Below are positions 1 through 64,000 of a stretch of 64,000 nucleotides of DNA, in pieces. The DNA is taken from positions 256,001 through 320,000 of IMG/VR virus record IMGVR_UViG_3300045988_170943, one strand, 5' to 3'. Each line of letters starts with the position of its first letter. Position 1 is the stretch's first letter. Below the pieces are notes generated by a model. It did not search any database, was not told the origin of the DNA, and saw only the letters and a list, made by a program, of their open reading frames with translations. Source of the stretch: a virus. The position numbers were made by a program, and so were the translations under genes.

Positions 1-1704
1 ATTGACAGCATCCCCACAACGATCCTGTTCGTTCTACTGATCACCATGGCTCTGCTCATGTACCGTAAGGAGATCATTGACCTACTAGGCAAGGTCAACG
101 CCAAGGGCGAGGAACTGTCTTCCCAAATGAGTGACAGGCTGGGCCGCACCATGCGGGGTGCCGGTAGTGGCACCACACGTATGCTCAGTGCCGGTGTCGG
201 TGGCGCGGTCGGCGCGAAGATGGCCGGTGGCACCATGAGGTCCGGGTTCGCTGACGCAGCCAAACGTGACCTTAAGCGCAGCGGCGGCTTCGTCGGTAAC
301 GTCGCCCGCCAGGTTGACCGCGAGAATGTCGCCAACCGCGGCAAACTCAAGAACAAGGAGCAGGAGGCCAAACAGCAGGAGCGTGACGCCCAGCAGGCAG
401 CGAAGAACTGGCAGGACGCATCCAGAGGCGCCTCTAAGGAGATCGCCAGCCAGGAGTCCAGGAAGGCCGCCGACCAGAAGACCATTGACCGGCTGGAGGG
501 CGAGAAGTTCAAGAAGACCCACGCGACCTTCATCGCCCGTAAGGACCTGATCACGGACGCTGAACTACACCTGGAGCGTGTCAACAACAACCCCGAAGCC
601 ACCATGGATGAGCGGGAGTCCGCAATCTCCAGGCTTGAGCAGGTGCGCGCATTCGTCGAGTTCGAGAACCTTGGTGAGCGTATCGGTGCTTTGGAGAAGC
701 AAAAGTCAGCCATCAGTGACCCAGCGCAACGTAAAGCCTTCCAGAACCGTATCAACGGACACTACACCAGGATGGACGAGTTGCAAGAACCGTTCGAGGA
801 GATCGACGGCCGCACCTTTGATGACCTCAGGGGTCAGGTTGCTTTCAACGCTGACAAGGTGGCCGCCAGAGCCAAGTTCGGGTCTGAGCAGCAAGCCGCT
901 CTTGACAAGGCATACCGCGACCAGGATGAAGCGGACCGCAACATTGACAAGGCGACGGCTGAGCGCGACCTCTACGATCAGCGCGCAGCAGGAGCACACC
1001 GGGAGGCCGCTGAAGCCGGACAACGTGGACGCATGTACGGTGAGATCAACGACCGTAACGCTGCGGCAGCGGGTAGGACCGTCACAGCCAAGAGTATTGA
1101 CAAAGCCGACAAGAAGGTAGCGAAAGCACGCCAGGAGAAAGGCTTCGTATCCAAGGAAACCGCTAAGAAGGACCTGAAGGCTGAACACAAGCGTAACCGT
1201 GGTAAAACCAAGGTGACCGCAGACGTCCATATCTATGGTGATCAGGACACTGATTTGGACGGCAAGGGGGCGAAGTACGATGCTGACGGCACCGCCATAG
1301 CACCACCAAAACGCTCACGCAGACGACGTGCTGACAGCAGCAGGAGGCCATCATCACCGTCTCCCGTAACTCCGCCAAGCGCATCAACACCCGAACTGCC
1401 CGCACTGGATCTACCGCCTATCAGTGGCACAAGTGAGTCAGAATCACAGTCCAAGCCAACGACTGAGGACAAGCCTACCAGGAGGCAGAGGAGCGTGCCG
1501 TCGCCGGACAGGATGCCTGACTCACCCCCTACCCCGAAGCCAACACCGGAGAGGAAACCAGAACCCACCCCGACGCCACCGCCTGCACCCCAGGAAAAGC
1601 CAGTAGCAGACACAAGAACCAGAGAAGAGGTGAACCCACCAATGCGTAGACCACGGCCACCACGACCGAATCTTCCCCCAAGAAAGCCTCGTGACACCAA
1701 GTAA
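1..1704 (+). CDS. 5'-partial hypothetical protein: N-terminal hydrophobic segment, long K/E/R/A-rich coiled-coil region, Pro/Thr/Ser-rich basic C-terminal tail
   Basis: The ORF track starts it at 46, but the same frame is open back to nt 1 (IDSIPTTILFVLLIT precedes the Met), so the gene begins upstream of the window. The composition is charged and coiled-coil; the tail is PTPKPTPERKPEPTPTPPPAP. Confidence 0.45.
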   Translation: MDSIPTTILFVLLITMALLMYRKEIIDLLGKVNAKGEELSSQMSDRLGRTMRGAGSGTTRMLSAGVGGAVGAKMAGGTMRSGFADAAKRDLKRSGGFVGNVARQVDRENVANRGKLKNKEQEAKQQERDAQQAAKNWQDASRGASKEIASQESRKAADQKTIDRLEGEKFKKTHATFIARKDLITDAELHLERVNNNPEATMDERESAISRLEQVRAFVEFENLGERIGALEKQKSAISDPAQRKAFQNRINGHYTRMDELQEPFEEIDGRTFDDLRGQVAFNADKVAARAKFGSEQQAALDKAYRDQDEADRNIDKATAERDLYDQRAAGAHREAAEAGQRGRMYGEINDRNAAAAGRTVTAKSIDKADKKVAKARQEKGFVSKETAKKDLKAEHKRNRGKTKVTADVHIYGDQDTDLDGKGAKYDADGTAIAPPKRSRRRRADSSRRPSSPSPVTPPSASTPELPALDLPPISGTSESESQSKPTTEDKPTRRQRSVPSPDRMPDSPPTPKPTPERKPEPTPTPPPAPQEKPVADTRTREEVNPPMRRPRPPRPNLPPRKPRDTK

Positions 1705-1760
1705 ACCAAGACCCCTATTAGCAGCCGGAGAATAGCCGCCACCAGGAGAAGAAACCCAAC

Positions 1761-3665
1761 ATGAGTGACAACTGGGAAGCCCCCAAGACTACCGACCCGG
1801 AGTTCGGCTATGAGCCTGATGCTGTAGCCGACAGCGAGGTGTACCCAGATGAAACTCAGTATCTCGACGGTGGCGGCATCCCCGGCCGCGATATGCCCGA
1901 GATCCGTTCTGCCCCAACGTTCATGCCTGGGACGAGCCGCAACATTGACCCCAGGGCTGAGCAGAACTCCGATCTAGAAAAGGGCAGTGACTCACCAAAG
2001 GGAGACGGTAGCCACCCCAGCAACCCAGGGGGCCAGAGGGGCAAGTCACACGGAAACAACGGAGACCCCAACAGCAAGCCCCCAGTAGGTACCCCTAGTG
2101 ATGGAGGTTCCAGCGAAGGAGACGGAGAAGGTAAAAGCGGCGACGACCCTAAGTCAGGTGGAGGCAAGGGCCGCGGTGGCGTCAAAGGTGTAGCCGGGAA
2201 CCTCGCAAAGAGTGCAGCCGCCCATGCCGTACCAGAGAAGGCGGCAGAGACAGCGGCAAAAGCCGCAGAGACCGCGCGGCGTGTCCAGTCGGCAGTCCAC
2301 ACAGTCGTCCACTCTGTGCAGGGCGCTGTCGCTGTCGTCATAAACCCTGTCTCATGGATCATCCTAGCGGCAGCCGTCATTATCACCGTGGTGTCTCTCG
2401 CCGTGACCTCATCCATGATGGTGATCGGCCGTAATGAGAACGCAGACGGGTGCTTCGGTATCGGCGGTGACGCGAAAAGCGGGCGAGGCATCCTTGGTAT
2501 CGGGTCAGCGATTCAGGGCGCCAAAGACAAGGTAGACCAGGAGGGAGAGGACTGGACCCAGCGAGGCAACCAGGCTGGTTCGTGGCTCATGTCCCAGAAG
2601 TGGGAATTCCTGGGAGGTAAGGGCATGTCCCGCGAGCAGGCCGCTGGCATCCTCGGTAACTTCATCCAGGAGTCCGGCCTGAAGTATGCTCGCGCCGAGA
2701 TGAAAGGCCCAAACGCTGACGGCTCACTAGACCATATGTCAAATGAGCAGGCGGATGCCTTCACAAAGGACAACGCACCGGCTGGTCTTGGTCTGGCTCA
2801 GTGGACGTGGAACCCTGGGCGCGCTAAGACCCTCCTGGACCTGGCGAAGAGCATGGGGAAAAACTGGTACGATGCCGAGGTCCAGTTGACCATGATCAAG
2901 AACGAGGTTGACTCCTCTTACGGGCAGCGTCTCCTCGCGGCAGGCTTCAACGACCAGGGTAAGTCTGAGAAGGATCTGGCACTCATCTTCCACGATGTCT
3001 ATGAGGGCTCCGCAGACGGTGCTCAGGGACTCAAGGAGCGTCAGGACAGTGCCAGCGAGTTCCTGTCAAAGTTCACCGGGTCCGCGGGTCTCCCCAGCAG
3101 TGACGGCGGCGGGTCATGCAGCCGCGGTGGAGGTACAGCAGTAGGTGGAGGCAAAGACAACATCGTCAAGTTCGCCATCTCTATCGCCTACCCCACCAAA
3201 GAGGAGTCGAAGTGCCCTGAGCCTCGTGGATACTCCTGTGCCCCTCAGGCGTACAAAGACGCTAAGCACAAGATGGAAGGGCAGACTGGTGCTGACCCAC
3301 TGGACCTGTGGGCCGACTGCGGTCGTTTCGCCGCCACCGTCGTAAAAAACACGGTTGACCCAGAGTTCCCGTGGGGGCCGACAGGAGAACAGTACAGGTA
3401 CGCCTCATCATCCCCGAAGTGGCAGGCCTATAATGACTACAGCCAGCGCCAGCCAGGCGACATCTTCATCACGAAACCCGAGTATGTGGGCCACATCTTC
3501 GTGTACCTGGGACAAGTTGATGGCGTGGAGAAGATCGCTGAGGCTTCCATGGAAGAGCGCGTGGGTGGCGTTGGAGAGTTCTACCTGAACTCCTCCCTCA
3601 CTGAGGACTACGCAGTAGGTGGTGCACACAGGCAATTCACGGGATTCCACTACGTGGGCAGCTAA
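1761..3665 (+). CDS. Membrane-anchored bifunctional peptidoglycan hydrolase (lysozyme-like glycosidase region plus C-terminal CHAP/NlpC-P60-like Cys-His peptidase), VirB1/PrgK-like
   Basis: A single TM segment (VINPVSWIILAAAVIITVVSLAV) follows an acidic, Gly-rich N-terminus. The central region (GNFIQESGLKY ... LGLAQWTWNPGR) resembles phage/T4SS lysozyme-like domains. The C-terminus carries Cys and His in CHAP-like context (DLWADCGRFAA ... YVGHIFVYLG). Confidence 0.55.
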   Translation: MSDNWEAPKTTDPEFGYEPDAVADSEVYPDETQYLDGGGIPGRDMPEIRSAPTFMPGTSRNIDPRAEQNSDLEKGSDSPKGDGSHPSNPGGQRGKSHGNNGDPNSKPPVGTPSDGGSSEGDGEGKSGDDPKSGGGKGRGGVKGVAGNLAKSAAAHAVPEKAAETAAKAAETARRVQSAVHTVVHSVQGAVAVVINPVSWIILAAAVIITVVSLAVTSSMMVIGRNENADGCFGIGGDAKSGRGILGIGSAIQGAKDKVDQEGEDWTQRGNQAGSWLMSQKWEFLGGKGMSREQAAGILGNFIQESGLKYARAEMKGPNADGSLDHMSNEQADAFTKDNAPAGLGLAQWTWNPGRAKTLLDLAKSMGKNWYDAEVQLTMIKNEVDSSYGQRLLAAGFNDQGKSEKDLALIFHDVYEGSADGAQGLKERQDSASEFLSKFTGSAGLPSSDGGGSCSRGGGTAVGGGKDNIVKFAISIAYPTKEESKCPEPRGYSCAPQAYKDAKHKMEGQTGADPLDLWADCGRFAATVVKNTVDPEFPWGPTGEQYRYASSSPKWQAYNDYSQRQPGDIFITKPEYVGHIFVYLGQVDGVEKIAEASMEERVGGVGEFYLNSSLTEDYAVGGAHRQFTGFHYVGS

Positions 3666-3754
3666 CAGGGGCAGGATATACTGTCGAAAAAGAAGCCACG
3701 CCTTTGTGGGACAGTTGCACGCACTTTTTACGAACGACCCAGGGGGATTCACGC

Positions 3755-4654
3755 ATGACAACAGAGAACTACGACACTGAGGGTGAGAACTTCGAGGAAC
3801 CTACCCTGAAAGAACGCATTGTCCGAACTGGGCTCATGGTTGTGCTCGTGGTGGCTGTAGCGGCAGGTGCTGTTACTGCCGTGAACTGGTGGGGAGCCCG
3901 AAATGAGCAGAACAAGGAGCCCGCATCGGTTGCCATGTCGGACACAGAAAAGACGAAGGTTGCCACAACTGCTGAACTGTTCCTCAGCAAGACCGGAAAC
4001 TTCGGGGTCGTCTCCGGTACCGTGGACCAACAGGGTGACAATGTGATCACTGTCGCTAACACTGTCTCCACCGCTCCAGAGAAATACCCGTCACTGTTCA
4101 TCACCAGGCAGATGGCGTACCGTAACGCCCTCCCCGTCATCGCTAAGGGGGCTCCCGCCTACATGGATGGTGTGTCAACCAGCAAGTGGTCCAACGAAAC
4201 CGACCTAGGGTACCTGATGGGATTCGAGTTGAAGGACTCTAAGGTGCAGCCCGCAGACAAGGCGTCATACATCACCTTGAATGGTAAAAGGGTCCTGGCG
4301 GTGAAAGCCAAGGGTACGTTCTCCAGCCGTGTCACTATGCGCGTCCAGAACGGCAATGATGTCGATTGGGATGGAACCTACACGGTACAGTCCAGGGGCT
4401 TCTCCGACCAGACGGTGGAGTTCACTCTCGTTCAGGTTGATGGCACATGGCTGGTGTTCTCCGTGGACAAGTTAGAGCACCCATTCCTGCTGGCTAACTG
4501 GAAGAACCCCATCTACGCGGGGTACGACTTGAAGGACTACAAGGTGACCTCCAGTATTCAGACGACTCGCGGCCTGGGCGGTAAAGGACAGCCGAACCAG
4601 AACTCGTCCCTGACACCAGAGCAGGCACAGAACATCACCCCACAGGGGAAGTAA
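3755..4654 (+). CDS. Hypothetical membrane-anchored (type II) protein
   Basis: Long ORF. ATG at 3755 is preceded by a GGGGGA RBS; the track start at 3704 is less likely. One TM helix (LMVVLVVAVAAGAVTAV) is followed by a ~250-aa exported domain. Confidence 0.4.
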   Translation: MTTENYDTEGENFEEPTLKERIVRTGLMVVLVVAVAAGAVTAVNWWGARNEQNKEPASVAMSDTEKTKVATTAELFLSKTGNFGVVSGTVDQQGDNVITVANTVSTAPEKYPSLFITRQMAYRNALPVIAKGAPAYMDGVSTSKWSNETDLGYLMGFELKDSKVQPADKASYITLNGKRVLAVKAKGTFSSRVTMRVQNGNDVDWDGTYTVQSRGFSDQTVEFTLVQVDGTWLVFSVDKLEHPFLLANWKNPIYAGYDLKDYKVTSSIQTTRGLGGKGQPNQNSSLTPEQAQNITPQGK

Positions 4655-4718
4655 CCAGAAAACCTATACCCCCACACACAGGGCACCACCATTCAGAAGC
4701 AACGAAGAGAGTTCACTT

Positions 4719-5540
4719 ATGGGGAAGCACGCGGCAGAGAACACACCACAACTACCAGCAGATGAGGGAAACTGGGAGCGGGATATGGACTCTGTGCTCG
4801 CCAGCATCGACACTCACACGGGCGGAGCAACCAACAGCGACACGAACCCCCAAGACGCCACACCCCCTGTAAACGCCAACGGCAGTGCCCCCAAGAAGAC
4901 AGCCCCGCCACTGGAGTTGGAAGCGGAAACCGCAATAGGCACTGATACTGCTACTGCCTATGAGGTTGATCTTGGCGACACGAGAAGCCACAGTGACGAG
5001 ACTGTAGCCAACCTGGGTGAAGAAGACGATACTGGCGACCTCAGCAACGACACCGCCAGTGTCGTGGATACCTACTTTGATGACGATGAGGAGTTCCTGG
5101 CTGGTGACGACAAGGTGCTAACCGAGGAGCAGGACATGGCCCTGTTCAAACAGTCCGGGAAGGTCGTCAAGTGGCGGGTGGAGAACCTGTACCGACCTAA
5201 CGGCGATTTTCGACGCGGCAACCTCGTTCGAGCCAACCCTCCAGTGCTCATCATCTCCGATAGTGATGGCAACGAGGTCGAGTTCATGGTCACCAGGGAG
5301 TTCGCCGCATCCATGAGGTCCGTGATGGGTGATGCTGAGATCGCACACATGTCCAGCACTCTGCCGCCGTGGGCCACACCAACCAGGAGACCGGGCGTAG
5401 CCAATACGTCAACATGGAAGGAGCGATGCGCCGAGTGGGCGAAGGAGCACAAGGTGAAGGCCACAGGATTGATCCTGCTGGCTATCTACATGCTGGCATC
5501 AATGGTCTCCCCATTTATCATGCGATATTTCGGCAGTTAA
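4719..5540 (+). CDS. Hypothetical acidic protein with C-terminal transmembrane helix
   Basis: 273-aa ORF with an acidic N-terminal half and a C-terminal hydrophobic helix (TGLILLAIYMLASMVSPFIM). Confidence 0.4.
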   Translation: MGKHAAENTPQLPADEGNWERDMDSVLASIDTHTGGATNSDTNPQDATPPVNANGSAPKKTAPPLELEAETAIGTDTATAYEVDLGDTRSHSDETVANLGEEDDTGDLSNDTASVVDTYFDDDEEFLAGDDKVLTEEQDMALFKQSGKVVKWRVENLYRPNGDFRRGNLVRANPPVLIISDSDGNEVEFMVTREFAASMRSVMGDAEIAHMSSTLPPWATPTRRPGVANTSTWKERCAEWAKEHKVKATGLILLAIYMLASMVSPFIMRYFGS

Positions 5541-5571
5541 CAGTCAGGTTCAATCACTGAAGGAATCTAGC

Positions 5572-6120
5572 ATGGCGGCTGGTCCAGGTGGCAAGAAAGT
5601 TCGCGTATCGACAGGTGTTCTCACCAGGATGCTGTCAACGGCCGCAGTCAGGTGGGTGGGCGTCGCGCTCGCTATCCTTGGCGTCGTCTACCTGTGTTTC
5701 GCAGCCACTCTGCTGCGCGTCGTTCTACTTCGGGACAACAGTGTCGTACCAGTGAAGAACCTGACGTTCGAGGGCGGTATAGCGCCAGTCGGGTCGAAGG
5801 TGCTCGTCGATCCTGGCAACCATGATGGTGGTATCCTTGACCACTTGAAACAGTCTCTCACCCCATCCAGGCAGGCCAGTGTCGTCACCATTGAGGCTGG
5901 CCCCATCGGCAGACTCCAGTACGCTGACCCGATCCTCACCGTCGATGGGAAGGCTGTGACAAAAATCCACAGCGAAGGCTACAGGGCTATCACTGAGGGC
6001 AGGGACGGCAAGTTCCTCAGAGATGAGTACGTAGTCCGCTGTGTTCAGGGTAACTGCACCCCAGGCGAGGTGTTCATCGTCCCGAAGGAGAAAGTCATCG
6101 GCCAGACCCTCCAGCAATAA
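5572..6120 (+). CDS. Hypothetical membrane-anchored protein
   Basis: 182-aa ORF with an N-terminal TM (VGVALAILGVVYLCFAATLL). An RBS-like GAAGGAAT lies upstream. Confidence 0.4.
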   Translation: MAAGPGGKKVRVSTGVLTRMLSTAAVRWVGVALAILGVVYLCFAATLLRVVLLRDNSVVPVKNLTFEGGIAPVGSKVLVDPGNHDGGILDHLKQSLTPSRQASVVTIEAGPIGRLQYADPILTVDGKAVTKIHSEGYRAITEGRDGKFLRDEYVVRCVQGNCTPGEVFIVPKEKVIGQTLQQ

Positions 6121-6227
6121 TAGTGCACCCCGACCGGCCAACAACTCACGGAAGAGCCAGTCAGCCAAGGGGACACTCGCCCAACACTATCTAGAGTGAA
6201 AGACACGAAAAGGGGACATGAGGACAC

Positions 6228-6512
6228 ATGCCAGGACCATTCGACGAGTTAGTCGGTAGCCGGATGACAGACCCGGATGAACGACAGGCCAAGGAGATCA
6301 CCCGCAGCAAGACAAGAAAAGGGCGACTTCACCATAGAGGGTCCGTGTCCGAGCAGTCCGCGGGCCTGTACCTTGGTGCACTCAGGATGATCCTGTTTGT
6401 TCTAGTGGTTGCGGCTGCGCTCTGGGCAGCGAAGTACGGGATCGAGACCTATATAGGGCACCCGATCAACTGGCACGATGCAACACTAGCACCCGTCCCT
6501 GTGGTGAGATAA
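6228..6512 (+). CDS. Small membrane protein
   Basis: 94 aa with a central TM (MILFVLVVAAALWAA). There is an AAAAGGGGA RBS upstream and a TAATG stop/start overlap with the next gene. Confidence 0.35.
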   Translation: MPGPFDELVGSRMTDPDERQAKEITRSKTRKGRLHHRGSVSEQSAGLYLGALRMILFVLVVAAALWAAKYGIETYIGHPINWHDATLAPVPVVR

Positions 6513-6976
6513 TGGGACACACAGGCATCCAGCAGATCGTAGCCCTCAGAGAAGGCCAAGGAGATAAGACAGCCCTCAGTCGGGAACTCGTGCACATACT
6601 AAAATGCGGGGATCCGCGAGCGCTCAACTCACTGGCCGTATCGATCCTCAGGGGGGTCCAGCCCAAGTGCTTACCTGTGGGTGACATCCTGAAAACCCCC
6701 ATGAGTACGATCCGTTGCACCACATACCAGGCCCCAGGTGGTGACACGTATGTCGCTCTCGGAGTCGCATACCTACAGGACTACAGGAACCCCGACCCCA
6801 CCTTGGACACAACCATCCTGGACGCTACTGTGAACTATGTGCAGTCAGTGAACCTCGACCAGGTGATCACCGACATCACCATCAACAACCACCAGCACAC
6901 CATCCACCCCGCCACACCCAACATCACAGACAGTGGCAGTACGCGCGGGCGACAGCGAGAGGAGGGCACCAAGTGA
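6512..6976 (+). CDS. Hypothetical protein
   Basis: 154-aa ORF with a TAATG overlap to the upstream gene and a GTGA overlap to the downstream gene, indicating an operon. Confidence 0.35.
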   Translation: MGHTGIQQIVALREGQGDKTALSRELVHILKCGDPRALNSLAVSILRGVQPKCLPVGDILKTPMSTIRCTTYQAPGGDTYVALGVAYLQDYRNPDPTLDTTILDATVNYVQSVNLDQVITDITINNHQHTIHPATPNITDSGSTRGRQREEGTK

Positions 6977-7380
6977 GCGACCCCACGGTCAAAAATGGAC
7001 TGCCCTACACGGTGCCAGACGACCGGCCCTCCTACCCCATCCCCAAGGCAGACATAACTGGGTTCACCGTCCCCGCTGAACTTATCGCCCGCCAGTACAC
7101 CCCCAAGGACCGCGACACCATAATCGCAATCCACCACGAGTTAACCAAGCATGGTGCAGTCGATAACCACTCCACATTCACCGACCCTGCCGCCAGCACC
7201 ATCAGCCTCGTCAACAAAATCCTGGACGAAGCGAACCAGGCGGCACAATTCGAGAGAGACATACACCCTCACCTGTACGACCAAGACACCATGAGCGTCC
7301 TTGACTCAATGGACAAGGATTACCAGGGCGACGAGAACCCCCTCATAGACGGCCTTGACGAACACGGCAACCCATGGTGA
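6973..7380 (+). CDS. Hypothetical protein
   Basis: 135-aa ORF starting at a GTG that overlaps the upstream stop. Confidence 0.35.
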   Translation: MSDPTVKNGLPYTVPDDRPSYPIPKADITGFTVPAELIARQYTPKDRDTIIAIHHELTKHGAVDNHSTFTDPAASTISLVNKILDEANQAAQFERDIHPHLYDQDTMSVLDSMDKDYQGDENPLIDGLDEHGNPW

Positions 7381-7435
7381 CCTGTGTCACACTGCAAACA
7401 AGACCGTCACACTCATATAAGCATATCACAAACAG

Positions 7436-7465
7436 TTGACAATCGCCACCCCAATAGTGTAGTGT
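7436..7465 (+). promoter_or_regulatory. Candidate promoter (TTGACA -35, 18-nt spacer, TAGTGT -10) in the 270-bp non-coding gap upstream of the sigma-factor gene
   Basis: TTGACA at 7436-7441 and TAnnnT-type TAGTGT at 7460-7465. The gap is AT-richer than its surroundings. Confidence 0.3.
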
Positions 7466-7649
7466 ACACCACAGATCGCTCCGGGTAGGAGAGCAGCCTC
7501 AAAGGTCAGCGGTCAACACTCGTCGTTAGGGTACTGCTGGTTGCGTTCACACCTAGCCTGTTGCTGGCTAACGTGTCGATATTTGGCGGGCACTTTAACA
7601 CGGGTGTAGCCATAATTGACAAAAATACGAGGCTTAGCAACAACAAGAG

Positions 7650-8600
7650 GTGACAATGGCTACCTACCAGTACCTTACCCGCGAGCAGGAACTAGCCTAT
7701 GGGCGCCAGGTCCAGGCCATGCTGAAGGTGAAGAAGGATGCCGAAGGTGAAGGCATCGACCTGGAAAAGTTACAGCAAGGTCCAGTCAACAAGATCAAGG
7801 ACCCAGAACTCAGGAAGATACGCACCATCCTAGATGACGGGAACCGTGCAGCAGAAGCACTCATCGAAGCGAACACTGGACTCGTCATCGACAGGGCCAA
7901 GAGATTCAAGGAAGCATACCCTTCCGCACCTGACCTCGAAGACATCATCCAGGACGGGAAAGCCGGGCTAGTGCGGGCAGTGTGGAAGTACGACCCCAGC
8001 CGCGGACTGAAGTTCTCCACAATGGCTGTCCCATGGATCTTCCAGTCCATCAGCAGGTCAGCGAACCAGGTCAGCCGCCCTATCAGGCTACCAGAGAACC
8101 GTGTCGATCAGTTGTCCAAGATCATGCGCATGCGTAAGGATTACGCCGACACCGGAATGCGCATGAAGGAGATCGATCAGGAGATCATGCAGAAACTTGG
8201 CCTGTCCAAGGAAGTGTTCGACTCCATCGTCCACGCTTCTGTCCCACTGGTGTCACTGAATGTGGAGATCAGGGATGGCGACACTCATAAGGAACTGGGA
8301 GACCTCATCAACCTCGGCCAGGAGCCATCCGTGGAGGAGCGATTCGAGCAGACTGCGATGAGCCGGGAACTCACCTCTGCGATCCTCTCACTGGGGGACA
8401 TGAACGCAGACATCATCGCCGCAGCATTCGGCATTCACCTCCCTGGCCGGGCGCTAATGCGACCCAAGGATGCGAAGACTAAGTGGCACATATCCAACAA
8501 GACGTATGCGATGCGACTTAAGGCAGCAGTTGAGGCACTAAGGCAGGTGCTCTCATCTAAGGGGCTCACATACTTGGACCTGGCCGCTGCCGCCCAGTAG
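7650..8600 (+). CDS. Sigma-70 family RNA polymerase sigma factor
   Basis: Region 2 signature DGKAGLVRAVWKYDPSRGLKFSTMAVPWIFQSISRS and C-terminal HTH-like regions. GAGGTGA RBS upstream. Confidence 0.7.
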   Translation: MTMATYQYLTREQELAYGRQVQAMLKVKKDAEGEGIDLEKLQQGPVNKIKDPELRKIRTILDDGNRAAEALIEANTGLVIDRAKRFKEAYPSAPDLEDIIQDGKAGLVRAVWKYDPSRGLKFSTMAVPWIFQSISRSANQVSRPIRLPENRVDQLSKIMRMRKDYADTGMRMKEIDQEIMQKLGLSKEVFDSIVHASVPLVSLNVEIRDGDTHKELGDLINLGQEPSVEERFEQTAMSRELTSAILSLGDMNADIIAAAFGIHLPGRALMRPKDAKTKWHISNKTYAMRLKAAVEALRQVLSSKGLTYLDLAAAAQ

Positions 8601-8679
8601 CACAAGCCGAACCTACATTCCTCCACTCCGCCACGGCGTGAACAATGACCAGTGGAGAGAGTGAGGAACCACCTGCCGT

Positions 8680-8730
8680 AATGGTTGGGGCTAAAGCATG
8701 TCGGTAAGATGATGCATAGCCCCAACCATT
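8680..8730 (+). terminator. Perfect 14-bp inverted repeat hairpin (AATGGTTGGGGCTA / TAGCCCCAACCATT, 23-nt loop) downstream of the sigma-factor gene
   Basis: Read directly from the sequence. It has no U-tract, as is common for Actinobacterial intrinsic terminators. Confidence 0.45.
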
Positions 8731-8804
8731 CACGTATTGGCGCCCCCACCACAGAAGAATAAACAGAAGAAGGGCTCCAATACTACATGACACCGAGGTA
8801 GGTA

Positions 8805-9095
8805 ATGGCTAAGAAGAAGAACAGGCGCACCCCCATTTACATCGGGTTCCATGTGCCGTCACACACATCCACGGAACATGCACTCGCCACCATAAGTGGC
8901 GCCACCAAGATGCTACTGGACGACGGAACCTGGAAAACCATGGGTATCAACGAAGGAGACGAGATAGTAGTAGCCTTCACCACCCCCACCAGTGCGCACG
9001 CCCCCGAGTTCTTCCAGTCGCTCCAGTCCCTACTGTCCGTCACCCAAGACTTCACCCCACACTTCACCCAGTGGACCAAGGAGGACACCCAGTGA
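8805..9095 (+). CDS. Hypothetical protein
   Basis: 96-aa ORF with an AGGTAGGTAA RBS upstream. Confidence 0.3.
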   Translation: MAKKKNRRTPIYIGFHVPSHTSTEHALATISGATKMLLDDGTWKTMGINEGDEIVVAFTTPTSAHAPEFFQSLQSLLSVTQDFTPHFTQWTKEDTQ

Positions 9096-10366
9096 TCGGT
9101 GACGCCATCTACACCCGTGAAGAGTTCCTAAAACAGCCCGTAGACTTCCGTATCGGCGGGATCATCAGTGACGGCCAGTGGTACAGTTTCCCGAAGTGGA
9201 AGATGATGAGCAACTGCACCGAAGAGGAACTGTCCGCATGGATCGAAGAGCACATGCTTGACGGAAGTCTCCTCCAGTCCCCAACGGGCGCGAAGTCGTA
9301 CCGACTACGCCTGGATGCGATGCTTGACTGGTACAATGACCACGACCTTGAGTTCCCCGGCCAACTCACCAAGTTCATCTACCCGCCCAGGGTGTGGGAC
9401 GGCATGACGGAGGTTGATGGATTCCTTAAAGCCCCGCTACGTACCATCGGTATAGTTTCCTTCAACTGCTCCAACAGCACGGCAGAGAGGATCACTGAAG
9501 AACTCCGAGGTATTGCCAGAGTCCGTGAGGTTGAGCCAGGCAGGTGGAAAGCATTCTGCCTGAACGCCCAGTATGTTCGCAGTATTGTCGCCAGCATCCT
9601 GGATGAGGTGGACGACCCTGGTAAGAAGATCCACACGATGACGGCCGCAAAACGCCGGGAGATGCAGGACTTCACTGACGAGTTCAATCGGGGCATGCTT
9701 GCTTTCTATGTCTCATACTCTAAAGAGAACACGCTGAAGAGCCTCATGGAGACCATCAGGATTTTCATCCCGAACGAGGAAGACCAGAACTCACAGATCA
9801 CCGAGTGGGTTATTCTCGCTATTCAAAAGTTCGATGAGTCCGCGTCCGTCCCATTCAGCGGCTACCTAGACGCAGTACTGAAACGGTGGCCCTTTGACCT
9901 GCCGCAAGCGCACCTGGGGAAGGAACTGAGCACCTTCCAACGCAACCGCTCACGCGCTATCAAGGCTCTCAAGAAGCGTTTCAAGGGCCGGGAAATGTTC
10001 ACTAGCAGCGAGTTAGCAGAAGAGATGGACATATCCATGGCTAAGTTCGCCGACCTAGATGAGAAGCACAACGTGTGGCTTCGCACAAAGAGGGCCACGG
10101 AACTGAATTGGGAAGGACGCTCTGACGAGAAAGAGGCAGACCAGCACTCCAACATCATGATGGGTGGCGTCGGCACAATCCCCTCAGACATCACCCTAGC
10201 CCACAAACTATCTGTCGCGGTAGTTTCGTCCGCTATTGATACTGGAAGGTTCGACGACGCCTACACGCTGATCAGTCAGATCGACGTCAGAGACATTGAC
10301 ATGAAACAGGTGGAGTCTCTGTCACCAGAGTTCGTGAAGGCGCTCGGGTCGAAACTCGCAATCTAA
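9071..10366 (+). CDS. Hypothetical protein whose C-terminal half looks like a divergent sigma-70 region 2-4 (possible additional sigma-like factor)
   Basis: KFDESASVPFSGYLDAVLKRW resembles the sigma region 2.3/2.4 pattern FDPSRGxxFSTYAxxWI. TSSELAEEMDISMAKFADL is HTH-like. The N-terminal 240 aa are unassigned. Confidence 0.35.
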   Translation: MDQGGHPVIGDAIYTREEFLKQPVDFRIGGIISDGQWYSFPKWKMMSNCTEEELSAWIEEHMLDGSLLQSPTGAKSYRLRLDAMLDWYNDHDLEFPGQLTKFIYPPRVWDGMTEVDGFLKAPLRTIGIVSFNCSNSTAERITEELRGIARVREVEPGRWKAFCLNAQYVRSIVASILDEVDDPGKKIHTMTAAKRREMQDFTDEFNRGMLAFYVSYSKENTLKSLMETIRIFIPNEEDQNSQITEWVILAIQKFDESASVPFSGYLDAVLKRWPFDLPQAHLGKELSTFQRNRSRAIKALKKRFKGREMFTSSELAEEMDISMAKFADLDEKHNVWLRTKRATELNWEGRSDEKEADQHSNIMMGGVGTIPSDITLAHKLSVAVVSSAIDTGRFDDAYTLISQIDVRDIDMKQVESLSPEFVKALGSKLAI

Positions 10367-10393
10367 CCTCATTGAGTATCCAGGAGACGGCAC

Positions 10394-10903
10394 ATGCCCA
10401 GACTAACCCAGCAGGAGAGAGACTTCATCCAGGAGTCCCTAGGCCACACGACCAGTGCCCCCAAGAACAATCTAGACGAGGACACAGCCACTACTAGGGA
10501 TGCGGAAGGTGCGGGCAGCGAAGTGACATCCAGCCAAGAGGATGACAGGGCTCGCACCAGCCGGAGGCACCGCAACCTGGAACGCAACGTGAGATTCTGG
10601 GCAAACCCCATATTCTGGATGTCCCTCATCATGGTGGCAGCGTCCTTATTCACTGGTGCCGTCACCTGGCTGGACTACCGGGCCAGAACATACCTAGGTG
10701 ACTCTATCGACTGGCTGGTGCAGCAGGGCCTATCGGAGGACTTCATCAAGATCACGAACCAGGCTGGTATGGGGTGGCTCCCAGACTTCATCCGGTTCTA
10801 CCCGTACAGGTGGACTGCTGTCGGGGCCGTGTGGGTTATTGCTGTTGCCATCATTCTCATCATCATGTTCATCGACTACCAGCGACACAAGGAGGACAAG
10901 TGA
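10394..10903 (+). CDS. Membrane protein (3 predicted TM helices)
   Basis: 169 aa with an acidic N-terminus, then IFWMSLIMVAASLFTGAVTWL and WTAVGAVWVIAVAIILIIMFI. Confidence 0.45.
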   Translation: MPRLTQQERDFIQESLGHTTSAPKNNLDEDTATTRDAEGAGSEVTSSQEDDRARTSRRHRNLERNVRFWANPIFWMSLIMVAASLFTGAVTWLDYRARTYLGDSIDWLVQQGLSEDFIKITNQAGMGWLPDFIRFYPYRWTAVGAVWVIAVAIILIIMFIDYQRHKEDK

Positions 10904-11676
10904 CCAGCAGGCCCAAAGGCGACCGGGACAAGACCTCCAAGAATAGTGGCGCTAGCAGCAAGAGCAAAGGACACACAACAAAGGAAACAACCATTAGGGA
11001 GGCTAGCAAGTCAACCGTGAGGATCCCCAGGTCGCTCGCGTTCATCCGTACCCGAAACGGGGCCATAATCACCTCCCTAGCGGCCGTCATTCTCGCACTC
11101 TCCATACTGCTGACCATCAGTATCACGAACAGTGGTCAGATCATTCCTGCCAGCAAGGAAGAGCAAACCACCAGCACAACCACCACTAGGGGGCTGTCTG
11201 GTCGCACTGCCGACGAGGACAAGGCGGACGCTGTTGCAACCGCAGCGACCCTCCTCAACGCCGCCAACAAGCACACTGGCGACCAGACAGCAGACCAGAG
11301 AGTCCAGGCCCTAGAGCAGTCAGGCGACCACAGTAGCCTCGCGGACCTGACCACCATGGATGCCCTCACCAGGTACACACCCGAGTTCGACGAAGCCCTG
11401 AAAACCACCACCAGACAGTCACTCATTAAGGCGTCCTCACTGCTAGACGACAACAACGACGGCAAGATCGAGGTCAGGGGCAACAAGCCCCACCAGTACG
11501 TGTACCTTGACCAGCAGGCAGGGGTAGCCTATATCCCCCTCCAGGTGTTCTCCGAACACGCCCCAGCGTTCTCCCTAGAGATGGTGTACGTCGATGGGCA
11601 GTGGAGGTTCGCCCCATACACCCTCCTAGACGCCATCAGACTGTCAGCAGCCCTAGGGGGCACACAACAGCACTAG
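10900..11676 (+). CDS. Hypothetical membrane-anchored protein (start uncertain)
   Basis: The ORF track starts at 10774, inside the previous gene. A GTG at 10900 overlaps the upstream TGA. One TM (IITSLAAVILALSILLTISI). Confidence 0.3.
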   Translation: MTSRPKGDRDKTSKNSGASSKSKGHTTKETTIREASKSTVRIPRSLAFIRTRNGAIITSLAAVILALSILLTISITNSGQIIPASKEEQTTSTTTTRGLSGRTADEDKADAVATAATLLNAANKHTGDQTADQRVQALEQSGDHSSLADLTTMDALTRYTPEFDEALKTTTRQSLIKASSLLDDNNDGKIEVRGNKPHQYVYLDQQAGVAYIPLQVFSEHAPAFSLEMVYVDGQWRFAPYTLLDAIRLSAALGGTQQH

Positions 11677-11797
11677 TATCCACACAATCACCAGGGGCAC
11701 CTACAACGAGTTCACAGGCAACTTGGGGTGCCCCTGTGTACGTGTCGGTAACATGAACATGCCCCCGCACATACTATAGGTGTTTAGAGAACCCCGC

Positions 11798-14101
11798 ATG
11801 AGCATTAGCCTGAGAAGCGTTGAACTGTCCAACATCCGCCACCACAAGCACTTCATGTTCAAGCCCGCTGACACTGGAGTCACCACCATACGTGGGGCCA
11901 CCGGGGCAGGTAAGTCCAGCATCGTTGACTCTGTAGCCTGGACCCTGTTCGGAACCAAGCCGCGAGGGGTCACAAAAAACAGTGCCATCATGCGAGATCA
12001 GGCCATCTGGGGGGAGGATAAGTTCTACGCCCGCATCACCCTCAACGTGGACGACACTGTGATGATGGTGGAGCGACGCATCGTTTCCAAGACCGGGACC
12101 GTCGAGTGCGACGTATGGGAGACACCCCAAAACACGTACACTGGTGACGACAGTGCGTTCACTGACGACACACACAAGGCCGGGGCGTCCGTCACCAGTG
12201 CTGAATCCTACATTAGGTCCAGGATCAAGATGGATGCGAAAGGGTTCCTCGCCGCCGTCCTCGTCCAGCAGAAGCAGGTAGACTCCCTTGTCACGGCCAG
12301 CCCCACGGAGCGGGCACAGGTCATTGAGAAACTGACCGGAATCTCCGCCGTTACCCTCGCCCTAAAGAAAGCCAGAGAGGTCAGCAGCGAGCACAAGAAA
12401 ACACTCGCCTCAACAAACGTTGACGAAAAGCGGTCCGTTGAACTACACCAGCAGGCAGACGCCCTCAACAAGGAGATCACCGCCCTCACTGACTCCCTCT
12501 CCAAACAGGAGAAAAGATGCCAGGACGCCAGAACCAAGCACAAGGAGGCAGAGCAGGAGTATACGCACCTGAGTGACCTGTATGAGCAACAGGAAACCAA
12601 GGTACGCAAGGTCAACGAGAACACCGCCCTCATCAAGTCTCTACAAGCCGACCTGGCGGACATCATCAACCAGAAGAAGGACCTCAAATCCACCATGCGG
12701 GCAGCGGCGGGGGCATCAGTTCCACCAGCGGCCAAAGTCTGGCAGGAGATGATCGACACCCAGTCGTCCTTGTCCGCTGCACGGTCCAGGCATGCCGACC
12801 TCGCCAACAGTATCGCCACCTGGGAGTCCGAGGCCCAGCAAGTCAGTGACACCATGACCACGACAGGTGTCACCACCATACAAGACGCCGAACAGGCCAA
12901 GGCAGAGCACACCGCCAAGGTAGAAGACCTTAAAGCCCAGTCTCACCAGCATGTCGCCGACGGGAAAGCCCTGGAGACCGAGATCACCAAACTACGTAAA
13001 GCCATCACCGCCCTCACCGATGGGGAAGGCACATGCCCCACCTGCCTCCAGAAGGTTGACGCCATCAACACCGTCCTGGCGAAACTTAACCAGGAAGTCT
13101 CCGACGCGGAACAGAAGATCGAACACTACCGTGACCTATACCGGCAGACCGCGACAGCCATCAAGGAGGAGACCAGTCAAGTAGAAGCCCTGAACGAAGC
13201 CATTAAGGCTGTCCACGACCAGGAGGCCCTGACTCAACAAATCAGCCAAGCGAGGACACAGGTCGCCTCTCTGGCTGGACAGGTGAGAGCACTGGAGGCA
13301 CAGGTAGAGTCCACCCGCAAGGTACTCGCCACAGCCGAGGAGAACGAGACCCAGAAAACCAGGTACGACGAACTGGCGGCCAGGGGCCTACACATCTCAG
13401 ACCGGATTGAAGCCCTGGAGAAGGAACTCGACGACATCAAAACCACCACCAGCGGAGGCCCTAACGTCACCCTGAAAAAACTCGCCACACTCAGAGGTAA
13501 GGTAGACACGATGGCAACCAAGGCTCACGAGGCCGACATGAGACGACTCGAAACCCAGTCGCAGATCAACGTCGCTCAGGAACGATCCAGGTCTATCCAG
13601 GTGCAAGCCCAGCAGGTTGACGCTGAGATCGCCAAGTACAAGGACATGCTCACCCAGGTGGAGGAGGCAGTCACCACCACCAATGTCGTCGAAAGGTTCC
13701 GCGAGACCCGCATCGAGGACTCTGTGCCAGTCATCGAGGAGTACGCATCTGACCTGATCTCTAGGTTTACGTCAGGGAAGTTCGTGCGCCTAGAGATGGA
13801 TAAGAAGTTCAACGCCACTGTGGTCCTCGCCGACGGCCGCAGACGCCCAGTAGGAATGCTGTCCGGCGGAGAGATGTCAGCAGCAGCCATCGCCCTCAGA
13901 GTCGCCATCTCCATGCTACTCAACCAAGGCACCAGCCAGAACCTCATCATCCTCGACGAGGTTCTAGTCTCCCAGGACTACACCCGCGCTGAAGCCATCA
14001 TCGAGACTATCCGAGAGATCTGCAAAGGCCAGATCGTCCTCATTGCCCACAACGACTCCATTGACGCACACAGCGACAAAGTGGTCGAAATAACCCCGTA
14101 A
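11798..14101 (+). CDS. SbcC/Rad50-family SMC-like ATPase with CxxC zinc hook
   Basis: N-terminal Walker A GATGAGKSSIVDSVAWTLFG. About 500 aa of heptad-rich coiled coil with a central hook GEGTCPTCLQKVD. C-terminal ABC signature LSGGEMSAAAIALRVAISMLL and Walker B LIILDEVLVSQD. The second Met, at 11798, aligns better with SbcC N-termini than the track start at 11780. Confidence 0.65.
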   Translation: MSISLRSVELSNIRHHKHFMFKPADTGVTTIRGATGAGKSSIVDSVAWTLFGTKPRGVTKNSAIMRDQAIWGEDKFYARITLNVDDTVMMVERRIVSKTGTVECDVWETPQNTYTGDDSAFTDDTHKAGASVTSAESYIRSRIKMDAKGFLAAVLVQQKQVDSLVTASPTERAQVIEKLTGISAVTLALKKAREVSSEHKKTLASTNVDEKRSVELHQQADALNKEITALTDSLSKQEKRCQDARTKHKEAEQEYTHLSDLYEQQETKVRKVNENTALIKSLQADLADIINQKKDLKSTMRAAAGASVPPAAKVWQEMIDTQSSLSAARSRHADLANSIATWESEAQQVSDTMTTTGVTTIQDAEQAKAEHTAKVEDLKAQSHQHVADGKALETEITKLRKAITALTDGEGTCPTCLQKVDAINTVLAKLNQEVSDAEQKIEHYRDLYRQTATAIKEETSQVEALNEAIKAVHDQEALTQQISQARTQVASLAGQVRALEAQVESTRKVLATAEENETQKTRYDELAARGLHISDRIEALEKELDDIKTTTSGGPNVTLKKLATLRGKVDTMATKAHEADMRRLETQSQINVAQERSRSIQVQAQQVDAEIAKYKDMLTQVEEAVTTTNVVERFRETRIEDSVPVIEEYASDLISRFTSGKFVRLEMDKKFNATVVLADGRRRPVGMLSGGEMSAAAIALRVAISMLLNQGTSQNLIILDEVLVSQDYTRAEAIIETIREICKGQIVLIAHNDSIDAHSDKVVEITP

Positions 14102-14159
14102 CCAAAACTGGGGATGGTGATATTCGCCCATGATTCCAACATTTTAAGGGAGTAGACAC

Positions 14160-15404
14160 ATGAGCCTGTCACCACAGTGGCGCAACGTCATGGAGGCACT
14201 GTCCGACCCAGCCGTCTCCGAGGTGACAGCAAACGGGCCAGACTCATTCTTCGTATCCAGGGGCGGCACCCGCTACCACATGAAAGACGTCACCTTCAAA
14301 GACGTCGATGACTACATGCAGCAGATCGGCGAAAACCTCATCCCACTGGTCCGATCAGCACACGACTGGGACCCAAACGGCATCCTCTACGAAGGCTACC
14401 TGAGCGCCCGCATCCATGGAAAAAAGGTCGCGGGCCGGTGCACCATCGTCCTCCCCCCAGCCTGCCTGACCGCCCAGATCTGCATCACTAACCGTGTCGC
14501 CTCCCTCACCACCCTGGAAGACATCGCCAGCACCGGGTCCATGAGCACCGAGATGCTGGACTTCATCAAGGCGGCCGTAGACAGCGACCTCACCATCGCC
14601 GTCAGCGGATCCACAGGTGCCGGGAAGACCACCCTCATGGAAGCCTGCACGAAACGGTTCTCCAACACGTCAAGAATCGGTGTCGCTGAGGACATGCCCG
14701 AACTACACCTTGTCCAACCGAACGTCTCCTACCTTAACTCCGTACCCTGGAAACCCGGAATGAAGGAAGAAGAATCCGTGTCCCTGACCTGGGTCGTCCA
14801 ACAGTACCAGCGACTCAGGGTCGATAAGGTGATCGTTGGTGAGGTTCGCGGCAAGGAGTTCGCCGACTTCCTCATCGCCGCGAACTCCGGTCTGGGCGGC
14901 TCCATGATCACCCTCCACGCCGAAGATCCCCAGAACTGCCTAAACAAGATGACCGAGTTCGCGCTCGCCGGTGCACCAGGCAGGCCCATCAAGTCCATCA
15001 ACTCATCCATAGCGAACACCATCGACATCATCATCCAAATGGTCAAGACCCAGGACAAACGCAGACGGGTCTCACACATCCAGCAAGTCACCAGAACCGT
15101 GTCCGACGGCCCGGACGCCAAGATCGTCAGCGCACCCCTCTATTTGTGGGACAAGGAAACAGACACGTTCAGTAAGGCCGGGAACATAGAGGACGCCCTC
15201 AGGCAGAAGATGACAGCCCACGGCATCGACGTCCAAAGGTTCCTCACCTCAGAGATCGGCGCCAGATACCCCTCCCACGGCACAGTCGGCGGCATCACCC
15301 CACACAACAACACCATGCCTGCACCCACACCGGCCCCCGCAATGGGGACACCCGACACGAGTAGCACACAGCCCTTTCCAAGAGTCAGGCGCAGAACCAT
15401 ATGA
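14160..15404 (+). CDS. VirB11/TadA/CpaF-family secretion ATPase
   Basis: Walker A AVSGSTGAGKTTLMEA, Asp box, Walker B VIVGEVRGKEF and His box SMITLHAEDP. AAGGGAG RBS upstream. Confidence 0.7.
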   Translation: MSLSPQWRNVMEALSDPAVSEVTANGPDSFFVSRGGTRYHMKDVTFKDVDDYMQQIGENLIPLVRSAHDWDPNGILYEGYLSARIHGKKVAGRCTIVLPPACLTAQICITNRVASLTTLEDIASTGSMSTEMLDFIKAAVDSDLTIAVSGSTGAGKTTLMEACTKRFSNTSRIGVAEDMPELHLVQPNVSYLNSVPWKPGMKEEESVSLTWVVQQYQRLRVDKVIVGEVRGKEFADFLIAANSGLGGSMITLHAEDPQNCLNKMTEFALAGAPGRPIKSINSSIANTIDIIIQMVKTQDKRRRVSHIQQVTRTVSDGPDAKIVSAPLYLWDKETDTFSKAGNIEDALRQKMTAHGIDVQRFLTSEIGARYPSHGTVGGITPHNNTMPAPTPAPAMGTPDTSSTQPFPRVRRRTI

Positions 15405-16498
15405 CAGCACCAGTGGTAGCGTACGCAGATGACTATAGGCTCACCGTCGAGAGCCTGAGATTCTACGTACCCGCATTCCACCAAGGGGAAGAAGCCGAAC
15501 GCATACTCGTCGAATCAGGTGACACACTCCACCCACAGGAACGCAACCGCCTGGAGGTGCAGGCTCGCCTCAAAACCTTAGCCGTAGCGAAGATCGAGTC
15601 CATGTGCAAGCCTCTCATCGTGAGGGAGATCAACAAACTCATCAATGGCTCCCACCTCAGAGGCAACGACGACCTGTTTAACATCCTCTACGAGACCGGC
15701 GTCAAAGTCGGCATGATCAAGGGCCTAAGGCACTTCGACGTCAACAAGATCCAGGCCGGAGCCACAAACTACCTATTCCAGTGGATCGTCACCTATGCCA
15801 GGAAAGAGTTAGCAACCCATGAGGCCACCTTCGGTATCGCCCCATCCAGGTTCCAGAAACTCAAGAAAGTGTCCGCCGTCCGCAAGAAGATAACAGAACA
15901 GTTAGGTAGGTACGCCACCAACCAGGAAGTACTAGACTACTTCCATTCCGGGAAGGCCGACATCAAGACAATGGCCGGGAGACTCAACGCCCCCAACAAA
16001 GGGTACGCCTCCAACAAGGCAATCACCATGGACCTTGTTCAGGAGCAGGAGAAGTTCGAGAAGACCATGGCCTATGTGCAACTCCTCGACCCCCTGGAAG
16101 ACTACCAGCGACAGTTAGACCAGGCCGTCCACCCACCTAAGCCCTTCAACGAGACCATCTTCGGGGCCTTCAACGACACCCACCCCATGACCGACCAGGC
16201 TGTCGCCGTCCTCATGAGTGAACTGGGCAACTACACAGACATGACCCCACAGGTGAGACACGAACTGGACGCCATGACCAAGAAAGAGTACCGGGCCACC
16301 CTCAAACGCATCACAGAGATGGCTACCGACCCACACGGCCCTTTCCAGGCGTTCATCCGCGCTAACGCCGCCACCCTGGACGCCGGATGGGACTACATGG
16401 TGGGCGAGGAAAACAACAGCACTACAGACAAGGTGCGTGCACGATACACGGCAGCACTGTTCCCGCACGGACTGGAAACACGCACAGGAGAACACTAA
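15401..16498 (+). CDS. Divergent sigma-70-like factor
   Basis: FDVNKIQAGATNYLFQWIVTYARKEL matches the sigma region 2 pattern. The ATG overlaps the TGA of the upstream ATPase gene (ATGA). Confidence 0.4.
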   Translation: MTAPVVAYADDYRLTVESLRFYVPAFHQGEEAERILVESGDTLHPQERNRLEVQARLKTLAVAKIESMCKPLIVREINKLINGSHLRGNDDLFNILYETGVKVGMIKGLRHFDVNKIQAGATNYLFQWIVTYARKELATHEATFGIAPSRFQKLKKVSAVRKKITEQLGRYATNQEVLDYFHSGKADIKTMAGRLNAPNKGYASNKAITMDLVQEQEKFEKTMAYVQLLDPLEDYQRQLDQAVHPPKPFNETIFGAFNDTHPMTDQAVAVLMSELGNYTDMTPQVRHELDAMTKKEYRATLKRITEMATDPHGPFQAFIRANAATLDAGWDYMVGEENNSTTDKVRARYTAALFPHGLETRTGEH

Positions 16499-16863
16499 TG
16501 ATTGACATACTCAACCTGGACTACAACATGAAAGCCGTCATCGGGTGGTCGGCACTGGCAGTCATTGCGGCACTCACCATCCTGTTCCTCGCCCACTTCG
16601 TGTGGCTAGTCATGTCACAACGCAAGGACGACACCCTGGCCCTACCGGAACTGACCCTGGGCGGCGACGACAAGAAGAAAGAGCAGCAGACTGAGCCCAC
16701 GGCCACCCCCGCTGGTCCGGCACCCGCGTTCACGATTAGCGCCCCAGACGACGGCGACCTGCTACTGGAGGAGGCTAGGGCGGCCGCAGCCGAGATCGCC
16801 GCAGAAGGCGAAAACGGGGCAACAAGGCAGGTCAAGAGCCGTTTCTCACTACGCAAAAACTGA
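16498..16863 (+). CDS. Small membrane protein
   Basis: TAATG overlap with the upstream gene and a TM helix VIGWSALAVIAALTILFLAHFVWLV. The track start at 16387 lies inside the previous gene and is less likely. Confidence 0.4.
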   Translation: MIDILNLDYNMKAVIGWSALAVIAALTILFLAHFVWLVMSQRKDDTLALPELTLGGDDKKKEQQTEPTATPAGPAPAFTISAPDDGDLLLEEARAAAAEIAAEGENGATRQVKSRFSLRKN

Positions 16864-16910
16864 TATTTACCTAAAAGTTTCCTGTGTTTTCTGTTTGGAT
16901 GGAGTGATTT

Positions 16911-17201
16911 ATGACAGACACACTAAACAAGCCTGAGATCATTACCAGGGTCGCATCAGCAACAGGCGATTCAAAGGCCACAGTAGAACGAGTCCTCACA
17001 TCCTTGGAGGAGGTAGTCACAGACTCCCTGTGTGAAGGCCGCGACGTCAAGATCAGTGGATTCCTCGCGTTCTCCACAGTTACCAGACCCGCACGCACCA
17101 CCAAGAACCCCAAGACAGGTGAGGATGTCAACGTGCCAGCCCGCAAGGCCCTCCGAATCCGGCCACTGTCCAGACTAAAGAGAACTATCCGCGCATCCTG
17201 A
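16911..17201 (+). CDS. HU/IHF-family nucleoid-associated DNA-binding protein
   Basis: 96 aa. The N-terminus (KPEIITRVASATGDSKATVERVLTSLEEVVTDSL) and arm region (GFLAFSTVTRPARTTKNPKTGEDVNVPARKALRIRP) are typical of the HU fold. GGATGGAGTG RBS upstream. Confidence 0.75.
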   Translation: MTDTLNKPEIITRVASATGDSKATVERVLTSLEEVVTDSLCEGRDVKISGFLAFSTVTRPARTTKNPKTGEDVNVPARKALRIRPLSRLKRTIRAS

Positions 17202-17243
17202 ACACAAAACGAAGGAAAGCCACGAGCCCGCAACACAGTCATT

Positions 17244-17288
17244 CAGGGTGGGTCCAAGACCAAGAAACCAGGTCAAGGTCCCGCCCTG
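17244..17288 (+). terminator. Imperfect 12-bp hairpin downstream of the HU gene
   Basis: CAGGGTGGGTCC ... GGTCCCGCCCTG, with one mismatch and one wobble pair. Confidence 0.3.
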
Positions 17289-17351
17289 AAACACACATAA
17301 ACAACACAGCAAGGTAGAATCACCATCAGAGATTAAACACCACACAAACAC

Positions 17352-17861
17352 ATGGGGGCAGGCGTGGCAGTCACAAAACCAGCACCAGAAAACACTCTCC
17401 TCGTCAGAATCGACCTTGGGGTGAGCATGAAACACGATCTGGAGGCTGCGGCAGAAAAATCACTCCGCATCGCCCAACAAAAATGGGGCCTGAACCTACC
17501 CTCCGCAGACATTGACAGGATCCTGCACCACAGCAGAGCCCAGTTGCTCCGCCATGTCAGTGACGACGCCCGCACCGAGTGGGACGGCGGCAGAGTCGTC
17601 AACGTCATCGTCACCGCACCCAAGTCCGGAGAAGTCCTACTCCCTGACCCCAAGATGTCAACAGACCTCAAAACCACCCTCCTGAAGACGAAGCAAGGGT
17701 GGGAGATCAACGAAGAGGAGAACGACAACGCCGTCCGAGTCACAGAGTTCGCTGAGCACTACCGGTCACGCATTCTCACTATGCAGGACACCGCCATCTT
17801 CTACGGGGTCGGCTCATACTCCACCTACAGCGACAGTAGAAACTACAGGGCACCCCAGTGA
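17352..17861 (+). CDS. Hypothetical protein
   Basis: 169-aa ORF with no recognisable motif. Confidence 0.35.
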   Translation: MGAGVAVTKPAPENTLLVRIDLGVSMKHDLEAAAEKSLRIAQQKWGLNLPSADIDRILHHSRAQLLRHVSDDARTEWDGGRVVNVIVTAPKSGEVLLPDPKMSTDLKTTLLKTKQGWEINEEENDNAVRVTEFAEHYRSRILTMQDTAIFYGVGSYSTYSDSRNYRAPQ

Positions 17862-17915
17862 TATTCGCATTATCTGCCTAATGCCCCTGCCACACGTGAG
17901 ACAAGGACCCCGAGA

Positions 17916-18455
17916 ATGACCTCCAGGCTCACCTACTCGTCACTACCAACCGAGATAAAGAAGATAGCCAACGAGTCCCTAGGCCTGGGCGTCCTCAAGT
18001 CACTGTTCAGTTACGCAAAAACCTACCATCTCATCATCAAAATCAGTGACGGAATCTTCATCGGCTTCGCCCTCTACCACTACCATACCAAAACCATGAG
18101 GGACGGCAGTACCTACACGACCGGCATCATCGACTGCGTGTGCGTCGCCACCCCCTACAGGCAGGAAGGGTTTGGCACACTCCTCACATTCAGCACCCTA
18201 AGGAAGATGAACGCCTATGGGGTGGATCGCATAGAGATCCTACTGAAGAAACCTACCCCAGAAGACAAGGACAACGAACCCGGTGTGCCACTCATCGGCA
18301 GCGAGGACCTACTTGTCGCCCTCGGGTTCCGCAAAGTAAAAACCTACCGGAACAACTACACACAAATCTCCCGGCAATACGGGTATGACTGCATCATGTG
18401 CAACAACCGCCCCGACACGTGCCTGGGGATCCTTTACGCAATAGACTCCAACTAG
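17916..18455 (+). CDS. GNAT-family N-acetyltransferase
   Basis: Motif A-like CVCVATPYRQEGFGTLLTFSTLRKM (Q/RxxGxG/A) at a GNAT-typical size of 179 aa. Confidence 0.5.
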   Translation: MTSRLTYSSLPTEIKKIANESLGLGVLKSLFSYAKTYHLIIKISDGIFIGFALYHYHTKTMRDGSTYTTGIIDCVCVATPYRQEGFGTLLTFSTLRKMNAYGVDRIEILLKKPTPEDKDNEPGVPLIGSEDLLVALGFRKVKTYRNNYTQISRQYGYDCIMCNNRPDTCLGILYAIDSN

Positions 18456-18577
18456 AACCAGGCCAGTAATACAGTAGGATAGTCCCAGCAAAAACGCATG
18501 ATACTGGGGAACAAAAACTAGCGGCAGCGATATTTTTCCCCTGAGTTCTCAAAGACCCACAAGGGGAAACGGCCGTA

Positions 18578-21500
18578 ATGAATCTAGCATTTCTGACAGG
18601 AAACGCACCCACGCCAGGGACACACTACCTTACAGGTGACGTCCAAGTGACCACCTGCAAGAGGAGCGCCCTGAAAGCCGTCACCCTTACCGCCGTCACC
18701 GTCATCATGCTCATTGGCCTCATCACACAGGCCATCACAGGTGGAGCAAGCAACCCGCTCACCAACAACCAGAACACCACGGCCGGAACCACTGCGCTAG
18801 CCGATGACGAATCCGACGCCAAGAAAGAAATCAAGGGCTTATCCGACAGTTACATCCAGAAGGACGAGGACGGAAAACCCAGCCTGTTCAACACCATCAA
18901 CAAGGCTGACGGGGAAGACTCACCAAACGACTTCGGCTACATTATGCGCCGACTATTCTCCACCGGATACATCAACCATGCCGGGGACGCAACCAACGAC
19001 GGCCGACAGGACAACTGCTACGTATCCCAATCTGGCACCCCCTACTACCACAACTGCGACGTACCCAACTTCATGACCGAGGCGTTACAGTCATTCATGG
19101 ACCCGTTCATCACCACCGGGCCACAGAACGCCGAGATCCGTAAAGCCAAAGGCGGGCTACTGTGGGTGTTTGACGGGATCCCCGACTCAGAGACCCTACC
19201 TGACGCCGGACCGGCTGTTGACGAGAACGCCCGGTCTGCTAAGTACACTGGCCTCGAAATCTTCGGATACAACCTCAACTACACCACCTACTTGGGCGAG
19301 TGGGACAACATCAAAGTGATGACCGCCGCCAGATCCCTGTCCAACTTCGGGTTCATGGACAGTCTCAAACTCGGCGCCACCGCCGTCATCAAAGGTGTCG
19401 CCAACGGTGTAGGCAACGCAGCATCCGGGTTTGTCAACAGGATCAGCACTGGTAACATCCTGGGCGCTGTCGGTGGACTTTGGTCCGACTTTGTGGGAGG
19501 ATCCTCGGCCGCAGTCGTCAAAGTCGTCATGGACACGTCCGACCAGAATGTCTTCAACAACTGGGCATGGTACCGGGTCGGCTACGGGTCTACACTTTAT
19601 AATGCCCGCGAACTCACCGCCGAAGAGACAGCCGCACAAGCAAAACGCGCCCTGTACAACATGATCCTCGGATCCCAACCGGACGCGGCCACGGCACCCC
19701 AGGAACTCAAAGACCTTAAGAAACCGGCTGCACCTGCCGATGAGACCTCCAAGTGCGTTATCCGCGTCAACGGGAAAGCCACAGAGCAGAAGAACGCCTC
19801 CGACAACGGTATCACAGAAGGCGACTGCAAACTTCAGGCGAACACGGCAGCCCCAGACGGAAAAGCCCACAAGGTTAACACCCCCAATGACCTGAAGAAA
19901 GACGGCGACTACGCCTGGAAGAAAGACGGCACCAGCAAACGCCAGACCCTCAAGGAATGGGTCGCCGCCAACCAGGCCACCTTCAACACCGCCAAGAAGT
20001 ACGGCATGTCCATCAACACTGATGGGGACGAGTCCAAGCGTGACGAAGTAGCCCAGAAAATCCTCTCCGAGTGGGACCGCGAGTATTCCAAGGCTCTCCA
20101 AAACTCCACCGCCAAAGAGGCAGAAGCCAAAAACAGCGAATGGGTGAACCAGTTACTCGGCACCGCAGCATTCGCCGCGCACATCCTGTCCAACCCGTCC
20201 CAAAGTTACAATGCTCCGTGGTCCCGGTTCGCCTGCACCAACGCGGACGGCACCGACATGCATGAAGACAACGGCACCCTCGTCATGCTCATGGACTCTG
20301 ACGGCAACATGAACCCCAAATGCTCCGGGGTGCGTCCACCTATCCAGGACGGGCTCTTCGGTAACGGCTACACAGGCGACGCCAAGAACCAGGTTGGTAC
20401 AGACACGCGCCGAGCGCGCCTCAACACCAACGTGCTCGCAAATCTGATCCCCCTCGACTCAGCATTCGACAGTGTGGCAGCGTTCTGGCTAGGTGTCGCC
20501 ACCACCTCCACCATGGTATCCAACGAGGTCATGTCCTGGGCATTCAGCCCACTCCTGTCCCAACTCGGGATCACAGACATCGTGGTCAACACCATCAAGT
20601 TCATGCGAGACAGCATCTTCTTCCCACTCGCAGCGATCATGGTGGCGTTCGGCGCATTCATGGCCCTGTGGAACCTCGCCAGGAAAGGCAACGCGAAAGA
20701 AACCATCATCACACTGTGCCTCATCATCGCAACCTTCGCAACCGGGGTAGCCCTCCTACAATCACCAGGCCGCACCGTCAAAGCCATAGACACCATCCCC
20801 TCCATGGTTGAACAAACCATTGTTGGGTACATATTCTCCGCCAACAATGAGCCAGTAGACCAGTTGTGCACGGCATCAGGAACTGTGTCAACCAAGGCAG
20901 GCACCGGCCTAGAAGATGAGCAACTACCATTCACCCCATCTGAAGGCACCAGGTCTCTCATGTGCGAGAACTGGCGAACCTTCGCGTTCAACCCATGGGT
21001 GTACGGCCAGTGGGGGACAGGCTACCACAACCTGTACGCCAACGGCAGCGGCAAGGACGGGGCGTGGGACAACAAGAACAGCAGTATTGTCGGTGACGCC
21101 GCAGTCCCCCTAGGTAACAACATCAGCGAAAAGAACTGGGGACTCTACCAGTTGCGTGCCACCACATCCGGCACCGCCTACTACACGGACCAGTCCAACC
21201 CGACAGGCCGCATCAACCGGGACTTCTACAGGATCGTTGACGCCCAGGCAGGCCCCAGCAACGCAGCCAACTCCTACCCACGGTACTTCAACACGTGGAG
21301 CGGAACCAACCTAGCCCCGCGTGCTGGAACAGCCATGCTCGGCGGCATCATTGGTGTACTCGGAGCATACACCGTCATCGTCTACTCTGTGACTAAAGTG
21401 CAGGTCACGTTCATCGTCACCATGCTGCTGCTCATCATGCCGCTCATGCTGCTCATGGGGATCCTCCCATACTTTGGGACTGGGAAACTACGCCGTTACT

Positions 21501-22717
21501 TCGGCACCATCGGTGGACTCATGGTGCAGCGCGTCTTCATCGCCTTGTTCCTCGCCGTCATGTTCCGCATCCTCGCCGGGGTGGGCACGGCATCCTCCAG
21601 TTACCCCAACCTGGCCTTGTTCACAGCCGCGATCTGCGTGTTCTTCCTCATGATCCGTAAGGAAGTTGAGGAGATGATCTTCCGTAGCGTCGCCAGCAAG
21701 TTCGGAGGCTCCATGGCCGACGCCTTCCGCCGTGACCCAAGTGGGTTCATCAGAGGGCAGATCGGGCGTGGCGGCCAAGGAGGATTCATCTCCAACAAGG
21801 CCGAGATAGCGAAGTCCACGGTCGTTGGTGCTGCTGCCGGTGCTACCGCCGCGAAACTCACTGGCGGCAGCGGTCTACGCGCAGCCCTCGACAGTGTACG
21901 AACCAACACCACTAACCTTCGCAACCAGCAGAGGAGACGCGGATACAGGACACTGGACACGCTCTCAAGGGGTGCCCAGGCTGGTAAACAGGCCGGTAGA
22001 CGGCAGTTGGCTGACGACCAGTACGCGACCGACATCAAACGTGAAGCATACCGTGACACAAAGGTATGGAAGGACTACGAGTCTGCCGCACGCGCCTATG
22101 ACGCCCTACCCACCAAGGAGGAGCGGAACATACGGACCGGGAAGATGGAGACGTTCAAGTACGACCCAGCAACCGGGAAACGCATGGAGAAACCGGAGGC
22201 CCCAACATTCGAGTCTGCGTCCAAGGACCTCAACATCACGATCCCTGGACGCAAGTTGAAGAAACTCGCCGACCGGAGACGCAAGGCCGACGACCTGGAG
22301 ATGGGCGGCAAGCCGGGCCAGAGGGTAGCCCCAGTTAAAAACCGTGCGAAAGACACGGAAGCACTGGTACATCGCACAGAGAAGAGAGTCCAAGACGCCT
22401 CTGACCCGAGTAAGGTTGCAGAACGTCGGCGTAAGGATGCTCGAAAGGATAAGCATCGTGAACGCATCGACGGGACGAGAGGCGTCCGTAAGATCACCAG
22501 GGAGTTCGACAAGAAGTACCAGTCCAGCAAGAATGAGGAGTACAGGGTGCGCATGAGGACCAGCCTGCATGAACTCATGGACGCAGCCGCAGCATACGAC
22601 CCTGAGAAGGATCAGGACAACACGGGCCTACCGGACTATATGGACCCTGTTGAGGGCGACATCTATGGGCCGGAACTGCCCTCCTATCATGAAAAGGATG
22701 AGGAGGAAGAGGAATGA
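18578..22717 (+). CDS. Giant polytopic membrane protein (1379 aa), VirB6/TrbL-like topology, with K/R/E-rich cytoplasmic tail
   Basis: Signal-anchor, then a ~570-aa extracytoplasmic domain, then a cluster of at least 7 TM helices (e.g. VTFIVTMLLLIMPLMLLMGILPYF) containing a conserved loop (NPWVYGQWGTGYHNLYANG ... NWGLYQL ... DFYRIVDA), then a ~280-aa charged tail. Paralogous to the next gene. Confidence 0.6.
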   Translation: MNLAFLTGNAPTPGTHYLTGDVQVTTCKRSALKAVTLTAVTVIMLIGLITQAITGGASNPLTNNQNTTAGTTALADDESDAKKEIKGLSDSYIQKDEDGKPSLFNTINKADGEDSPNDFGYIMRRLFSTGYINHAGDATNDGRQDNCYVSQSGTPYYHNCDVPNFMTEALQSFMDPFITTGPQNAEIRKAKGGLLWVFDGIPDSETLPDAGPAVDENARSAKYTGLEIFGYNLNYTTYLGEWDNIKVMTAARSLSNFGFMDSLKLGATAVIKGVANGVGNAASGFVNRISTGNILGAVGGLWSDFVGGSSAAVVKVVMDTSDQNVFNNWAWYRVGYGSTLYNARELTAEETAAQAKRALYNMILGSQPDAATAPQELKDLKKPAAPADETSKCVIRVNGKATEQKNASDNGITEGDCKLQANTAAPDGKAHKVNTPNDLKKDGDYAWKKDGTSKRQTLKEWVAANQATFNTAKKYGMSINTDGDESKRDEVAQKILSEWDREYSKALQNSTAKEAEAKNSEWVNQLLGTAAFAAHILSNPSQSYNAPWSRFACTNADGTDMHEDNGTLVMLMDSDGNMNPKCSGVRPPIQDGLFGNGYTGDAKNQVGTDTRRARLNTNVLANLIPLDSAFDSVAAFWLGVATTSTMVSNEVMSWAFSPLLSQLGITDIVVNTIKFMRDSIFFPLAAIMVAFGAFMALWNLARKGNAKETIITLCLIIATFATGVALLQSPGRTVKAIDTIPSMVEQTIVGYIFSANNEPVDQLCTASGTVSTKAGTGLEDEQLPFTPSEGTRSLMCENWRTFAFNPWVYGQWGTGYHNLYANGSGKDGAWDNKNSSIVGDAAVPLGNNISEKNWGLYQLRATTSGTAYYTDQSNPTGRINRDFYRIVDAQAGPSNAANSYPRYFNTWSGTNLAPRAGTAMLGGIIGVLGAYTVIVYSVTKVQVTFIVTMLLLIMPLMLLMGILPYFGTGKLRRYFGTIGGLMVQRVFIALFLAVMFRILAGVGTASSSYPNLALFTAAICVFFLMIRKEVEEMIFRSVASKFGGSMADAFRRDPSGFIRGQIGRGGQGGFISNKAEIAKSTVVGAAAGATAAKLTGGSGLRAALDSVRTNTTNLRNQQRRRGYRTLDTLSRGAQAGKQAGRRQLADDQYATDIKREAYRDTKVWKDYESAARAYDALPTKEERNIRTGKMETFKYDPATGKRMEKPEAPTFESASKDLNITIPGRKLKKLADRRRKADDLEMGGKPGQRVAPVKNRAKDTEALVHRTEKRVQDASDPSKVAERRRKDARKDKHRERIDGTRGVRKITREFDKKYQSSKNEEYRVRMRTSLHELMDAAAAYDPEKDQDNTGLPDYMDPVEGDIYGPELPSYHEKDEEEEE

Positions 22718-22759
22718 GTCATTGCGTCCCGCGCCTACTGGAGTGCGGGACGCAATGAC
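22718..22759 (+). terminator. Perfect 15-bp inverted repeat hairpin immediately after the stop codon (GTCATTGCGTCCCGC / GCGGGACGCAATGAC, 12-nt loop)
   Basis: Read directly from the sequence. It is the strongest hairpin in the window. Confidence 0.5.
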
Positions 22760-22906
22760 TCAACCATGCAACTAGGGACAGAAAAAGGAATCTAGAGGAA
22801 AACTGTCAGAGGCACTGTGGTTCCCCCACTCCGCCCCTATTGTGGCGCTACTTGCAGGGATATTTCAACGTTAGTCACTTTACGTCGATCATGAGGATGT
22901 TTCTAC

Positions 22907-25900
22907 ATGATTCTCAGGCATATGCAGCCGCAAGGGGCATCCTACATGACCCCGAACGGTGCGGGTAGGGCACATGACGGTGCCGGGCACAAGCGCACCA
23001 TTGTCGCCACCGTCATGGTAATGCTGTCTGTCCTCATGCTCACCTTCGCTGGCCTGTCCACTGCTGTCAACGTGCGTGAGAAGCAACAGGTGCAGGCTGG
23101 GGACTGGACTCAGTGGCTCATGTGTGAAGTACTACCAGAGTCAGCGAAGGAACTCTACCAGTTCAGCCAGTCGAAGGACCTCCAGTTCCATCTTCGCTCA
23201 AAGTCAGCAATCACTGGTGGAATTGATGACGTGGACGGTGGCCTGAACTGGATGCTGTCTGGCAGTAGCGGCACAGACTTCAAGAAGGTCAATGAGGAGA
23301 TCCTGGGGTTCAGTCTCGACCCAGAAAGTGACGGGCAGTCTCAACCGAACCAGCAGTCAGGTAGCCAGCAAGACCAGAAGCAGGCTGGAGATCAGAAGAG
23401 CGGGGACGGGAAGACTCCCACTGGTGGCAAATACGTCAACCCATACGACCGGTTTGGTGTCGCTGGGATGAAGTTCAGTGCCTACCAGGGTGAGTGGAAG
23501 TACTTCGTTATCGATGCCTGCAAAAAGGACGGGGAGCCGAACGACCCGAAAGCCGGGCTGTTCTATGACAGTCGCCTGGAACCGCGTAGCGGCTGGGAAG
23601 ACATTGGGAACTCCAAGGATGTGCGCACCCAGCAGTTCCAGGCTAACCCATCCGCACCTATTCTCGCCACGGCCCTGAACAGTGTCGCCAACGGGCTATT
23701 CAACATCACGAAACTTATCGTCAGTGTCACTATCGCATTTGTTGGGTTCTCATTCTCTGACATCGTACACACCATGGGGCTCGATAACGTTATCGGCGGC
23801 CAGTCGGGCATGTTCAAGAACCTGTTCAATGGTGTGTTCATGCCACTGGTTGTCTTCGCGTTCCTCACGACCGGGGGCTATCTCATCTACAATGGGGTCT
23901 ACAAGGGGCGTTACCGTGAGTCATTCAACTCGGTAGCAAGATCGTTCCTGATCTTCGCTATCGCCATTGTTGTCGGCATGCACCCGGCACAGGCAATGAC
24001 ACTACCGAACAAAGCCATCGTATGGTTCCAGTCCGTGGTCGTCCTGAGCCTCAACAGTCAGATCGCGGGCGGAGACGACATGTGTGCAACTGACATCGGC
24101 CAAGTCAACTCCAAGATCATCGAGTCTCAGGGGAAGAGTGAGCAAGGGGTCCTGGATGAGGCCGCCCAGAACATCCGGTCAGTGGTCAGTTGCCGAATGT
24201 GGCAGGTCCTCCTCCTCAAACCATGGGCGGAAGGACAATTCGGCACCGACATCAATAACCTGTGGGCCAACGGCAACAAGCCAGGGTGGGCGCCAGAGAA
24301 CGCACAGGAACTCGGCAACAGTAACAACGACATGGTTGGCAGCGCGGAAGTCCCCCTGGGTGAAGGCAAAAGCATCCACAACTGGGGCATATACCAGATC
24401 TCCACGCAGACCAACGCGCACTGGGTCACATCCGGTAACGGCACCAGGGTGAAACCAATCAACGGTGTTGCTGGGGACTGGTACCGGATTGTTGACGCTC
24501 TTGCTAACTATGATGAGGAGGACGCCAAGGAGAAGCCATCCGACAACGCTGAAGAGATTACGTACAAGGTCCCTAAGGAGTCCAATAAGGTCAGTCCTTA
24601 CTGGGATGCGTGGGTGGGGAATAGCGTCGCCAGCAGGTACACGTCCGCCTTGTCCTCCATCCTGGTAGCCGCCCTGGTGTGCGCATCTATGGCCCTGTTT
24701 GCCGGGTGGGCGTCCGTGTACACGATAGGTCTGGCTATACTCCTTGGTTTCGCGCCCCTGTTCATGCTTCTGGCCTGTTGGGCAGGTAGAGGCTGGGAGA
24801 TTTTCAAAGGGTGGGCAGAACTCACAGTTAAGACCGGGCTCAGTCGCATCGTGGTTGGGATACTGCTTGTCTTCAACATTCTCATTGTCAACAACATCCT
24901 AAATATGGCGAACACCCTGTCCTGGGGGAAGATGATCACCCTTCTGATGATCCTTACCGTCATCATGTTCAAGGGGCGTGAGAAGATCACTGAGATGTTC
25001 GCTGCCGTCCAGTTCGGTGGCGTGAACATGGCCTCCACGGCCAGCAGAGTCACCGACCGAACCAAGAACATTGTTATGGCGCCAGTTAAGACATCTGGTC
25101 GTTTCGCAACCAGCGCCGTGGGTGGCGGTGTTGGGGCGAGGCGCGAGGGCGGGTCGTTCATGCGTGGCATGGGTGCTGGCGCGGTCCAGGAGTTTAAAAA
25201 CATGACCTACCGGTCCGGGATGCTCAGGGACGCGAGAACAACCTATGACACGCACGCCGCTGCCGCCGGGAAGAAAGGCGTCCTCGTGTCTGAGATGAAC
25301 TGTGCCGTATGTGGTAAGCCACTCGACTATGAGCAGAATCAGTACGGCACCCAACAGTTCATTGGCGGCCGCGACCGGAACGGTAACCTCGTGTGCCGCG
25401 AGTGCCTTGAAGACGGCATGGGTGACGATGTTCAGGAGGTCACATTCAACCGTCCGACCGCTGCACAGAGGCGCGACGCCAGCAAGAGCAAGGACGCACA
25501 ACGCAAGAAGATCCGAGAGAGTTACAACAAGCGGTTCACTGACGACACAGCCGGTCGAACTGTAGCCGAGAATACGGCCAGCGGAATCCATGACATGCGC
25601 AACGAGGACTTGAACACCATTGCGGGCAGGGAGAATCGTGCAGAGAACGAGGCTAAGTTGCGTGCCGCCATGAGTATGGTCCACCAAGACGTTTATGCTC
25701 ACAAGTCCGCCAAAGATTACAGTCGAGACAAAAAGAAAGACCCCAGGACGATAACCACCACAAAACTCCCCAAGGAGATCGACGGGATCGTAGACAAGGA
25801 CGCCCTCCAGGAAGCGTGGATGAAACAGGACTACAACTATGTGATCATGACCTATGTGTCAGCCTGGATTGTCTGGTATCAGCAGAACACAGGCGTCAAG

Positions 25901-26068
25901 TACAGTGCCGACATCAACTCCACCTACTATGCTGTCAAGAACAAGAACCTGGAGGCATTCGACAAGGCCGAGTACCATCGCATCATGGATGAGGGTAAAA
26001 CAAGACGAGCCGACGCTAAGGCAAAGAACCAGGCCCCAAGTGGCGGCGGCAGTGAGGATAAGGAATGA
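22907..26068 (+). CDS. Giant polytopic membrane protein (1053 aa), paralog of the preceding gene, with C-terminal zinc-ribbon-containing charged tail
   Basis: It shares the PWAEGQFGTDINNLWANG ... NWGIYQI ... DWYRIVDA motifs with the 1379-aa protein and has multiple TM helices. The tail contains CAVCGKPL ... LVCRECLED (CxxC ... CxxC). Confidence 0.6.
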   Translation: MILRHMQPQGASYMTPNGAGRAHDGAGHKRTIVATVMVMLSVLMLTFAGLSTAVNVREKQQVQAGDWTQWLMCEVLPESAKELYQFSQSKDLQFHLRSKSAITGGIDDVDGGLNWMLSGSSGTDFKKVNEEILGFSLDPESDGQSQPNQQSGSQQDQKQAGDQKSGDGKTPTGGKYVNPYDRFGVAGMKFSAYQGEWKYFVIDACKKDGEPNDPKAGLFYDSRLEPRSGWEDIGNSKDVRTQQFQANPSAPILATALNSVANGLFNITKLIVSVTIAFVGFSFSDIVHTMGLDNVIGGQSGMFKNLFNGVFMPLVVFAFLTTGGYLIYNGVYKGRYRESFNSVARSFLIFAIAIVVGMHPAQAMTLPNKAIVWFQSVVVLSLNSQIAGGDDMCATDIGQVNSKIIESQGKSEQGVLDEAAQNIRSVVSCRMWQVLLLKPWAEGQFGTDINNLWANGNKPGWAPENAQELGNSNNDMVGSAEVPLGEGKSIHNWGIYQISTQTNAHWVTSGNGTRVKPINGVAGDWYRIVDALANYDEEDAKEKPSDNAEEITYKVPKESNKVSPYWDAWVGNSVASRYTSALSSILVAALVCASMALFAGWASVYTIGLAILLGFAPLFMLLACWAGRGWEIFKGWAELTVKTGLSRIVVGILLVFNILIVNNILNMANTLSWGKMITLLMILTVIMFKGREKITEMFAAVQFGGVNMASTASRVTDRTKNIVMAPVKTSGRFATSAVGGGVGARREGGSFMRGMGAGAVQEFKNMTYRSGMLRDARTTYDTHAAAAGKKGVLVSEMNCAVCGKPLDYEQNQYGTQQFIGGRDRNGNLVCRECLEDGMGDDVQEVTFNRPTAAQRRDASKSKDAQRKKIRESYNKRFTDDTAGRTVAENTASGIHDMRNEDLNTIAGRENRAENEAKLRAAMSMVHQDVYAHKSAKDYSRDKKKDPRTITTTKLPKEIDGIVDKDALQEAWMKQDYNYVIMTYVSAWIVWYQQNTGVKYSADINSTYYAVKNKNLEAFDKAEYHRIMDEGKTRRADAKAKNQAPSGGGSEDKE

Positions 26069-26358
26069 CGCCAGCGGACGTGTGGGTTATTGAACAAGTC
26101 GCCTACCTGGACTACTTCATGGAGGCACACAGGCTGATGACTGAGGCGGGCCATGAGGCGGCGATCCTCTACCCTGAGGAGATTATAGGTCTCGTAGACT
26201 TCGACGCCATAGAACGGTTCTGGAAGATCGGCGACTACAATGAGGTCAGGTACCGTTACACCATGGGCTGGATCCAGTACATTCAGGATGTGACCGGGGT
26301 ACGCACAGAAATGACCTGGAAAGAAATACAGGATGCGGCCGCAGAAAAAATAGGTTGA
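26065..26358 (+). CDS. Hypothetical protein
   Basis: 97-aa ORF with an ATGA overlap to the upstream gene. Confidence 0.35.
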   Translation: MTPADVWVIEQVAYLDYFMEAHRLMTEAGHEAAILYPEEIIGLVDFDAIERFWKIGDYNEVRYRYTMGWIQYIQDVTGVRTEMTWKEIQDAAAEKIG

Positions 26359-26405
26359 CCGATATTGCCGCATGATCCCAAGGTTTTCCGTGTAAAGGGC
26401 AGGTT

Positions 26406-27413
26406 ATGGGCCTCTTCTCAGATATGCTGAACCGATTCCGCAACGCTGGTGGTAGTGAAACAACCAGCACCCAGATAAAGCAGGATGTCAGTCACTCACA
26501 GGATGAGGTGGACTATGAGGATGAGCCCACTATTAGCACCGCACACAGCGTCTTCTCCATTGACGACAACGACCAAGACAATGCGATCAACACGCTCAAC
26601 AGCCGCTACCGCGAGACCAACAGCGGCCCAGTACTGAAGGCCAGGGAAGGGAAGATTCAAGACGTCCTTGAGGTGATGCGCATCCCGGAGACGTTCGACC
26701 TGGAGCCGTTCGTTCTGCTGCCTGAGGACTTGGACGAAGTTGACTTCAGCGTCATGGTCCCTAAGGGGTACGGGTACGACCGGTCTGAGGTTGACTCACT
26801 GTTCGCCCGAGTCAAGGACACAATCTCCGAGTACCTAAGACTGCTGAAACTACGCAACGAGCATATCGCGCAACTCGCCTCCACTGTGGACAGGCTGCAA
26901 GTCGATGCCTACAATGCCCGCTACGACGCGGAAATAGCCAACGGGATCAACATAATGCCCACCCAGTCCATGGCAGATCTGGAGAACGAGGTCATGGAAC
27001 TACGCCTTCTCGTGAAGAAACTCAGCGAGGAGAATGAGCGCCTACAGTCAGGTCGGTCCGCTGAAGGCTACGAGCAGATTGTAGACGAGCGACTGAGCGA
27101 TCAGGTGTCTGTCCTGTCGCGCGAGAACGAGGATCTGAGGGATGAGAACACTGCCCTCAGAGAGAAACTGTCCACACTACAGGATGAGGCAATGAACACG
27201 GCGCACTCACCTGAAGGTGTCACCACCCTACTGCACGCGGGACTGCCTGACCTGGGTGAACCGGAAGACATGGAGATGCTTGAGTCTAACGCCACCTTCG
27301 CGCAACCAGAGGAGAGCCTGGCTGATTTCCTGGACGAGCAGAGTTACTACACGGCCAGCACCGAGGACGACGGGGAGGGCGACAGCCTCCTGGACTCCTT
27401 CTACCAGGACTAG
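26406..27413 (+). CDS. DivIVA-domain coiled-coil protein, acidic
   Basis: FSVMVPKGYGYDRSEVDSLFARVKDTISEYLRLLKLRNEHIAQL matches the DivIVA N-terminal domain pattern F...RGYd..EVD.FLd.v. It is followed by heptad coiled coil and an acidic tail. Confidence 0.45.
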   Translation: MGLFSDMLNRFRNAGGSETTSTQIKQDVSHSQDEVDYEDEPTISTAHSVFSIDDNDQDNAINTLNSRYRETNSGPVLKAREGKIQDVLEVMRIPETFDLEPFVLLPEDLDEVDFSVMVPKGYGYDRSEVDSLFARVKDTISEYLRLLKLRNEHIAQLASTVDRLQVDAYNARYDAEIANGINIMPTQSMADLENEVMELRLLVKKLSEENERLQSGRSAEGYEQIVDERLSDQVSVLSRENEDLRDENTALREKLSTLQDEAMNTAHSPEGVTTLLHAGLPDLGEPEDMEMLESNATFAQPEESLADFLDEQSYYTASTEDDGEGDSLLDSFYQD

Positions 27414-27523
27414 CAGCACCATCACGCCCTCAGCCCATCTTGCGGCTGACCCTACCAGTTATTACTGACTCCCCCACACCCTGCATCTACACCTGTTGAC
27501 CCAGTTACCTTAGAAAGCCGCGC

Positions 27524-28063
27524 ATGTTCTCTGACGCCCTGACTGTCCTGTCATTCGAGTTCCCCGCCCTGCTGGTAGCCCTACTAGCAGCCAGGTACCT
27601 CCGCGTCGGCATGCTCAACTACGCTGGCATCGTCATCATCCTGGCGACAGTCAAGGCAGGCATGGCTTACGCCTCCGGCAACCAGGACACAGCCATGTGG
27701 GTCGGGGTAGTCGCACTGGTTTCACTAGTCCTATCCGTCATCCTCGCCGGAGCCATGGGATCAAGGATGAGTGTTGACAACCACAAGTCTCTCCTGGGTG
27801 CTATGTCACTGTTTCCGTGGTATCTGGGCCTACCTTACAGTGTCGTCTACATCATGCTGTCCATGGGGATTCTTGCTGCCGTTACCACCATAACCGCGAG
27901 ACGGGCGTTTTCATCCGTCGGCCACAGGGTCATGAAACCAGAACGTGCCCGCAAGGAAATGACCGAGGACGACTACAATAAGGTAATGACAAAAGCCAGG
28001 GTCATTTTTGCTATGCCAATAGCAGTGAGCGCTTTCGTTACAATTGGAGCACTTTCTATGTAA
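27524..28063 (+). CDS. Polytopic membrane protein (4-5 TM helices)
   Basis: 179 aa, almost entirely hydrophobic helices. Confidence 0.5.
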   Translation: MFSDALTVLSFEFPALLVALLAARYLRVGMLNYAGIVIILATVKAGMAYASGNQDTAMWVGVVALVSLVLSVILAGAMGSRMSVDNHKSLLGAMSLFPWYLGLPYSVVYIMLSMGILAAVTTITARRAFSSVGHRVMKPERARKEMTEDDYNKVMTKARVIFAMPIAVSAFVTIGALSM

Positions 28064-28086
28064 CCCAATCGTGCCAGCCACTAAAT

Positions 28087-28121
28087 AAAACCCCGTGCCA
28101 GCAGGTGCGGGGTTTTCGATA
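28087..28121 (+). terminator. Rho-independent terminator (AAAACCCCGTGC / GTGCGGGGTTTT stem followed by a T-tract)
   Basis: GC-rich stem and TTTT run read directly, 25 nt after the stop codon. Confidence 0.6.
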
Positions 28122-28171
28122 TTCAGACAGATTTCAAGCAATTCATAGGATACTGACAGCAGGGCCACGCA

Positions 28172-29239
28172 ATGAGCACCAACAAGGACACCGCATTCAC
28201 CTCCAGTAGTGAGTCAACAGACGACATGCTGGAGGCAATCAGTGTGACCGGCGACAGCACAGACGACGACAGCATCATCGCCAGCGAGAAGAAAAACGAG
28301 CGTCGCCGCCTCATCTACGTGTCCATCGGTGGAGCGGTAGCCATCGCCCTCATCATCGGCGGAATATTCCTCGTTCCCACTGTCAAAGGCGGGAAGGTTC
28401 CACCCGCCAGCACCGTCACAGCCACCACCAGCACCAAGGCTAAGGCAAGTAGCGCTATCCCGTCCGGTGCCCCAGGAGCAGACCAGAACTTCGCAAAAAC
28501 CAACCAGATCCCCTTCGAGCACGAAAACTGGCAGGCAGACGACTACAAGACCCAGACCAACAACGAAGGGAACACCCAGAAGTTCCTTGAAACCATCCGC
28601 ACCAGCATCGAGGCAGGAAAACTCGACAACGGTACCCTAGCCCTCGCATCCAGTACACTCCCCTCAGAAGCGGCCGGTTACACATCCGACCAGGACAAAG
28701 TAACACTAGAAGATGGCTCCCTCAACCCCATGTACGCCTACTGGACGAAGGAACTGTTCGAGACAGAGGTCGGCACCACCCTGGAACGCCTACTCAACCC
28801 CACATTCGGGGGCTGGGAAAACTACCAGTACCCAGAGTACCAGGCAAACACCCAGTTCGACACCTCCATCATCAGCGACATGTTCACCCCCAACTGGCTA
28901 GAAACCAACACAGGGAAACCCTACAACGAGTACGTGCCAGTCATGGCCGACTGGGGCTCAGACAACTATGGGGGCGGCTACAACCTCACCGACGTCGCAC
29001 GCTGGTACGGTCGAATCCAAACCAGCAGCATCGACTTCAACTACAACGAGGAAACCCAACAGTACACGGCCGTCTATACTGCCAACGTCAAATACACGGC
29101 GTGGACCAAGGACCAGAAAACAGTTGAGAGGACCGGGACGCTCACCCTCAACCTCGTACCAGCAGCGTCCCAACAAAACAGTAACGGATCAAGTCACAGG
29201 GTCCTGATCGAATCAGCAACCCTGAAGGTGGACAACTGA
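28172..29239 (+). CDS. Type II membrane-anchored extracytoplasmic protein
   Basis: Acidic cytoplasmic N-terminus, a TM helix LIYVSIGGAVAIALIIGGIFLV, and a ~280-aa exported domain. Confidence 0.45.
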   Translation: MSTNKDTAFTSSSESTDDMLEAISVTGDSTDDDSIIASEKKNERRRLIYVSIGGAVAIALIIGGIFLVPTVKGGKVPPASTVTATTSTKAKASSAIPSGAPGADQNFAKTNQIPFEHENWQADDYKTQTNNEGNTQKFLETIRTSIEAGKLDNGTLALASSTLPSEAAGYTSDQDKVTLEDGSLNPMYAYWTKELFETEVGTTLERLLNPTFGGWENYQYPEYQANTQFDTSIISDMFTPNWLETNTGKPYNEYVPVMADWGSDNYGGGYNLTDVARWYGRIQTSSIDFNYNEETQQYTAVYTANVKYTAWTKDQKTVERTGTLTLNLVPAASQQNSNGSSHRVLIESATLKVDN

Positions 29240-29240
29240 G

Positions 29241-31340
29241 ATGAGAAAAAGTAGACTTTTCAGCAGAACAGGCCTCATCAGCCTACTTGCTGCCGCCCTC
29301 ACCGCGCTAGGCGTCTCGTCTCCAGCGCTCGCGTTAGACAACTCCGGCGGCATCGGCGGTGGCGCGGGCGGAGGCACCGTCTCCTATGCATACTGGGCTG
29401 CCGCCACCGGCTCCAACGCCTTCCAGGTATTCCAGAGCAAAGCCGCCCAGGGCCGCGACTTCGAAAGCAAGTTGCGTGCATCCGGCGCAGACATCAACAT
29501 CTGCAAACGCTCAAACGTCATCTGGTGGGTTCACACCAACAACCAGGGCGGATTCTGGGTCAACAACTGGAACGGATACACGCACGGCCCACACAACAGC
29601 GTCTCCTACACCATCAACTCCCCATGGACATTCTCAGGCAGGCCCCCAACAGGGGCCGAGTACAACCAGTTCCGCGCATGGGACCGCAACAAGAACGGCA
29701 ACAAGGTTGACAACCGCCCAGGGTACACAGTCATCTGTGGCGGCGCGTTCCTCCAACCCGACCAGCACCGCAGCCACGTCGAGTGGGACCACAAGTCCCA
29801 AGGCGAGAAGGCCAGCGTGTCCGGCACCTATGCCTATGTCACCAGCGTCACCCCAGTCAAGGTAGAGGGGCAGTACCCCGGCGGAGGCGACTACGAGTCC
29901 CAGTCCGCTAGCGTGAAAACCAACTTCGGTAAGTGGTACGACATCCTGGGTAAGGACGTCGGGAAGATGACCGTAGCCCAAGCACAGGCGAAAGCCAACG
30001 AACTTACGCGCCAGGACCAGGGGAACGCACAGTCCGCCGTCACCCTGAGTGCGAAGAACCAGGCCGCGTTCGCCAAGGGCGGCATCCTCAACGTATCTGA
30101 GCACAAGGTGACCGCGAAGATCGACTTCCAACGGACCCGCACCGACACGATGAAGCGGACCTGCTCAGAGAAACGCACCTGGAACTCATACTGGGGCACC
30201 TGGAACCCATGGCAGCCCAACGGCTGTACCAAGTGGGAGAAGGCTGGCACCTCATGGACTCCAACAGCAGTCGCTAAGGCCACACAGACCCCACAAAACG
30301 TGGGCTTCTACCAGATGCTCAGCGTGCACTGCAACAAGGAGGCATTCGACGCCCTCATCAGCGGTACCACGGCCCAGGTCGTCAGCCAGGGAGACCCCGA
30401 GCACGGCATCTCCGCTGTCGCACAGACACAGAGGTACGACAAGCAGCCCACGCACCCTGACTTCGGTGACAAGTCCAACCCGAACGCTGCGGCGGCCGCA
30501 ACCGGCACCTATGGGTTCTACGACAAGGAGTGCCCATACGACTGCACCCCATCAGCAGACCCATCACAGGGCGCAAGCAAGGCCAACGATGCCATCAACA
30601 ACCACGGCACCTCAGGAGCAACCTCCATCGGCCTGAACGGGGCATCAGCAGACAACGGGAAGACCGAAACCAACTCCTTCGAGTTCTTCCGCGACAACAA
30701 CCCACGCGGAATCCGACTGGACACATGGTACCCGAAGAGCAATGACACCGTGAGATACAACGGACACGCAGCCCTCACAACCACAGTATCACGCTGGGTG
30801 GAAGGCACCCCGGACATCACTGGGGCTAACGGCGGCAAGTTCACACTCACCGCCAAAGGCAACAGCAACCAGAAGGTCAACGTGTTCAACGGCAAGGGCG
30901 CACAGGCCGTCACCCAACGCAACTGGTCCAAGGGCACCTTCAGCAACAGCACAGGAAGCGTCATCGACGGGTTCTACAACCAGTTCGACGCTAACGCATC
31001 CTGGGCGTCCGAAGAAGGTAAACCACAGGTCCTTAACTTCAAGTGGGAGTACGCCCCAGACGTCGTAACCCGGTTCCCCGTCACCCTCGGGTTCAACCGG
31101 GCAGGAGGAACCAGCACACCTCACACAACCGACATGGTAGACAAGGTCACCCCCATCGAGGGTAAGTGCTACGCTTCCTTCGGAACCGACCAAGCCAGGG
31201 ACACTCGCACACTGTTCCGTGACAACACCGGTACCGGCACAAAGAACACGATTGACGGCACAATCATCGACGGGACAGAGAACCCGAGTTGGGTCGCCAC
31301 GAACATAGTCATCAACTTCGTGAGGTCCACAACCGAGTGA
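29241..31340 (+). CDS. Secreted protein with cleavable signal peptide (699 aa), Gly/Asn/Thr-rich
   Basis: MRKSRLFSRTGLISLLAAALTALGVSSPALA is a classic Sec signal with an AxA cleavage site. The start is immediately after the upstream stop. Confidence 0.5.
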   Translation: MRKSRLFSRTGLISLLAAALTALGVSSPALALDNSGGIGGGAGGGTVSYAYWAAATGSNAFQVFQSKAAQGRDFESKLRASGADINICKRSNVIWWVHTNNQGGFWVNNWNGYTHGPHNSVSYTINSPWTFSGRPPTGAEYNQFRAWDRNKNGNKVDNRPGYTVICGGAFLQPDQHRSHVEWDHKSQGEKASVSGTYAYVTSVTPVKVEGQYPGGGDYESQSASVKTNFGKWYDILGKDVGKMTVAQAQAKANELTRQDQGNAQSAVTLSAKNQAAFAKGGILNVSEHKVTAKIDFQRTRTDTMKRTCSEKRTWNSYWGTWNPWQPNGCTKWEKAGTSWTPTAVAKATQTPQNVGFYQMLSVHCNKEAFDALISGTTAQVVSQGDPEHGISAVAQTQRYDKQPTHPDFGDKSNPNAAAAATGTYGFYDKECPYDCTPSADPSQGASKANDAINNHGTSGATSIGLNGASADNGKTETNSFEFFRDNNPRGIRLDTWYPKSNDTVRYNGHAALTTTVSRWVEGTPDITGANGGKFTLTAKGNSNQKVNVFNGKGAQAVTQRNWSKGTFSNSTGSVIDGFYNQFDANASWASEEGKPQVLNFKWEYAPDVVTRFPVTLGFNRAGGTSTPHTTDMVDKVTPIEGKCYASFGTDQARDTRTLFRDNTGTGTKNTIDGTIIDGTENPSWVATNIVINFVRSTTE

Positions 31341-31398
31341 GGCATCAGGTTTGTTCTGACAAGGTGATATAGTACCTTAAAGGAACAAAACCGGCAGT

Positions 31399-31438
31399 GG
31401 GGCTGGAGACATTACCAGAAATGGTGGTCTCCAGCCCC
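31399..31438 (+). terminator. Perfect 12-bp hairpin (GGGGCTGGAGAC / GTCTCCAGCCCC, 16-nt loop)
   Basis: Read directly from the sequence, 59 nt after the stop of the secreted-protein gene. Confidence 0.5.
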
Positions 31439-31503
31439 TAACTTCACGCCCAGCCCTAAACCCTTCAACCCGCCCCCTGAGAGACAACCACCGTAAGCAT
31501 GCT

Positions 31504-32577
31504 ATGGGACACAAAATAGCCTCCATCATCAAGAACTCCAACATCAACATCATCAAGACCCTTGGTGCCGCACTGGCGGCAGTCACCGTCGCCCTGATCT
31601 CCTCGCATCTCGCCGGATACGTGAACAGTCTCGTCCTCGTCGGGGCCGCCTCCGTCATCACCGCTCTTGCCTCCGAGGCCTACCGGATGATCTTGTCAGC
31701 AACCACCAGGACTGTGGCCGCAACAGCCCGCAAAACAGCACAAGTCATTAAGGACCAACCACAGGACCTTGAGGACACCCAGGAGATCCCCACCGTCAGC
31801 GACAGCCAGGGGGACACAGACGCAACCCCCAATGAGACCACTGTCCTGGACACGACCAGCCCAAAAGAGGCAATCAATCCCACTCCACGGGCAAGTCAAG
31901 ACATCACGAAAGAGTCGCCTGCTAGCGAGAAAGCGGCCGCGGCCATTGTCTCCAAGATGTCAACATGGGTCACAAGAGCGAACCCCAGAACCGTGAAGAC
32001 ATGCTTCCGGTGGGCCATCATGTTCCTCTCTATGACACTCATCGCCGTCGGAGCCAGTTACCTCATGGGCGGCAAGGACACGGAACGTATCGTCTACCGT
32101 GATGTTGTGAAAGACTCCCCTACATCTGCCGCACCCAGCACCCTGTCCAGCACTACGGAGAACACTCAGGGCGCCAACAGTACCACCCCTAGCGCGGGCA
32201 GCAGTCAAGACAACGCCACGCCGCCCAGCCAGGCCGAGCAGGTCACCCCCACCACAGAGCCAGACAGTGGCAGCAAGTCCATCACCCAACAAGGCACCCA
32301 AGAGAAAGAAAACCCCCACCCAGGAGACAGCAGCAGCAACTCAGGGGCCAGCAGGCAGAAGCAAGCCCCCAACACCTACACCCAGCAGAACCAGGAACAA
32401 GTCAACCCGGACAGTCAGGCGAACAGAGACGGCACCAGTCATCAAGACAACCACAAGAAACAGGAAGATGACAACCAAGAAAGCCAGGCCAACCAGGATG
32501 CAGGCAGCGGTGATCAGAATCCAGCCAACCAGGCAGGCCAAGGTACCGAAGAAGTAAACAACAACACAGGCGACTGA
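31504..32577 (+). CDS. Membrane protein with Q/N/D/S-rich low-complexity extracytoplasmic region
   Basis: Two TM helices (TLGAALAAVTVALISSHLAG; WAIMFLSMTLIAVGASYL) and a long compositionally biased tail. Confidence 0.4.
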   Translation: MGHKIASIIKNSNINIIKTLGAALAAVTVALISSHLAGYVNSLVLVGAASVITALASEAYRMILSATTRTVAATARKTAQVIKDQPQDLEDTQEIPTVSDSQGDTDATPNETTVLDTTSPKEAINPTPRASQDITKESPASEKAAAAIVSKMSTWVTRANPRTVKTCFRWAIMFLSMTLIAVGASYLMGGKDTERIVYRDVVKDSPTSAAPSTLSSTTENTQGANSTTPSAGSSQDNATPPSQAEQVTPTTEPDSGSKSITQQGTQEKENPHPGDSSSNSGASRQKQAPNTYTQQNQEQVNPDSQANRDGTSHQDNHKKQEDDNQESQANQDAGSGDQNPANQAGQGTEEVNNNTGD

Positions 32578-32631
32578 GAAAATGTTACACTGAGGGTTAG
32601 AACACTTACCTGAAACCCCTAGGGAGACCAC

Positions 32632-34329
32632 GTGAGGACCAGCAGGCAGACACGCAAGTACTCAGAGTACAGAGACGACCCAGACGTCCGGGTACCTGTA
32701 GTCCGCTGGCTCATGGACAAATGGCTTATGTATGCGGCCTTCACCATGGCGGCAATCGTCATGGTTGCTGTCACCACCAGCCAAGGCAACGCATCCTACC
32801 GGGCCATCACAGCCGCCCCCCAAAAAAACAGCCCCTACCAGGACATCCAGGCCGTTGACTCCCCAGGGATGCGATGGGCGAAAACACTCGTCGCAGAAAA
32901 CCCCGACAACATCAAGGACTGGACACCCGGAACATCCAGCACCCCCAAGCACCCACTACCCAATGACACCTGCAAACAGGAGCAGGTACCCAGCACCGTC
33001 CTAGCCGCCTATGACGCTACCGGCAAAGACGTCACTGTCACCGTCCAGGTCTACGGGGCCGGGCAGGCAGCCAAACAGTTCACCACCTACAAGGATGGTG
33101 CATGGGCCAACTGCCTACAGAATATGGAGCAGGTGGCAAACGCCAAGGATAACGGCGTCAACGCATACAAGTTCGACGGCGGGTTCCTCATCACAGCAGG
33201 TGACGCCACCCTAGGAGCAGCAGTCAAGGACACAGGGCTACGGGACCGGCTACTCGCCCACTATGTTGCGCGTGTCCCTGCCACCCTCAACGACTCCCAG
33301 TGCGCAGCCCTTATCTCCACAGACCAGGACGCCACCCGCTCGTTCTACTACACCCCAAGCGCCTACAGTGGATACAAGCGAACCCAGGTGGTCCACACCA
33401 AGGTCACCATCAAAGGCAATGCCACCCCTATCGCACAGCAGTTGAAGGACATCGCTGACACTGACGCTGAGCAGCCGGAAGGTCCACTACCACAGGGATT
33501 CCCTGAACTCCCCAAGGAGATACAGAAGCCCACACACCCAAACATTGTGAACGACGTGGACGACTTCATTACACACGCAACCTACCCCATCAAGGACACC
33601 TCTGGCCCAGGCTGCGGATGGGCATGGTCGTCCCAGAAGTCCCCCACATATGATGAGCAGAATCTCGCTAAGACCCAGAACGAGGCCGTCACCAAGGCTC
33701 AAAACGAGGCGGATCAGCGGGCCACAGACTACATGAAGAACCGGCACTACTACTCCGGGTCTATGGTCACCTACCTAGCACAGGCGGACTCCTGGAACCG
33801 GTACGTCTCCCAAGTGGATGCTGTACACGAGAAGTGGACTTGGCTCACCACCCAAAGAGGCCTCATCGAGTCATCCTGGCGAGGATATGTCGATGAGCAC
33901 AACTCGTGGTTCACTTTCGACGACCGCAAACAGGCCGCCAAAACCACCTATGACCGTGAGGTCCTAACCTGCAACACTGCCAACGAGGAACTGAAGAAGT
34001 GGCAGACCCAGTACGGCGACGCCTGGAAACGGAAGCAAGAGGAGGCCACCCAGAGAGGACTACCAGCACCGTCCGCGTCACCCACACCATCGGCCAGCCC
34101 TAACCCCACACCAGGTACCGTCATGCCAGCCCCCACACCCGCCCCGGCAGCGACACCCACACCCACGCCTGGAGGATCCAGTGGCGACATCCCGGCACCC
34201 CCACCGGGATGCACCACGCCACCAGTGAAACCAGAGATCCTGGATCAGCAGAAGCCAGCCGAGCCGCAGCCCCCAACGATCCCCGATGGCGTGACTATCC
34301 CAGCCTCCTGGCCCCAGCCCAGTAAGTAA
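32632..34329 (+). CDS. Membrane-anchored extracellular protein with Pro/Thr/Ala-rich C-terminal linker
   Basis: N-terminal TM (LMYAAFTMAAIVMVAVTT), a 500-aa exported domain and a C-terminal PTPSASPNPTPGTVMPAPTPAPAATPTPTP repeat. Confidence 0.45.
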   Translation: MRTSRQTRKYSEYRDDPDVRVPVVRWLMDKWLMYAAFTMAAIVMVAVTTSQGNASYRAITAAPQKNSPYQDIQAVDSPGMRWAKTLVAENPDNIKDWTPGTSSTPKHPLPNDTCKQEQVPSTVLAAYDATGKDVTVTVQVYGAGQAAKQFTTYKDGAWANCLQNMEQVANAKDNGVNAYKFDGGFLITAGDATLGAAVKDTGLRDRLLAHYVARVPATLNDSQCAALISTDQDATRSFYYTPSAYSGYKRTQVVHTKVTIKGNATPIAQQLKDIADTDAEQPEGPLPQGFPELPKEIQKPTHPNIVNDVDDFITHATYPIKDTSGPGCGWAWSSQKSPTYDEQNLAKTQNEAVTKAQNEADQRATDYMKNRHYYSGSMVTYLAQADSWNRYVSQVDAVHEKWTWLTTQRGLIESSWRGYVDEHNSWFTFDDRKQAAKTTYDREVLTCNTANEELKKWQTQYGDAWKRKQEEATQRGLPAPSASPTPSASPNPTPGTVMPAPTPAPAATPTPTPGGSSGDIPAPPPGCTTPPVKPEILDQQKPAEPQPPTIPDGVTIPASWPQPSK

Positions 34330-34346
34330 CGAAACGCATACAACTA

Positions 34347-34375
34347 TGGCGTCTATCACAGGGGGCTGGTATAAT
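34347..34375 (+). promoter_or_regulatory. Candidate promoter with extended -10 (TGgTATAAT) upstream of ssb
   Basis: TATAAT at 34370-34375 is preceded by TGG. The -35 is weak (TGGCGT). Confidence 0.35.
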
Positions 34376-34480
34376 ATGTGCAGACTTAATGCCCAGGCAC
34401 TTTCCCCGACCTGGGTGAAGTCATGCTCAAGCCATACATTGAGCAAAACACTAGAACAATAACACAACAAGGAGAAACGT

Positions 34481-34999
34481 ATGGCTTTCGGTCGCAACAG
34501 GATTGACTTCACAGGTCGGGTCACCAAGGACCCGGAACTACGGACCACCCCAAGTGGCAAGCAGGTCTGGAACTTCACCCTGGCCGACACGGTTCAACGT
34601 AAGGATCAGGCATCTGGTAAGTATGTCGATGACTACACCATCTTTATGCCCTGCCAGGTGTGGAACCGACCCGCAGAGAACGCTGCCGCATCATGCCGCA
34701 AAGGCGAATACATCACTGTTATTGGTTCGCTTAAGAAGTCTCCTGACTACCAGGATAAGCAAACTGGTGAGATGAAGGAGGGGCGACTCTATATCTCTGT
34801 GGACGAGTTCTGCCTGAACCTCCAGTTTGACCCAGCGCACTCGGAGCGTCAGCCTGGTCAGGGCAGTAGTGGCTACCAGCAGAAGAGCGGCGGTGGAAAT
34901 GGTTACCAGGGCGCCCCGCAGCAGCAGTTCCAGCAGCCCCAGCCCCCAGCGAGTGGTTTCGGGTTCGGTGGAAACTATGATGAAACCCCACCGTTCTGA
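34481..34999 (+). CDS. ssb: Single-stranded DNA-binding protein (SSB)
   Basis: OB-fold N-terminus (GRNRIDFTGRVTKDPELRTTPSGKQVWNFTLA ... IFMPCQVWNR), a Gly/Gln-rich linker and an acidic C-terminal tip DETPPF. AAGGAGA RBS upstream. Confidence 0.8.
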   Translation: MAFGRNRIDFTGRVTKDPELRTTPSGKQVWNFTLADTVQRKDQASGKYVDDYTIFMPCQVWNRPAENAAASCRKGEYITVIGSLKKSPDYQDKQTGEMKEGRLYISVDEFCLNLQFDPAHSERQPGQGSSGYQQKSGGGNGYQGAPQQQFQQPQPPASGFGFGGNYDETPPF

Positions 35000-35028
35000 T
35001 CCCACGATCTGAGCGTGCAAGAATGCAG

Positions 35029-35069
35029 TAGGTGGTCCAGGGAGTTCGTTCTCACCTGGGCCACCTACT
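35029..35069 (+). terminator. 14-bp hairpin (GTAGGTGGTCCAGG / CCTGGGCCACCTAC, one G-U pair) downstream of ssb
   Basis: Read directly from the sequence. Confidence 0.5.
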
Positions 35070-35218
35070 ACTCTGTCCGACCAAACCCTGGAGACCACAG
35101 ATGTTCCCACGTGATTGGTATTCGACAATAGTGCAATACACATGAGGCGATATGATTGATACACTAATGGACGACAATACGCCCACAGGGTTTAACGAGT
35201 TAGGGGACAGGAGTCGGC

Positions 35219-36088
35219 GTGGAAATTTACGTGGACAAGGTGCTGCCGAAGTGGCTTGCAAACAGGGTTGCCCCCACCCCAAAACTTGATGCGAATGACG
35301 AGGACCAGGTACCACCGCCCCCACCACCAACAGATGTTGACAAGATTGAGGCTGGGGAGGAAGTAGCCGTTCCCAGATTCACGGACATCTTCAAGGAGAC
35401 TGGCGACCCCACTCTAAAAAGCGCAACCAGGTTCACCGACTACCTGAGCGTCGAGGAGAACAAACGCAAAGCCACTCGGGCTGCCATCATAGCCCTGCTC
35501 GTCCTCCTGTTCGCCGGAATCATCTTCATCGGATACCTGGCATCCCGCCCCGCCAAACCCACCCCCAAGCCCGCAACCACAGCAACCGCCACACAGCCCC
35601 CCATTGACGCTCAGTGGGACGCTGGAACTATCGAGAACCCGATCACCAAGGCTCTACCAGATCACCCCACACCCACCGCCTCAGGGGTGCGCACAGACGT
35701 CACCGACACGGCCATCACCTTCAGTAGCGGCTACACCCTAAATCTTAAGGACGCAAAAGCCACCAGCGGGCAGGAAGCATGCACTGTCACACAGCCCACC
35801 GACTTCTGTTACTCTGGAACCATCACAGCAGGTAAGGTTGAAGGTCGGATTTACACACTCAGGGACACAGTACACTCACGCTTGTTCGACGGGGCGGCAG
35901 GATGGAAGGCCGCCACCAAGGAGAACGCCATCCTTGCCGGAACCCTCAACATCATCACAGACTCCACCGGTAGCCGAACGCCAGCCGTCGTCATAGGCGC
36001 CGGAGATGGGGCAGGAGTCATGATAACCACCAACAGTGATCAGGCCGCACAGGCCATCATGAACGCTATCACAGTCACCAAGATGTGA
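35219..36088 (+). CDS. Membrane-anchored extracytoplasmic protein
   Basis: Pro-rich N-terminus, a TM helix AIIALLVLLFAGIIFIGYL and a 200-aa exported domain. Confidence 0.4.
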   Translation: MEIYVDKVLPKWLANRVAPTPKLDANDEDQVPPPPPPTDVDKIEAGEEVAVPRFTDIFKETGDPTLKSATRFTDYLSVEENKRKATRAAIIALLVLLFAGIIFIGYLASRPAKPTPKPATTATATQPPIDAQWDAGTIENPITKALPDHPTPTASGVRTDVTDTAITFSSGYTLNLKDAKATSGQEACTVTQPTDFCYSGTITAGKVEGRIYTLRDTVHSRLFDGAAGWKAATKENAILAGTLNIITDSTGSRTPAVVIGAGDGAGVMITTNSDQAAQAIMNAITVTKM

Positions 36089-36186
36089 CACGGGGTGCCA
36101 GCCACACCACTCGTCACGCAGTAACTAAACGCATACCGCACTACCACCAAAGAACACGCGCAATCGCCAGGCATTAAGGAGCACGC

Positions 36187-37260
36187 ATGTACACAACAGT
36201 AGGCGCCCTAGCGGCAGGCTACATCATCGGCATGCCCACTCTCATGGCCTTGTTCCTATTCGCCCACAACCGGCTCGTCACCGAGAAGAAGATAGAGCGA
36301 GCCACCCTCAAGAAAAAGAAGGGCACCCTTAAAGACTCCAGCAAAGACCCATCCAACATCGTCCCCCTGTCCGTCACTATCTGGGAACGACTCAACTTCC
36401 TCCTCAAAGAGGACACGCGACTACTAAGGTCAGGAAGCAAGAAGGACGACAACCAGGACGGCAAGGACGAGAAGGTGCCAGAGAGCGGCATCACCAACAA
36501 GCAAGCGTTTTTCGGGATCCTCACTGCTGGACTCATCATGTTCGTCTCACCTGCATTCGGTGCCACATGGTGGATGCTCGCCGCCGGAGGATTCACATTC
36601 TACAGTGCTATCGGGTTCGCCTCATCCACCGCAAAACCCATCATGGAGGCCCGCAAGAAAGCCATCACCAAGATGGTCAACATCGCCAAGTCCAAACTCG
36701 GCAACACGGAAACCAACCCCAGTGAGATCGTCACCGTCCTAGAATGGGATCAACTTGTCAAACCACTAAGGCTTACGTTCACGATCCCGCACACGTTCAA
36801 CGGGGAAATGGGAGAAGACGCATTCCTCCGACAGTTCAACCAGGGGTTCGGGCAGGTGCGCACATTCGTCCCAGACAACCGCGACCCACAGAAACCAGGC
36901 TGGGACTACGACCAGGACATTCTCACCCTGTACGCCGTACCCCCACTACCAGTCATCGCACCATTCAGCGAGCACTACGTCATCGGGGAAGCAATCGCCA
37001 AGTCATTCATCCCCATCGGACTGGGTATCGACGGTGGCCTGGAACTACCAAACCCTGAGACCGGGGAGATTGAGCACGTCATCGGGTTCGACCTAGCCGG
37101 TGAGCAGAAAGCCCTCGCAGACAAGTACGGAATCAAGGTCGCAGAAAACATCTCTGGCGCATCCCCACAGGGCCTCGTCGCCGGACCCACAGGTGGAGGC
37201 AAGTCACTGTCCATCGACACTCCCGTCCTTGTTCGTGTCCCTAAGAAACCGGTTGCGTGA
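36187..37260 (+). CDS. Polytopic membrane protein
   Basis: 357 aa with at least 3 TM helices (e.g. FFGILTAGLIMFVSPAFGATWWMLAAGGFTFYSAIGF). Confidence 0.45.
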   Translation: MYTTVGALAAGYIIGMPTLMALFLFAHNRLVTEKKIERATLKKKKGTLKDSSKDPSNIVPLSVTIWERLNFLLKEDTRLLRSGSKKDDNQDGKDEKVPESGITNKQAFFGILTAGLIMFVSPAFGATWWMLAAGGFTFYSAIGFASSTAKPIMEARKKAITKMVNIAKSKLGNTETNPSEIVTVLEWDQLVKPLRLTFTIPHTFNGEMGEDAFLRQFNQGFGQVRTFVPDNRDPQKPGWDYDQDILTLYAVPPLPVIAPFSEHYVIGEAIAKSFIPIGLGIDGGLELPNPETGEIEHVIGFDLAGEQKALADKYGIKVAENISGASPQGLVAGPTGGGKSLSIDTPVLVRVPKKPVA

Positions 37261-37296
37261 CACGTTTTCAGGCGATATAATGCCAGTAGGCCGCAA

Positions 37297-37572
37297 TTGG
37301 TGACAAACAGCACGAAGGAAACAGACATGCCCACATACGAGGAACGCCTAGCATCCATGAAGGCACAGCGTCAGGAAAACGGTGGAGTAAAAGGCCTCTA
37401 CCACGCCAACATCAACGTACTCGACCGAAACACTCTTGAGGACGCTATGAAGCATCCAGAGAACTACCCGAACCTCACTGTCCGCGTCAGTGGCTATGCC
37501 GTCAACTTCGTCAAACTAACCCATGAGCAACAGTTAGACGTCCTCCGCCGCACCTTCCACTCCCAGGCCTGA
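37297..37572 (+). CDS. grcA: Autonomous glycyl-radical cofactor (GrcA/YfiD-like; stand-alone pyruvate-formate-lyase C-terminal glycyl-radical domain)
   Basis: [48 protein letters not shown] aligns almost residue-for-residue with the GrcA/PflB C-terminus, including the RVSGYAV glycyl-radical motif. At 91 aa it is a stand-alone domain. Confidence 0.75.
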
Positions 37573-37685
37573 ACCTAACCACACCTCAAGACCGGAACGC
37601 TCCTGCATCTTGGTGGACACCCGAACAAGCCCCATGAGTGCCCAAAGGCGGCAGTATCCTACCGTATCCTCTGAATGACAAACGT

Positions 37686-37725
37686 GAAGCATGCCAGCAC
37701 TGAAATCAATCAGGCGGCATGCTTC
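37686..37725 (+). terminator. Perfect 10-bp hairpin (GAAGCATGCC / GGCATGCTTC) between the grcA-like gene and the activase gene
   Basis: Read directly. It overlaps the track's ATG at 37719, which argues against that start. Confidence 0.3.
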
Positions 37726-37832
37726 GTCATCTCACCAGGGGTACCCTGCTCAGGTTCCTCTACCACCACAAGGACGCTCCGCACCCTAGACGCAACCGCC
37801 CTATTCGCGCACAGGAAGTGAACCCACCTAAC

Positions 37833-38351
37833 ATGACCAGGTACATCGGGTACAGTAGATTCGACATCGCCAACGGCCCTGGCATTCGCGTATCCATCTT
37901 CCTGTCCGGGTGCTCATTCAAATGCAAAGGGTGCTGGTCCGCCACCGCCCAGAACCCACGCATGGGAGACCTCTTCACGACAGACATCATCAGAATGGTG
38001 CTCGACGACTGTGCGCAAACAGGCATCGCCGGGCTCTCCATCCTTGGTGGTGAACCCTTCGAGAACACTGACGCCACCAGGGAACTCGTGCGAGCATTCC
38101 GGGCCAAGTTCGGGAACACTAAAACTATCTGGGTCTGGTCAGGGTTCTACCTGCACGAGATACTAGCAGACTCCAGAAAGGTAGCCATCCTCAAAGACGT
38201 GGACGTACTCGTTGACGGCAGATTTATCCTGGAACAGCGAGACACCAGCCTCAGGTTCCGTGGGTCACGCAACCAGTCAGTGCTTGACGCCCCACGATCC
38301 ATCCGGGCCAGTGAAGCCGTCTGGTGGGAAGGAATCAAACCCGGCCAGTGA
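37833..38351 (+). CDS. nrdG: NrdG-like glycyl-radical enzyme activating protein (radical SAM)
   Basis: From the internal Met, YIGYSRFDIANGPGIRVSIFLSGCSFKCKGCWS matches the NrdG N-terminus (DIVNGPGTR ... SGC...C.GC.N) with a CxxxCxxC cluster. GGAAG RBS upstream. The track start at 37719 would add an atypical 38-aa leader. Confidence 0.65.
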   Translation: MTRYIGYSRFDIANGPGIRVSIFLSGCSFKCKGCWSATAQNPRMGDLFTTDIIRMVLDDCAQTGIAGLSILGGEPFENTDATRELVRAFRAKFGNTKTIWVWSGFYLHEILADSRKVAILKDVDVLVDGRFILEQRDTSLRFRGSRNQSVLDAPRSIRASEAVWWEGIKPGQ

Positions 38352-38597
38352 AGCACGCTAGAACTGCAAAACTCGGGTTAGAAACCATCACAGGCAACCC
38401 CAAAGACTACCCGCGTAATCAGGGAGAGAACGGATCATGGCAAAGAAGTATGTTCACCTCAGCCCGAAGACGAATCAAATGGAGGAATGTGTAGGCCCAG
38501 ACAGGTGCAAATACAGGAACCAGAACGTCCCGCACGCTGAGGCTGGAGACACCGCCCGCATCGCCGACATCATGGCAAAGGCACACTCCAACGGGAC

Positions 38598-39752
38598 ATG
38601 TTCGGCACCTCAAGCACAAACAACAAGGACAAAGACTCTGAAGCACTAGCAAGGGTTAAGAAGATCAGGAAAGACCGCGGAGTCAGCACCCCCACAGAAG
38701 GGCACCTGGCAGAAGGACTGGACCGCAACGGAGACTTCAAAGTCAGTTTCCCGCCAACCAGTATCGGCTCCCAGTTCTCCATCGACACCTTTGAAGGGGA
38801 AACCCAGTACACCGTCACAGGACCCAAGGGGTACGACCAGATAGTCGCTGAAGACAGCACCGGCGAGAAACGCATCTTCAACCGTTCAGACTACGGCCCA
38901 TACGTCATAACCAGTGTCCTGAACACGGTGGCTGCACACAATGAAGCCATCCAGGGTGCGCGAGGGTACAGGCTACGTCAGGCCAAGAGCCTCAGAGACA
39001 GTCAGCGCACGTACATGAAAAAGGCGATCAGGGACGCAAGTTTCGATGAAGGTGGCGCAGCACATGGTGGCCTCAACGCCAACAGCATCAAATACGACCC
39101 GAACACTGACACCATAACAATGCATGTCTCCAGGGACGACCACCCCAGGAGGGCGGCAGCCGTCGTGACAGTAGACCGCGCTGGTGACGCCGTGATCAAG
39201 AACGCTATCGACGGCACGCTAGAAAGCGTCCTCAAGAAGAAGGGCGTCAGACAGGAAATGCGTCGCATGTACGAGAGAGAAAGGGATGTGGCTGTCGCCC
39301 AGAACCGGTACGACCGGCTCCCCTATGTGCGCATGACAAACTACCCCGCCCACATCGACGAGTTCATTGACAGCGATGTCGAGTCATTCAGACGTGAGAA
39401 GGAAAACCGCCTCAACATCGCTAAAGCCCGAGTCCGGGACGTCCTCACCGACGAAGACAGTATGAGCACATTCAAGATAGGTAAGGACAACAAGGGTATC
39501 TTTGTCGTAAAGACAGACAAGGTGACAGGAGACACGGCCAGCGGATATATCCAGGTCGGAGAAGACGGAAGATTCAACGGCCTGGAAGAGTACAACAAGG
39601 ATCACAAGGCCACCAAAAAACTACTCACCTCAAGCCTGAGCAGGGTAGCCCCAGCGGACCTGAAAGAACTCGCTGACTCCTACAACGCACCAGACGTCAC
39701 CAAGGAAGACCTCGAAAGGTACTACCCACCAAAGAGGACCAGCAAGAAGTGA
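38598..39752 (+). CDS. Hypothetical protein (384 aa)
   Basis: Long ORF with no recognisable motif. Its 5' end overlaps an alternative small ORF at 38437-38649. Confidence 0.35.
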   Translation: MFGTSSTNNKDKDSEALARVKKIRKDRGVSTPTEGHLAEGLDRNGDFKVSFPPTSIGSQFSIDTFEGETQYTVTGPKGYDQIVAEDSTGEKRIFNRSDYGPYVITSVLNTVAAHNEAIQGARGYRLRQAKSLRDSQRTYMKKAIRDASFDEGGAAHGGLNANSIKYDPNTDTITMHVSRDDHPRRAAAVVTVDRAGDAVIKNAIDGTLESVLKKKGVRQEMRRMYERERDVAVAQNRYDRLPYVRMTNYPAHIDEFIDSDVESFRREKENRLNIAKARVRDVLTDEDSMSTFKIGKDNKGIFVVKTDKVTGDTASGYIQVGEDGRFNGLEEYNKDHKATKKLLTSSLSRVAPADLKELADSYNAPDVTKEDLERYYPPKRTSKK

Positions 39753-39891
39753 CCCCAGCCCCTTCACAGGCAGCAACAACCGGCGCACGTACAGAATCCA
39801 TTACGTGCGTCGGTTGTTTACATGTTTGCGTGCTTTAGAAAAACAGGCGTATACACAATCTCCACCCAACCTTCCCCCTTAGGAGGGAACC

Positions 39892-41187
39892 ATGAGCGAA
39901 CAGGCACAACCAGTCAGATACCATGCGACCCCAACAGGGCAGGTTCGCGAGTGTCACGCAACAAAGCGCCGCTGCCCACGAAATCCTCTCCTGCACGGTG
40001 ACACCAAGGAAGAGGTTGAGGCGATCATCCGTGAGGGCCTAGAGACGAAGCACGGCCCGTTCGCCCAGATCTACCGTCCACGCCGCCGCCGCGGCATGGT
40101 TGAACTACAGCCGGGCGAGATCTTCCGTAACAACCACGTGATCACGGAGCAGGAAGCCAAGGTAGTTGAAGACCTGGCGAAGAAGACCAGGAAGTCAACA
40201 CGCCAGCGGTTCCACCGCGACCGCTACGACCTGAAGGGCGGAGACCCAAAGATCGCAGAAGAGCGCCTGAACAAGGCCCGCGAGTACGCCGACAAGCAAA
40301 ACAACCCTCACCTGCTTCAGGAAGTCCGAGAGGCTGACACTGTTCTAGCGAGCGGCAAGTTCTCCAAGGGCGAAGGAGAAAACGCTGAAGAGTTCACATC
40401 GGACGACTACCTCAATGACTACGTGAAGCAAAAGCGAGTCAAGGAAGAGCGGGAGAAACTGGAGGAGAAGATCAAAGACTTCGCCTCCAGGGACGACGTT
40501 GAGCCCAAACGCTACGAGATTGAGAACGATGACAACAAGGTCATTGTTGACATCAAGGACGGACAAGTAGATGAGGACTTCCTGGCAACTCTCCCAAAGC
40601 CTCTCCAGAGGAAACTCACCAAACCTGAACTCAAGGTTGACATAAACAAGGCCCGCGAGCACCTTTCCAAGGAGCAGTTGGCTGACATCACCACAAAGTC
40701 CTCCAAGATTGACGTCATCATTGGACGAGAGCGCATTGTCGGCCAGTACGTCGTTGAGGCTGACACAGAACTAGAGGGAGAGACCAACAAGGAGAAACTA
40801 GAGTCAGGCATGGAGAACCTGTCCCAGGTTTACTCCGACGCTAAGGCATCCTTCGGTGAGACCCAACGCGACATCAAGAAACGCAAGGACAAGATGAACT
40901 CAGCAATGAAGGATGTTGTCCGAGACGAGAACAAGACCGGTAACCCGACCTACATTCCTGCACGCGCCAAAGGCAACGGCCTGATCGCCACCAACACCAT
41001 GCGAGTTAACCAGAATGCCGCAGTCGCCAACCTATCCAAGGATGAACTGAAGAAGGTCTCAGTGGTAGAACGGAAGGCTAATGAGAGCCTGGCAAGGACA
41101 TGCCTAGAGGCAGGCGACATCACCCAGGAACAGTTCGACAAATTGTTTGGTAAAAGAAAGGTGACTGTCACTGTCCGGGAGAAGTAA
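39892..41187 (+). CDS. Hypothetical highly charged (K/E/R/D-rich) protein
   Basis: 431 aa with a GGAGGGAACC RBS upstream. CHATKRRCPRN is a possible small Cys pair. Otherwise mixed-charge helical. Confidence 0.4.
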   Translation: MSEQAQPVRYHATPTGQVRECHATKRRCPRNPLLHGDTKEEVEAIIREGLETKHGPFAQIYRPRRRRGMVELQPGEIFRNNHVITEQEAKVVEDLAKKTRKSTRQRFHRDRYDLKGGDPKIAEERLNKAREYADKQNNPHLLQEVREADTVLASGKFSKGEGENAEEFTSDDYLNDYVKQKRVKEEREKLEEKIKDFASRDDVEPKRYEIENDDNKVIVDIKDGQVDEDFLATLPKPLQRKLTKPELKVDINKAREHLSKEQLADITTKSSKIDVIIGRERIVGQYVVEADTELEGETNKEKLESGMENLSQVYSDAKASFGETQRDIKKRKDKMNSAMKDVVRDENKTGNPTYIPARAKGNGLIATNTMRVNQNAAVANLSKDELKKVSVVERKANESLARTCLEAGDITQEQFDKLFGKRKVTVTVREK

Positions 41188-41203
41188 GAACAAATCCAGG
41201 CAA

Positions 41204-41533
41204 GTGACAAAACCAGACAACCAACAAGGAGAGGTCACCATCATGGCAACTTTCACCGAGACCCTAGTAGACATGTACGTGGACGCCTGGCCGAACCAGG
41301 TGGACAAGGTTGACTCAGAGACCATCGTGTCCCTGAACGGCAACAACACGGAGGTCGTCTTCGAGGCATACCACGACACGGACACATCCGTCGAGTCTGT
41401 GACCGTATACGCTGACGGTATCGACATGGGGACGTTCGACATGCGGTCTGATAAGGAGCAGCAGGAGATGACTGACCTCCTCCTGGACACCCTCGAAATT
41501 GAGGGCGTGGACGACGGTGAGGGGGACGAGTAA
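41204..41533 (+). CDS. Small, very acidic protein (109 aa)
   Basis: About 25% Asp/Glu with a C-terminal EGVDDGEGDE. AGGAGAGG RBS upstream. Confidence 0.4.
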   Translation: MTKPDNQQGEVTIMATFTETLVDMYVDAWPNQVDKVDSETIVSLNGNNTEVVFEAYHDTDTSVESVTVYADGIDMGTFDMRSDKEQQEMTDLLLDTLEIEGVDDGEGDE

Positions 41534-41765
41534 CCTTCAACCTAGTCCTTCTGGTGAGGCCCGCAAGCCAAGGCGAGATAGAGAACCCTAGTTGTTTCTT
41601 CATCGCTCATGGTTTGCGGGCCTCACTGATCATGCCCACCCCAGTACTCTGTTTGACAAAATCTAGGGTAGCATGGCAGTATACGACAGGTACCTCCCGC
41701 ACCACTTTCCGGTACAGATCTTGTTGTAAACCAGTAGTTGTGAAACTAAATGAAGGGATACGGCT

Positions 41766-42509
41766 TTGAGTCAACCAGTCACCCCCACCGATCAGACCGC
41801 AGAAGACCCAGGTGACCTCACCCAGCACATGGGCGCCCACTCGGGTAAGGTCCTCCAAGAGGACGACAACTACACCTATGAGTTGAGGTGTTTCGGCGAC
41901 CTTCAGGAAGGGGATGAGGTTGTAACCACTGGTGGAGAGTGGCAGCAGGTCGCCAGAGCCTACCCTGAGCACATACCAGTGTCCATGTATGAGGTCGAGG
42001 TGGGTGGTACCGTCATGCAGGTGTCTGGGAACCACCTGTTCTATGTGGAGTCCGACCTGGACCGTCAGTTGCACGCCAGCAGACTCAAGACGTCCGCGAA
42101 GACGATCCAGAAGCACTTGTCTCAGAAGGTGTTGGACGACCTGTGGGAGATCGTCAACGATGACAGCGGCTACGAGATCGAGATGCTTCTATCTGATATG
42201 GTGAACCTCCTGGAAGTGTCAGGGAACCTTGAAGTTGAGAACATCATCACCAGGGTCGCTGAGAGCATCGGCCCTATCAGTGAGGTCAACGTGGTCCCAG
42301 AGGACGTTGAGACCGGCCGTCGCGGCAGCGGAAGAAAGGTCGCCGGGTACGATGGGAGACGGTTCGCGCAGCAATTTCTGTCCCTGACCGGGATCCGCAA
42401 GTACCGAAAAAGGTGGCCTGTCATTGTCGGCAGGGTCGTCACCACTGAGGAGATGCTGAACCTTATGGAGTCGTTCAACGTACACCTACCAAACCCACCC
42501 AAACACTAG
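41766..42509 (+). CDS. Hint (intein/hedgehog-like) domain-containing protein, free-standing
   Basis: CFGDLQEGDEVVTTGGEWQQVARAY matches intein block A (Cys then xxGDxVxT). QVSGNHLFYV matches block B (TxNHxF). No terminal HN-Cys/Ser/Thr junction is visible. Confidence 0.4.
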   Translation: MSQPVTPTDQTAEDPGDLTQHMGAHSGKVLQEDDNYTYELRCFGDLQEGDEVVTTGGEWQQVARAYPEHIPVSMYEVEVGGTVMQVSGNHLFYVESDLDRQLHASRLKTSAKTIQKHLSQKVLDDLWEIVNDDSGYEIEMLLSDMVNLLEVSGNLEVENIITRVAESIGPISEVNVVPEDVETGRRGSGRKVAGYDGRRFAQQFLSLTGIRKYRKRWPVIVGRVVTTEEMLNLMESFNVHLPNPPKH

Positions 42510-42617
42510 CACCACCCTAATACGGCTGTCTCACGACAAGGCCCGCACACACTAAAGGCCACTCCGCCGCCCTACTCCAGCAGCAACCCCTAGACCTGGG
42601 GCACTGACAGTAGTCCC

Positions 42618-43361
42618 ATGGGGAATAACCTGACGCGAGCCAATATTCCTACTATACAAGAGACTTTCATGAATCCCAACAAACCTAGGAGAACACCTAT
42701 GAGTGCACTCACCAGCACGGCAGGGGCCATAGATTCATCCTTCACCCCGGTCTACAAGCGAGTCATAGGTTGGGTAGCCGCACAGATGGCTGTCGCCTCT
42801 CTAACTGCTCTCATCCTTGGGCCTATGATCCCTCCAACAATGATCATGGGGATCAACCTGGCTGTTGTTGCTGGCTTGATCGTCATGTCGTTTGTGCGCG
42901 TATCACCGCGTGTCGCGCCACTGATCGCCTTGATCGTACCGGCAGCGATAGGTCTGATCGTTTACGTGAGCGTCAGTCACTATTTAAACGCCGGTATGGG
43001 CGACATCGTGATCATGGCGGCCGCCTCAACCATGGTGATCTTCACTACCCTAGCGGTCATGGCTTGGCGGAGTGAACGCAGCATCGAACGCTGGTCAGGG
43101 AAGATGTTCGCCATCCTTCTGGGGCTGATCGCGCTGGGCGTCCTGAACATCTTCCTCAAGATGACGATGCTGTCGCTTATCATCTCGGGTGCGGGTGCTG
43201 TCCTGTTCTCCCTATATATCTTCATGGACATTCAGCGTATCAGAGACCTCCGACAGGATGACAACGCGACTGCGAGCATGTATGCACTCAATGTCTTCCT
43301 TGACATCGTGAACTTGTTCCTGAACCTCCTGAACATTCTGGGAATCCTCAGCCGACGATAA
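42618..43361 (+). CDS. Bax-inhibitor-1/YccA (TMBIM) family membrane protein
   Basis: Seven predicted TM helices and the characteristic C-terminal signature ALNVFLDIVNLFLNLLNILGI (cf. YLDIINLFLxLLRIL). The true start may be an internal Met (42669 or 42699). Confidence 0.55.
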   Translation: MGNNLTRANIPTIQETFMNPNKPRRTPMSALTSTAGAIDSSFTPVYKRVIGWVAAQMAVASLTALILGPMIPPTMIMGINLAVVAGLIVMSFVRVSPRVAPLIALIVPAAIGLIVYVSVSHYLNAGMGDIVIMAAASTMVIFTTLAVMAWRSERSIERWSGKMFAILLGLIALGVLNIFLKMTMLSLIISGAGAVLFSLYIFMDIQRIRDLRQDDNATASMYALNVFLDIVNLFLNLLNILGILSRR

Positions 43362-43716
43362 GGTGGCAACCCAGGAGCCCTAGCAGAAGGGCTTCATCAC
43401 CAAGGGGTGCTGGCAGGTCCCAGGGCAAGAGGACTGGTCGGCACCCCAGTTCTATGCCCACATGACCCCCAGTGCGAGCAGGAGAGAAAGGAGGTCAGAT
43501 AACTGGGCTTGAATAGGAACATCATCATGGGTGAGCCCAGCATCACACTAGCGGCCACCCAGTCAACTATGATAATATGACCACGCCCCACAGTATGCAC
43601 ACAAGAGCGTCAGCATGAACTGGGGCAGGTAAGGCGGAACCCAGCAGACAGGAGCCTGGGACGCCTTACCAGACTTTACTGTCCACAGAAGGAAAACAGG
43701 ACAAAGGGCACAACCG

Positions 43717-44268
43717 ATGAACGGCATAACGGAACTAGAGAAGATGGTTTCTCGCACACAGGCCATCGTGGTTAACTCCGCGATGGAGGTAATGAGCGTG
43801 GTCCCATGGGATCGCGCCATGACACTGGTCGTGTCGAACGCGGCATACACGCTGATCCCGCGTTCAGATGGCACCCTCGTGCGCAGCCAGTTTCTCGCGC
43901 TACCTAAGCCTCTGGTTGTGTCCCTGAACAAGTATGTCCCAAAGCACCGCACCCCGCAACGCACCAACGACAGTGTTGTGACGAACGAGATGGTTCATGA
44001 GCGGGACCAGTACACGTGCCAGTACTGCGGCGTGCACGTCACTCGTAGTGAGGCCACAGTGGACCACATTCTCCCTAGGTCCAGGGGTGGACGATCCACG
44101 TGGGGGAACCTGTGCACGGCCTGCAAGCGGTGCAACAACCGGAAGGCTGACCGCACCCCACAGGAGGCCGGAATGGCTATGCCGGTCATCCCGGACTGGG
44201 GTGCAGTCAACAAGGGTAAGGCCCTCCAGGATGCCCTCTACGAGATCATCTCAGATTCCTGGAAATAG
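43717..44268 (+). CDS. HNH endonuclease
   Basis: CQYCGVHVTRSEATVDHILPRSRGGRSTWGNLCTACKRCNNRKADR gives the CxxC ... H ... N ... CxxC HNH core. Confidence 0.65.
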   Translation: MNGITELEKMVSRTQAIVVNSAMEVMSVVPWDRAMTLVVSNAAYTLIPRSDGTLVRSQFLALPKPLVVSLNKYVPKHRTPQRTNDSVVTNEMVHERDQYTCQYCGVHVTRSEATVDHILPRSRGGRSTWGNLCTACKRCNNRKADRTPQEAGMAMPVIPDWGAVNKGKALQDALYEIISDSWK

Positions 44269-44476
44269 GGGCGAGATAGAGGTAGGGGAGCAGGTGCACG
44301 CCCTCAAGGCGTCATGATCTACCTGCCTCTACACGCCCCATGATTGACCCTAAACACACACCCTAAAATGGGGTTCACACGGCCCAGGCAGATCACCTCA
44401 ACATGGTCGCTGCCTGGGCCGTAGCCATGAACACCCTTGACAAACCCCACATACTCCCCTACAATACTCCCCAGAT

Positions 44477-47338
44477 ATGTCAACCAAACGAGACGGAGAA
44501 CACATGAGAGAACACGACCCCAAGGTACTTGTGTCTCCGCCTCGCGCGTCCAGGATTCTTCGCCCGCTCATCAATGCCACCGAAGAGAAGGACATTGAGC
44601 ACGCATGGCGGACCCTTCTGGAGGACGGCCTCAAGAAAGCCGTGAAACAGGACGGCGGAACAATCGGCGACGGGTTCGTGTCCACCATCGGTGACGTCAA
44701 GACTGACGGATACATGACCGTCACCACCCCCACAGGCAATTACGGTGTGTTGCTGGAGACGAAGATCAGGAAGGCTCTCACTGGCCCCACCAACACGGAC
44801 ACCAGGGCCAAGATCCTCACCCAGGTCACATACTATGTCCACAATCTCTCAGCGGAGGCTAAACCATCACCGAAAGTCATTATCGTCGCTGATGAGGACG
44901 AGGTGTTTCTCCTGGATGGGGACCTACTGACACCACTCGCTAACCAGACGTGGGATGATGACCCTAAATGGGAAGCAACCCCGTCCAGGGGCTATGACGT
45001 CAACACAGGGCTCTACAACCACCTGAGGAACCTTCAAACCGTGGCTGCCATGCCAGTCTATGAGGTCACCAACCCAAGCGAGGGTGTGGTCCTGAATGCA
45101 GACACGTTCATCAAGGCTGTTCACACCATGGGACAAGGCGGCACCTGTGAGATCATGCGCCATAAGGTTACTGTACGGGACCTGGAGAAAGAGTTTCAAC
45201 GGTTCCACCTGAGCGTGTTCTCAGGTGTCACGGGCCGGGGCGCCTCCAAAAGGCAGATGGCCGTGTTCACCAAGACAATTCTCGGTGATGACACCATTAA
45301 GGTGAAGGACTCTCGCCGCAACACCTGCACTATCACCACGAGTGACGGGAAGACCCTGACTGTGAACGCCATGGATGGGTTCAACGCCTTGGAGTACGAG
45401 ACGTGGCGGCAGGAGCATGCTTGTGGTGCATACACCCCCCAGGAGCGACAGGACATCACCTCCATCTGCGACCGGCTACTGGAGGATGCGGAGCGGCGCT
45501 GGACCGGAGAGTTTTGGACTCCTGAGATCTGGGCTGACCGTATGCGCATCATGGTAGCAGACCACCTAGGAGAGGACTGGACCAGCAAGTACGTCATCTG
45601 GGACCCTGCCTGTGGCTCCAAGAACCTCACCCAAGGGGCAACTTTCGGGCAGCAACAGAAGAATGAGAACCTATACCTTTCAACCCTGTTCAGTGAGGAA
45701 CTGAGTATCGCTGAGGGCATCAACCTGGGCGCGACGGTCTTCCAGCACGACTTCCTCAACGACCCACTGGAGCCCCCTGCAAGCCCCACAGAGCCCACAG
45801 GGGTACCCCAGGCAGGTTACGACACGTGCAGTATGCCACAGCCTAGCACGAGCCTCCAGAACAGCCCACAGGGTGCGACGGCAGGGTTACCGGCGGGCCT
45901 CCTGAATGCACTCAAAGCCAACAAGCCTATCATCATCATCGGTAACCCTCCCTATGGGACCAGCGGAGACCCCAGGAGCAGCAACAAAACCGGGGTAGCC
46001 GACACCACCACCCGCCGCTCCATGATTCACGCCAACGCCGGAGGTCACGCCGCACAAGAACTCTACGCCCAGTTCTACTACCGTGCCGCCCAGATCGCAA
46101 GACACTACGGGTACACCAGCGACTTCCACATCGTTTTCTTCTCCAAGGTGTTCATGACCTCACCCGCACACGAGAAGTTCCTGACCAACCTCACCAGCGA
46201 CTTCACCTACCGAGGCGGGTTCATGCTCAACTCCGGCGAGTTCAACGGGGCCAGCCGGAAGTTCCCCATCATCTGCTCCCACTGGGCACTCGACACTACA
46301 CCAAGCCATGAGCCACAGGTAAGTTTCGATGTGCAAGTCCTCAAGACACAGAAAACCAGGACCGACGTCACAATCACTGACGCGGGAACCAGAACCATCC
46401 GACACGTACAAGATCACGAACGCCTGTCCAAGATGATTCCCGCCCCCACCGGCGACCACATGGAATACGGCACCTACCCTGTAACCAGCAACGGCTTCCA
46501 TGACACCAACAGCACCAGCCCCATACGGGGAAGGTGGGCGCATGGGGCACTCGGATACCTCCAGAAACGCGACAGCGTGGGCGGATCCTACCTCCGAACC
46601 TCCATGCTCACCACAGCCCGCAGACACGGGGATGGCATCATTGTTGACCCAGGGAACTTCACTGAGGCGTGCATGATAATGGGCGTACTCAAGGCCGCGT
46701 TCCTGCACATCCGCGCCAACAAGGAACTCTGGGTGCGAGACAAAGACATCTTCACCCGCCTGCCTGAGCAGTGGACCCGCACCCCCGGCTACAAGACCTT
46801 CCAAACAGACGCAGTGATCTACTCCCTGTTCACAACCGGTAGTTACCAAACCTCACTCGGCAACTACCAGTCACAAGACCAGCAGTGGGACATCCGAAAC
46901 CAGTTCTTCCCTCTCACCAGCCATTTCATGCAGGACATTGCCAGCCGCAACCTCGACGACGGCGGCCACGAAATCCTCCAAGCCATGCAGGAAGACCACC
47001 AGGACCGGTACGCCGCCACATGGATCCAAAAGCAGGAGAAGGCAGGCCACCTCACTTCTGAAGCCAAGGATCTTCTGAACACGTGGTCCAAGATCATCGA
47101 AGCGTCCTTCAAGTACCGGATCATCTACGCCAACACACCCAGAAGAACCGAACAGGGGCTAGAACGCTGGGACGCCGGGTTCATGCAGATTCACCGAATG
47201 TGCCGCAGCGACGACAGGTTCCTCCTCGACGCCAAGATCGACAAGAAGTTACAGGCGCTCTGGGATGACTTCGACCAACAGTATGCCGCAATGGGAGAAA
47301 GAATCTGGGACACGTATACCCAACATGCAGGGTTCTAA
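44477..47338 (+). CDS. Single-polypeptide Type IIG/IIL (MmeI/Eco57I-like) restriction-modification enzyme or gamma-class N6-adenine methyltransferase
   Basis: N-terminal candidate PD-ExK (GDVKTDGY ... VLLETKIRK). MTase motif I VIWDPACGSKNLTQ (cf. DPACGSG) and motif IV IIIGNPPYG. A ~350-aa C-terminal region could be the target-recognition domain. Length 953 aa. Confidence 0.55.
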   Translation: MSTKRDGEHMREHDPKVLVSPPRASRILRPLINATEEKDIEHAWRTLLEDGLKKAVKQDGGTIGDGFVSTIGDVKTDGYMTVTTPTGNYGVLLETKIRKALTGPTNTDTRAKILTQVTYYVHNLSAEAKPSPKVIIVADEDEVFLLDGDLLTPLANQTWDDDPKWEATPSRGYDVNTGLYNHLRNLQTVAAMPVYEVTNPSEGVVLNADTFIKAVHTMGQGGTCEIMRHKVTVRDLEKEFQRFHLSVFSGVTGRGASKRQMAVFTKTILGDDTIKVKDSRRNTCTITTSDGKTLTVNAMDGFNALEYETWRQEHACGAYTPQERQDITSICDRLLEDAERRWTGEFWTPEIWADRMRIMVADHLGEDWTSKYVIWDPACGSKNLTQGATFGQQQKNENLYLSTLFSEELSIAEGINLGATVFQHDFLNDPLEPPASPTEPTGVPQAGYDTCSMPQPSTSLQNSPQGATAGLPAGLLNALKANKPIIIIGNPPYGTSGDPRSSNKTGVADTTTRRSMIHANAGGHAAQELYAQFYYRAAQIARHYGYTSDFHIVFFSKVFMTSPAHEKFLTNLTSDFTYRGGFMLNSGEFNGASRKFPIICSHWALDTTPSHEPQVSFDVQVLKTQKTRTDVTITDAGTRTIRHVQDHERLSKMIPAPTGDHMEYGTYPVTSNGFHDTNSTSPIRGRWAHGALGYLQKRDSVGGSYLRTSMLTTARRHGDGIIVDPGNFTEACMIMGVLKAAFLHIRANKELWVRDKDIFTRLPEQWTRTPGYKTFQTDAVIYSLFTTGSYQTSLGNYQSQDQQWDIRNQFFPLTSHFMQDIASRNLDDGGHEILQAMQEDHQDRYAATWIQKQEKAGHLTSEAKDLLNTWSKIIEASFKYRIIYANTPRRTEQGLERWDAGFMQIHRMCRSDDRFLLDAKIDKKLQALWDDFDQQYAAMGERIWDTYTQHAGF

Positions 47339-47418
47339 TCCCATCAGCCGCACCCTCTTCCTGCCTGCAACCACAAGTCGCCTCTAATCGGCTTTACTGG
47401 CGCACATCACACCACACG

Positions 47419-47457
47419 TACCAGAGGGGGCCTTGACTCAACTAGGCCCCACTGGTA
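47419..47457 (+). terminator. 12-13-bp hairpin (TACCAGAGGGGGCC / GGCCCCACTGGTA) downstream of the RM gene
   Basis: Read directly from the sequence. Confidence 0.45.
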
Positions 47458-47508
47458 CCATCTGGAGCAGATTGCCAGCAATAGGGCACCCAAGAAAGGA
47501 ACACTGGG

Positions 47509-49758
47509 GTGAGCGATAGCGCGAAGGGCCGTCAGATCAGCGACGTTGAGGCGTGGTCTATCGAACAGCGGGCATACGACATTCTCACAGGGCGTCGTAT
47601 CCGGCCACTGAACAAGTACGAGCAGAAGGTGTACGCGGACATCATCACCCGAGCCACATCTGACGGTTGGTTTCCGTCATTCAAGATGGGGTTCGCAGTG
47701 CTGGTGCCATTCATGGACGCTACTGCTCGAACCGCGTATGTTGATCAGTATGGCAGACTTGGACTGTCGTATGAACTGATTTACGCTCTTCCTTTCGAGG
47801 AGCAGGTGACCATCATTGTGCATGAGGTAATGCACATGCTCAGCAACCACATTACCCGCGGCAAGGCACTAGGTTTTGCGGACCTCCTGGACTGCAACAT
47901 CGTGAGCGACCTGGAAGTTAACACGGCCCTTGAGCGGTCCCCCAAGGCAGTACTCACGACAGGGATCCTTCCACAGAACTACAATCTTCCAGTCATGAAG
48001 ACCATGGAATGGTACTTCAAAAACTGGAACGACGACTTGACGGAACTGAAAGAACGTCAGCAGGAGGACCCCACCAATGGTCTCCCAAAGCCCCGCATGT
48101 CGCCGCTACCTAGCCAGGATGGCAGTAATGATCCCAAGGAGGATAGCGGCCAGCAGCCCAACCAGGACGCGGGCGACAACCCAGGGGGTGATTCTCAAAG
48201 CCAGGACAATAGTCAGGGTGATGGCGACAGTCCCCAGGAAGACGACTGCAACCAGGGTGATGACCCTGACAGCAATGAAGACACCCAGGCGAAACCTGAC
48301 AGCCAAGACAGAGCCCCTACCCAAGAGGGCTCTCAGGATGACACCAGCGGCGACCCCACAGACACCAGTGCCAACAGTAGCGAAGATTCCAACAACCGCC
48401 AGGACACCCCGAGTAACGACAGTGACTCGCAAGAACAGGGAGACAACCAGAGATCTGACTCTCAGGCCAGCAACAACCCGCAACAGGACGATTCTGAGCA
48501 GGGGCAGTGTAGTACACCTGACGGAGCCCAGGGCGAGGACAGTACCGGTTCCACTGGCAACAGTGGTGGAAACCAGCAGGGCTCATCTTCTGGCTCTAGC
48601 GGCCTTAACGAGGCGGGAAACTCTGACACAGCCACAGGAGACAACCCCAACAGGAACAGTCACTCTGACCCCAATGCGAGGGGAGACAGTCCTGGCGGAA
48701 ACTCTAGCAGCAACACCCTAGGCGGGAATGGTAGCAGTCCTAGCAGTGCGGACAGCGACAGTGGTCCAGTGACACCGCAGATTCCCATGTCACCCGAGTT
48801 CCCCAACGATCAGGACCAGGGGGCCAGTAACGGTTCCCGACTGGCCGCCAACCTTGACCAGATTCCAGGCGCACTAGGGGACGTTCTAAGGAACTACAAG
48901 CAGGAGATCCTTGAACGTCGGCTCAAACAGGCACCCAACCGCACCCACATGTGCGACAACCCCAGTGAAGCACGCGAAAGCGAGGCTGACGATGCGGGGA
49001 TCTACCGACAGAGCGTGTCCGCACAGAATAACGCCCGCGACAACGTTCGAGCCGAGTTGAAGAATGAGATCGCCTCCGGTAAGGCCGCCGGTAACGGGAC
49101 AGCAAACTTCGTTACCGCAATGGTGAACCTCATGGCCCCACCGAAGGTGGCCTGGCAGGACATTTTCAGGAGAAAAACCAGCCGCGTTGTTGGTGACCTC
49201 GTGGTTGGTAAGAACGTCAAGACCTACACGCGCACAGACCGCCGTTATGGGGGCGGTAGGGGGCAGGCTATCTTCCCCGGCAAGAAGAACATCGCTATCA
49301 AGGTGACAGTTGGGGTTGATCAGTCCGGTTCCATTGACGGTGACGACAATCGTCGCATGCTGGGAGAGGTCGCCGGAATCCTCAAGGAAGCAACAAAGGC
49401 GACACACGACGGTATCAAGTTCTTCACCGTGGACACCGAGGTGAAGAACATTCAACCAGTCAAGCGGCTCGAAGACCTTAAACTGATCGGTGGTGGCGGC
49501 ACAAGGATGGGGGCGGCCTTCGAGTACGTCAACAGCCTCCCCCCGAGGGATCGTCCTGACCTGTTCGTTCTTGCCACTGACGGATTCCTGCTCGACGAAG
49601 ACTGGGAGAACATCTATAGGCATGTGACAAGAACCCACAATGGGCGACTCCTGTACCGGACAGTCATCCTTGTCACCAACAAGGAGCGCTACGACGCATG
49701 CCCCATTAAGGTGAAGAACGCTACTACGGTCATCTGTATCGACGACGGGGATGAGTGA
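47509..49758 (+). CDS. Zn-metallopeptidase (HExxH) plus C-terminal von Willebrand A (MIDAS) domain protein, MoxR-partner type, with a ~230-aa acidic disordered linker
   Basis: N-terminal IIVHEVMHMLSNH. C-terminal VGVDQSGSIDGDD (DxSGS MIDAS) and GGGGTRMGAAFEYV. The central D/S/Q/N/G-rich low-complexity region spans about nt 48100-48780. GTG start. Confidence 0.6.
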   Translation: MSDSAKGRQISDVEAWSIEQRAYDILTGRRIRPLNKYEQKVYADIITRATSDGWFPSFKMGFAVLVPFMDATARTAYVDQYGRLGLSYELIYALPFEEQVTIIVHEVMHMLSNHITRGKALGFADLLDCNIVSDLEVNTALERSPKAVLTTGILPQNYNLPVMKTMEWYFKNWNDDLTELKERQQEDPTNGLPKPRMSPLPSQDGSNDPKEDSGQQPNQDAGDNPGGDSQSQDNSQGDGDSPQEDDCNQGDDPDSNEDTQAKPDSQDRAPTQEGSQDDTSGDPTDTSANSSEDSNNRQDTPSNDSDSQEQGDNQRSDSQASNNPQQDDSEQGQCSTPDGAQGEDSTGSTGNSGGNQQGSSSGSSGLNEAGNSDTATGDNPNRNSHSDPNARGDSPGGNSSSNTLGGNGSSPSSADSDSGPVTPQIPMSPEFPNDQDQGASNGSRLAANLDQIPGALGDVLRNYKQEILERRLKQAPNRTHMCDNPSEARESEADDAGIYRQSVSAQNNARDNVRAELKNEIASGKAAGNGTANFVTAMVNLMAPPKVAWQDIFRRKTSRVVGDLVVGKNVKTYTRTDRRYGGGRGQAIFPGKKNIAIKVTVGVDQSGSIDGDDNRRMLGEVAGILKEATKATHDGIKFFTVDTEVKNIQPVKRLEDLKLIGGGGTRMGAAFEYVNSLPPRDRPDLFVLATDGFLLDEDWENIYRHVTRTHNGRLLYRTVILVTNKERYDACPIKVKNATTVICIDDGDE

Positions 49759-49848
49759 CCTCAACACTATAGGGGCACCTGCTCACACACGCGGTTTCGG
49801 TAACCTGTCCTCGTACCAGGAAACCAACAAGCGTGAGCAGGTGCCCCT

Positions 49849-51006
49849 ATGCCAAGACAAGCCATCGCCGACAAGACCCTAAATAAGGTCGCAGAACTAG
49901 AGAAGTTCATGAAGTCCCTAAACAAGAACAGTAAGTTCAGGGGGTACAGCGACTCTGATCTTGTCACCAAGTTGGGTGCCAACCCTCCAAAGGTTGAGAC
50001 CATCTCCACTGGCAGCCTCACCCTAGATCAGGCTCTCGGTGGCGGCTTCGGTAAGGGTAGGCTGATCGAAATCTACGGCCCAGAAAGTTCCGGTAAGACA
50101 TCCGTAGCCCTCACCGCTATCGGCAACGTCCAACGGGAGGGCGGCACAGCACTATTCGTGGACGTCGAGTATGCTCTCGATCCCGTATACGCACGCAAAC
50201 TCGGTGTAGACACAAGCACCCTGTTCCTCGCCCAACCAGACACAGCCGAGATGGCGCTGGACCTCATCGAAGAGGTCGCCGGTTCAGGGAGCGCAGACAT
50301 CATCGTCCTAGACTCTATTGCCGCACTCACCCCAAAGGCCGAATTGGAAGGCAGCGCTGAAGACGTGACAGTCGGCCTTATTGCCCGCCTCCTGTCCAAG
50401 CAACTACGCAAACTTGTCGCTATCGCATCAAGGAATAAGAGCACCATCATCTTCATCAACCAGACGCGAGACAAGATCGGCGGATTCTCACCATACGGCA
50501 CCCCACAGACAACCCCCGGCGGCAAGGCTCCCAAGTACTACGCCACCCAGAGGATCAAAGTAGCCCGGGTTGGGAAACCAGACCTCTTCAAGGAAGGCCC
50601 CAACAAGGGGCTGCCCCGAAGCGTCAGAGTCAAGTACACTGTCGAGAAGAACAAGATCGCCCCACCGTTCCGCACCGCAGAAAGCGTCCTGGAATGGAGC
50701 CGCGGCATCAACCAGGCCGCAGAACTGTTCAACGTCGGCAAGGACTACGGCATCCTCGAAGGTGGCAGTGGCGGGCGATACAACCTTCCTGACACAGACT
50801 TCAAACTCCCAGTCGGTGCAGACAAGATTATCCACGAGATCGAAACCAACAAAGAACTCTTCGCCACACTGGAAGAAAGAGTCAGAGACGCCATCGAGAA
50901 GTCATTCAACGAGGAGGTCACCCCGATCCAGGAAGACGATCCCAGTGTTGAGGATGAGCCGCTAGAAGACCTCGAACCGGAAGAGACAGCAAACGCAGAA
51001 TGGTGA
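49849..51006 (+). CDS. recA: RecA-family recombinase (divergent)
   Basis: LDQALGGGFGKGRLIEIYGPESSGKTSVAL ... VDVEYALDPVYARKLGVDTSTLFLAQPDTAEMAL ... IIVLDSIAALTPKAELEG ... FINQTRDKIG matches the RecA core throughout. It has an acidic C-terminal tail. Confidence 0.8.
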   Translation: MPRQAIADKTLNKVAELEKFMKSLNKNSKFRGYSDSDLVTKLGANPPKVETISTGSLTLDQALGGGFGKGRLIEIYGPESSGKTSVALTAIGNVQREGGTALFVDVEYALDPVYARKLGVDTSTLFLAQPDTAEMALDLIEEVAGSGSADIIVLDSIAALTPKAELEGSAEDVTVGLIARLLSKQLRKLVAIASRNKSTIIFINQTRDKIGGFSPYGTPQTTPGGKAPKYYATQRIKVARVGKPDLFKEGPNKGLPRSVRVKYTVEKNKIAPPFRTAESVLEWSRGINQAAELFNVGKDYGILEGGSGGRYNLPDTDFKLPVGADKIIHEIETNKELFATLEERVRDAIEKSFNEEVTPIQEDDPSVEDEPLEDLEPEETANAEW

Positions 51007-51037
51007 CAATAGTCACCACAGGAAACTGAACATCCTA

Positions 51038-51079
51038 CATGGTGGGCACCTAGGAACATTGACCTGGGTGCCCACCATG
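51038..51079 (+). terminator. Perfect 13-bp hairpin (CATGGTGGGCACC / GGTGCCCACCATG, 16-nt loop) between recA and the MoxR-like gene
   Basis: Read directly from the sequence. The loop contains TTGACC. Confidence 0.45.
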
Positions 51080-51131
51080 TGCTATCGTGCCACCTAAGCG
51101 AAGGCAATGCCACACAAGAAAGGAACTTAAC

Positions 51132-52502
51132 GTGGCGGCAGAAGCAAAGGTCCAGGATGCAGACAACAAGGGGATCTGGTGGATTCACGGCGCACAAGAA
51201 GCCCCCGACAAATTCAACGGGCCACTAGACACATTTGAGGACATGGCTCCCAGCGAAATGATGCTGCGAGCATGCATCCTGTCACGTAACGTCGCCGCCC
51301 TAGTCTCAGACCCCGGCATGACAAAGACAGCCACAGTACGATCCATTACACGCGAAATGGGGTACGGACTTGTAACAATTATTGGCGCCCAAAAGGAAGC
51401 CCCAGACATCTCAGGATTCCCCACCAGGGGAACCTACAAGATTACCCTCACAAGCGAGGACGGCAGTACAGAGACCATGGAAGTCCCTGTCACAGAATAC
51501 GCGCCACAGAAATGGCAACACTTCGTCATCGAGAACAAGAAGGTCATCATCTTCCTGGATGAGTTCTCCAACACACACCCGTCCACTCGCGCTGGCATGC
51601 TGTCCTTCATCCAAGACCGCGAGTTCCCCGACGGCACCCCCTTCCCGAACGAAACAGTCATCGTGCTTGCGATGAACCCGACCGAGAGCGCACCCGACGG
51701 CTACGAGTTGGACCCAGCCACACGCAACCGGATCACGTTCATTGAGTGGAAGCCAGATAACGTCAAATGGCGTAAGGGGATGCTCAGCAAGTGGGGGACC
51801 GTCAACCCTCTTAGCAACAACGGCCTATGGCGCAAGGCAATTGTCAACTTCCTTGAGGAAAACCCTGGTCTTATCCACAAGATGCCGACAGAAAACTTCA
51901 ACAACGAGAACTCATCCGAGGTGGTCTACGGCCTAGACGCCTCCGACCCGTCATCTCGGATGGTAGCAAACGGACCCTGGCCGTCCCACCGCACCTGGGA
52001 CTTCCTAGGGGACATTCTAGGTACATCGTTCAAGTACGGAAGCCCCAAGAACCGTTATGTACGCGACCTCCTTGTTCGTGGAACTGTCGGGCCTGAGGCT
52101 GCCGACAAGTTCATTGAGTGGATAAGCCGCAACGGGGTCCTGGATGTCGCCAAGCACCTGAACGATCCTGACTCGTTCAGCCTCCAGCACTGGGCCGACC
52201 TGAAACAGGATGACTGGATGTACATTGTCCAGTCTGGCATCGATAAGAACTACCTGACACAGGCCAATGTCGCAAATGTCGTGCGTCTCTTCGAGATCGC
52301 AGTCGCCACGAAGTGTGAGGCATTCGTGTCGTTCGCTGTCGATGACCTATCCAAGATCCTTTCAACAGTGAGCATGGAGGAGGGGGAGAAAAAGGACCTC
52401 CTGTCCAACCGTATCCACAATACTCTTTGTGACCTTTATGGCGGAGAAAGCCGCCCCACAGAGTACGTTTCACCAAAACGTAAGGTGCGGGGCGAGCAGT
52501 AA
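51132..52502 (+). CDS. MoxR-like AAA+ ATPase
   Basis: Walker A DPGMTKTATV, Walker B VIIFLDEFSN, sensor VLAMNPTE. A GTG at 51132 is preceded by AAAGGAA; the track's GTG at 51087 is an alternative start. Confidence 0.6.
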   Translation: MAAEAKVQDADNKGIWWIHGAQEAPDKFNGPLDTFEDMAPSEMMLRACILSRNVAALVSDPGMTKTATVRSITREMGYGLVTIIGAQKEAPDISGFPTRGTYKITLTSEDGSTETMEVPVTEYAPQKWQHFVIENKKVIIFLDEFSNTHPSTRAGMLSFIQDREFPDGTPFPNETVIVLAMNPTESAPDGYELDPATRNRITFIEWKPDNVKWRKGMLSKWGTVNPLSNNGLWRKAIVNFLEENPGLIHKMPTENFNNENSSEVVYGLDASDPSSRMVANGPWPSHRTWDFLGDILGTSFKYGSPKNRYVRDLLVRGTVGPEAADKFIEWISRNGVLDVAKHLNDPDSFSLQHWADLKQDDWMYIVQSGIDKNYLTQANVANVVRLFEIAVATKCEAFVSFAVDDLSKILSTVSMEEGEKKDLLSNRIHNTLCDLYGGESRPTEYVSPKRKVRGEQ

Positions 52503-52762
52503 AATCTCCGCCCGTTTAAAGGCGTGCGCACAAACTGTGTACACCATGCTGGGCCGTAACCAGGGTAGGCTCTTTCCTTTCTTCCTCCCTGTGGTTACGG
52601 CCCAGCCCCTTCCTATTCCGCTACGAGAGCCTGGGGCGGGTGCTGCGACCTCCTGGACTGTAGGTGCGATGTGGGCCGGGTAGAATGGTGCTGCCCACCG
52701 CAAGTCAGCATTACCATCCGCCGCATAGGGGTGGGGTGCGAGAAGGAACAGAGGACATCCAC

Positions 52763-54226
52763 ATGTCAGACAGGAACGGCCTGTATCTGAGGGCACAGCG
52801 CAGCCTCGTGTCTGCCCTCCTGTTTGACGGCAGTGACGTAAACCGGGCACTGGAGTTCGTGTCCCCGGACGACTTCAATGATTCTGCCCTGAGCGAGATA
52901 ATGGAGTCTATAGCGAATGTTGCTCGCCGTGATGACATGGTGTCTGAGATAACAGTCAGCGAGGACCTTGAAGCCAGAGGAAAACTGGATAGCGTTGGTG
53001 GCGTGAAGACCATCTACGCGCTGCGTGTTCAAGGTGAACGGGCTCTTATGGAGGGTGTGATCACCACCTATGCGGCTGTCGTCCGGGAGTTCTCCAGCAA
53101 GAACTCGATCATGCGGCTTCTGCGTGACGCTGAAGCCATGTTTCAGGAGGACTCAGGTGTCACCGCCCGCGACGCTATCGCGACCCTCCAGGGACAGTTG
53201 AGCAATGAGGTACTGAAACTCACGGATGACGCAACCACCACGGAAGTGTCCGAGTACATCACCTCATACGAAGACATTCTCGCTGAGCGACTACAGATCA
53301 CGGAGGAGAACTCCCAGTACGCTGATGGCCTCCAGGGTATCCCGTCAATGGTGCCATCCCTAGACAAGTACACTGGCGGCTTCAAGGGCGGGGAGATGAT
53401 CGTAGTTGGGGCCAGGACTGGTATTGGTAAGTCCGTGTTCGCGGTCATGCAGGCTGTAGCGACCGCTCAGACCGGGAAGACCTGCCTATTTTTCTCTATG
53501 GAGATGAACCATGCGGAAATCATTGACCGCATGGTAGCGAACGTTTCCGGCGTTGATCAAAGTCGCCTGAAACAGGGGCGCGTCAACCCTGAGGAGATGA
53601 AGTCCGTGAGGGAGGCGATGAAGAAACTTGAAGACATGAACATCATCATCGACACGGACTCAGCCACCACCCTGGACAGTATCAGGTCGAAGGCGCAGAG
53701 GCAGGCTCAGACCAGTATCGGACTGGACATGATCATCATTGACTACCTGCAACTCATGTCCATGCCCGGCAAGTACAGCAACAGGCAGGAAGAAGTTGCG
53801 GCCCTGTCACACCAGATCAAGCAACTCGCCGCCTCCCTGAACGTACCCATCATGGTCCTGGTTCAGATGAACCCGAAGGATGAGCGAGGCAAAGACGGCG
53901 AAGAGATAATGCCGCACCATGATGATGTGCGCGAGTCCAGAGCCATCAGCCATGACAGCAACATGTTCATCATTCTTCACCGCAACACGAAGACCGACAA
54001 CACTGCGGACCGGACTCTCATCATCCTGAGCAAGAACCGTGGTGGCGCAGCCGGAAAGATTGTCGCCTGCCACTCCGACCTTAGTGTTGCCATGTTCCGA
54101 GAAATCAAGAAGGAAGAGGACGTCACCAAGGACAACCTGGACGCTATGGATAGTGACTTCGAGGAGTTCCTAGGTGACGGCGAGACCCTGGACGGCGACA
54201 TCGATCCAGGCGACATCGACTGGTAG
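52763..54226 (+). CDS. dnaB: DnaB-family replicative DNA helicase
   Basis: The N-terminal domain (LRAQRSLVSALLFDGSDV ... FNDSALSEIMESI) and RecA-like core (GGFKGGEMIVVGARTGIGKSVFAVMQA ... LFFSMEM ... IIIDYLQLM) match DnaB. ATG at 52763 with a GAAGGAACAGAGGA RBS. Confidence 0.75.
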   Translation: MSDRNGLYLRAQRSLVSALLFDGSDVNRALEFVSPDDFNDSALSEIMESIANVARRDDMVSEITVSEDLEARGKLDSVGGVKTIYALRVQGERALMEGVITTYAAVVREFSSKNSIMRLLRDAEAMFQEDSGVTARDAIATLQGQLSNEVLKLTDDATTTEVSEYITSYEDILAERLQITEENSQYADGLQGIPSMVPSLDKYTGGFKGGEMIVVGARTGIGKSVFAVMQAVATAQTGKTCLFFSMEMNHAEIIDRMVANVSGVDQSRLKQGRVNPEEMKSVREAMKKLEDMNIIIDTDSATTLDSIRSKAQRQAQTSIGLDMIIIDYLQLMSMPGKYSNRQEEVAALSHQIKQLAASLNVPIMVLVQMNPKDERGKDGEEIMPHHDDVRESRAISHDSNMFIILHRNTKTDNTADRTLIILSKNRGGAAGKIVACHSDLSVAMFREIKKEEDVTKDNLDAMDSDFEEFLGDGETLDGDIDPGDIDW

Positions 54227-54268
54227 AATCAGCAAAAGAGCAAGGATACAGGGGAGAAAGGGCGAACT

Positions 54269-54670
54269 ATGGGGACTACCTCAGCCAGACGGCACCCACT
54301 CATGCTGGGGGAGCAGCCACTACTCGCACTCGATGAGGACGCAGACAACAGTGGCTCTGCTGACGACACCTACCTGACAGAGGAACAGCAGGCTACCCGG
54401 TTCATGAGCCGCTGGCAGGAGAAGGTGGACCCACTGATCAGGTACAAGGACTACTTTGAATCCTCAGCCAAGACCAGTGGTCACATCTTTAAGGAGATCC
54501 GACGATTCTACCTGCAACTCGTCGTCAACGGCAACTGGTCAGACGGAAAGTTCGTCGCTGTCGTCGGCAAGATCATGTCGGACAACCAGCACACGGTCAA
54601 CACTCCAACCCTGGATGTTGTAGGCAGGCAGTACGACCGTGAACAGATCAAGACACAAAGACGTCGCTGA
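54269..54670 (+). CDS. Hypothetical protein
   Basis: 133-aa ORF between dnaB and the loader-like gene. Confidence 0.3.
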   Translation: MGTTSARRHPLMLGEQPLLALDEDADNSGSADDTYLTEEQQATRFMSRWQEKVDPLIRYKDYFESSAKTSGHIFKEIRRFYLQLVVNGNWSDGKFVAVVGKIMSDNQHTVNTPTLDVVGRQYDREQIKTQRRR

Positions 54671-54697
54671 GCAAAGCAACAGCCCAAGAAAGGGGGT

Positions 54698-55570
54698 GTG
54701 ACCCGAACCATCATGGTAACCACATTTAACGACCACATGTCCATGAGCAGCGATCTCGTTGACGTGCCAGTCAGCCGCACAGCCGTCAACCACAACACAG
54801 CCGATTATGAGCGGTTTCGCAAGCACATGGCTGACACAGAAGCCAAGTACCGTGCAGCCGAACGCAAGGAGCGGATCAAAGCCATTCAGCAGAACCTTGA
54901 CATGTGGGACCAGCAGACCCCATCTAGGTGGCGTGGCGCATCCCTGACCAAGATGCCCACCTCAGAGGCAGCACTGATCCTCACCAAGATCAAGAATGGC
55001 CCCAAGGGCGGTAGCGTCCTCATTACTGGCCCAGCAGGTGGCACACGCACCATGCTCGCGTATGCCACTGTCAGGAAGATGCTCGCCCAGGGTGTAGCAA
55101 CCCCCAGCCAAGTATGCATCCTCAGTGAGGATCGCATACTGTCATTCGGTAACGCCGGGTTCAGCGGCCGAGACAGACTCAACGCAGCCCTAGATCCGCA
55201 GTACAGGCTGTACCTCATCGATGGCGCTGGATCTAAGGTCACCTACACAGATCGTGAGGCAGCAGCCTATGAAGAGATCTTGGACCACATCTACAGTCGG
55301 GACCTCATCACCGTCATCACCTCCCCGACCAGTATTGTGGAGTTCGCCCGCAAGTTCAGCGAGACCTTTGAGGCCCGTATCATGGACCTCGTGGGCGACC
55401 GCACCATCACCCTACCCGATGTCAGCGACGCCCGCCCCATGAGCGACAGCAGTAGCGGAGACCAAGCGCGGCCAGTCGGGAGATCTAACACAATCTCCCA
55501 GAGCGACAACCTCCGTCAACCTCCGCCACGAGAGCAGTCAAATAGCAGGTTCGACAACTTCGGGTTCTGA
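54698..55570 (+). CDS. DnaC/IstB-like AAA+ protein with degenerate Walker A (possible helicase loader)
   Basis: KGGSVLITGPAGGTRTMLAYATV has a P-loop with R in place of the invariant K. LYLIDGAG is Walker B-like. It sits right after dnaB. Confidence 0.35.
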   Translation: MTRTIMVTTFNDHMSMSSDLVDVPVSRTAVNHNTADYERFRKHMADTEAKYRAAERKERIKAIQQNLDMWDQQTPSRWRGASLTKMPTSEAALILTKIKNGPKGGSVLITGPAGGTRTMLAYATVRKMLAQGVATPSQVCILSEDRILSFGNAGFSGRDRLNAALDPQYRLYLIDGAGSKVTYTDREAAAYEEILDHIYSRDLITVITSPTSIVEFARKFSETFEARIMDLVGDRTITLPDVSDARPMSDSSSGDQARPVGRSNTISQSDNLRQPPPREQSNSRFDNFGF

Positions 55571-55649
55571 GGTAAGGTCGGCAACACATGAACAGAACCC
55601 GAAGGTTTGACAACTGTGTAAAGTTTCTATTCTGCAACACCAGCGACCA

Positions 55650-55678
55650 TTGAGATCACTTGTGCTGCACGGTATAAT
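55650..55678 (+). promoter_or_regulatory. Near-consensus sigma-70-type promoter: TTGAGA - 17 nt - TATAAT
   Basis: TTGAGA at 55650-55655 and TATAAT at 55673-55678 with an exact 17-nt spacer. An AGGTG RBS lies 6 nt before the ATG at 55729. Confidence 0.5.
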
Positions 55679-55728
55679 CGACGGCAGATTGTACCTTAAT
55701 TCCACCACACCGATTGCAGGTGCCTCTT

Positions 55729-58083
55729 ATGTTCGAGACCTACCACAGGATGAAGAACACAGTCGATGTGTCGTTCGACGACTTCTTCACTGACTCCCCG
55801 GTCCACGTCACCAAAGGTGAACCTAAACCCAGGCGAACCCTGTCAATGGTCGCAAAGAACCTGGGTGTCTTCATGCTCGTCGCGGCCCTGTGCGGGACCC
55901 TCACCTCAGTGTGGCCGATCCTCGCGCTCAGCCAGGGGGTACAAGCCGCAGAACCAATCGCTGAGTACTGGAAGTCCCTGCCAGAGAACCTGGAAGACAT
56001 CGAGATCGGGCAGAAGAACACGCTACTCGACATCAACGGCACCCCATACGCTGAAGTATGGTCAGAGAACAGAACCACCCTCACCTCACTGGACCAGGTG
56101 AGCGACTACGCAAAAAAGGGCTTGATCGCAACCGAAGACAAGGACTTCTACAAGCACAAGGGCTTCAGCCTGAAAGGTACAGCGCGAGCAGCAATGTCCA
56201 GTTCCGGTGGAGGATCCGGCATCACCCAACAGTTAGTGAAAAACCTCCAGTTCTTCAACCTAGCCGGTCGAGACAAGAAAGACCAGGCCGTCGAAGCCAC
56301 CATCGGCCGCAAGGTACGCGAACTCAAACTGGCACTAGGCTACGAGAAGAAGCACACCAAGAACGAAATCCTGCTCACCTATTTCAACACCGTAGCGTTC
56401 GGCGGCCCCAACACGTACAGCATCGAGACCGCCGCCCAATACTACTTCGGGAAGCCAGCCAAGGACCTCGACCTGGCAGAGTCAGCAGTCCTCGTCGGAA
56501 GCGTCCAGAACCCCAGTCGCTTCAACCTAGACAACACCGAGGACAGCAAGACCAACTACAAGGCCCGCCAAAAAGATGTGCTCGACAGGATGGTCACAGA
56601 GGGTTACATCACCCAAGCCGACGCAGATAAGGCATATGGTGAGGAACTGAACCTCGTCTACAAGTCAACCTCCAACGGCAACTGCACCTCCAGCAGATAC
56701 CCCTACTACTGCGAGTATGTCATGGGCTACCTGTCCAAGTCACCGAAACTAGGGGAGACACAGGAAGAGCGAGACGCCATCCTCCGCAAGGGCGGCCTCC
56801 AGATACACACCTACCTAGACCCCAACGCTATGGGGATCGTGGACGCGCAACTCAAACAGGACTACGGAACAGACAACCACCTGGCCGCCCCTACCGCTGT
56901 CGTCCAACCAGGCACAGGAGGCGTACTCGCAATGGGATCCAACCGCGACTACGGGACCGGCCCAGGACAGACCACCGTCAACCTGCCCTTACATGCCACT
57001 GGCACCGGGTCCGTCTACAAAATGATCACACTCGCTGCCGCACTCCACGAAGGCTATACCGAGTCCGACCTAGCGTTCTCATCCCGATGCCCCCTCGTCG
57101 ATTCACGCTACGACACCCCAGACGGCGGAATCACCAACTCCGACTCCTGCTCCCTCCAGGGAGGTTACATGGACTACCGGACCGCCACAGCCCTATCCTC
57201 CAACACATGGTTCAGCGAGTTGGAGATCAAGGTCGGTGTCGAGAAGGTCAAGGAGTTCAGCGCCAGTGTCGGACTGTCCGCACCCGACAACATCACCTCC
57301 CGGTCCCTGGCCTACACGCTGGGTGTCACAGAGAACTCAGAGGTAGCGATGGCGGCAGCATTCGCAACATTCTCCAACGGCGGCATCTACTGCCCTCCCA
57401 GCCCCGTCTCTACGTTCTCTTACGCAGACGGCACCTCACCCGTTGTCCCAGACACCTATGACCCCAAGACAGACTCCTGCCGCCGTGTCCTGTCAGAGAA
57501 GGACAGCGGCGTGGTCCTCAAGGCTATGCGAGCCAACGTCAGCGGCGAGATCCCCAACGCTTTCGGGAACAAGTTCAACACATCAGGGTACACGACCGTA
57601 GCCAAGTCTGGCACCAACCAACTTTACAACTCCACGTGGGCTGTCTTGTCCGGCAACTTCAGTGTCTTCAGCAACATCTATGACCCTGTAGACTTCACTG
57701 AGGGCATGGACCCAACAACATACCGTGGCAGCCAGTACCGGTGGTGGGACCACGTGATCGGATACACGGGCCGCGACATCATGACCTCACTGCTGAACAC
57801 GGAAGGATACAAGCCCCTAAAGTTTGACAGCAGTGACGACACCATGACCGAGGTGTCCGTTGAGTCCAGGGACTTCGTAACCATCCCCTCCGTGATTGGT
57901 ATGGAACCGGCGCAAGCGATGGCGACGCTCAACTCGCTAGGGTTCCCTGCCCACCTGAGTAAGGAGAAGAAGCCAGCACCAGACGGTTACCAGTCTGGGG
58001 TGATTGTTGAGCAGAACCTCACCCCTGGCACCCAGTTGCCGGTCGGAAGTAAGAAGGAGATCATCATCTACCAGTCCAAGTAG
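55729..58083 (+). CDS. Class A penicillin-binding protein (GT51 transglycosylase + transpeptidase) with C-terminal PASTA domain, PonA2-like
   Basis: N-terminal TM helix. GT51 motifs ATEDKDFYKHKGFS and GGSGITQQLVKN. Transpeptidase motifs SVYK (SxxK), SSN (SxN) and KSG (KTG-like). A C-terminal ~70-aa PASTA fold (VTIPSVIGMEPAQAMATLNSLGF ... PGTQLPVGSKKEIIIYQSK). Confidence 0.7.
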   Translation: MFETYHRMKNTVDVSFDDFFTDSPVHVTKGEPKPRRTLSMVAKNLGVFMLVAALCGTLTSVWPILALSQGVQAAEPIAEYWKSLPENLEDIEIGQKNTLLDINGTPYAEVWSENRTTLTSLDQVSDYAKKGLIATEDKDFYKHKGFSLKGTARAAMSSSGGGSGITQQLVKNLQFFNLAGRDKKDQAVEATIGRKVRELKLALGYEKKHTKNEILLTYFNTVAFGGPNTYSIETAAQYYFGKPAKDLDLAESAVLVGSVQNPSRFNLDNTEDSKTNYKARQKDVLDRMVTEGYITQADADKAYGEELNLVYKSTSNGNCTSSRYPYYCEYVMGYLSKSPKLGETQEERDAILRKGGLQIHTYLDPNAMGIVDAQLKQDYGTDNHLAAPTAVVQPGTGGVLAMGSNRDYGTGPGQTTVNLPLHATGTGSVYKMITLAAALHEGYTESDLAFSSRCPLVDSRYDTPDGGITNSDSCSLQGGYMDYRTATALSSNTWFSELEIKVGVEKVKEFSASVGLSAPDNITSRSLAYTLGVTENSEVAMAAAFATFSNGGIYCPPSPVSTFSYADGTSPVVPDTYDPKTDSCRRVLSEKDSGVVLKAMRANVSGEIPNAFGNKFNTSGYTTVAKSGTNQLYNSTWAVLSGNFSVFSNIYDPVDFTEGMDPTTYRGSQYRWWDHVIGYTGRDIMTSLLNTEGYKPLKFDSSDDTMTEVSVESRDFVTIPSVIGMEPAQAMATLNSLGFPAHLSKEKKPAPDGYQSGVIVEQNLTPGTQLPVGSKKEIIIYQSK

Positions 58084-58271
58084 GCGGGTGAGAACTGCCT
58101 TAATCGGGCGGGGCATATAGACCTATTTTGTGACCCCGTGGCGGAGATTAGTGCTATCTGAGCGTAAGCCCCGCCACTGCGAGCGACGGTTTCGGTATCA
58201 TCCCCTATAGGCAGAAAAGAGGCGCCTCTCACCTAAGAGAGGTCGATGACGCAAACCGGAAGAGGTAGCCG

Positions 58272-59087
58272 ATGTCAAGCACGGTAGAGGAAGCGACCAC
58301 GGGCCTGGAACGCATGGAGCAGGCTGTCCGGGCGGCCCGGGATGCACGTGCGGCACTGAAGAAGGACCTGGAATCCGTGAAAGCGGAGATACAGGCACTC
58401 ACAGCCCTACAAGCACGCATTCAGGCATCATTGGACGCCACCTTAGCATTCACCTCCTCCGGCCCCAGTCAGCCCACCACAGCAGGCCCAGAAGAGACAG
58501 AACCAACTAAGGCTGTCGCACAGGAGGACACGCCACCTGAGTCCACCACGCCCCAGGGCACTCCGACAGGCATCGGCACACCCAGCCATGAGACAACACC
58601 TGTGGACGCATCTCTGGACACGTCCACCCAGCCAGGCCGAGCAGGCCACAGCCACATTGAGGGAGTGGGCTCTCCAGACACGCACAGCGGCGGCAGGCAG
58701 GCCGACAACAAGGATGCATCCACCAACACCCCAGATGCAGGCCCAGACCTGACACCATGGGAGGATGAGGCATACCTGAGTGACTACGGGCAGAACGATC
58801 AGGTGGAACGAACCCAGTGGCCATCCAGCCTAAAGACAGCAGACGAGATCTTCGACACCAGCAACCAGGAGATCCCAGAAGACAGCACTGCTGTGAGCAA
58901 AGAGCCCCAGGTGCCCACCAACACCACCTCAAAACCCAGCGACACAAGCCGGGGTAGAAAAGCGCGCACAGGCACCCAGAAGAAACCCGCCACCCATAAA
59001 ACCAGCACTAAGAAAAAGAGTGAGCCGCCCCCAATCGGTGACGGCATAGGAGATAACTTCACCATCGACTTCGGTGTCCCACTATGA
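58272..59087 (+). CDS. Hypothetical protein: N-terminal coiled coil, Pro/Thr/Ser-rich acidic remainder
   Basis: 271-aa ORF of low complexity. Confidence 0.35.
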   Translation: MSSTVEEATTGLERMEQAVRAARDARAALKKDLESVKAEIQALTALQARIQASLDATLAFTSSGPSQPTTAGPEETEPTKAVAQEDTPPESTTPQGTPTGIGTPSHETTPVDASLDTSTQPGRAGHSHIEGVGSPDTHSGGRQADNKDASTNTPDAGPDLTPWEDEAYLSDYGQNDQVERTQWPSSLKTADEIFDTSNQEIPEDSTAVSKEPQVPTNTTSKPSDTSRGRKARTGTQKKPATHKTSTKKKSEPPPIGDGIGDNFTIDFGVPL

Positions 59088-59109
59088 CATAGGCGAGAGG
59101 GAGTAGCCA

Positions 59110-60270
59110 GTGAAGATAATCACAGAAGCCAGCAAGTTCACCAACACCATCAAATGGGTGGGACTCGGCCTTGACAGGAAGACCAACGGTACCCGGATCA
59201 TCCTCGACGCCCACAGTGACGGACGCTGCTACCTGTCTTACCACAGCGGCAGCGTGTACACATCCGCCCCACTAGAAGTCCTAACCATCGACTTCCAGGA
59301 CGAAAACCCCAGCCAGGACAGCGTACAGGTCACCTTAGACGGAGTGTTTCTTCAACGTCTCGCCCAAGGACTACCCAAGACCGGTGACATCACTCTGATC
59401 AGCAGGCGAGATGAACCCATGAAGGTCACCTCCAAGACCGGCCGGTTCACCGCCCCCACCTACAACGCCCGCAAAAAGCCCACCCCCAACACGTCATGCG
59501 TCGGAGAGGTAGACGCAGCAGAGTTCTTCAGCACCATATCCAGGGCCGCCAGAGTGTGTGACAACCGTGAGAACATTAGGCACAAGTTCGTCAACACCGT
59601 GGACCTATCACTCAACCCAGACACAGGCACCATCCGAGTATTCTCCTTCGACACCTATGTGATGGCCGAAACCACCATGAGATATACACCCACCAGTCAG
59701 CCACAAAACCAGGGGTACGTGCTCATACCATCCCAGTACGCCTCCATGATCCGCCCAGACAAGGACATGACCGGTGCTGTCAAGATACTGGAAGAAATAG
59801 GGGCCAACGGGAAGACCTACCGGGTAGGGTTCGAGTTCGACGACGGCAGGCGGATCCTCATGCCACTCAAGGACGTCCTCAGGTGCCCGAACGTTGACGC
59901 CATGGTAGAGGAATGCAGAAGAGGAGTACAAGCCCAGGTTATCGTCTCCACCGCGGCAGTCACCTCAGCAATAAAGAACGTGTCTGCCCTCACAGCCAAC
60001 AAAACCGACATCAGCGTCACCGGCCAGGACATCACCCTCACCGTATCCTGTGACGACAACAGCATCACAGTGCCACTCACAGGCGGATCATTCGAGACCC
60101 CCATAGAAGCCCTGTTCTCACGGGAAGTCATCACCAAGGGCCTGTCACCTATCACCACGAAAGATGTTCAGGTCAGTTTCAGTACGGACGCGGTGATCCT
60201 AGAACCTATCGGGGCCAGCATTGACACCACAGTCATTTTCACCATGAAACGGTACAGGGGAGAGTCATGA
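59110..60270 (+). CDS. DNA polymerase III beta sliding-clamp-like protein
   Basis: At 386 aa it has three-domain clamp length. The N-terminus MKIITEASKFTNTIKWVGLGLDRK ... IILDAHSDGRCYLS follows the DnaN pattern (MKF.i.r..L...l..v...i..k...piL.n.ll.a.dg.l.l). GTG start with a GAGGGAG RBS, located next to dnaB. Confidence 0.45.
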   Translation: MKIITEASKFTNTIKWVGLGLDRKTNGTRIILDAHSDGRCYLSYHSGSVYTSAPLEVLTIDFQDENPSQDSVQVTLDGVFLQRLAQGLPKTGDITLISRRDEPMKVTSKTGRFTAPTYNARKKPTPNTSCVGEVDAAEFFSTISRAARVCDNRENIRHKFVNTVDLSLNPDTGTIRVFSFDTYVMAETTMRYTPTSQPQNQGYVLIPSQYASMIRPDKDMTGAVKILEEIGANGKTYRVGFEFDDGRRILMPLKDVLRCPNVDAMVEECRRGVQAQVIVSTAAVTSAIKNVSALTANKTDISVTGQDITLTVSCDDNSITVPLTGGSFETPIEALFSREVITKGLSPITTKDVQVSFSTDAVILEPIGASIDTTVIFTMKRYRGES

Positions 60271-60962
60271 CCATACACTTGTTGACGGCAGTATTCGGTG
60301 GCGTATCATCACTGATCCTACTGTTCGTGACTATGCTGTACTCCCCGGGCTGGGTTGACAGGGGCCGCTGGCAATTAGTGAACGTGCTAGCCTTCGTGAC
60401 ATCTACTGTATCCAGCATCTTCACATCCGCGATGCTCCCTTCTGGTGATGTTACGCACTGGCTCACGGCCGTGGCCGGGGGCGTGTCAGTAGGAACAACC
60501 GTGTTCGTCACCACCCAGTGCGCCTACACGGACTTCACCTACCGGAAGGGTGACAGGTGGACTCTGCGTGCAGCGATAGCGATGAACGCTGCCACAGGTG
60601 GGGTCAGCCTGTTCCTGGAGCCCGCGCGCACTCAGGGTGAGCGGTGGTTGTTCGTCCTCCTGGTGCTTCTGTCACTGGTGCTGTTTCTGATCCCGTCCCT
60701 GGGTAAGTCGGATGCCCGCGCCACTCTCTTAAGTGTTCTGGCGACTTACCCGATGGTGGGGGTCCTGGGCGTCCAGTGGGGCCTGATCGTCCTGGCGCTG
60801 GTTCTGGGGGTGTATGGGGTGTCCTCATCGGTGCGGATGATGTGGGGCGTGAAAGGTACATTGAGGGGTGTATTCCGGGAGAAGATGAGTATTCCCATGG
60901 TCCCACTCATCACTGGATCATTCCTGATTGCAGAGATATGTGCAGCACTGGCCCAACAGTAG
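60267..60962 (+). CDS. Polytopic membrane protein (about 6 TM helices)
   Basis: 231 aa, highly hydrophobic, with an ATGA overlap to the upstream gene. Confidence 0.45.
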   Translation: MTIHLLTAVFGGVSSLILLFVTMLYSPGWVDRGRWQLVNVLAFVTSTVSSIFTSAMLPSGDVTHWLTAVAGGVSVGTTVFVTTQCAYTDFTYRKGDRWTLRAAIAMNAATGGVSLFLEPARTQGERWLFVLLVLLSLVLFLIPSLGKSDARATLLSVLATYPMVGVLGVQWGLIVLALVLGVYGVSSSVRMMWGVKGTLRGVFREKMSIPMVPLITGSFLIAEICAALAQQ

Positions 60963-61020
60963 GCGGCGATATTCTGGTGAGTTTAATCACGGCCCTCCCT
61001 GGCAGGAGAAAGGCACACAA

Positions 61021-61980
61021 ATGAGCGACATCCTGGATTCTATCGACGAACTTGATGACATTGAGGACGGCGACCTCGACGTTGAAGACACTCACCCTAT
61101 CTCCATTGTCACGGGAGTCAACGATGACGACGGTGATAACTACTTCAATGAAGATGATGATGAGGAGGAAGACCTCGCCGCCGAGATGAGCAGTATCCTG
61201 GACGCCGAGGACACTCAGGCATCAGAGATGGGGCAGGCTGAGGCACAGGAGATAACCAACGCCATCAAATCCGCCGCAACTGTCACCTATGCCCTACTCG
61301 CTAAGGCCCACGAAGGTAAGGCTCACCAGTCACTCGGGTACGACTCGTGGGGCGAGTACGTCAAGGCCGAGTTCGAGATGAGTCCACAACGCTCATACCA
61401 GTTGCTTGACCTGTCTAAGGCCGTCAAGATGATCGAGGCCGCCGCACCAGAAGGCACCCATATCAAACTCACAGAGGCCCAGGCCAGAGACCTGAAGCGT
61501 GAATTACCTCGAATCACTGAACGCATCCATGAAGAGACCACCGGCAAGACCCCGGAAGAGTCACGAGAGATCATCGACGACATCGTTCGTGAGGAACGTG
61601 AGGAGAAGATCCAGAAGCGAGCCGAGGACAAGGCCCACAAGAGCCGAGAACAGGAAATGGACGAGGCCCGCGACGAAGGCTATCGTGCAGGCCTGGAGTC
61701 CGCCGCTGACGCCATCCTAGAGGCCGACGCAGAAAGGCAGGCTGTCAACGAGCCAGACGGTGGGCTCATGGACGTGGAGGTCGAAGGGGACATCAATCAG
61801 GCTGGCCGTGCAGAATACATGAAATTAGTTCAGGCGCTCGTCATGAACAGCAATATGGGTGACCCACAGGACATTGTTGACGCCATCCCGGAGAACAACT
61901 TTGAGGACATCTACGACCGGGTGATAGACACTGCTGGCCTATGGAACCGTATCGCCAACTACATGGACCTCAGGCGTTAA
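61021..61980 (+). CDS. Acidic protein with putative ParB/KorB-type helix-turn-helix
   Basis: HQSLGYDSWGEYVKAEFEMSPQRSYQLLDLSKAVKM resembles ParB-family HTH segments. An extremely acidic N-terminus (DDDGDNYFNEDDDEEED) and a K/E/R-rich middle. ATG at 61021 with a GGAGAAAGG RBS; the track start at 60928 overlaps the upstream gene. Confidence 0.3.
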   Translation: MSDILDSIDELDDIEDGDLDVEDTHPISIVTGVNDDDGDNYFNEDDDEEEDLAAEMSSILDAEDTQASEMGQAEAQEITNAIKSAATVTYALLAKAHEGKAHQSLGYDSWGEYVKAEFEMSPQRSYQLLDLSKAVKMIEAAAPEGTHIKLTEAQARDLKRELPRITERIHEETTGKTPEESREIIDDIVREEREEKIQKRAEDKAHKSREQEMDEARDEGYRAGLESAADAILEADAERQAVNEPDGGLMDVEVEGDINQAGRAEYMKLVQALVMNSNMGDPQDIVDAIPENNFEDIYDRVIDTAGLWNRIANYMDLRR

Positions 61981-62087
61981 AGGAGCACCAGGTCCCTGAA
62001 ACAGCCCTCAGTGCGGTGGCAGCAAGCGTCGGTAATATGTGCTCAGGAAACACCCAACCACGAGCCCTATTCTGACGGAGAGCGCCA

Positions 62088-64000
62088 ATGGATAACACAA
62101 CACCCGAAACAGCGGACACGACCTCACAGGTTGGTCCGCTGTTTACTCTCATCCAGGACTCCTCCAACTACCAGCCGGTACCCCACGAAACTCTCCCAGA
62201 GGTCATCCAGGACACTATTGGTCGCACCATGGTAGCCTTGTGCAATTCTGAGCGCGGCCGGGTCATGGTCATTGGGGATGTCAGGTCAGGTAAGACATTT
62301 TTCGTCAATCATCTTGCTCAGGCCGTCAGCGACTTCACCACGGAGAAGGAATACGCGCCTGTCTACTTCATCCGGGTTAATGAGAAGGCGCTCCCGGCCA
62401 TGATGTCTGAGGACGGCACAGTCAGCATGAGCGCCATCATTGATCATGTATGTGACGCCCTGAAGTGTGCGGATAGCCAGGTGTGCGTCGTCACCGAAAA
62501 TCCGTCTATGGCGGCGGTCCTCCAGCAGAACACCACCGATGTGAAGGTCATCCTGGAGGCGGTCACTGACACCCTGTTTAGTGACGAGGCAGAGACCGCG
62601 AAGTCGTTCATGTCGTGGGATGCTGCTGACACAGCGGACATGTTACTGACCGCAAAGGAGACAAGCCTGCTGGTTAAGGCGGCGTTCTGGGGTAAGGCCA
62701 TCGACATGTACCCGACAGACGAGGTTGATGACACTATCATCGACAGCCTCATTCGTCGTATCGTGCGCAATGACGCCATGATCCAGAAGGACGGGAAGCG
62801 GAAAGTCCTGAACGTGCCGTTCGGGCAGTGGGGAGACATTCTCACTGACGTTACTGGCACCGTAGTCATGTCCAAATCGAAGCGCATCCGTGAAGCCGAT
62901 GGCAGTATCTCCGTCAAGGGGCTCACTAAGTACATCATCAAGCAGAACCGTGACATCCTTGAGAACAGTGAGGACGAGGGACTGGTCGCGCTCGCTGCAC
63001 TCTTTGGTGGCGACACCGACAGCAGTCAAGACGTGAAGAAGAGAAAGAAGCGCAAGCCACTGAAGTTCAACAGCCTCAAAAACCTCAAGACAGCCCTCTC
63101 TGGCAGCATCATCGGGCAGGAGAAGGCGCTGGATGCGATCACCCGACAGGTCACAGTACCCATGTCTGGAATGTCCCGCGAAGGTAAGCCGTTGCGGTCT
63201 CTCATGTTCTGTGGCCCTACCGGCACGGGGAAGACTGAGACCGCTAAGGTTATCGCCAAGCATCTCCTGAAGAAGGGGGAGATGAACCTTGTGCGCATCG
63301 ACATGTCTGAGTTCGCTGAGAAGCACGAGTACACGAAACTGCTCGGCGCACCCCCAGGGTACGTGGGGTATGAGACCGGCGGGGTCCTTACCCGTGCGGT
63401 GGCAGCGAACCCTCGGTCTGTAGTTCTCCTGGACGAGGTAGAGAAGGCCCACCCGGACATCTGGAACCAGTTCCTCCAGATCCTTGACGCCGGGCGCATG
63501 ACAGACAGTAACGGGCAGGTCGTAGACTTCACACAGACAATAATCATCATGACCTCCAACCTTGGTGCCGCCGAGATGTCCCGCACCAGAGCAGGCTTCG
63601 TCACCATGGACTCGGGTCAGGCATACACGGATCGGGAGCGGAACGCCACTAACGCAGTTATGAGGTCTGTGGAGAAGACCATGCTCCCGGAACTCATCAA
63701 CCGGATAGACGAGATCATCGTGTTCAGCGAAATCCGACCTGAGGCAGCCCGCGAGATCGCCGTGAAGGAGATCAAGAGAATCCGGGACACCCACAGCACT
63801 AGCGTCCGCACCATTATGGACGCACCCCATGATATTGTCGATGAAATCTTAAAAAAGTCGAACATCAGCAAGTATGGGGTCCGCGAGATTCAGAGAACCG
63901 TTGAGAAGATGATCGTGAACCCACTCGCTACGGCTATCGCAACCCACCCTGACGGCAACACATTCACGTTTGAGATGTCTCAGGACGGTCAGGTCATTGT
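62088..64000 (+). CDS. ClpA/ClpB-like AAA+ ATPase, 3'-partial, with atypical or degenerate first nucleotide-binding domain
   Basis: Not in the ORF track because it has no stop inside the window. The frame is open from 62088 to the window end. A canonical Clp D2 is present: IIGQEKALDAITRQV ... SLMFCGPTGTGKTETAKVIA ... GAPPGYVGYETGGVLTRAV ... VVLLDEVEKAHPDIWNQFLQILDAGRMTD ... IIIMTSNLG. The N-terminal P-loop GDVRSGKTFFVNHL is atypical. Confidence 0.65.
   Translation, partial: MDNTTPETADTTSQVGPLFTLIQDSSNYQPVPHETLPEVIQDTIGRTMVALCNSERGRVMVIGDVRSGKTFFVNHLAQAVSDFTTEKEYAPVYFIRVNEKALPAMMSEDGTVSMSAIIDHVCDALKCADSQVCVVTENPSMAAVLQQNTTDVKVILEAVTDTLFSDEAETAKSFMSWDAADTADMLLTAKETSLLVKAAFWGKAIDMYPTDEVDDTIIDSLIRRIVRNDAMIQKDGKRKVLNVPFGQWGDILTDVTGTVVMSKSKRIREADGSISVKGLTKYIIKQNRDILENSEDEGLVALAALFGGDTDSSQDVKKRKKRKPLKFNSLKNLKTALSGSIIGQEKALDAITRQVTVPMSGMSREGKPLRSLMFCGPTGTGKTETAKVIAKHLLKKGEMNLVRIDMSEFAEKHEYTKLLGAPPGYVGYETGGVLTRAVAANPRSVVLLDEVEKAHPDIWNQFLQILDAGRMTDSNGQVVDFTQTIIIMTSNLGAAEMSRTRAGFVTMDSGQAYTDRERNATNAVMRSVEKTMLPELINRIDEIIVFSEIRPEAAREIAVKEIKRIRDTHSTSVRTIMDAPHDIVDEILKKSNISKYGVREIQRTVEKMIVNPLATAIATHPDGNTFTFEMSQDGQVI

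What the first reader, a model, noticed from the sequence alone, without database searches (positions are those of the whole stretch)
55650..58083. Class A PBP with PASTA domain carried on the element behind its own near-consensus promoter
All catalytic motifs of a bifunctional transglycosylase-transpeptidase are intact (EDxxFxxHxG, GxSxITQQ, SxxK, SxN, KSG). A C-terminal PASTA domain is the hallmark of Actinobacterial PonA2-type PBPs. A mobile element encoding a complete peptidoglycan synthase is rare. It could repair or remodel the wall around a large envelope-spanning apparatus. It could also alter beta-lactam susceptibility of the host, or sense muropeptides through PASTA. The TTGAGA-17-TATAAT promoter directly upstream is the best promoter in the window and implies independent, probably constitutive or early, expression.
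Basis: partly seen in the sequence, partly recalled or inferred. Interest (0 to 1): 0.65.

Follow-up and report, generated by a model that had tools for sequence, protein, structure and literature searches.

The report
Wall-building enzyme on giant conjugative plasmid
The gene is an intact cell-wall synthase (class A penicillin-binding protein), and it is a nearly universal, very slowly evolving core gene of an uncultivated family of giant (0.2-0.7 Mb) conjugative plasmid-like elements, here one from human, probably oral, Actinomyces-type bacteria.

Summary
Window 55729-58083 (+) encodes a 784-aa class A PBP with an N-terminal membrane anchor, a GT51 glycosyltransferase, a transpeptidase and one C-terminal PASTA domain. 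Every catalytic motif is intact and invariant across 29 relatives. A TTGAGA-17-TATAAT promoter lies 43 nt upstream of the start. It is tied for best in the window, not uniquely best.

The DNA is not chromosomal and not demonstrably phage. It belongs to a roughly 0.4-Mb element known only from metagenomes and filed in IMG/VR as viral. That element carries a Gram-positive-type conjugation system: coupling protein, TcpC, TcpF-like ATPase, VirB6-like protein, TadA/VirB11 ATPase and a wall hydrolase.

The PBP is not accessory cargo. It sits in a conserved replication block in relatives of 36-62% GC and up to 727 kb. It is under strong purifying selection (dN/dS 0.06-0.10). It evolves two to five times more slowly than the adjacent RecA and DnaB genes.

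It forms its own clade, at most 35% identical to any cellular PBP found. It shares two Cys pairs and the PASTA domain with actinobacterial PBPs.

The same element also encodes signal peptidase I, a 4xPASTA membrane protein, and RipA-like and Rpf-like hydrolases. The closest precedent is the conserved PBP of Streptococcus "Inocles". What the enzyme does for the element is inferred, not shown.

The parts
55650..55678 (+). Sigma-70/SigA-type promoter: -35 TTGAGA (55650-55655), 17-nt spacer, -10 TATAAT (55673-55678). The predicted transcription start is about 55685-55686.
   Evidence: Scores 11/12. It is one of only two sites at or above 11/12 in the window, against 0.1 expected. Both hexamers are conserved while the spacer and upstream DNA vary in L085 and L098.
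55718..55722 (+). Shine-Dalgarno-like AGGTG, 6 nt before ATG 55729.
   Evidence: Read directly from the sequence. No test was run.
55729..58083 (+). Class A PBP coding sequence, 784 aa. In-frame alternative starts are TTG 55714 and GTG 55720.
   Evidence: The exact 784-aa product is called on 9 public contigs.
55861..55929 (+). Single N-terminal transmembrane anchor (L45-L67), preceded by KPRR. This implies N-in topology with the catalytic domains outside the membrane.
   Evidence: Hydropathy scan, long N-terminal helix in the model, sequence.
56041..56592 (+). GT51 peptidoglycan glycosyltransferase domain, with EDxxFxxHxG, GxSxITQQ and RKxxE.
   Evidence: Pfam PF00912 1.1e-46. E136, D137, S163, Q167, Q168, R194, K195 and E198 are invariant.
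56896..57630 (+). Acyl-serine transpeptidase domain with S428xxK431, S490xN492 and K626SG628. It includes an insertion with the Cys pair C454/C474 that is specific to the element clade.
   Evidence: Pfam PF00905 3.2e-19. Invariant motifs. Cys pattern.
57877..58053 (+). Single C-terminal PASTA domain.
   Evidence: Pfam PF03793 2.5e-9. G724 and G757 are conserved. Model pLDDT is 75-88 in this stretch.
47509..61980 (+). Conserved co-oriented block in which the PBP is embedded. Order: DUF2201 metallopeptidase/VWA, RecA, MoxR-type AAA, DnaB, two unknowns, PBP, four unknowns. ClpB-like AAA and RecG-like helicase follow beyond the window end.
   Evidence: Pfam. Synteny in 25 IMG/VR contigs and in contigs of 670 and 727 kb.
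1761..3665 (+). Membrane-anchored wall hydrolase (Phage_lysozyme2 domain, 2 TM) at the edge of the conjugation gene cluster.
   Evidence: Pfam 2.1e-27. TM prediction.
14160..15404 (+). TadA/VirB11-family transfer ATPase.
   Evidence: Pfam T2SSE 4.7e-27. NCBIfam TIGR03819 5.8e-40 and VirB11 1.4e-37, both below the curated cut-offs.
22907..26068 (+). VirB6-like polytopic 'mobilome membrane protein', 1053 aa, about 8 TM.
   Evidence: NCBIfam CD3337/EF1877 6.2e-10, below the cut-off. Weak Pfam TrbL hit, 4.6e-4. TM prediction.

Best explanation
The ORF encodes an active, membrane-anchored bifunctional class A PBP of actinobacterial (PonA2-like) descent. It is a vertically inherited core gene of a family of giant (0.2-0.7 Mb) conjugative, plasmid-like extrachromosomal elements known only from metagenomes. 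The window comes from a roughly 0.4-Mb member found in human metagenomes, most likely in an Actinomyces-type host.

Proposed mechanism:
1. The gene is transcribed from its own SigA-type promoter.
2. The protein inserts N-in through one TM helix.
3. Its GT51 domain polymerises host lipid II.
4. Its transpeptidase cross-links the new strands into the host sacculus.
5. The PASTA domain probably helps place it at sites of nascent or damaged wall.

Other wall-acting proteins on the same element are a T4SS-linked lysozyme-like hydrolase, a G5-NlpC/P60 endopeptidase, a G5-SLT lytic transglycosylase, signal peptidase I and a 4xPASTA membrane protein. Together with the PBP they give the element a wall-remodelling set that does not depend on the host's own synthases. 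The likely role is to keep the wall intact, by repairing and fortifying it, in a cell that carries the element's wall-breaching transfer machinery. That would protect the host cell and the element in it.

Shown here: gene integrity, fold, motif conservation, purifying selection, core-gene status, conjugative context, actinobacterial ancestry.

Inferred: enzymatic activity, promoter use, PASTA role, and the repair/fortification purpose.
For: Identity and integrity of the enzyme:
-.

Purifying selection and slow evolution:
- dN/dS is 0.06-0.10 within the clade.
- Against the 80%-identity clade dN is 0.15, compared with 0.43 for RecA, 0.44 for DnaB and 0.30-0.85 for the other genes of the block.
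- Synonymous sites are saturated (pS 0.77) and the gene's GC matches its own flanks, so recent transfer between clades is excluded.

Core-gene status:
- The same block occurs in 25 IMG/VR contigs and in contigs of 670 and 727 kb, spanning GC 0.36-0.62.
- A search seeded with an independent marker (x350) found the PBP in all but one syntenic contig.

The element is a conjugative, plasmid-like element:
- Coupling protein: TrwB_AAD_bind 1.8e-7, TraG-D_C 1e-6, SXT_TraD 4e-18.
- TcpC 7e-12.
- TcpF-like 6e-8.
- NikA-like 2.7e-6.
- CD3337/EF1877 membrane protein 6e-10.
- TadA/VirB11 ATPase 6e-40.

No sign of chromosome or phage:
- No tRNA and no Rfam hit in 64 kb.
- No PHROG structural hit.
- Absent from 185,579 species genomes, apart from one 5.2-kb contig binned with an Actinomyces MAG.

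Actinobacterial ancestry:
- The element PBPs form one clade nearest to actinobacterial PBPs.
- Cys pairs 319/328 and 555/584 are shared only with Actinomycetes PBPs.

Wall toolkit on the same element:
-.

A hint that the site is envelope-related:
- In L111, dTDP-sugar-type genes are inserted directly upstream of the PBP.

Precedent:
- Inocles conserve a class A PBP, signal peptidase and VirB4/VirD4 (PMC12340149).
Against: - No expression, activity or host data exist.
- In this element the PBP sits in a replication and recombination block, 30-55 kb from the transfer genes. It has its own promoter, so nothing ties it in regulation to the T4SS.
- One syntenic lineage (L162) lacks the PBP at this site, so the gene is not indispensable, or it has moved.
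- Only about 110 kb of the roughly 394-kb element was examined. Phage structural genes elsewhere cannot be excluded, and IMG/VR files these contigs as viral.
- The host assignment rests on one binned 5.2-kb contig and on protein ancestry.
Confidence: 0.6

Rival explanations
1. Host-benefit cargo only. The PBP simply duplicates host wall synthesis. It raises tolerance to wall stress (lysozyme, beta-lactams, osmotic or oxidative damage) in the mouth, and has no connection to the element's own transfer apparatus or hydrolases.
For: - The gene lies in a replication and repair block with its own housekeeping-type promoter, far from the T4SS genes.
- The Inocle authors interpret their conserved PBP this way (PMC12340149).
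- Megaplasmids of soil actinobacteria also carry PASTA-bearing class A PBPs.
Against: - Simple cargo is usually patchy and resembles host genes. This PBP is near-universal, is the slowest-evolving gene of its block, and is at most 35% identical to any cellular PBP found.
- The element also encodes several wall hydrolases that would need a balancing synthase.
Confidence: 0.25
2. The element is a huge phage, and the PBP is an auxiliary gene that keeps the host wall intact during a long infection or blocks superinfection.
For: - All related contigs are catalogued as viral genomes in IMG/VR.
- Their size, co-oriented genes, RecA/DnaB/RNR/PhoH/HNH content and an intein are also typical of jumbo phages.
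- Circular contigs over 300 kb from oral HMP samples have been reported as jumbo phages (bioRxiv 10.1101/2020.07.06.186817).
Against: - No capsid, portal, terminase or tail family was found among about 75 proteins tested with Pfam and 10 tested with PHROGs.
- A coupling protein, TcpC, a TcpF-like ATPase, a NikA-like protein and a VirB6-like protein point to conjugation.
- No close relative exists in 50,697 phage records.
- No full-length bifunctional PBP exists in the BFVD viral structure library.
Confidence: 0.08
3. The PBP works mainly as a sensor, a scaffold or a beta-lactam sink rather than as a synthase.
For: A PASTA domain is present, and the same element encodes a second, kinase-less 4xPASTA membrane protein.
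Against: Every catalytic residue of both enzymatic domains is invariant across a family diverged to 44-48% identity. This is not expected for a non-catalytic protein.
Confidence: 0.04
4. This end of the window is chromosomal and the PBP is an ordinary host gene.
For: RecA, DnaB, SSB and RecG-like genes are housekeeping-type functions.
Against: - No tRNA or other RNA family was found in 64 kb.
- Most of the neighbouring proteins have no known family.
- The locus is absent from 185,579 species genomes except for one 5.2-kb binned contig.
- The same block travels with conjugation genes on contigs of 0.2-0.7 Mb.
Confidence: 0.03

Closest known systems
Conserved 'bifunctional transglycosylase' of Inocles, the giant plasmid-like elements of oral Streptococcus (Kiguchi et al. 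2025, PMC12340149)
   Same: - Both are class A PBPs (TM anchor + transglycosylase + transpeptidase) conserved across a family of roughly 0.25-0.4-Mb elements from the human mouth.
- Both families have co-oriented genes, VirB4/VirD4-type transfer genes, signal peptidase S26, a sigma factor and DNA-repair genes.
   Different: - Inocles have 24-32% GC and a Streptococcus host. Their PBP is reported as homologous to Streptococcus chromosomal genes, and no PASTA domain is described.
- Here GC is 56.5%, the ancestry is actinobacterial, a PASTA domain is present, and identity to any cellular PBP found is at most 35%.
- The Inocle marker InoC (PF13814) and sortase A were not seen in the roughly 110 kb examined.
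- Homology between the two element families could not be tested, because no Inocle sequence was available to the tools.
Mycobacterium tuberculosis PonA2-type class A PBPs (actinobacterial, with a C-terminal PASTA domain). The architecture is from general knowledge.
   Same: - The domain order is the same: TM, GT51, transpeptidase, one PASTA.
- Two Cys pairs are shared with Actinomycetes PBPs only.
- Actinobacterial PBPs are the nearest neighbours in the tree.
   Different: - It is not an orthologue of a host gene. It forms a separate clade at most 35% identical to any cellular PBP found.
- It has an extra Cys-stapled insertion between SxxK and SxN.
- It scores below the NCBIfam PBP_1a_fam cut-off.
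S. aureus PBP2 (PDB 3DWK, 2OLV)
   Same: Best structural match over both catalytic domains, E 5.6e-31, about 650-665 aligned columns.
   Different: Sequence identity is 20%, and PBP2 has no PASTA domain.
PASTA-bearing class A PBPs on cultivated actinobacterial megaplasmids, for example pACHL01 of Pseudarthrobacter chlorophenolicus A6 (WP_012623350.1)
   Same: - The replicon is about 0.4 Mb and made largely of co-oriented hypothetical genes.
- The PBP alignment runs through the PASTA domain.
   Different: - Identity is only 31.6% and there is no shared synteny.
- Other core proteins of the element family have no match in PLSDB.
Gram-positive conjugation systems of the pCW3 Tcp / Tn916 type. This comparison concerns the element's apparatus, not the PBP.
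   Same: The element has a coupling protein, a TcpC, a TcpF-like ATPase, a VirB6-like CD3337/EF1877 protein and a wall hydrolase.
   Different: - Most matches fall far below the curated cut-offs.
- An additional TadA/VirB11 ATPase is present.
- No relaxase has been found so far.
- To my knowledge those systems carry no PBP.

Membership tests
Class A (bifunctional) penicillin-binding proteins | GT51 glycosyltransferase domain with the catalytic Glu motifs (EDxxFxxHxG, RKxxE) and GxSxITQQ | tested here: met
   Pfam PF00912 159 bits against a cut-off of 27. The motifs are present and invariant.
Class A (bifunctional) penicillin-binding proteins | Acyl-serine transpeptidase domain with SxxK, SxN and K(T/S)G | tested here: met
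   Pfam PF00905 69.7 bits against a cut-off of 22.1. S428/K431, S490/N492 and K626/G628 are invariant.
Class A (bifunctional) penicillin-binding proteins | N-terminal membrane anchor and the overall two-domain fold | tested here: met
   One TM helix. AF2 model with pLDDT 80.8. Foldseek top hits are full-length PBP2, PBP1b and PBP1a.
Class A (bifunctional) penicillin-binding proteins | Score above the curated NCBIfam PBP_1a_fam (TIGR02074) cut-off | tested here: not met
   274.8 bits against a cut-off of 508.75. The protein is a divergent member; this is a naming threshold rather than a fold criterion.
Class A (bifunctional) penicillin-binding proteins | Penicillin binding and lipid II polymerisation | not testable with these tools
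   Needs Bocillin-FL labelling and a lipid II assay.
Actinobacterial PonA2-type PBPs | Single C-terminal PASTA domain after the transpeptidase | tested here: met
   Pfam PF03793 37.4 bits against a cut-off of 23.2.
Actinobacterial PonA2-type PBPs | Orthology with chromosomal PonA2 of a host lineage | tested here: inconclusive
   - The nearest neighbours are actinobacterial, and two Cys pairs are shared with them.
- However, identity is at most 35% and the element PBPs form a separate clade.
- No M. tuberculosis PonA2 sequence was available for direct comparison.
Inocle giant extrachromosomal elements | InoC marker gene (replication-relaxation domain PF13814) | tested here: inconclusive
   It was not found among about 75 proteins from about 110 kb. 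About 280 kb of the element was not examined.
Inocle giant extrachromosomal elements | Low GC (24-32%) and a Streptococcus host | tested here: not met
   GC is 0.55-0.59. The PBP's ancestry is actinobacterial, and one contig is binned with Actinomyces.
Inocle giant extrachromosomal elements | Circular replicon of 245-395 kb with co-oriented genes, VirB4/VirD4 and a conserved class A PBP | tested here: inconclusive
   Contigs of 394,300 and 418,686 bp, co-oriented genes, a coupling protein, a TcpF-like ATPase and a conserved PBP were all seen. Circularity was not tested.
Tailed huge (jumbo) phages | Major capsid protein, portal and large terminase | tested here: not met
   None was found in the roughly 110 kb examined (and the Pfam scans). 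Coverage of the element is partial.
Gram-positive conjugative T4SS (Tcp/Tn916 type) | Coupling protein, VirB4-type ATPase, VirB8-like TcpC, VirB6-like protein and wall hydrolase | tested here: met
   - TrwB_AAD_bind, TraG-D_C and TcpC score above the Pfam cut-offs.
- The TcpF, SXT_TraD and CD3337/EF1877 matches are significant but below the NCBIfam cut-offs.
- The hydrolase was found.
Gram-positive conjugative T4SS (Tcp/Tn916 type) | Relaxase and oriT | tested here: inconclusive
   Only a NikA-like accessory protein was found (27.8 bits against a cut-off of 27). No relaxase domain was seen in the part examined.

The most novel reading that the evidence does not exclude
Giant conjugative elements of Actinobacteria, and perhaps of Gram-positive bacteria generally including Inocles, carry an autonomous peptidoglycan-remodelling system. 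Its parts are a private class A PBP, RipA-like and Rpf-like hydrolases, a kinase-less 4xPASTA membrane protein and signal peptidase I. With it the element, rather than the host, would control wall growth or repair, mating-junction formation or dormancy exit. The PBP would be the most constrained component of this system and a usable family marker. These elements are currently mis-filed as viruses.
Probability: 0.3. Interest if true: 0.8.

Novelty: new variant of a known kind. Interest (0 to 1): 0.6.

Why it matters
- It shows that a large, widespread family of 0.2-0.7-Mb conjugative elements exists. The family is invisible in isolate genomes and is filed as 'viral' in IMG/VR. It includes members from human-associated samples (HMP-series sample identifiers, as I recall them; body site not established here).
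- The most conserved gene seen in these elements so far is a cell-wall synthase rather than a replication gene.
- Inocles were the first giant elements reported to conserve a PBP (2025). Finding the same design in a second, actinobacterial lineage, with its own ancient PBP clade plus matching hydrolases and PASTA proteins, suggests that supplying wall-building capacity is a general requirement or strategy of giant Gram-positive elements.
- This could affect beta-lactam and lysozyme tolerance of oral Actinomyces-type bacteria.
- The PBP is a practical marker for recovering and re-classifying these elements.

Tried and rejected
- Chromosomal origin: rejected.
- Close relatives among GenBank phages or PLSDB plasmids: none. 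Megablast found nothing. tblastn with the PBP gave at most 33.5% identity. The conserved x350 protein and the VirB6-like protein found nothing useful.
- Phage structural genes: no PHROG match for 8 of 10 large unknown proteins. The other two matched only an endolysin/tape-measure-type lysozyme domain and families of unknown function.
- PDB sequence search with the 1053-aa and 1379-aa membrane proteins: no hit.
- Recent transfer of the PBP between the 56.5%-GC and 49%-GC clades, as an explanation for its 80% identity: rejected. Synonymous sites are saturated and the gene's GC matches its own flanks.
- Intrinsic terminator after the PBP: no convincing structure (z = -0.35).
- Walking along the contig with the look-up of encoding contigs: blocked for proteins outside the window. 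Walking through IMG/VR loci was used instead.
- The AFDB fold library was unavailable.
- Literature searches for a described Actinomyces giant element or jumbo phage carrying a PBP found nothing specific.
- The Inocle paper's supplementary files are not held.
Full report
**1. The observation**

The region holds one long ORF on the + strand, from TTG 55714 to the stop at 58083. The most likely start is ATG 55729, which is preceded by AGGTG at 55718-55722. Gene callers produced exactly this 784-aa protein on nine public metagenome contigs.

Pfam finds a transglycosylase domain (1.1e-46), a transpeptidase domain (3.2e-19) and one PASTA domain (2.5e-9). All three score above the gathering thresholds.

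There is a single hydrophobic helix (L45-L67) after a KPRR stretch. This gives the usual N-in, catalytic-domains-out topology.

An AlphaFold model built on a 29-sequence alignment has mean pLDDT 80.8. Its best PDB matches are full-length bifunctional PBPs, led by S. aureus PBP2 (3dwk) at E 5.6e-31.

NCBIfam assigns the protein to PBP_1a_fam at 1.6e-81, but below the curated cut-off (275 against 509 bits). It is therefore a divergent member.

**2. The promoter**

TTGAGA (55650-55655), a 17-nt spacer and TATAAT (55673-55678) match 11 of 12 consensus positions.

A scan of the whole window finds one other site at 11 of 12: TTGACA-17-TACAAT at 44437, directly upstream of gene 44477-47338. "Best in the window" is therefore a tie.

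First-order Markov simulations give 0.1 such sites per window against the 2 observed, and both observed sites lie in intergenic DNA facing a gene.

In close relatives (L085, L098) both hexamers are unchanged, while the spacer differs at 2-5 positions and the DNA further upstream is replaced. This argues for selection on the hexamers.

The 80%-identity clade has CTGACA, a 15-nt spacer and a TG-extended TACAAT at the same place.

The promoter is not a family-wide feature. In L111 the PBP follows two sugar-nucleotide genes after a 15-nt gap.

No convincing terminator follows the gene.

**3. What DNA this is**

Composition and gene content of the window:
- Nearly all genes in the 64-kb window are on the + strand.
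- GC is 0.55-0.59.
- There is no tRNA and no Rfam family.
- Most proteins have no Pfam family.

Where the sequence occurs:
- The exact PBP lies on a 418,686-bp ENA contig.
- Near-identical copies lie on IMG/VR contigs of up to 394,300 bp.
- Nothing similar exists in 50,697 phage records or 72,556 plasmid records.
- Among 185,579 species-representative genomes, the only close match is a 5.2-kb contig binned into an uncultured Actinomyces MAG. Every other hit is at most 35% identical.

Walking upstream of the window in IMGVR_UViG_3300008363_000089 gave:
- a DnaG primase;
- a type IV coupling protein (TrwB_AAD_bind 1.8e-7, TraG-D_C 1e-6, NCBIfam SXT_TraD 4e-18);
- a TcpC protein (7e-12);
- a weak VirB2-like match;
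- a TcpF/VirB4-like protein (6e-8);
- a NikA-like protein (2.7e-6).

Inside the window are:
- a membrane-anchored lysozyme-like hydrolase;
- a TadA/VirB11 ATPase (5.8e-40);
- a CD3337/EF1877 "mobilome membrane protein", which is VirB6-like (6e-10).

No PHROG structural family was found. The BFVD viral structure library contains no full-length bifunctional PBP.

I conclude that this is a giant conjugative, plasmid-like extrachromosomal element. It is listed as a virus in IMG/VR, probably wrongly. Only about 110 kb of roughly 394 kb was inspected, so a phage or hybrid nature is not excluded.

**4. The PBP is a core gene, not cargo**

A search of 5.8 billion proteins returned a large, almost purely metagenomic family. 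Its members are about 780 aa long, share the same three domains and are 49-99% identical to the query. They come from contigs of up to 727 kb.

In 27 IMG/VR loci, and in contigs of 670 and 727 kb, the PBP sits in the same co-oriented block. The order is:
- DUF2201 metallopeptidase/VWA;
- RecA;
- MoxR-type AAA;
- DnaB;
- two unknowns;
- PBP;
- four unknowns;
- ClpB-like AAA;
- one unknown;
- RecG-like helicase.

These loci span GC 0.36-0.62.

A reverse test was seeded with a different conserved gene of the block (x350, alignment A2). It recovered 25 syntenic contigs with the PBP and one without it (L162).

Within the window's clade the PBP has dN/dS 0.06-0.10. Against the 49%-GC clade:
- the PBP is 80% identical (dN 0.15);
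- RecA is 52-54% identical (dN 0.43);
- DnaB is 50% identical (dN 0.44);
- the remaining genes are 28-60% identical;
- synonymous sites are saturated (pS 0.77) and the gene's GC matches its own flank. The high identity therefore reflects constraint, not recent exchange.

**5. Ancestry**

In a neighbour-joining tree without bootstrap, the element PBPs form one clade. Their nearest neighbours are actinobacterial PBPs.

Two Cys pairs (319/328 and 555/584) are shared with Actinomycetes PBPs. They are absent from the CPR, Bacillota, Acidobacteriota, Melainabacteria, Acidimicrobiia and Gammaproteobacteria sequences compared.

A third pair (454/474) lies in an insertion between SxxK and SxN and is specific to the element clade.

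Together with the PASTA domain, this supports a PonA2-like actinobacterial origin that is old. It is not a recent capture from the present host. It also argues, indirectly, for actinobacterial hosts, which carry out oxidative folding of exported proteins (general knowledge).

**6. Other wall functions on the same element**

Downstream of the window, in the same IMG/VR contig, lie:
- a signal peptidase S26 (3.7e-20);
- a 496-aa membrane protein with an acidic disordered N-terminus, four PASTA repeats (1e-36) and no kinase domain;
- a G5-NlpC/P60 endopeptidase (3.7e-22);
- a G5-SLT lytic transglycosylase.

These resemble the actinobacterial RipA/RpfB/PknB-ectodomain repertoire (general knowledge). 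With the T4SS-linked hydrolase, the element therefore encodes both wall-cutting and wall-building enzymes.

**7. Mechanism proposed**

Shown:
- an intact, constrained class A PBP with a membrane anchor;
- a promoter under apparent selection;
- a conjugative context;
- companion hydrolases on the same element.

Inferred:
- The enzyme polymerises and cross-links host lipid II independently of the host's own synthases.
- The PASTA domain biases it toward nascent or damaged wall.
- Its role for the element is to maintain or repair the wall in a cell that carries wall-breaching transfer machinery and extra hydrolases.

Class A PBPs are thought to act in repair and fortification (general knowledge).

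The main rival is plain host benefit, meaning stress or antibiotic tolerance. The gene's position in a replication block and its separate promoter fit that rival equally well.

**8. Comparison with what is known**

The closest precedent is the Inocle family (PMC12340149). Inocles are circular plasmid-like elements of 245-395 kb from oral Streptococcus, with co-oriented replichores. They carry VirB4/VirD4, a signal peptidase in three of the four taxa, a sigma factor, and a TM + transglycosylase + transpeptidase protein conserved in all taxa.

The present element differs in three ways:
- GC is 56.5% against 24-32%.
- The ancestry is actinobacterial.
- It has a PASTA domain and a PBP clade distant from any cellular gene.

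The Inocle marker InoC and sortase A were not seen in the part examined. No Inocle sequence was available for a direct test.

Cultivated actinobacterial megaplasmids such as pACHL01 also carry PASTA-bearing class A PBPs. These are only 31.6% identical and show no synteny.

I rate the finding a new variant of a known kind.

**9. Verdict**

The gene is more interesting as the most conserved core gene seen so far in an undescribed family of giant conjugative elements than as an odd cargo gene.

Interest is 0.6. The Inocle precedent and the lack of any functional or host data hold the score down.

Noticed in passing
L127:21091-22581 (IMGVR_UViG_3300008363_000089, about 20 kb 3' of the PBP, beyond the window end): A 496-aa membrane protein with an acidic, probably disordered cytoplasmic N-terminus, one TM helix and four PASTA repeats (1e-36), but no kinase domain. 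It is a second PASTA protein on the same element.
   Followed up: partly
L173:11774-12880, L173:15115-16038 and L127:17384-18028: A G5+NlpC/P60 endopeptidase, a G5+SLT lytic transglycosylase and a signal peptidase S26. Together they form a RipA/RpfB-like wall-remodelling set on the element.
   Followed up: partly
window 1-64000; L103, L104, L109: Strong strand asymmetry with all genes co-oriented. The window's coding strand has AT skew of +0.09 to +0.36 and a mostly negative GC skew. High-GC relatives show the opposite signs (AT -0.28, GC +0.23). This is unexplained.
   Followed up: no
window 44437-44465: A second 11/12 promoter-like site, TTGACA-17-TACAAT, lies directly upstream of the 953-aa methylase-like gene 44477-47338.
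   Followed up: partly
window 36187-37260 and the 458-bp gap up to 37719: A protein with two TM helices carries a Walker A motif (GPTGGGKS) only 25 residues before its stop. It may be a truncated or frameshifted ATPase, perhaps a coupling-protein-like gene.
   Followed up: no
L162 6407-9270 (IMGVR_UViG_3300031417_000382): This is a syntenic relative (MoxR, DnaB, x133, x290, clamp-like protein, x350) with only a 271-aa ORF where the PBP should be. It is the one lineage found without the PBP at this site.
   Followed up: partly
L111 7847-9985 (JGI 3300045450 contig, 670,635 bp): Sugar-nucleotide genes (epimerase/dehydratase and nucleotidyl transferase) are inserted immediately upstream of the PBP with a 15-nt gap. 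This suggests an envelope-related operon in that relative.
   Followed up: no
L127:13629-16538: A class I ribonucleotide reductase large subunit is interrupted by an intein with a LAGLIDADG domain.
   Followed up: no
L100 / L107 (IMGVR_UViG_3300012642_000011, 437,576 bp): The PBP locus occurs twice at mirror-image coordinates (74309-96630 and 340947-363268; the first start and the second end sum to the contig length + 1). The contig therefore looks like a palindromic fold-back assembly artefact, and its size should not be trusted.
   Followed up: partly
window 54698-55570, 59110-60270, 60267-60962, 60928-61980: By eye, the conserved unknowns flanking the PBP look like the following:
- a DnaC-type loader with a degenerate P-loop;
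- a beta-clamp-like protein;
- a four-TM protein that could be a prepilin-peptidase-like enzyme;
- a ParB/HTH-like protein.
None has a Pfam hit.
   Followed up: no
window 7650-8600: The element encodes its own sigma-70-family factor (region 2 match, 3.9e-9), so some of its promoters may not be read by the host housekeeping sigma.
   Followed up: no
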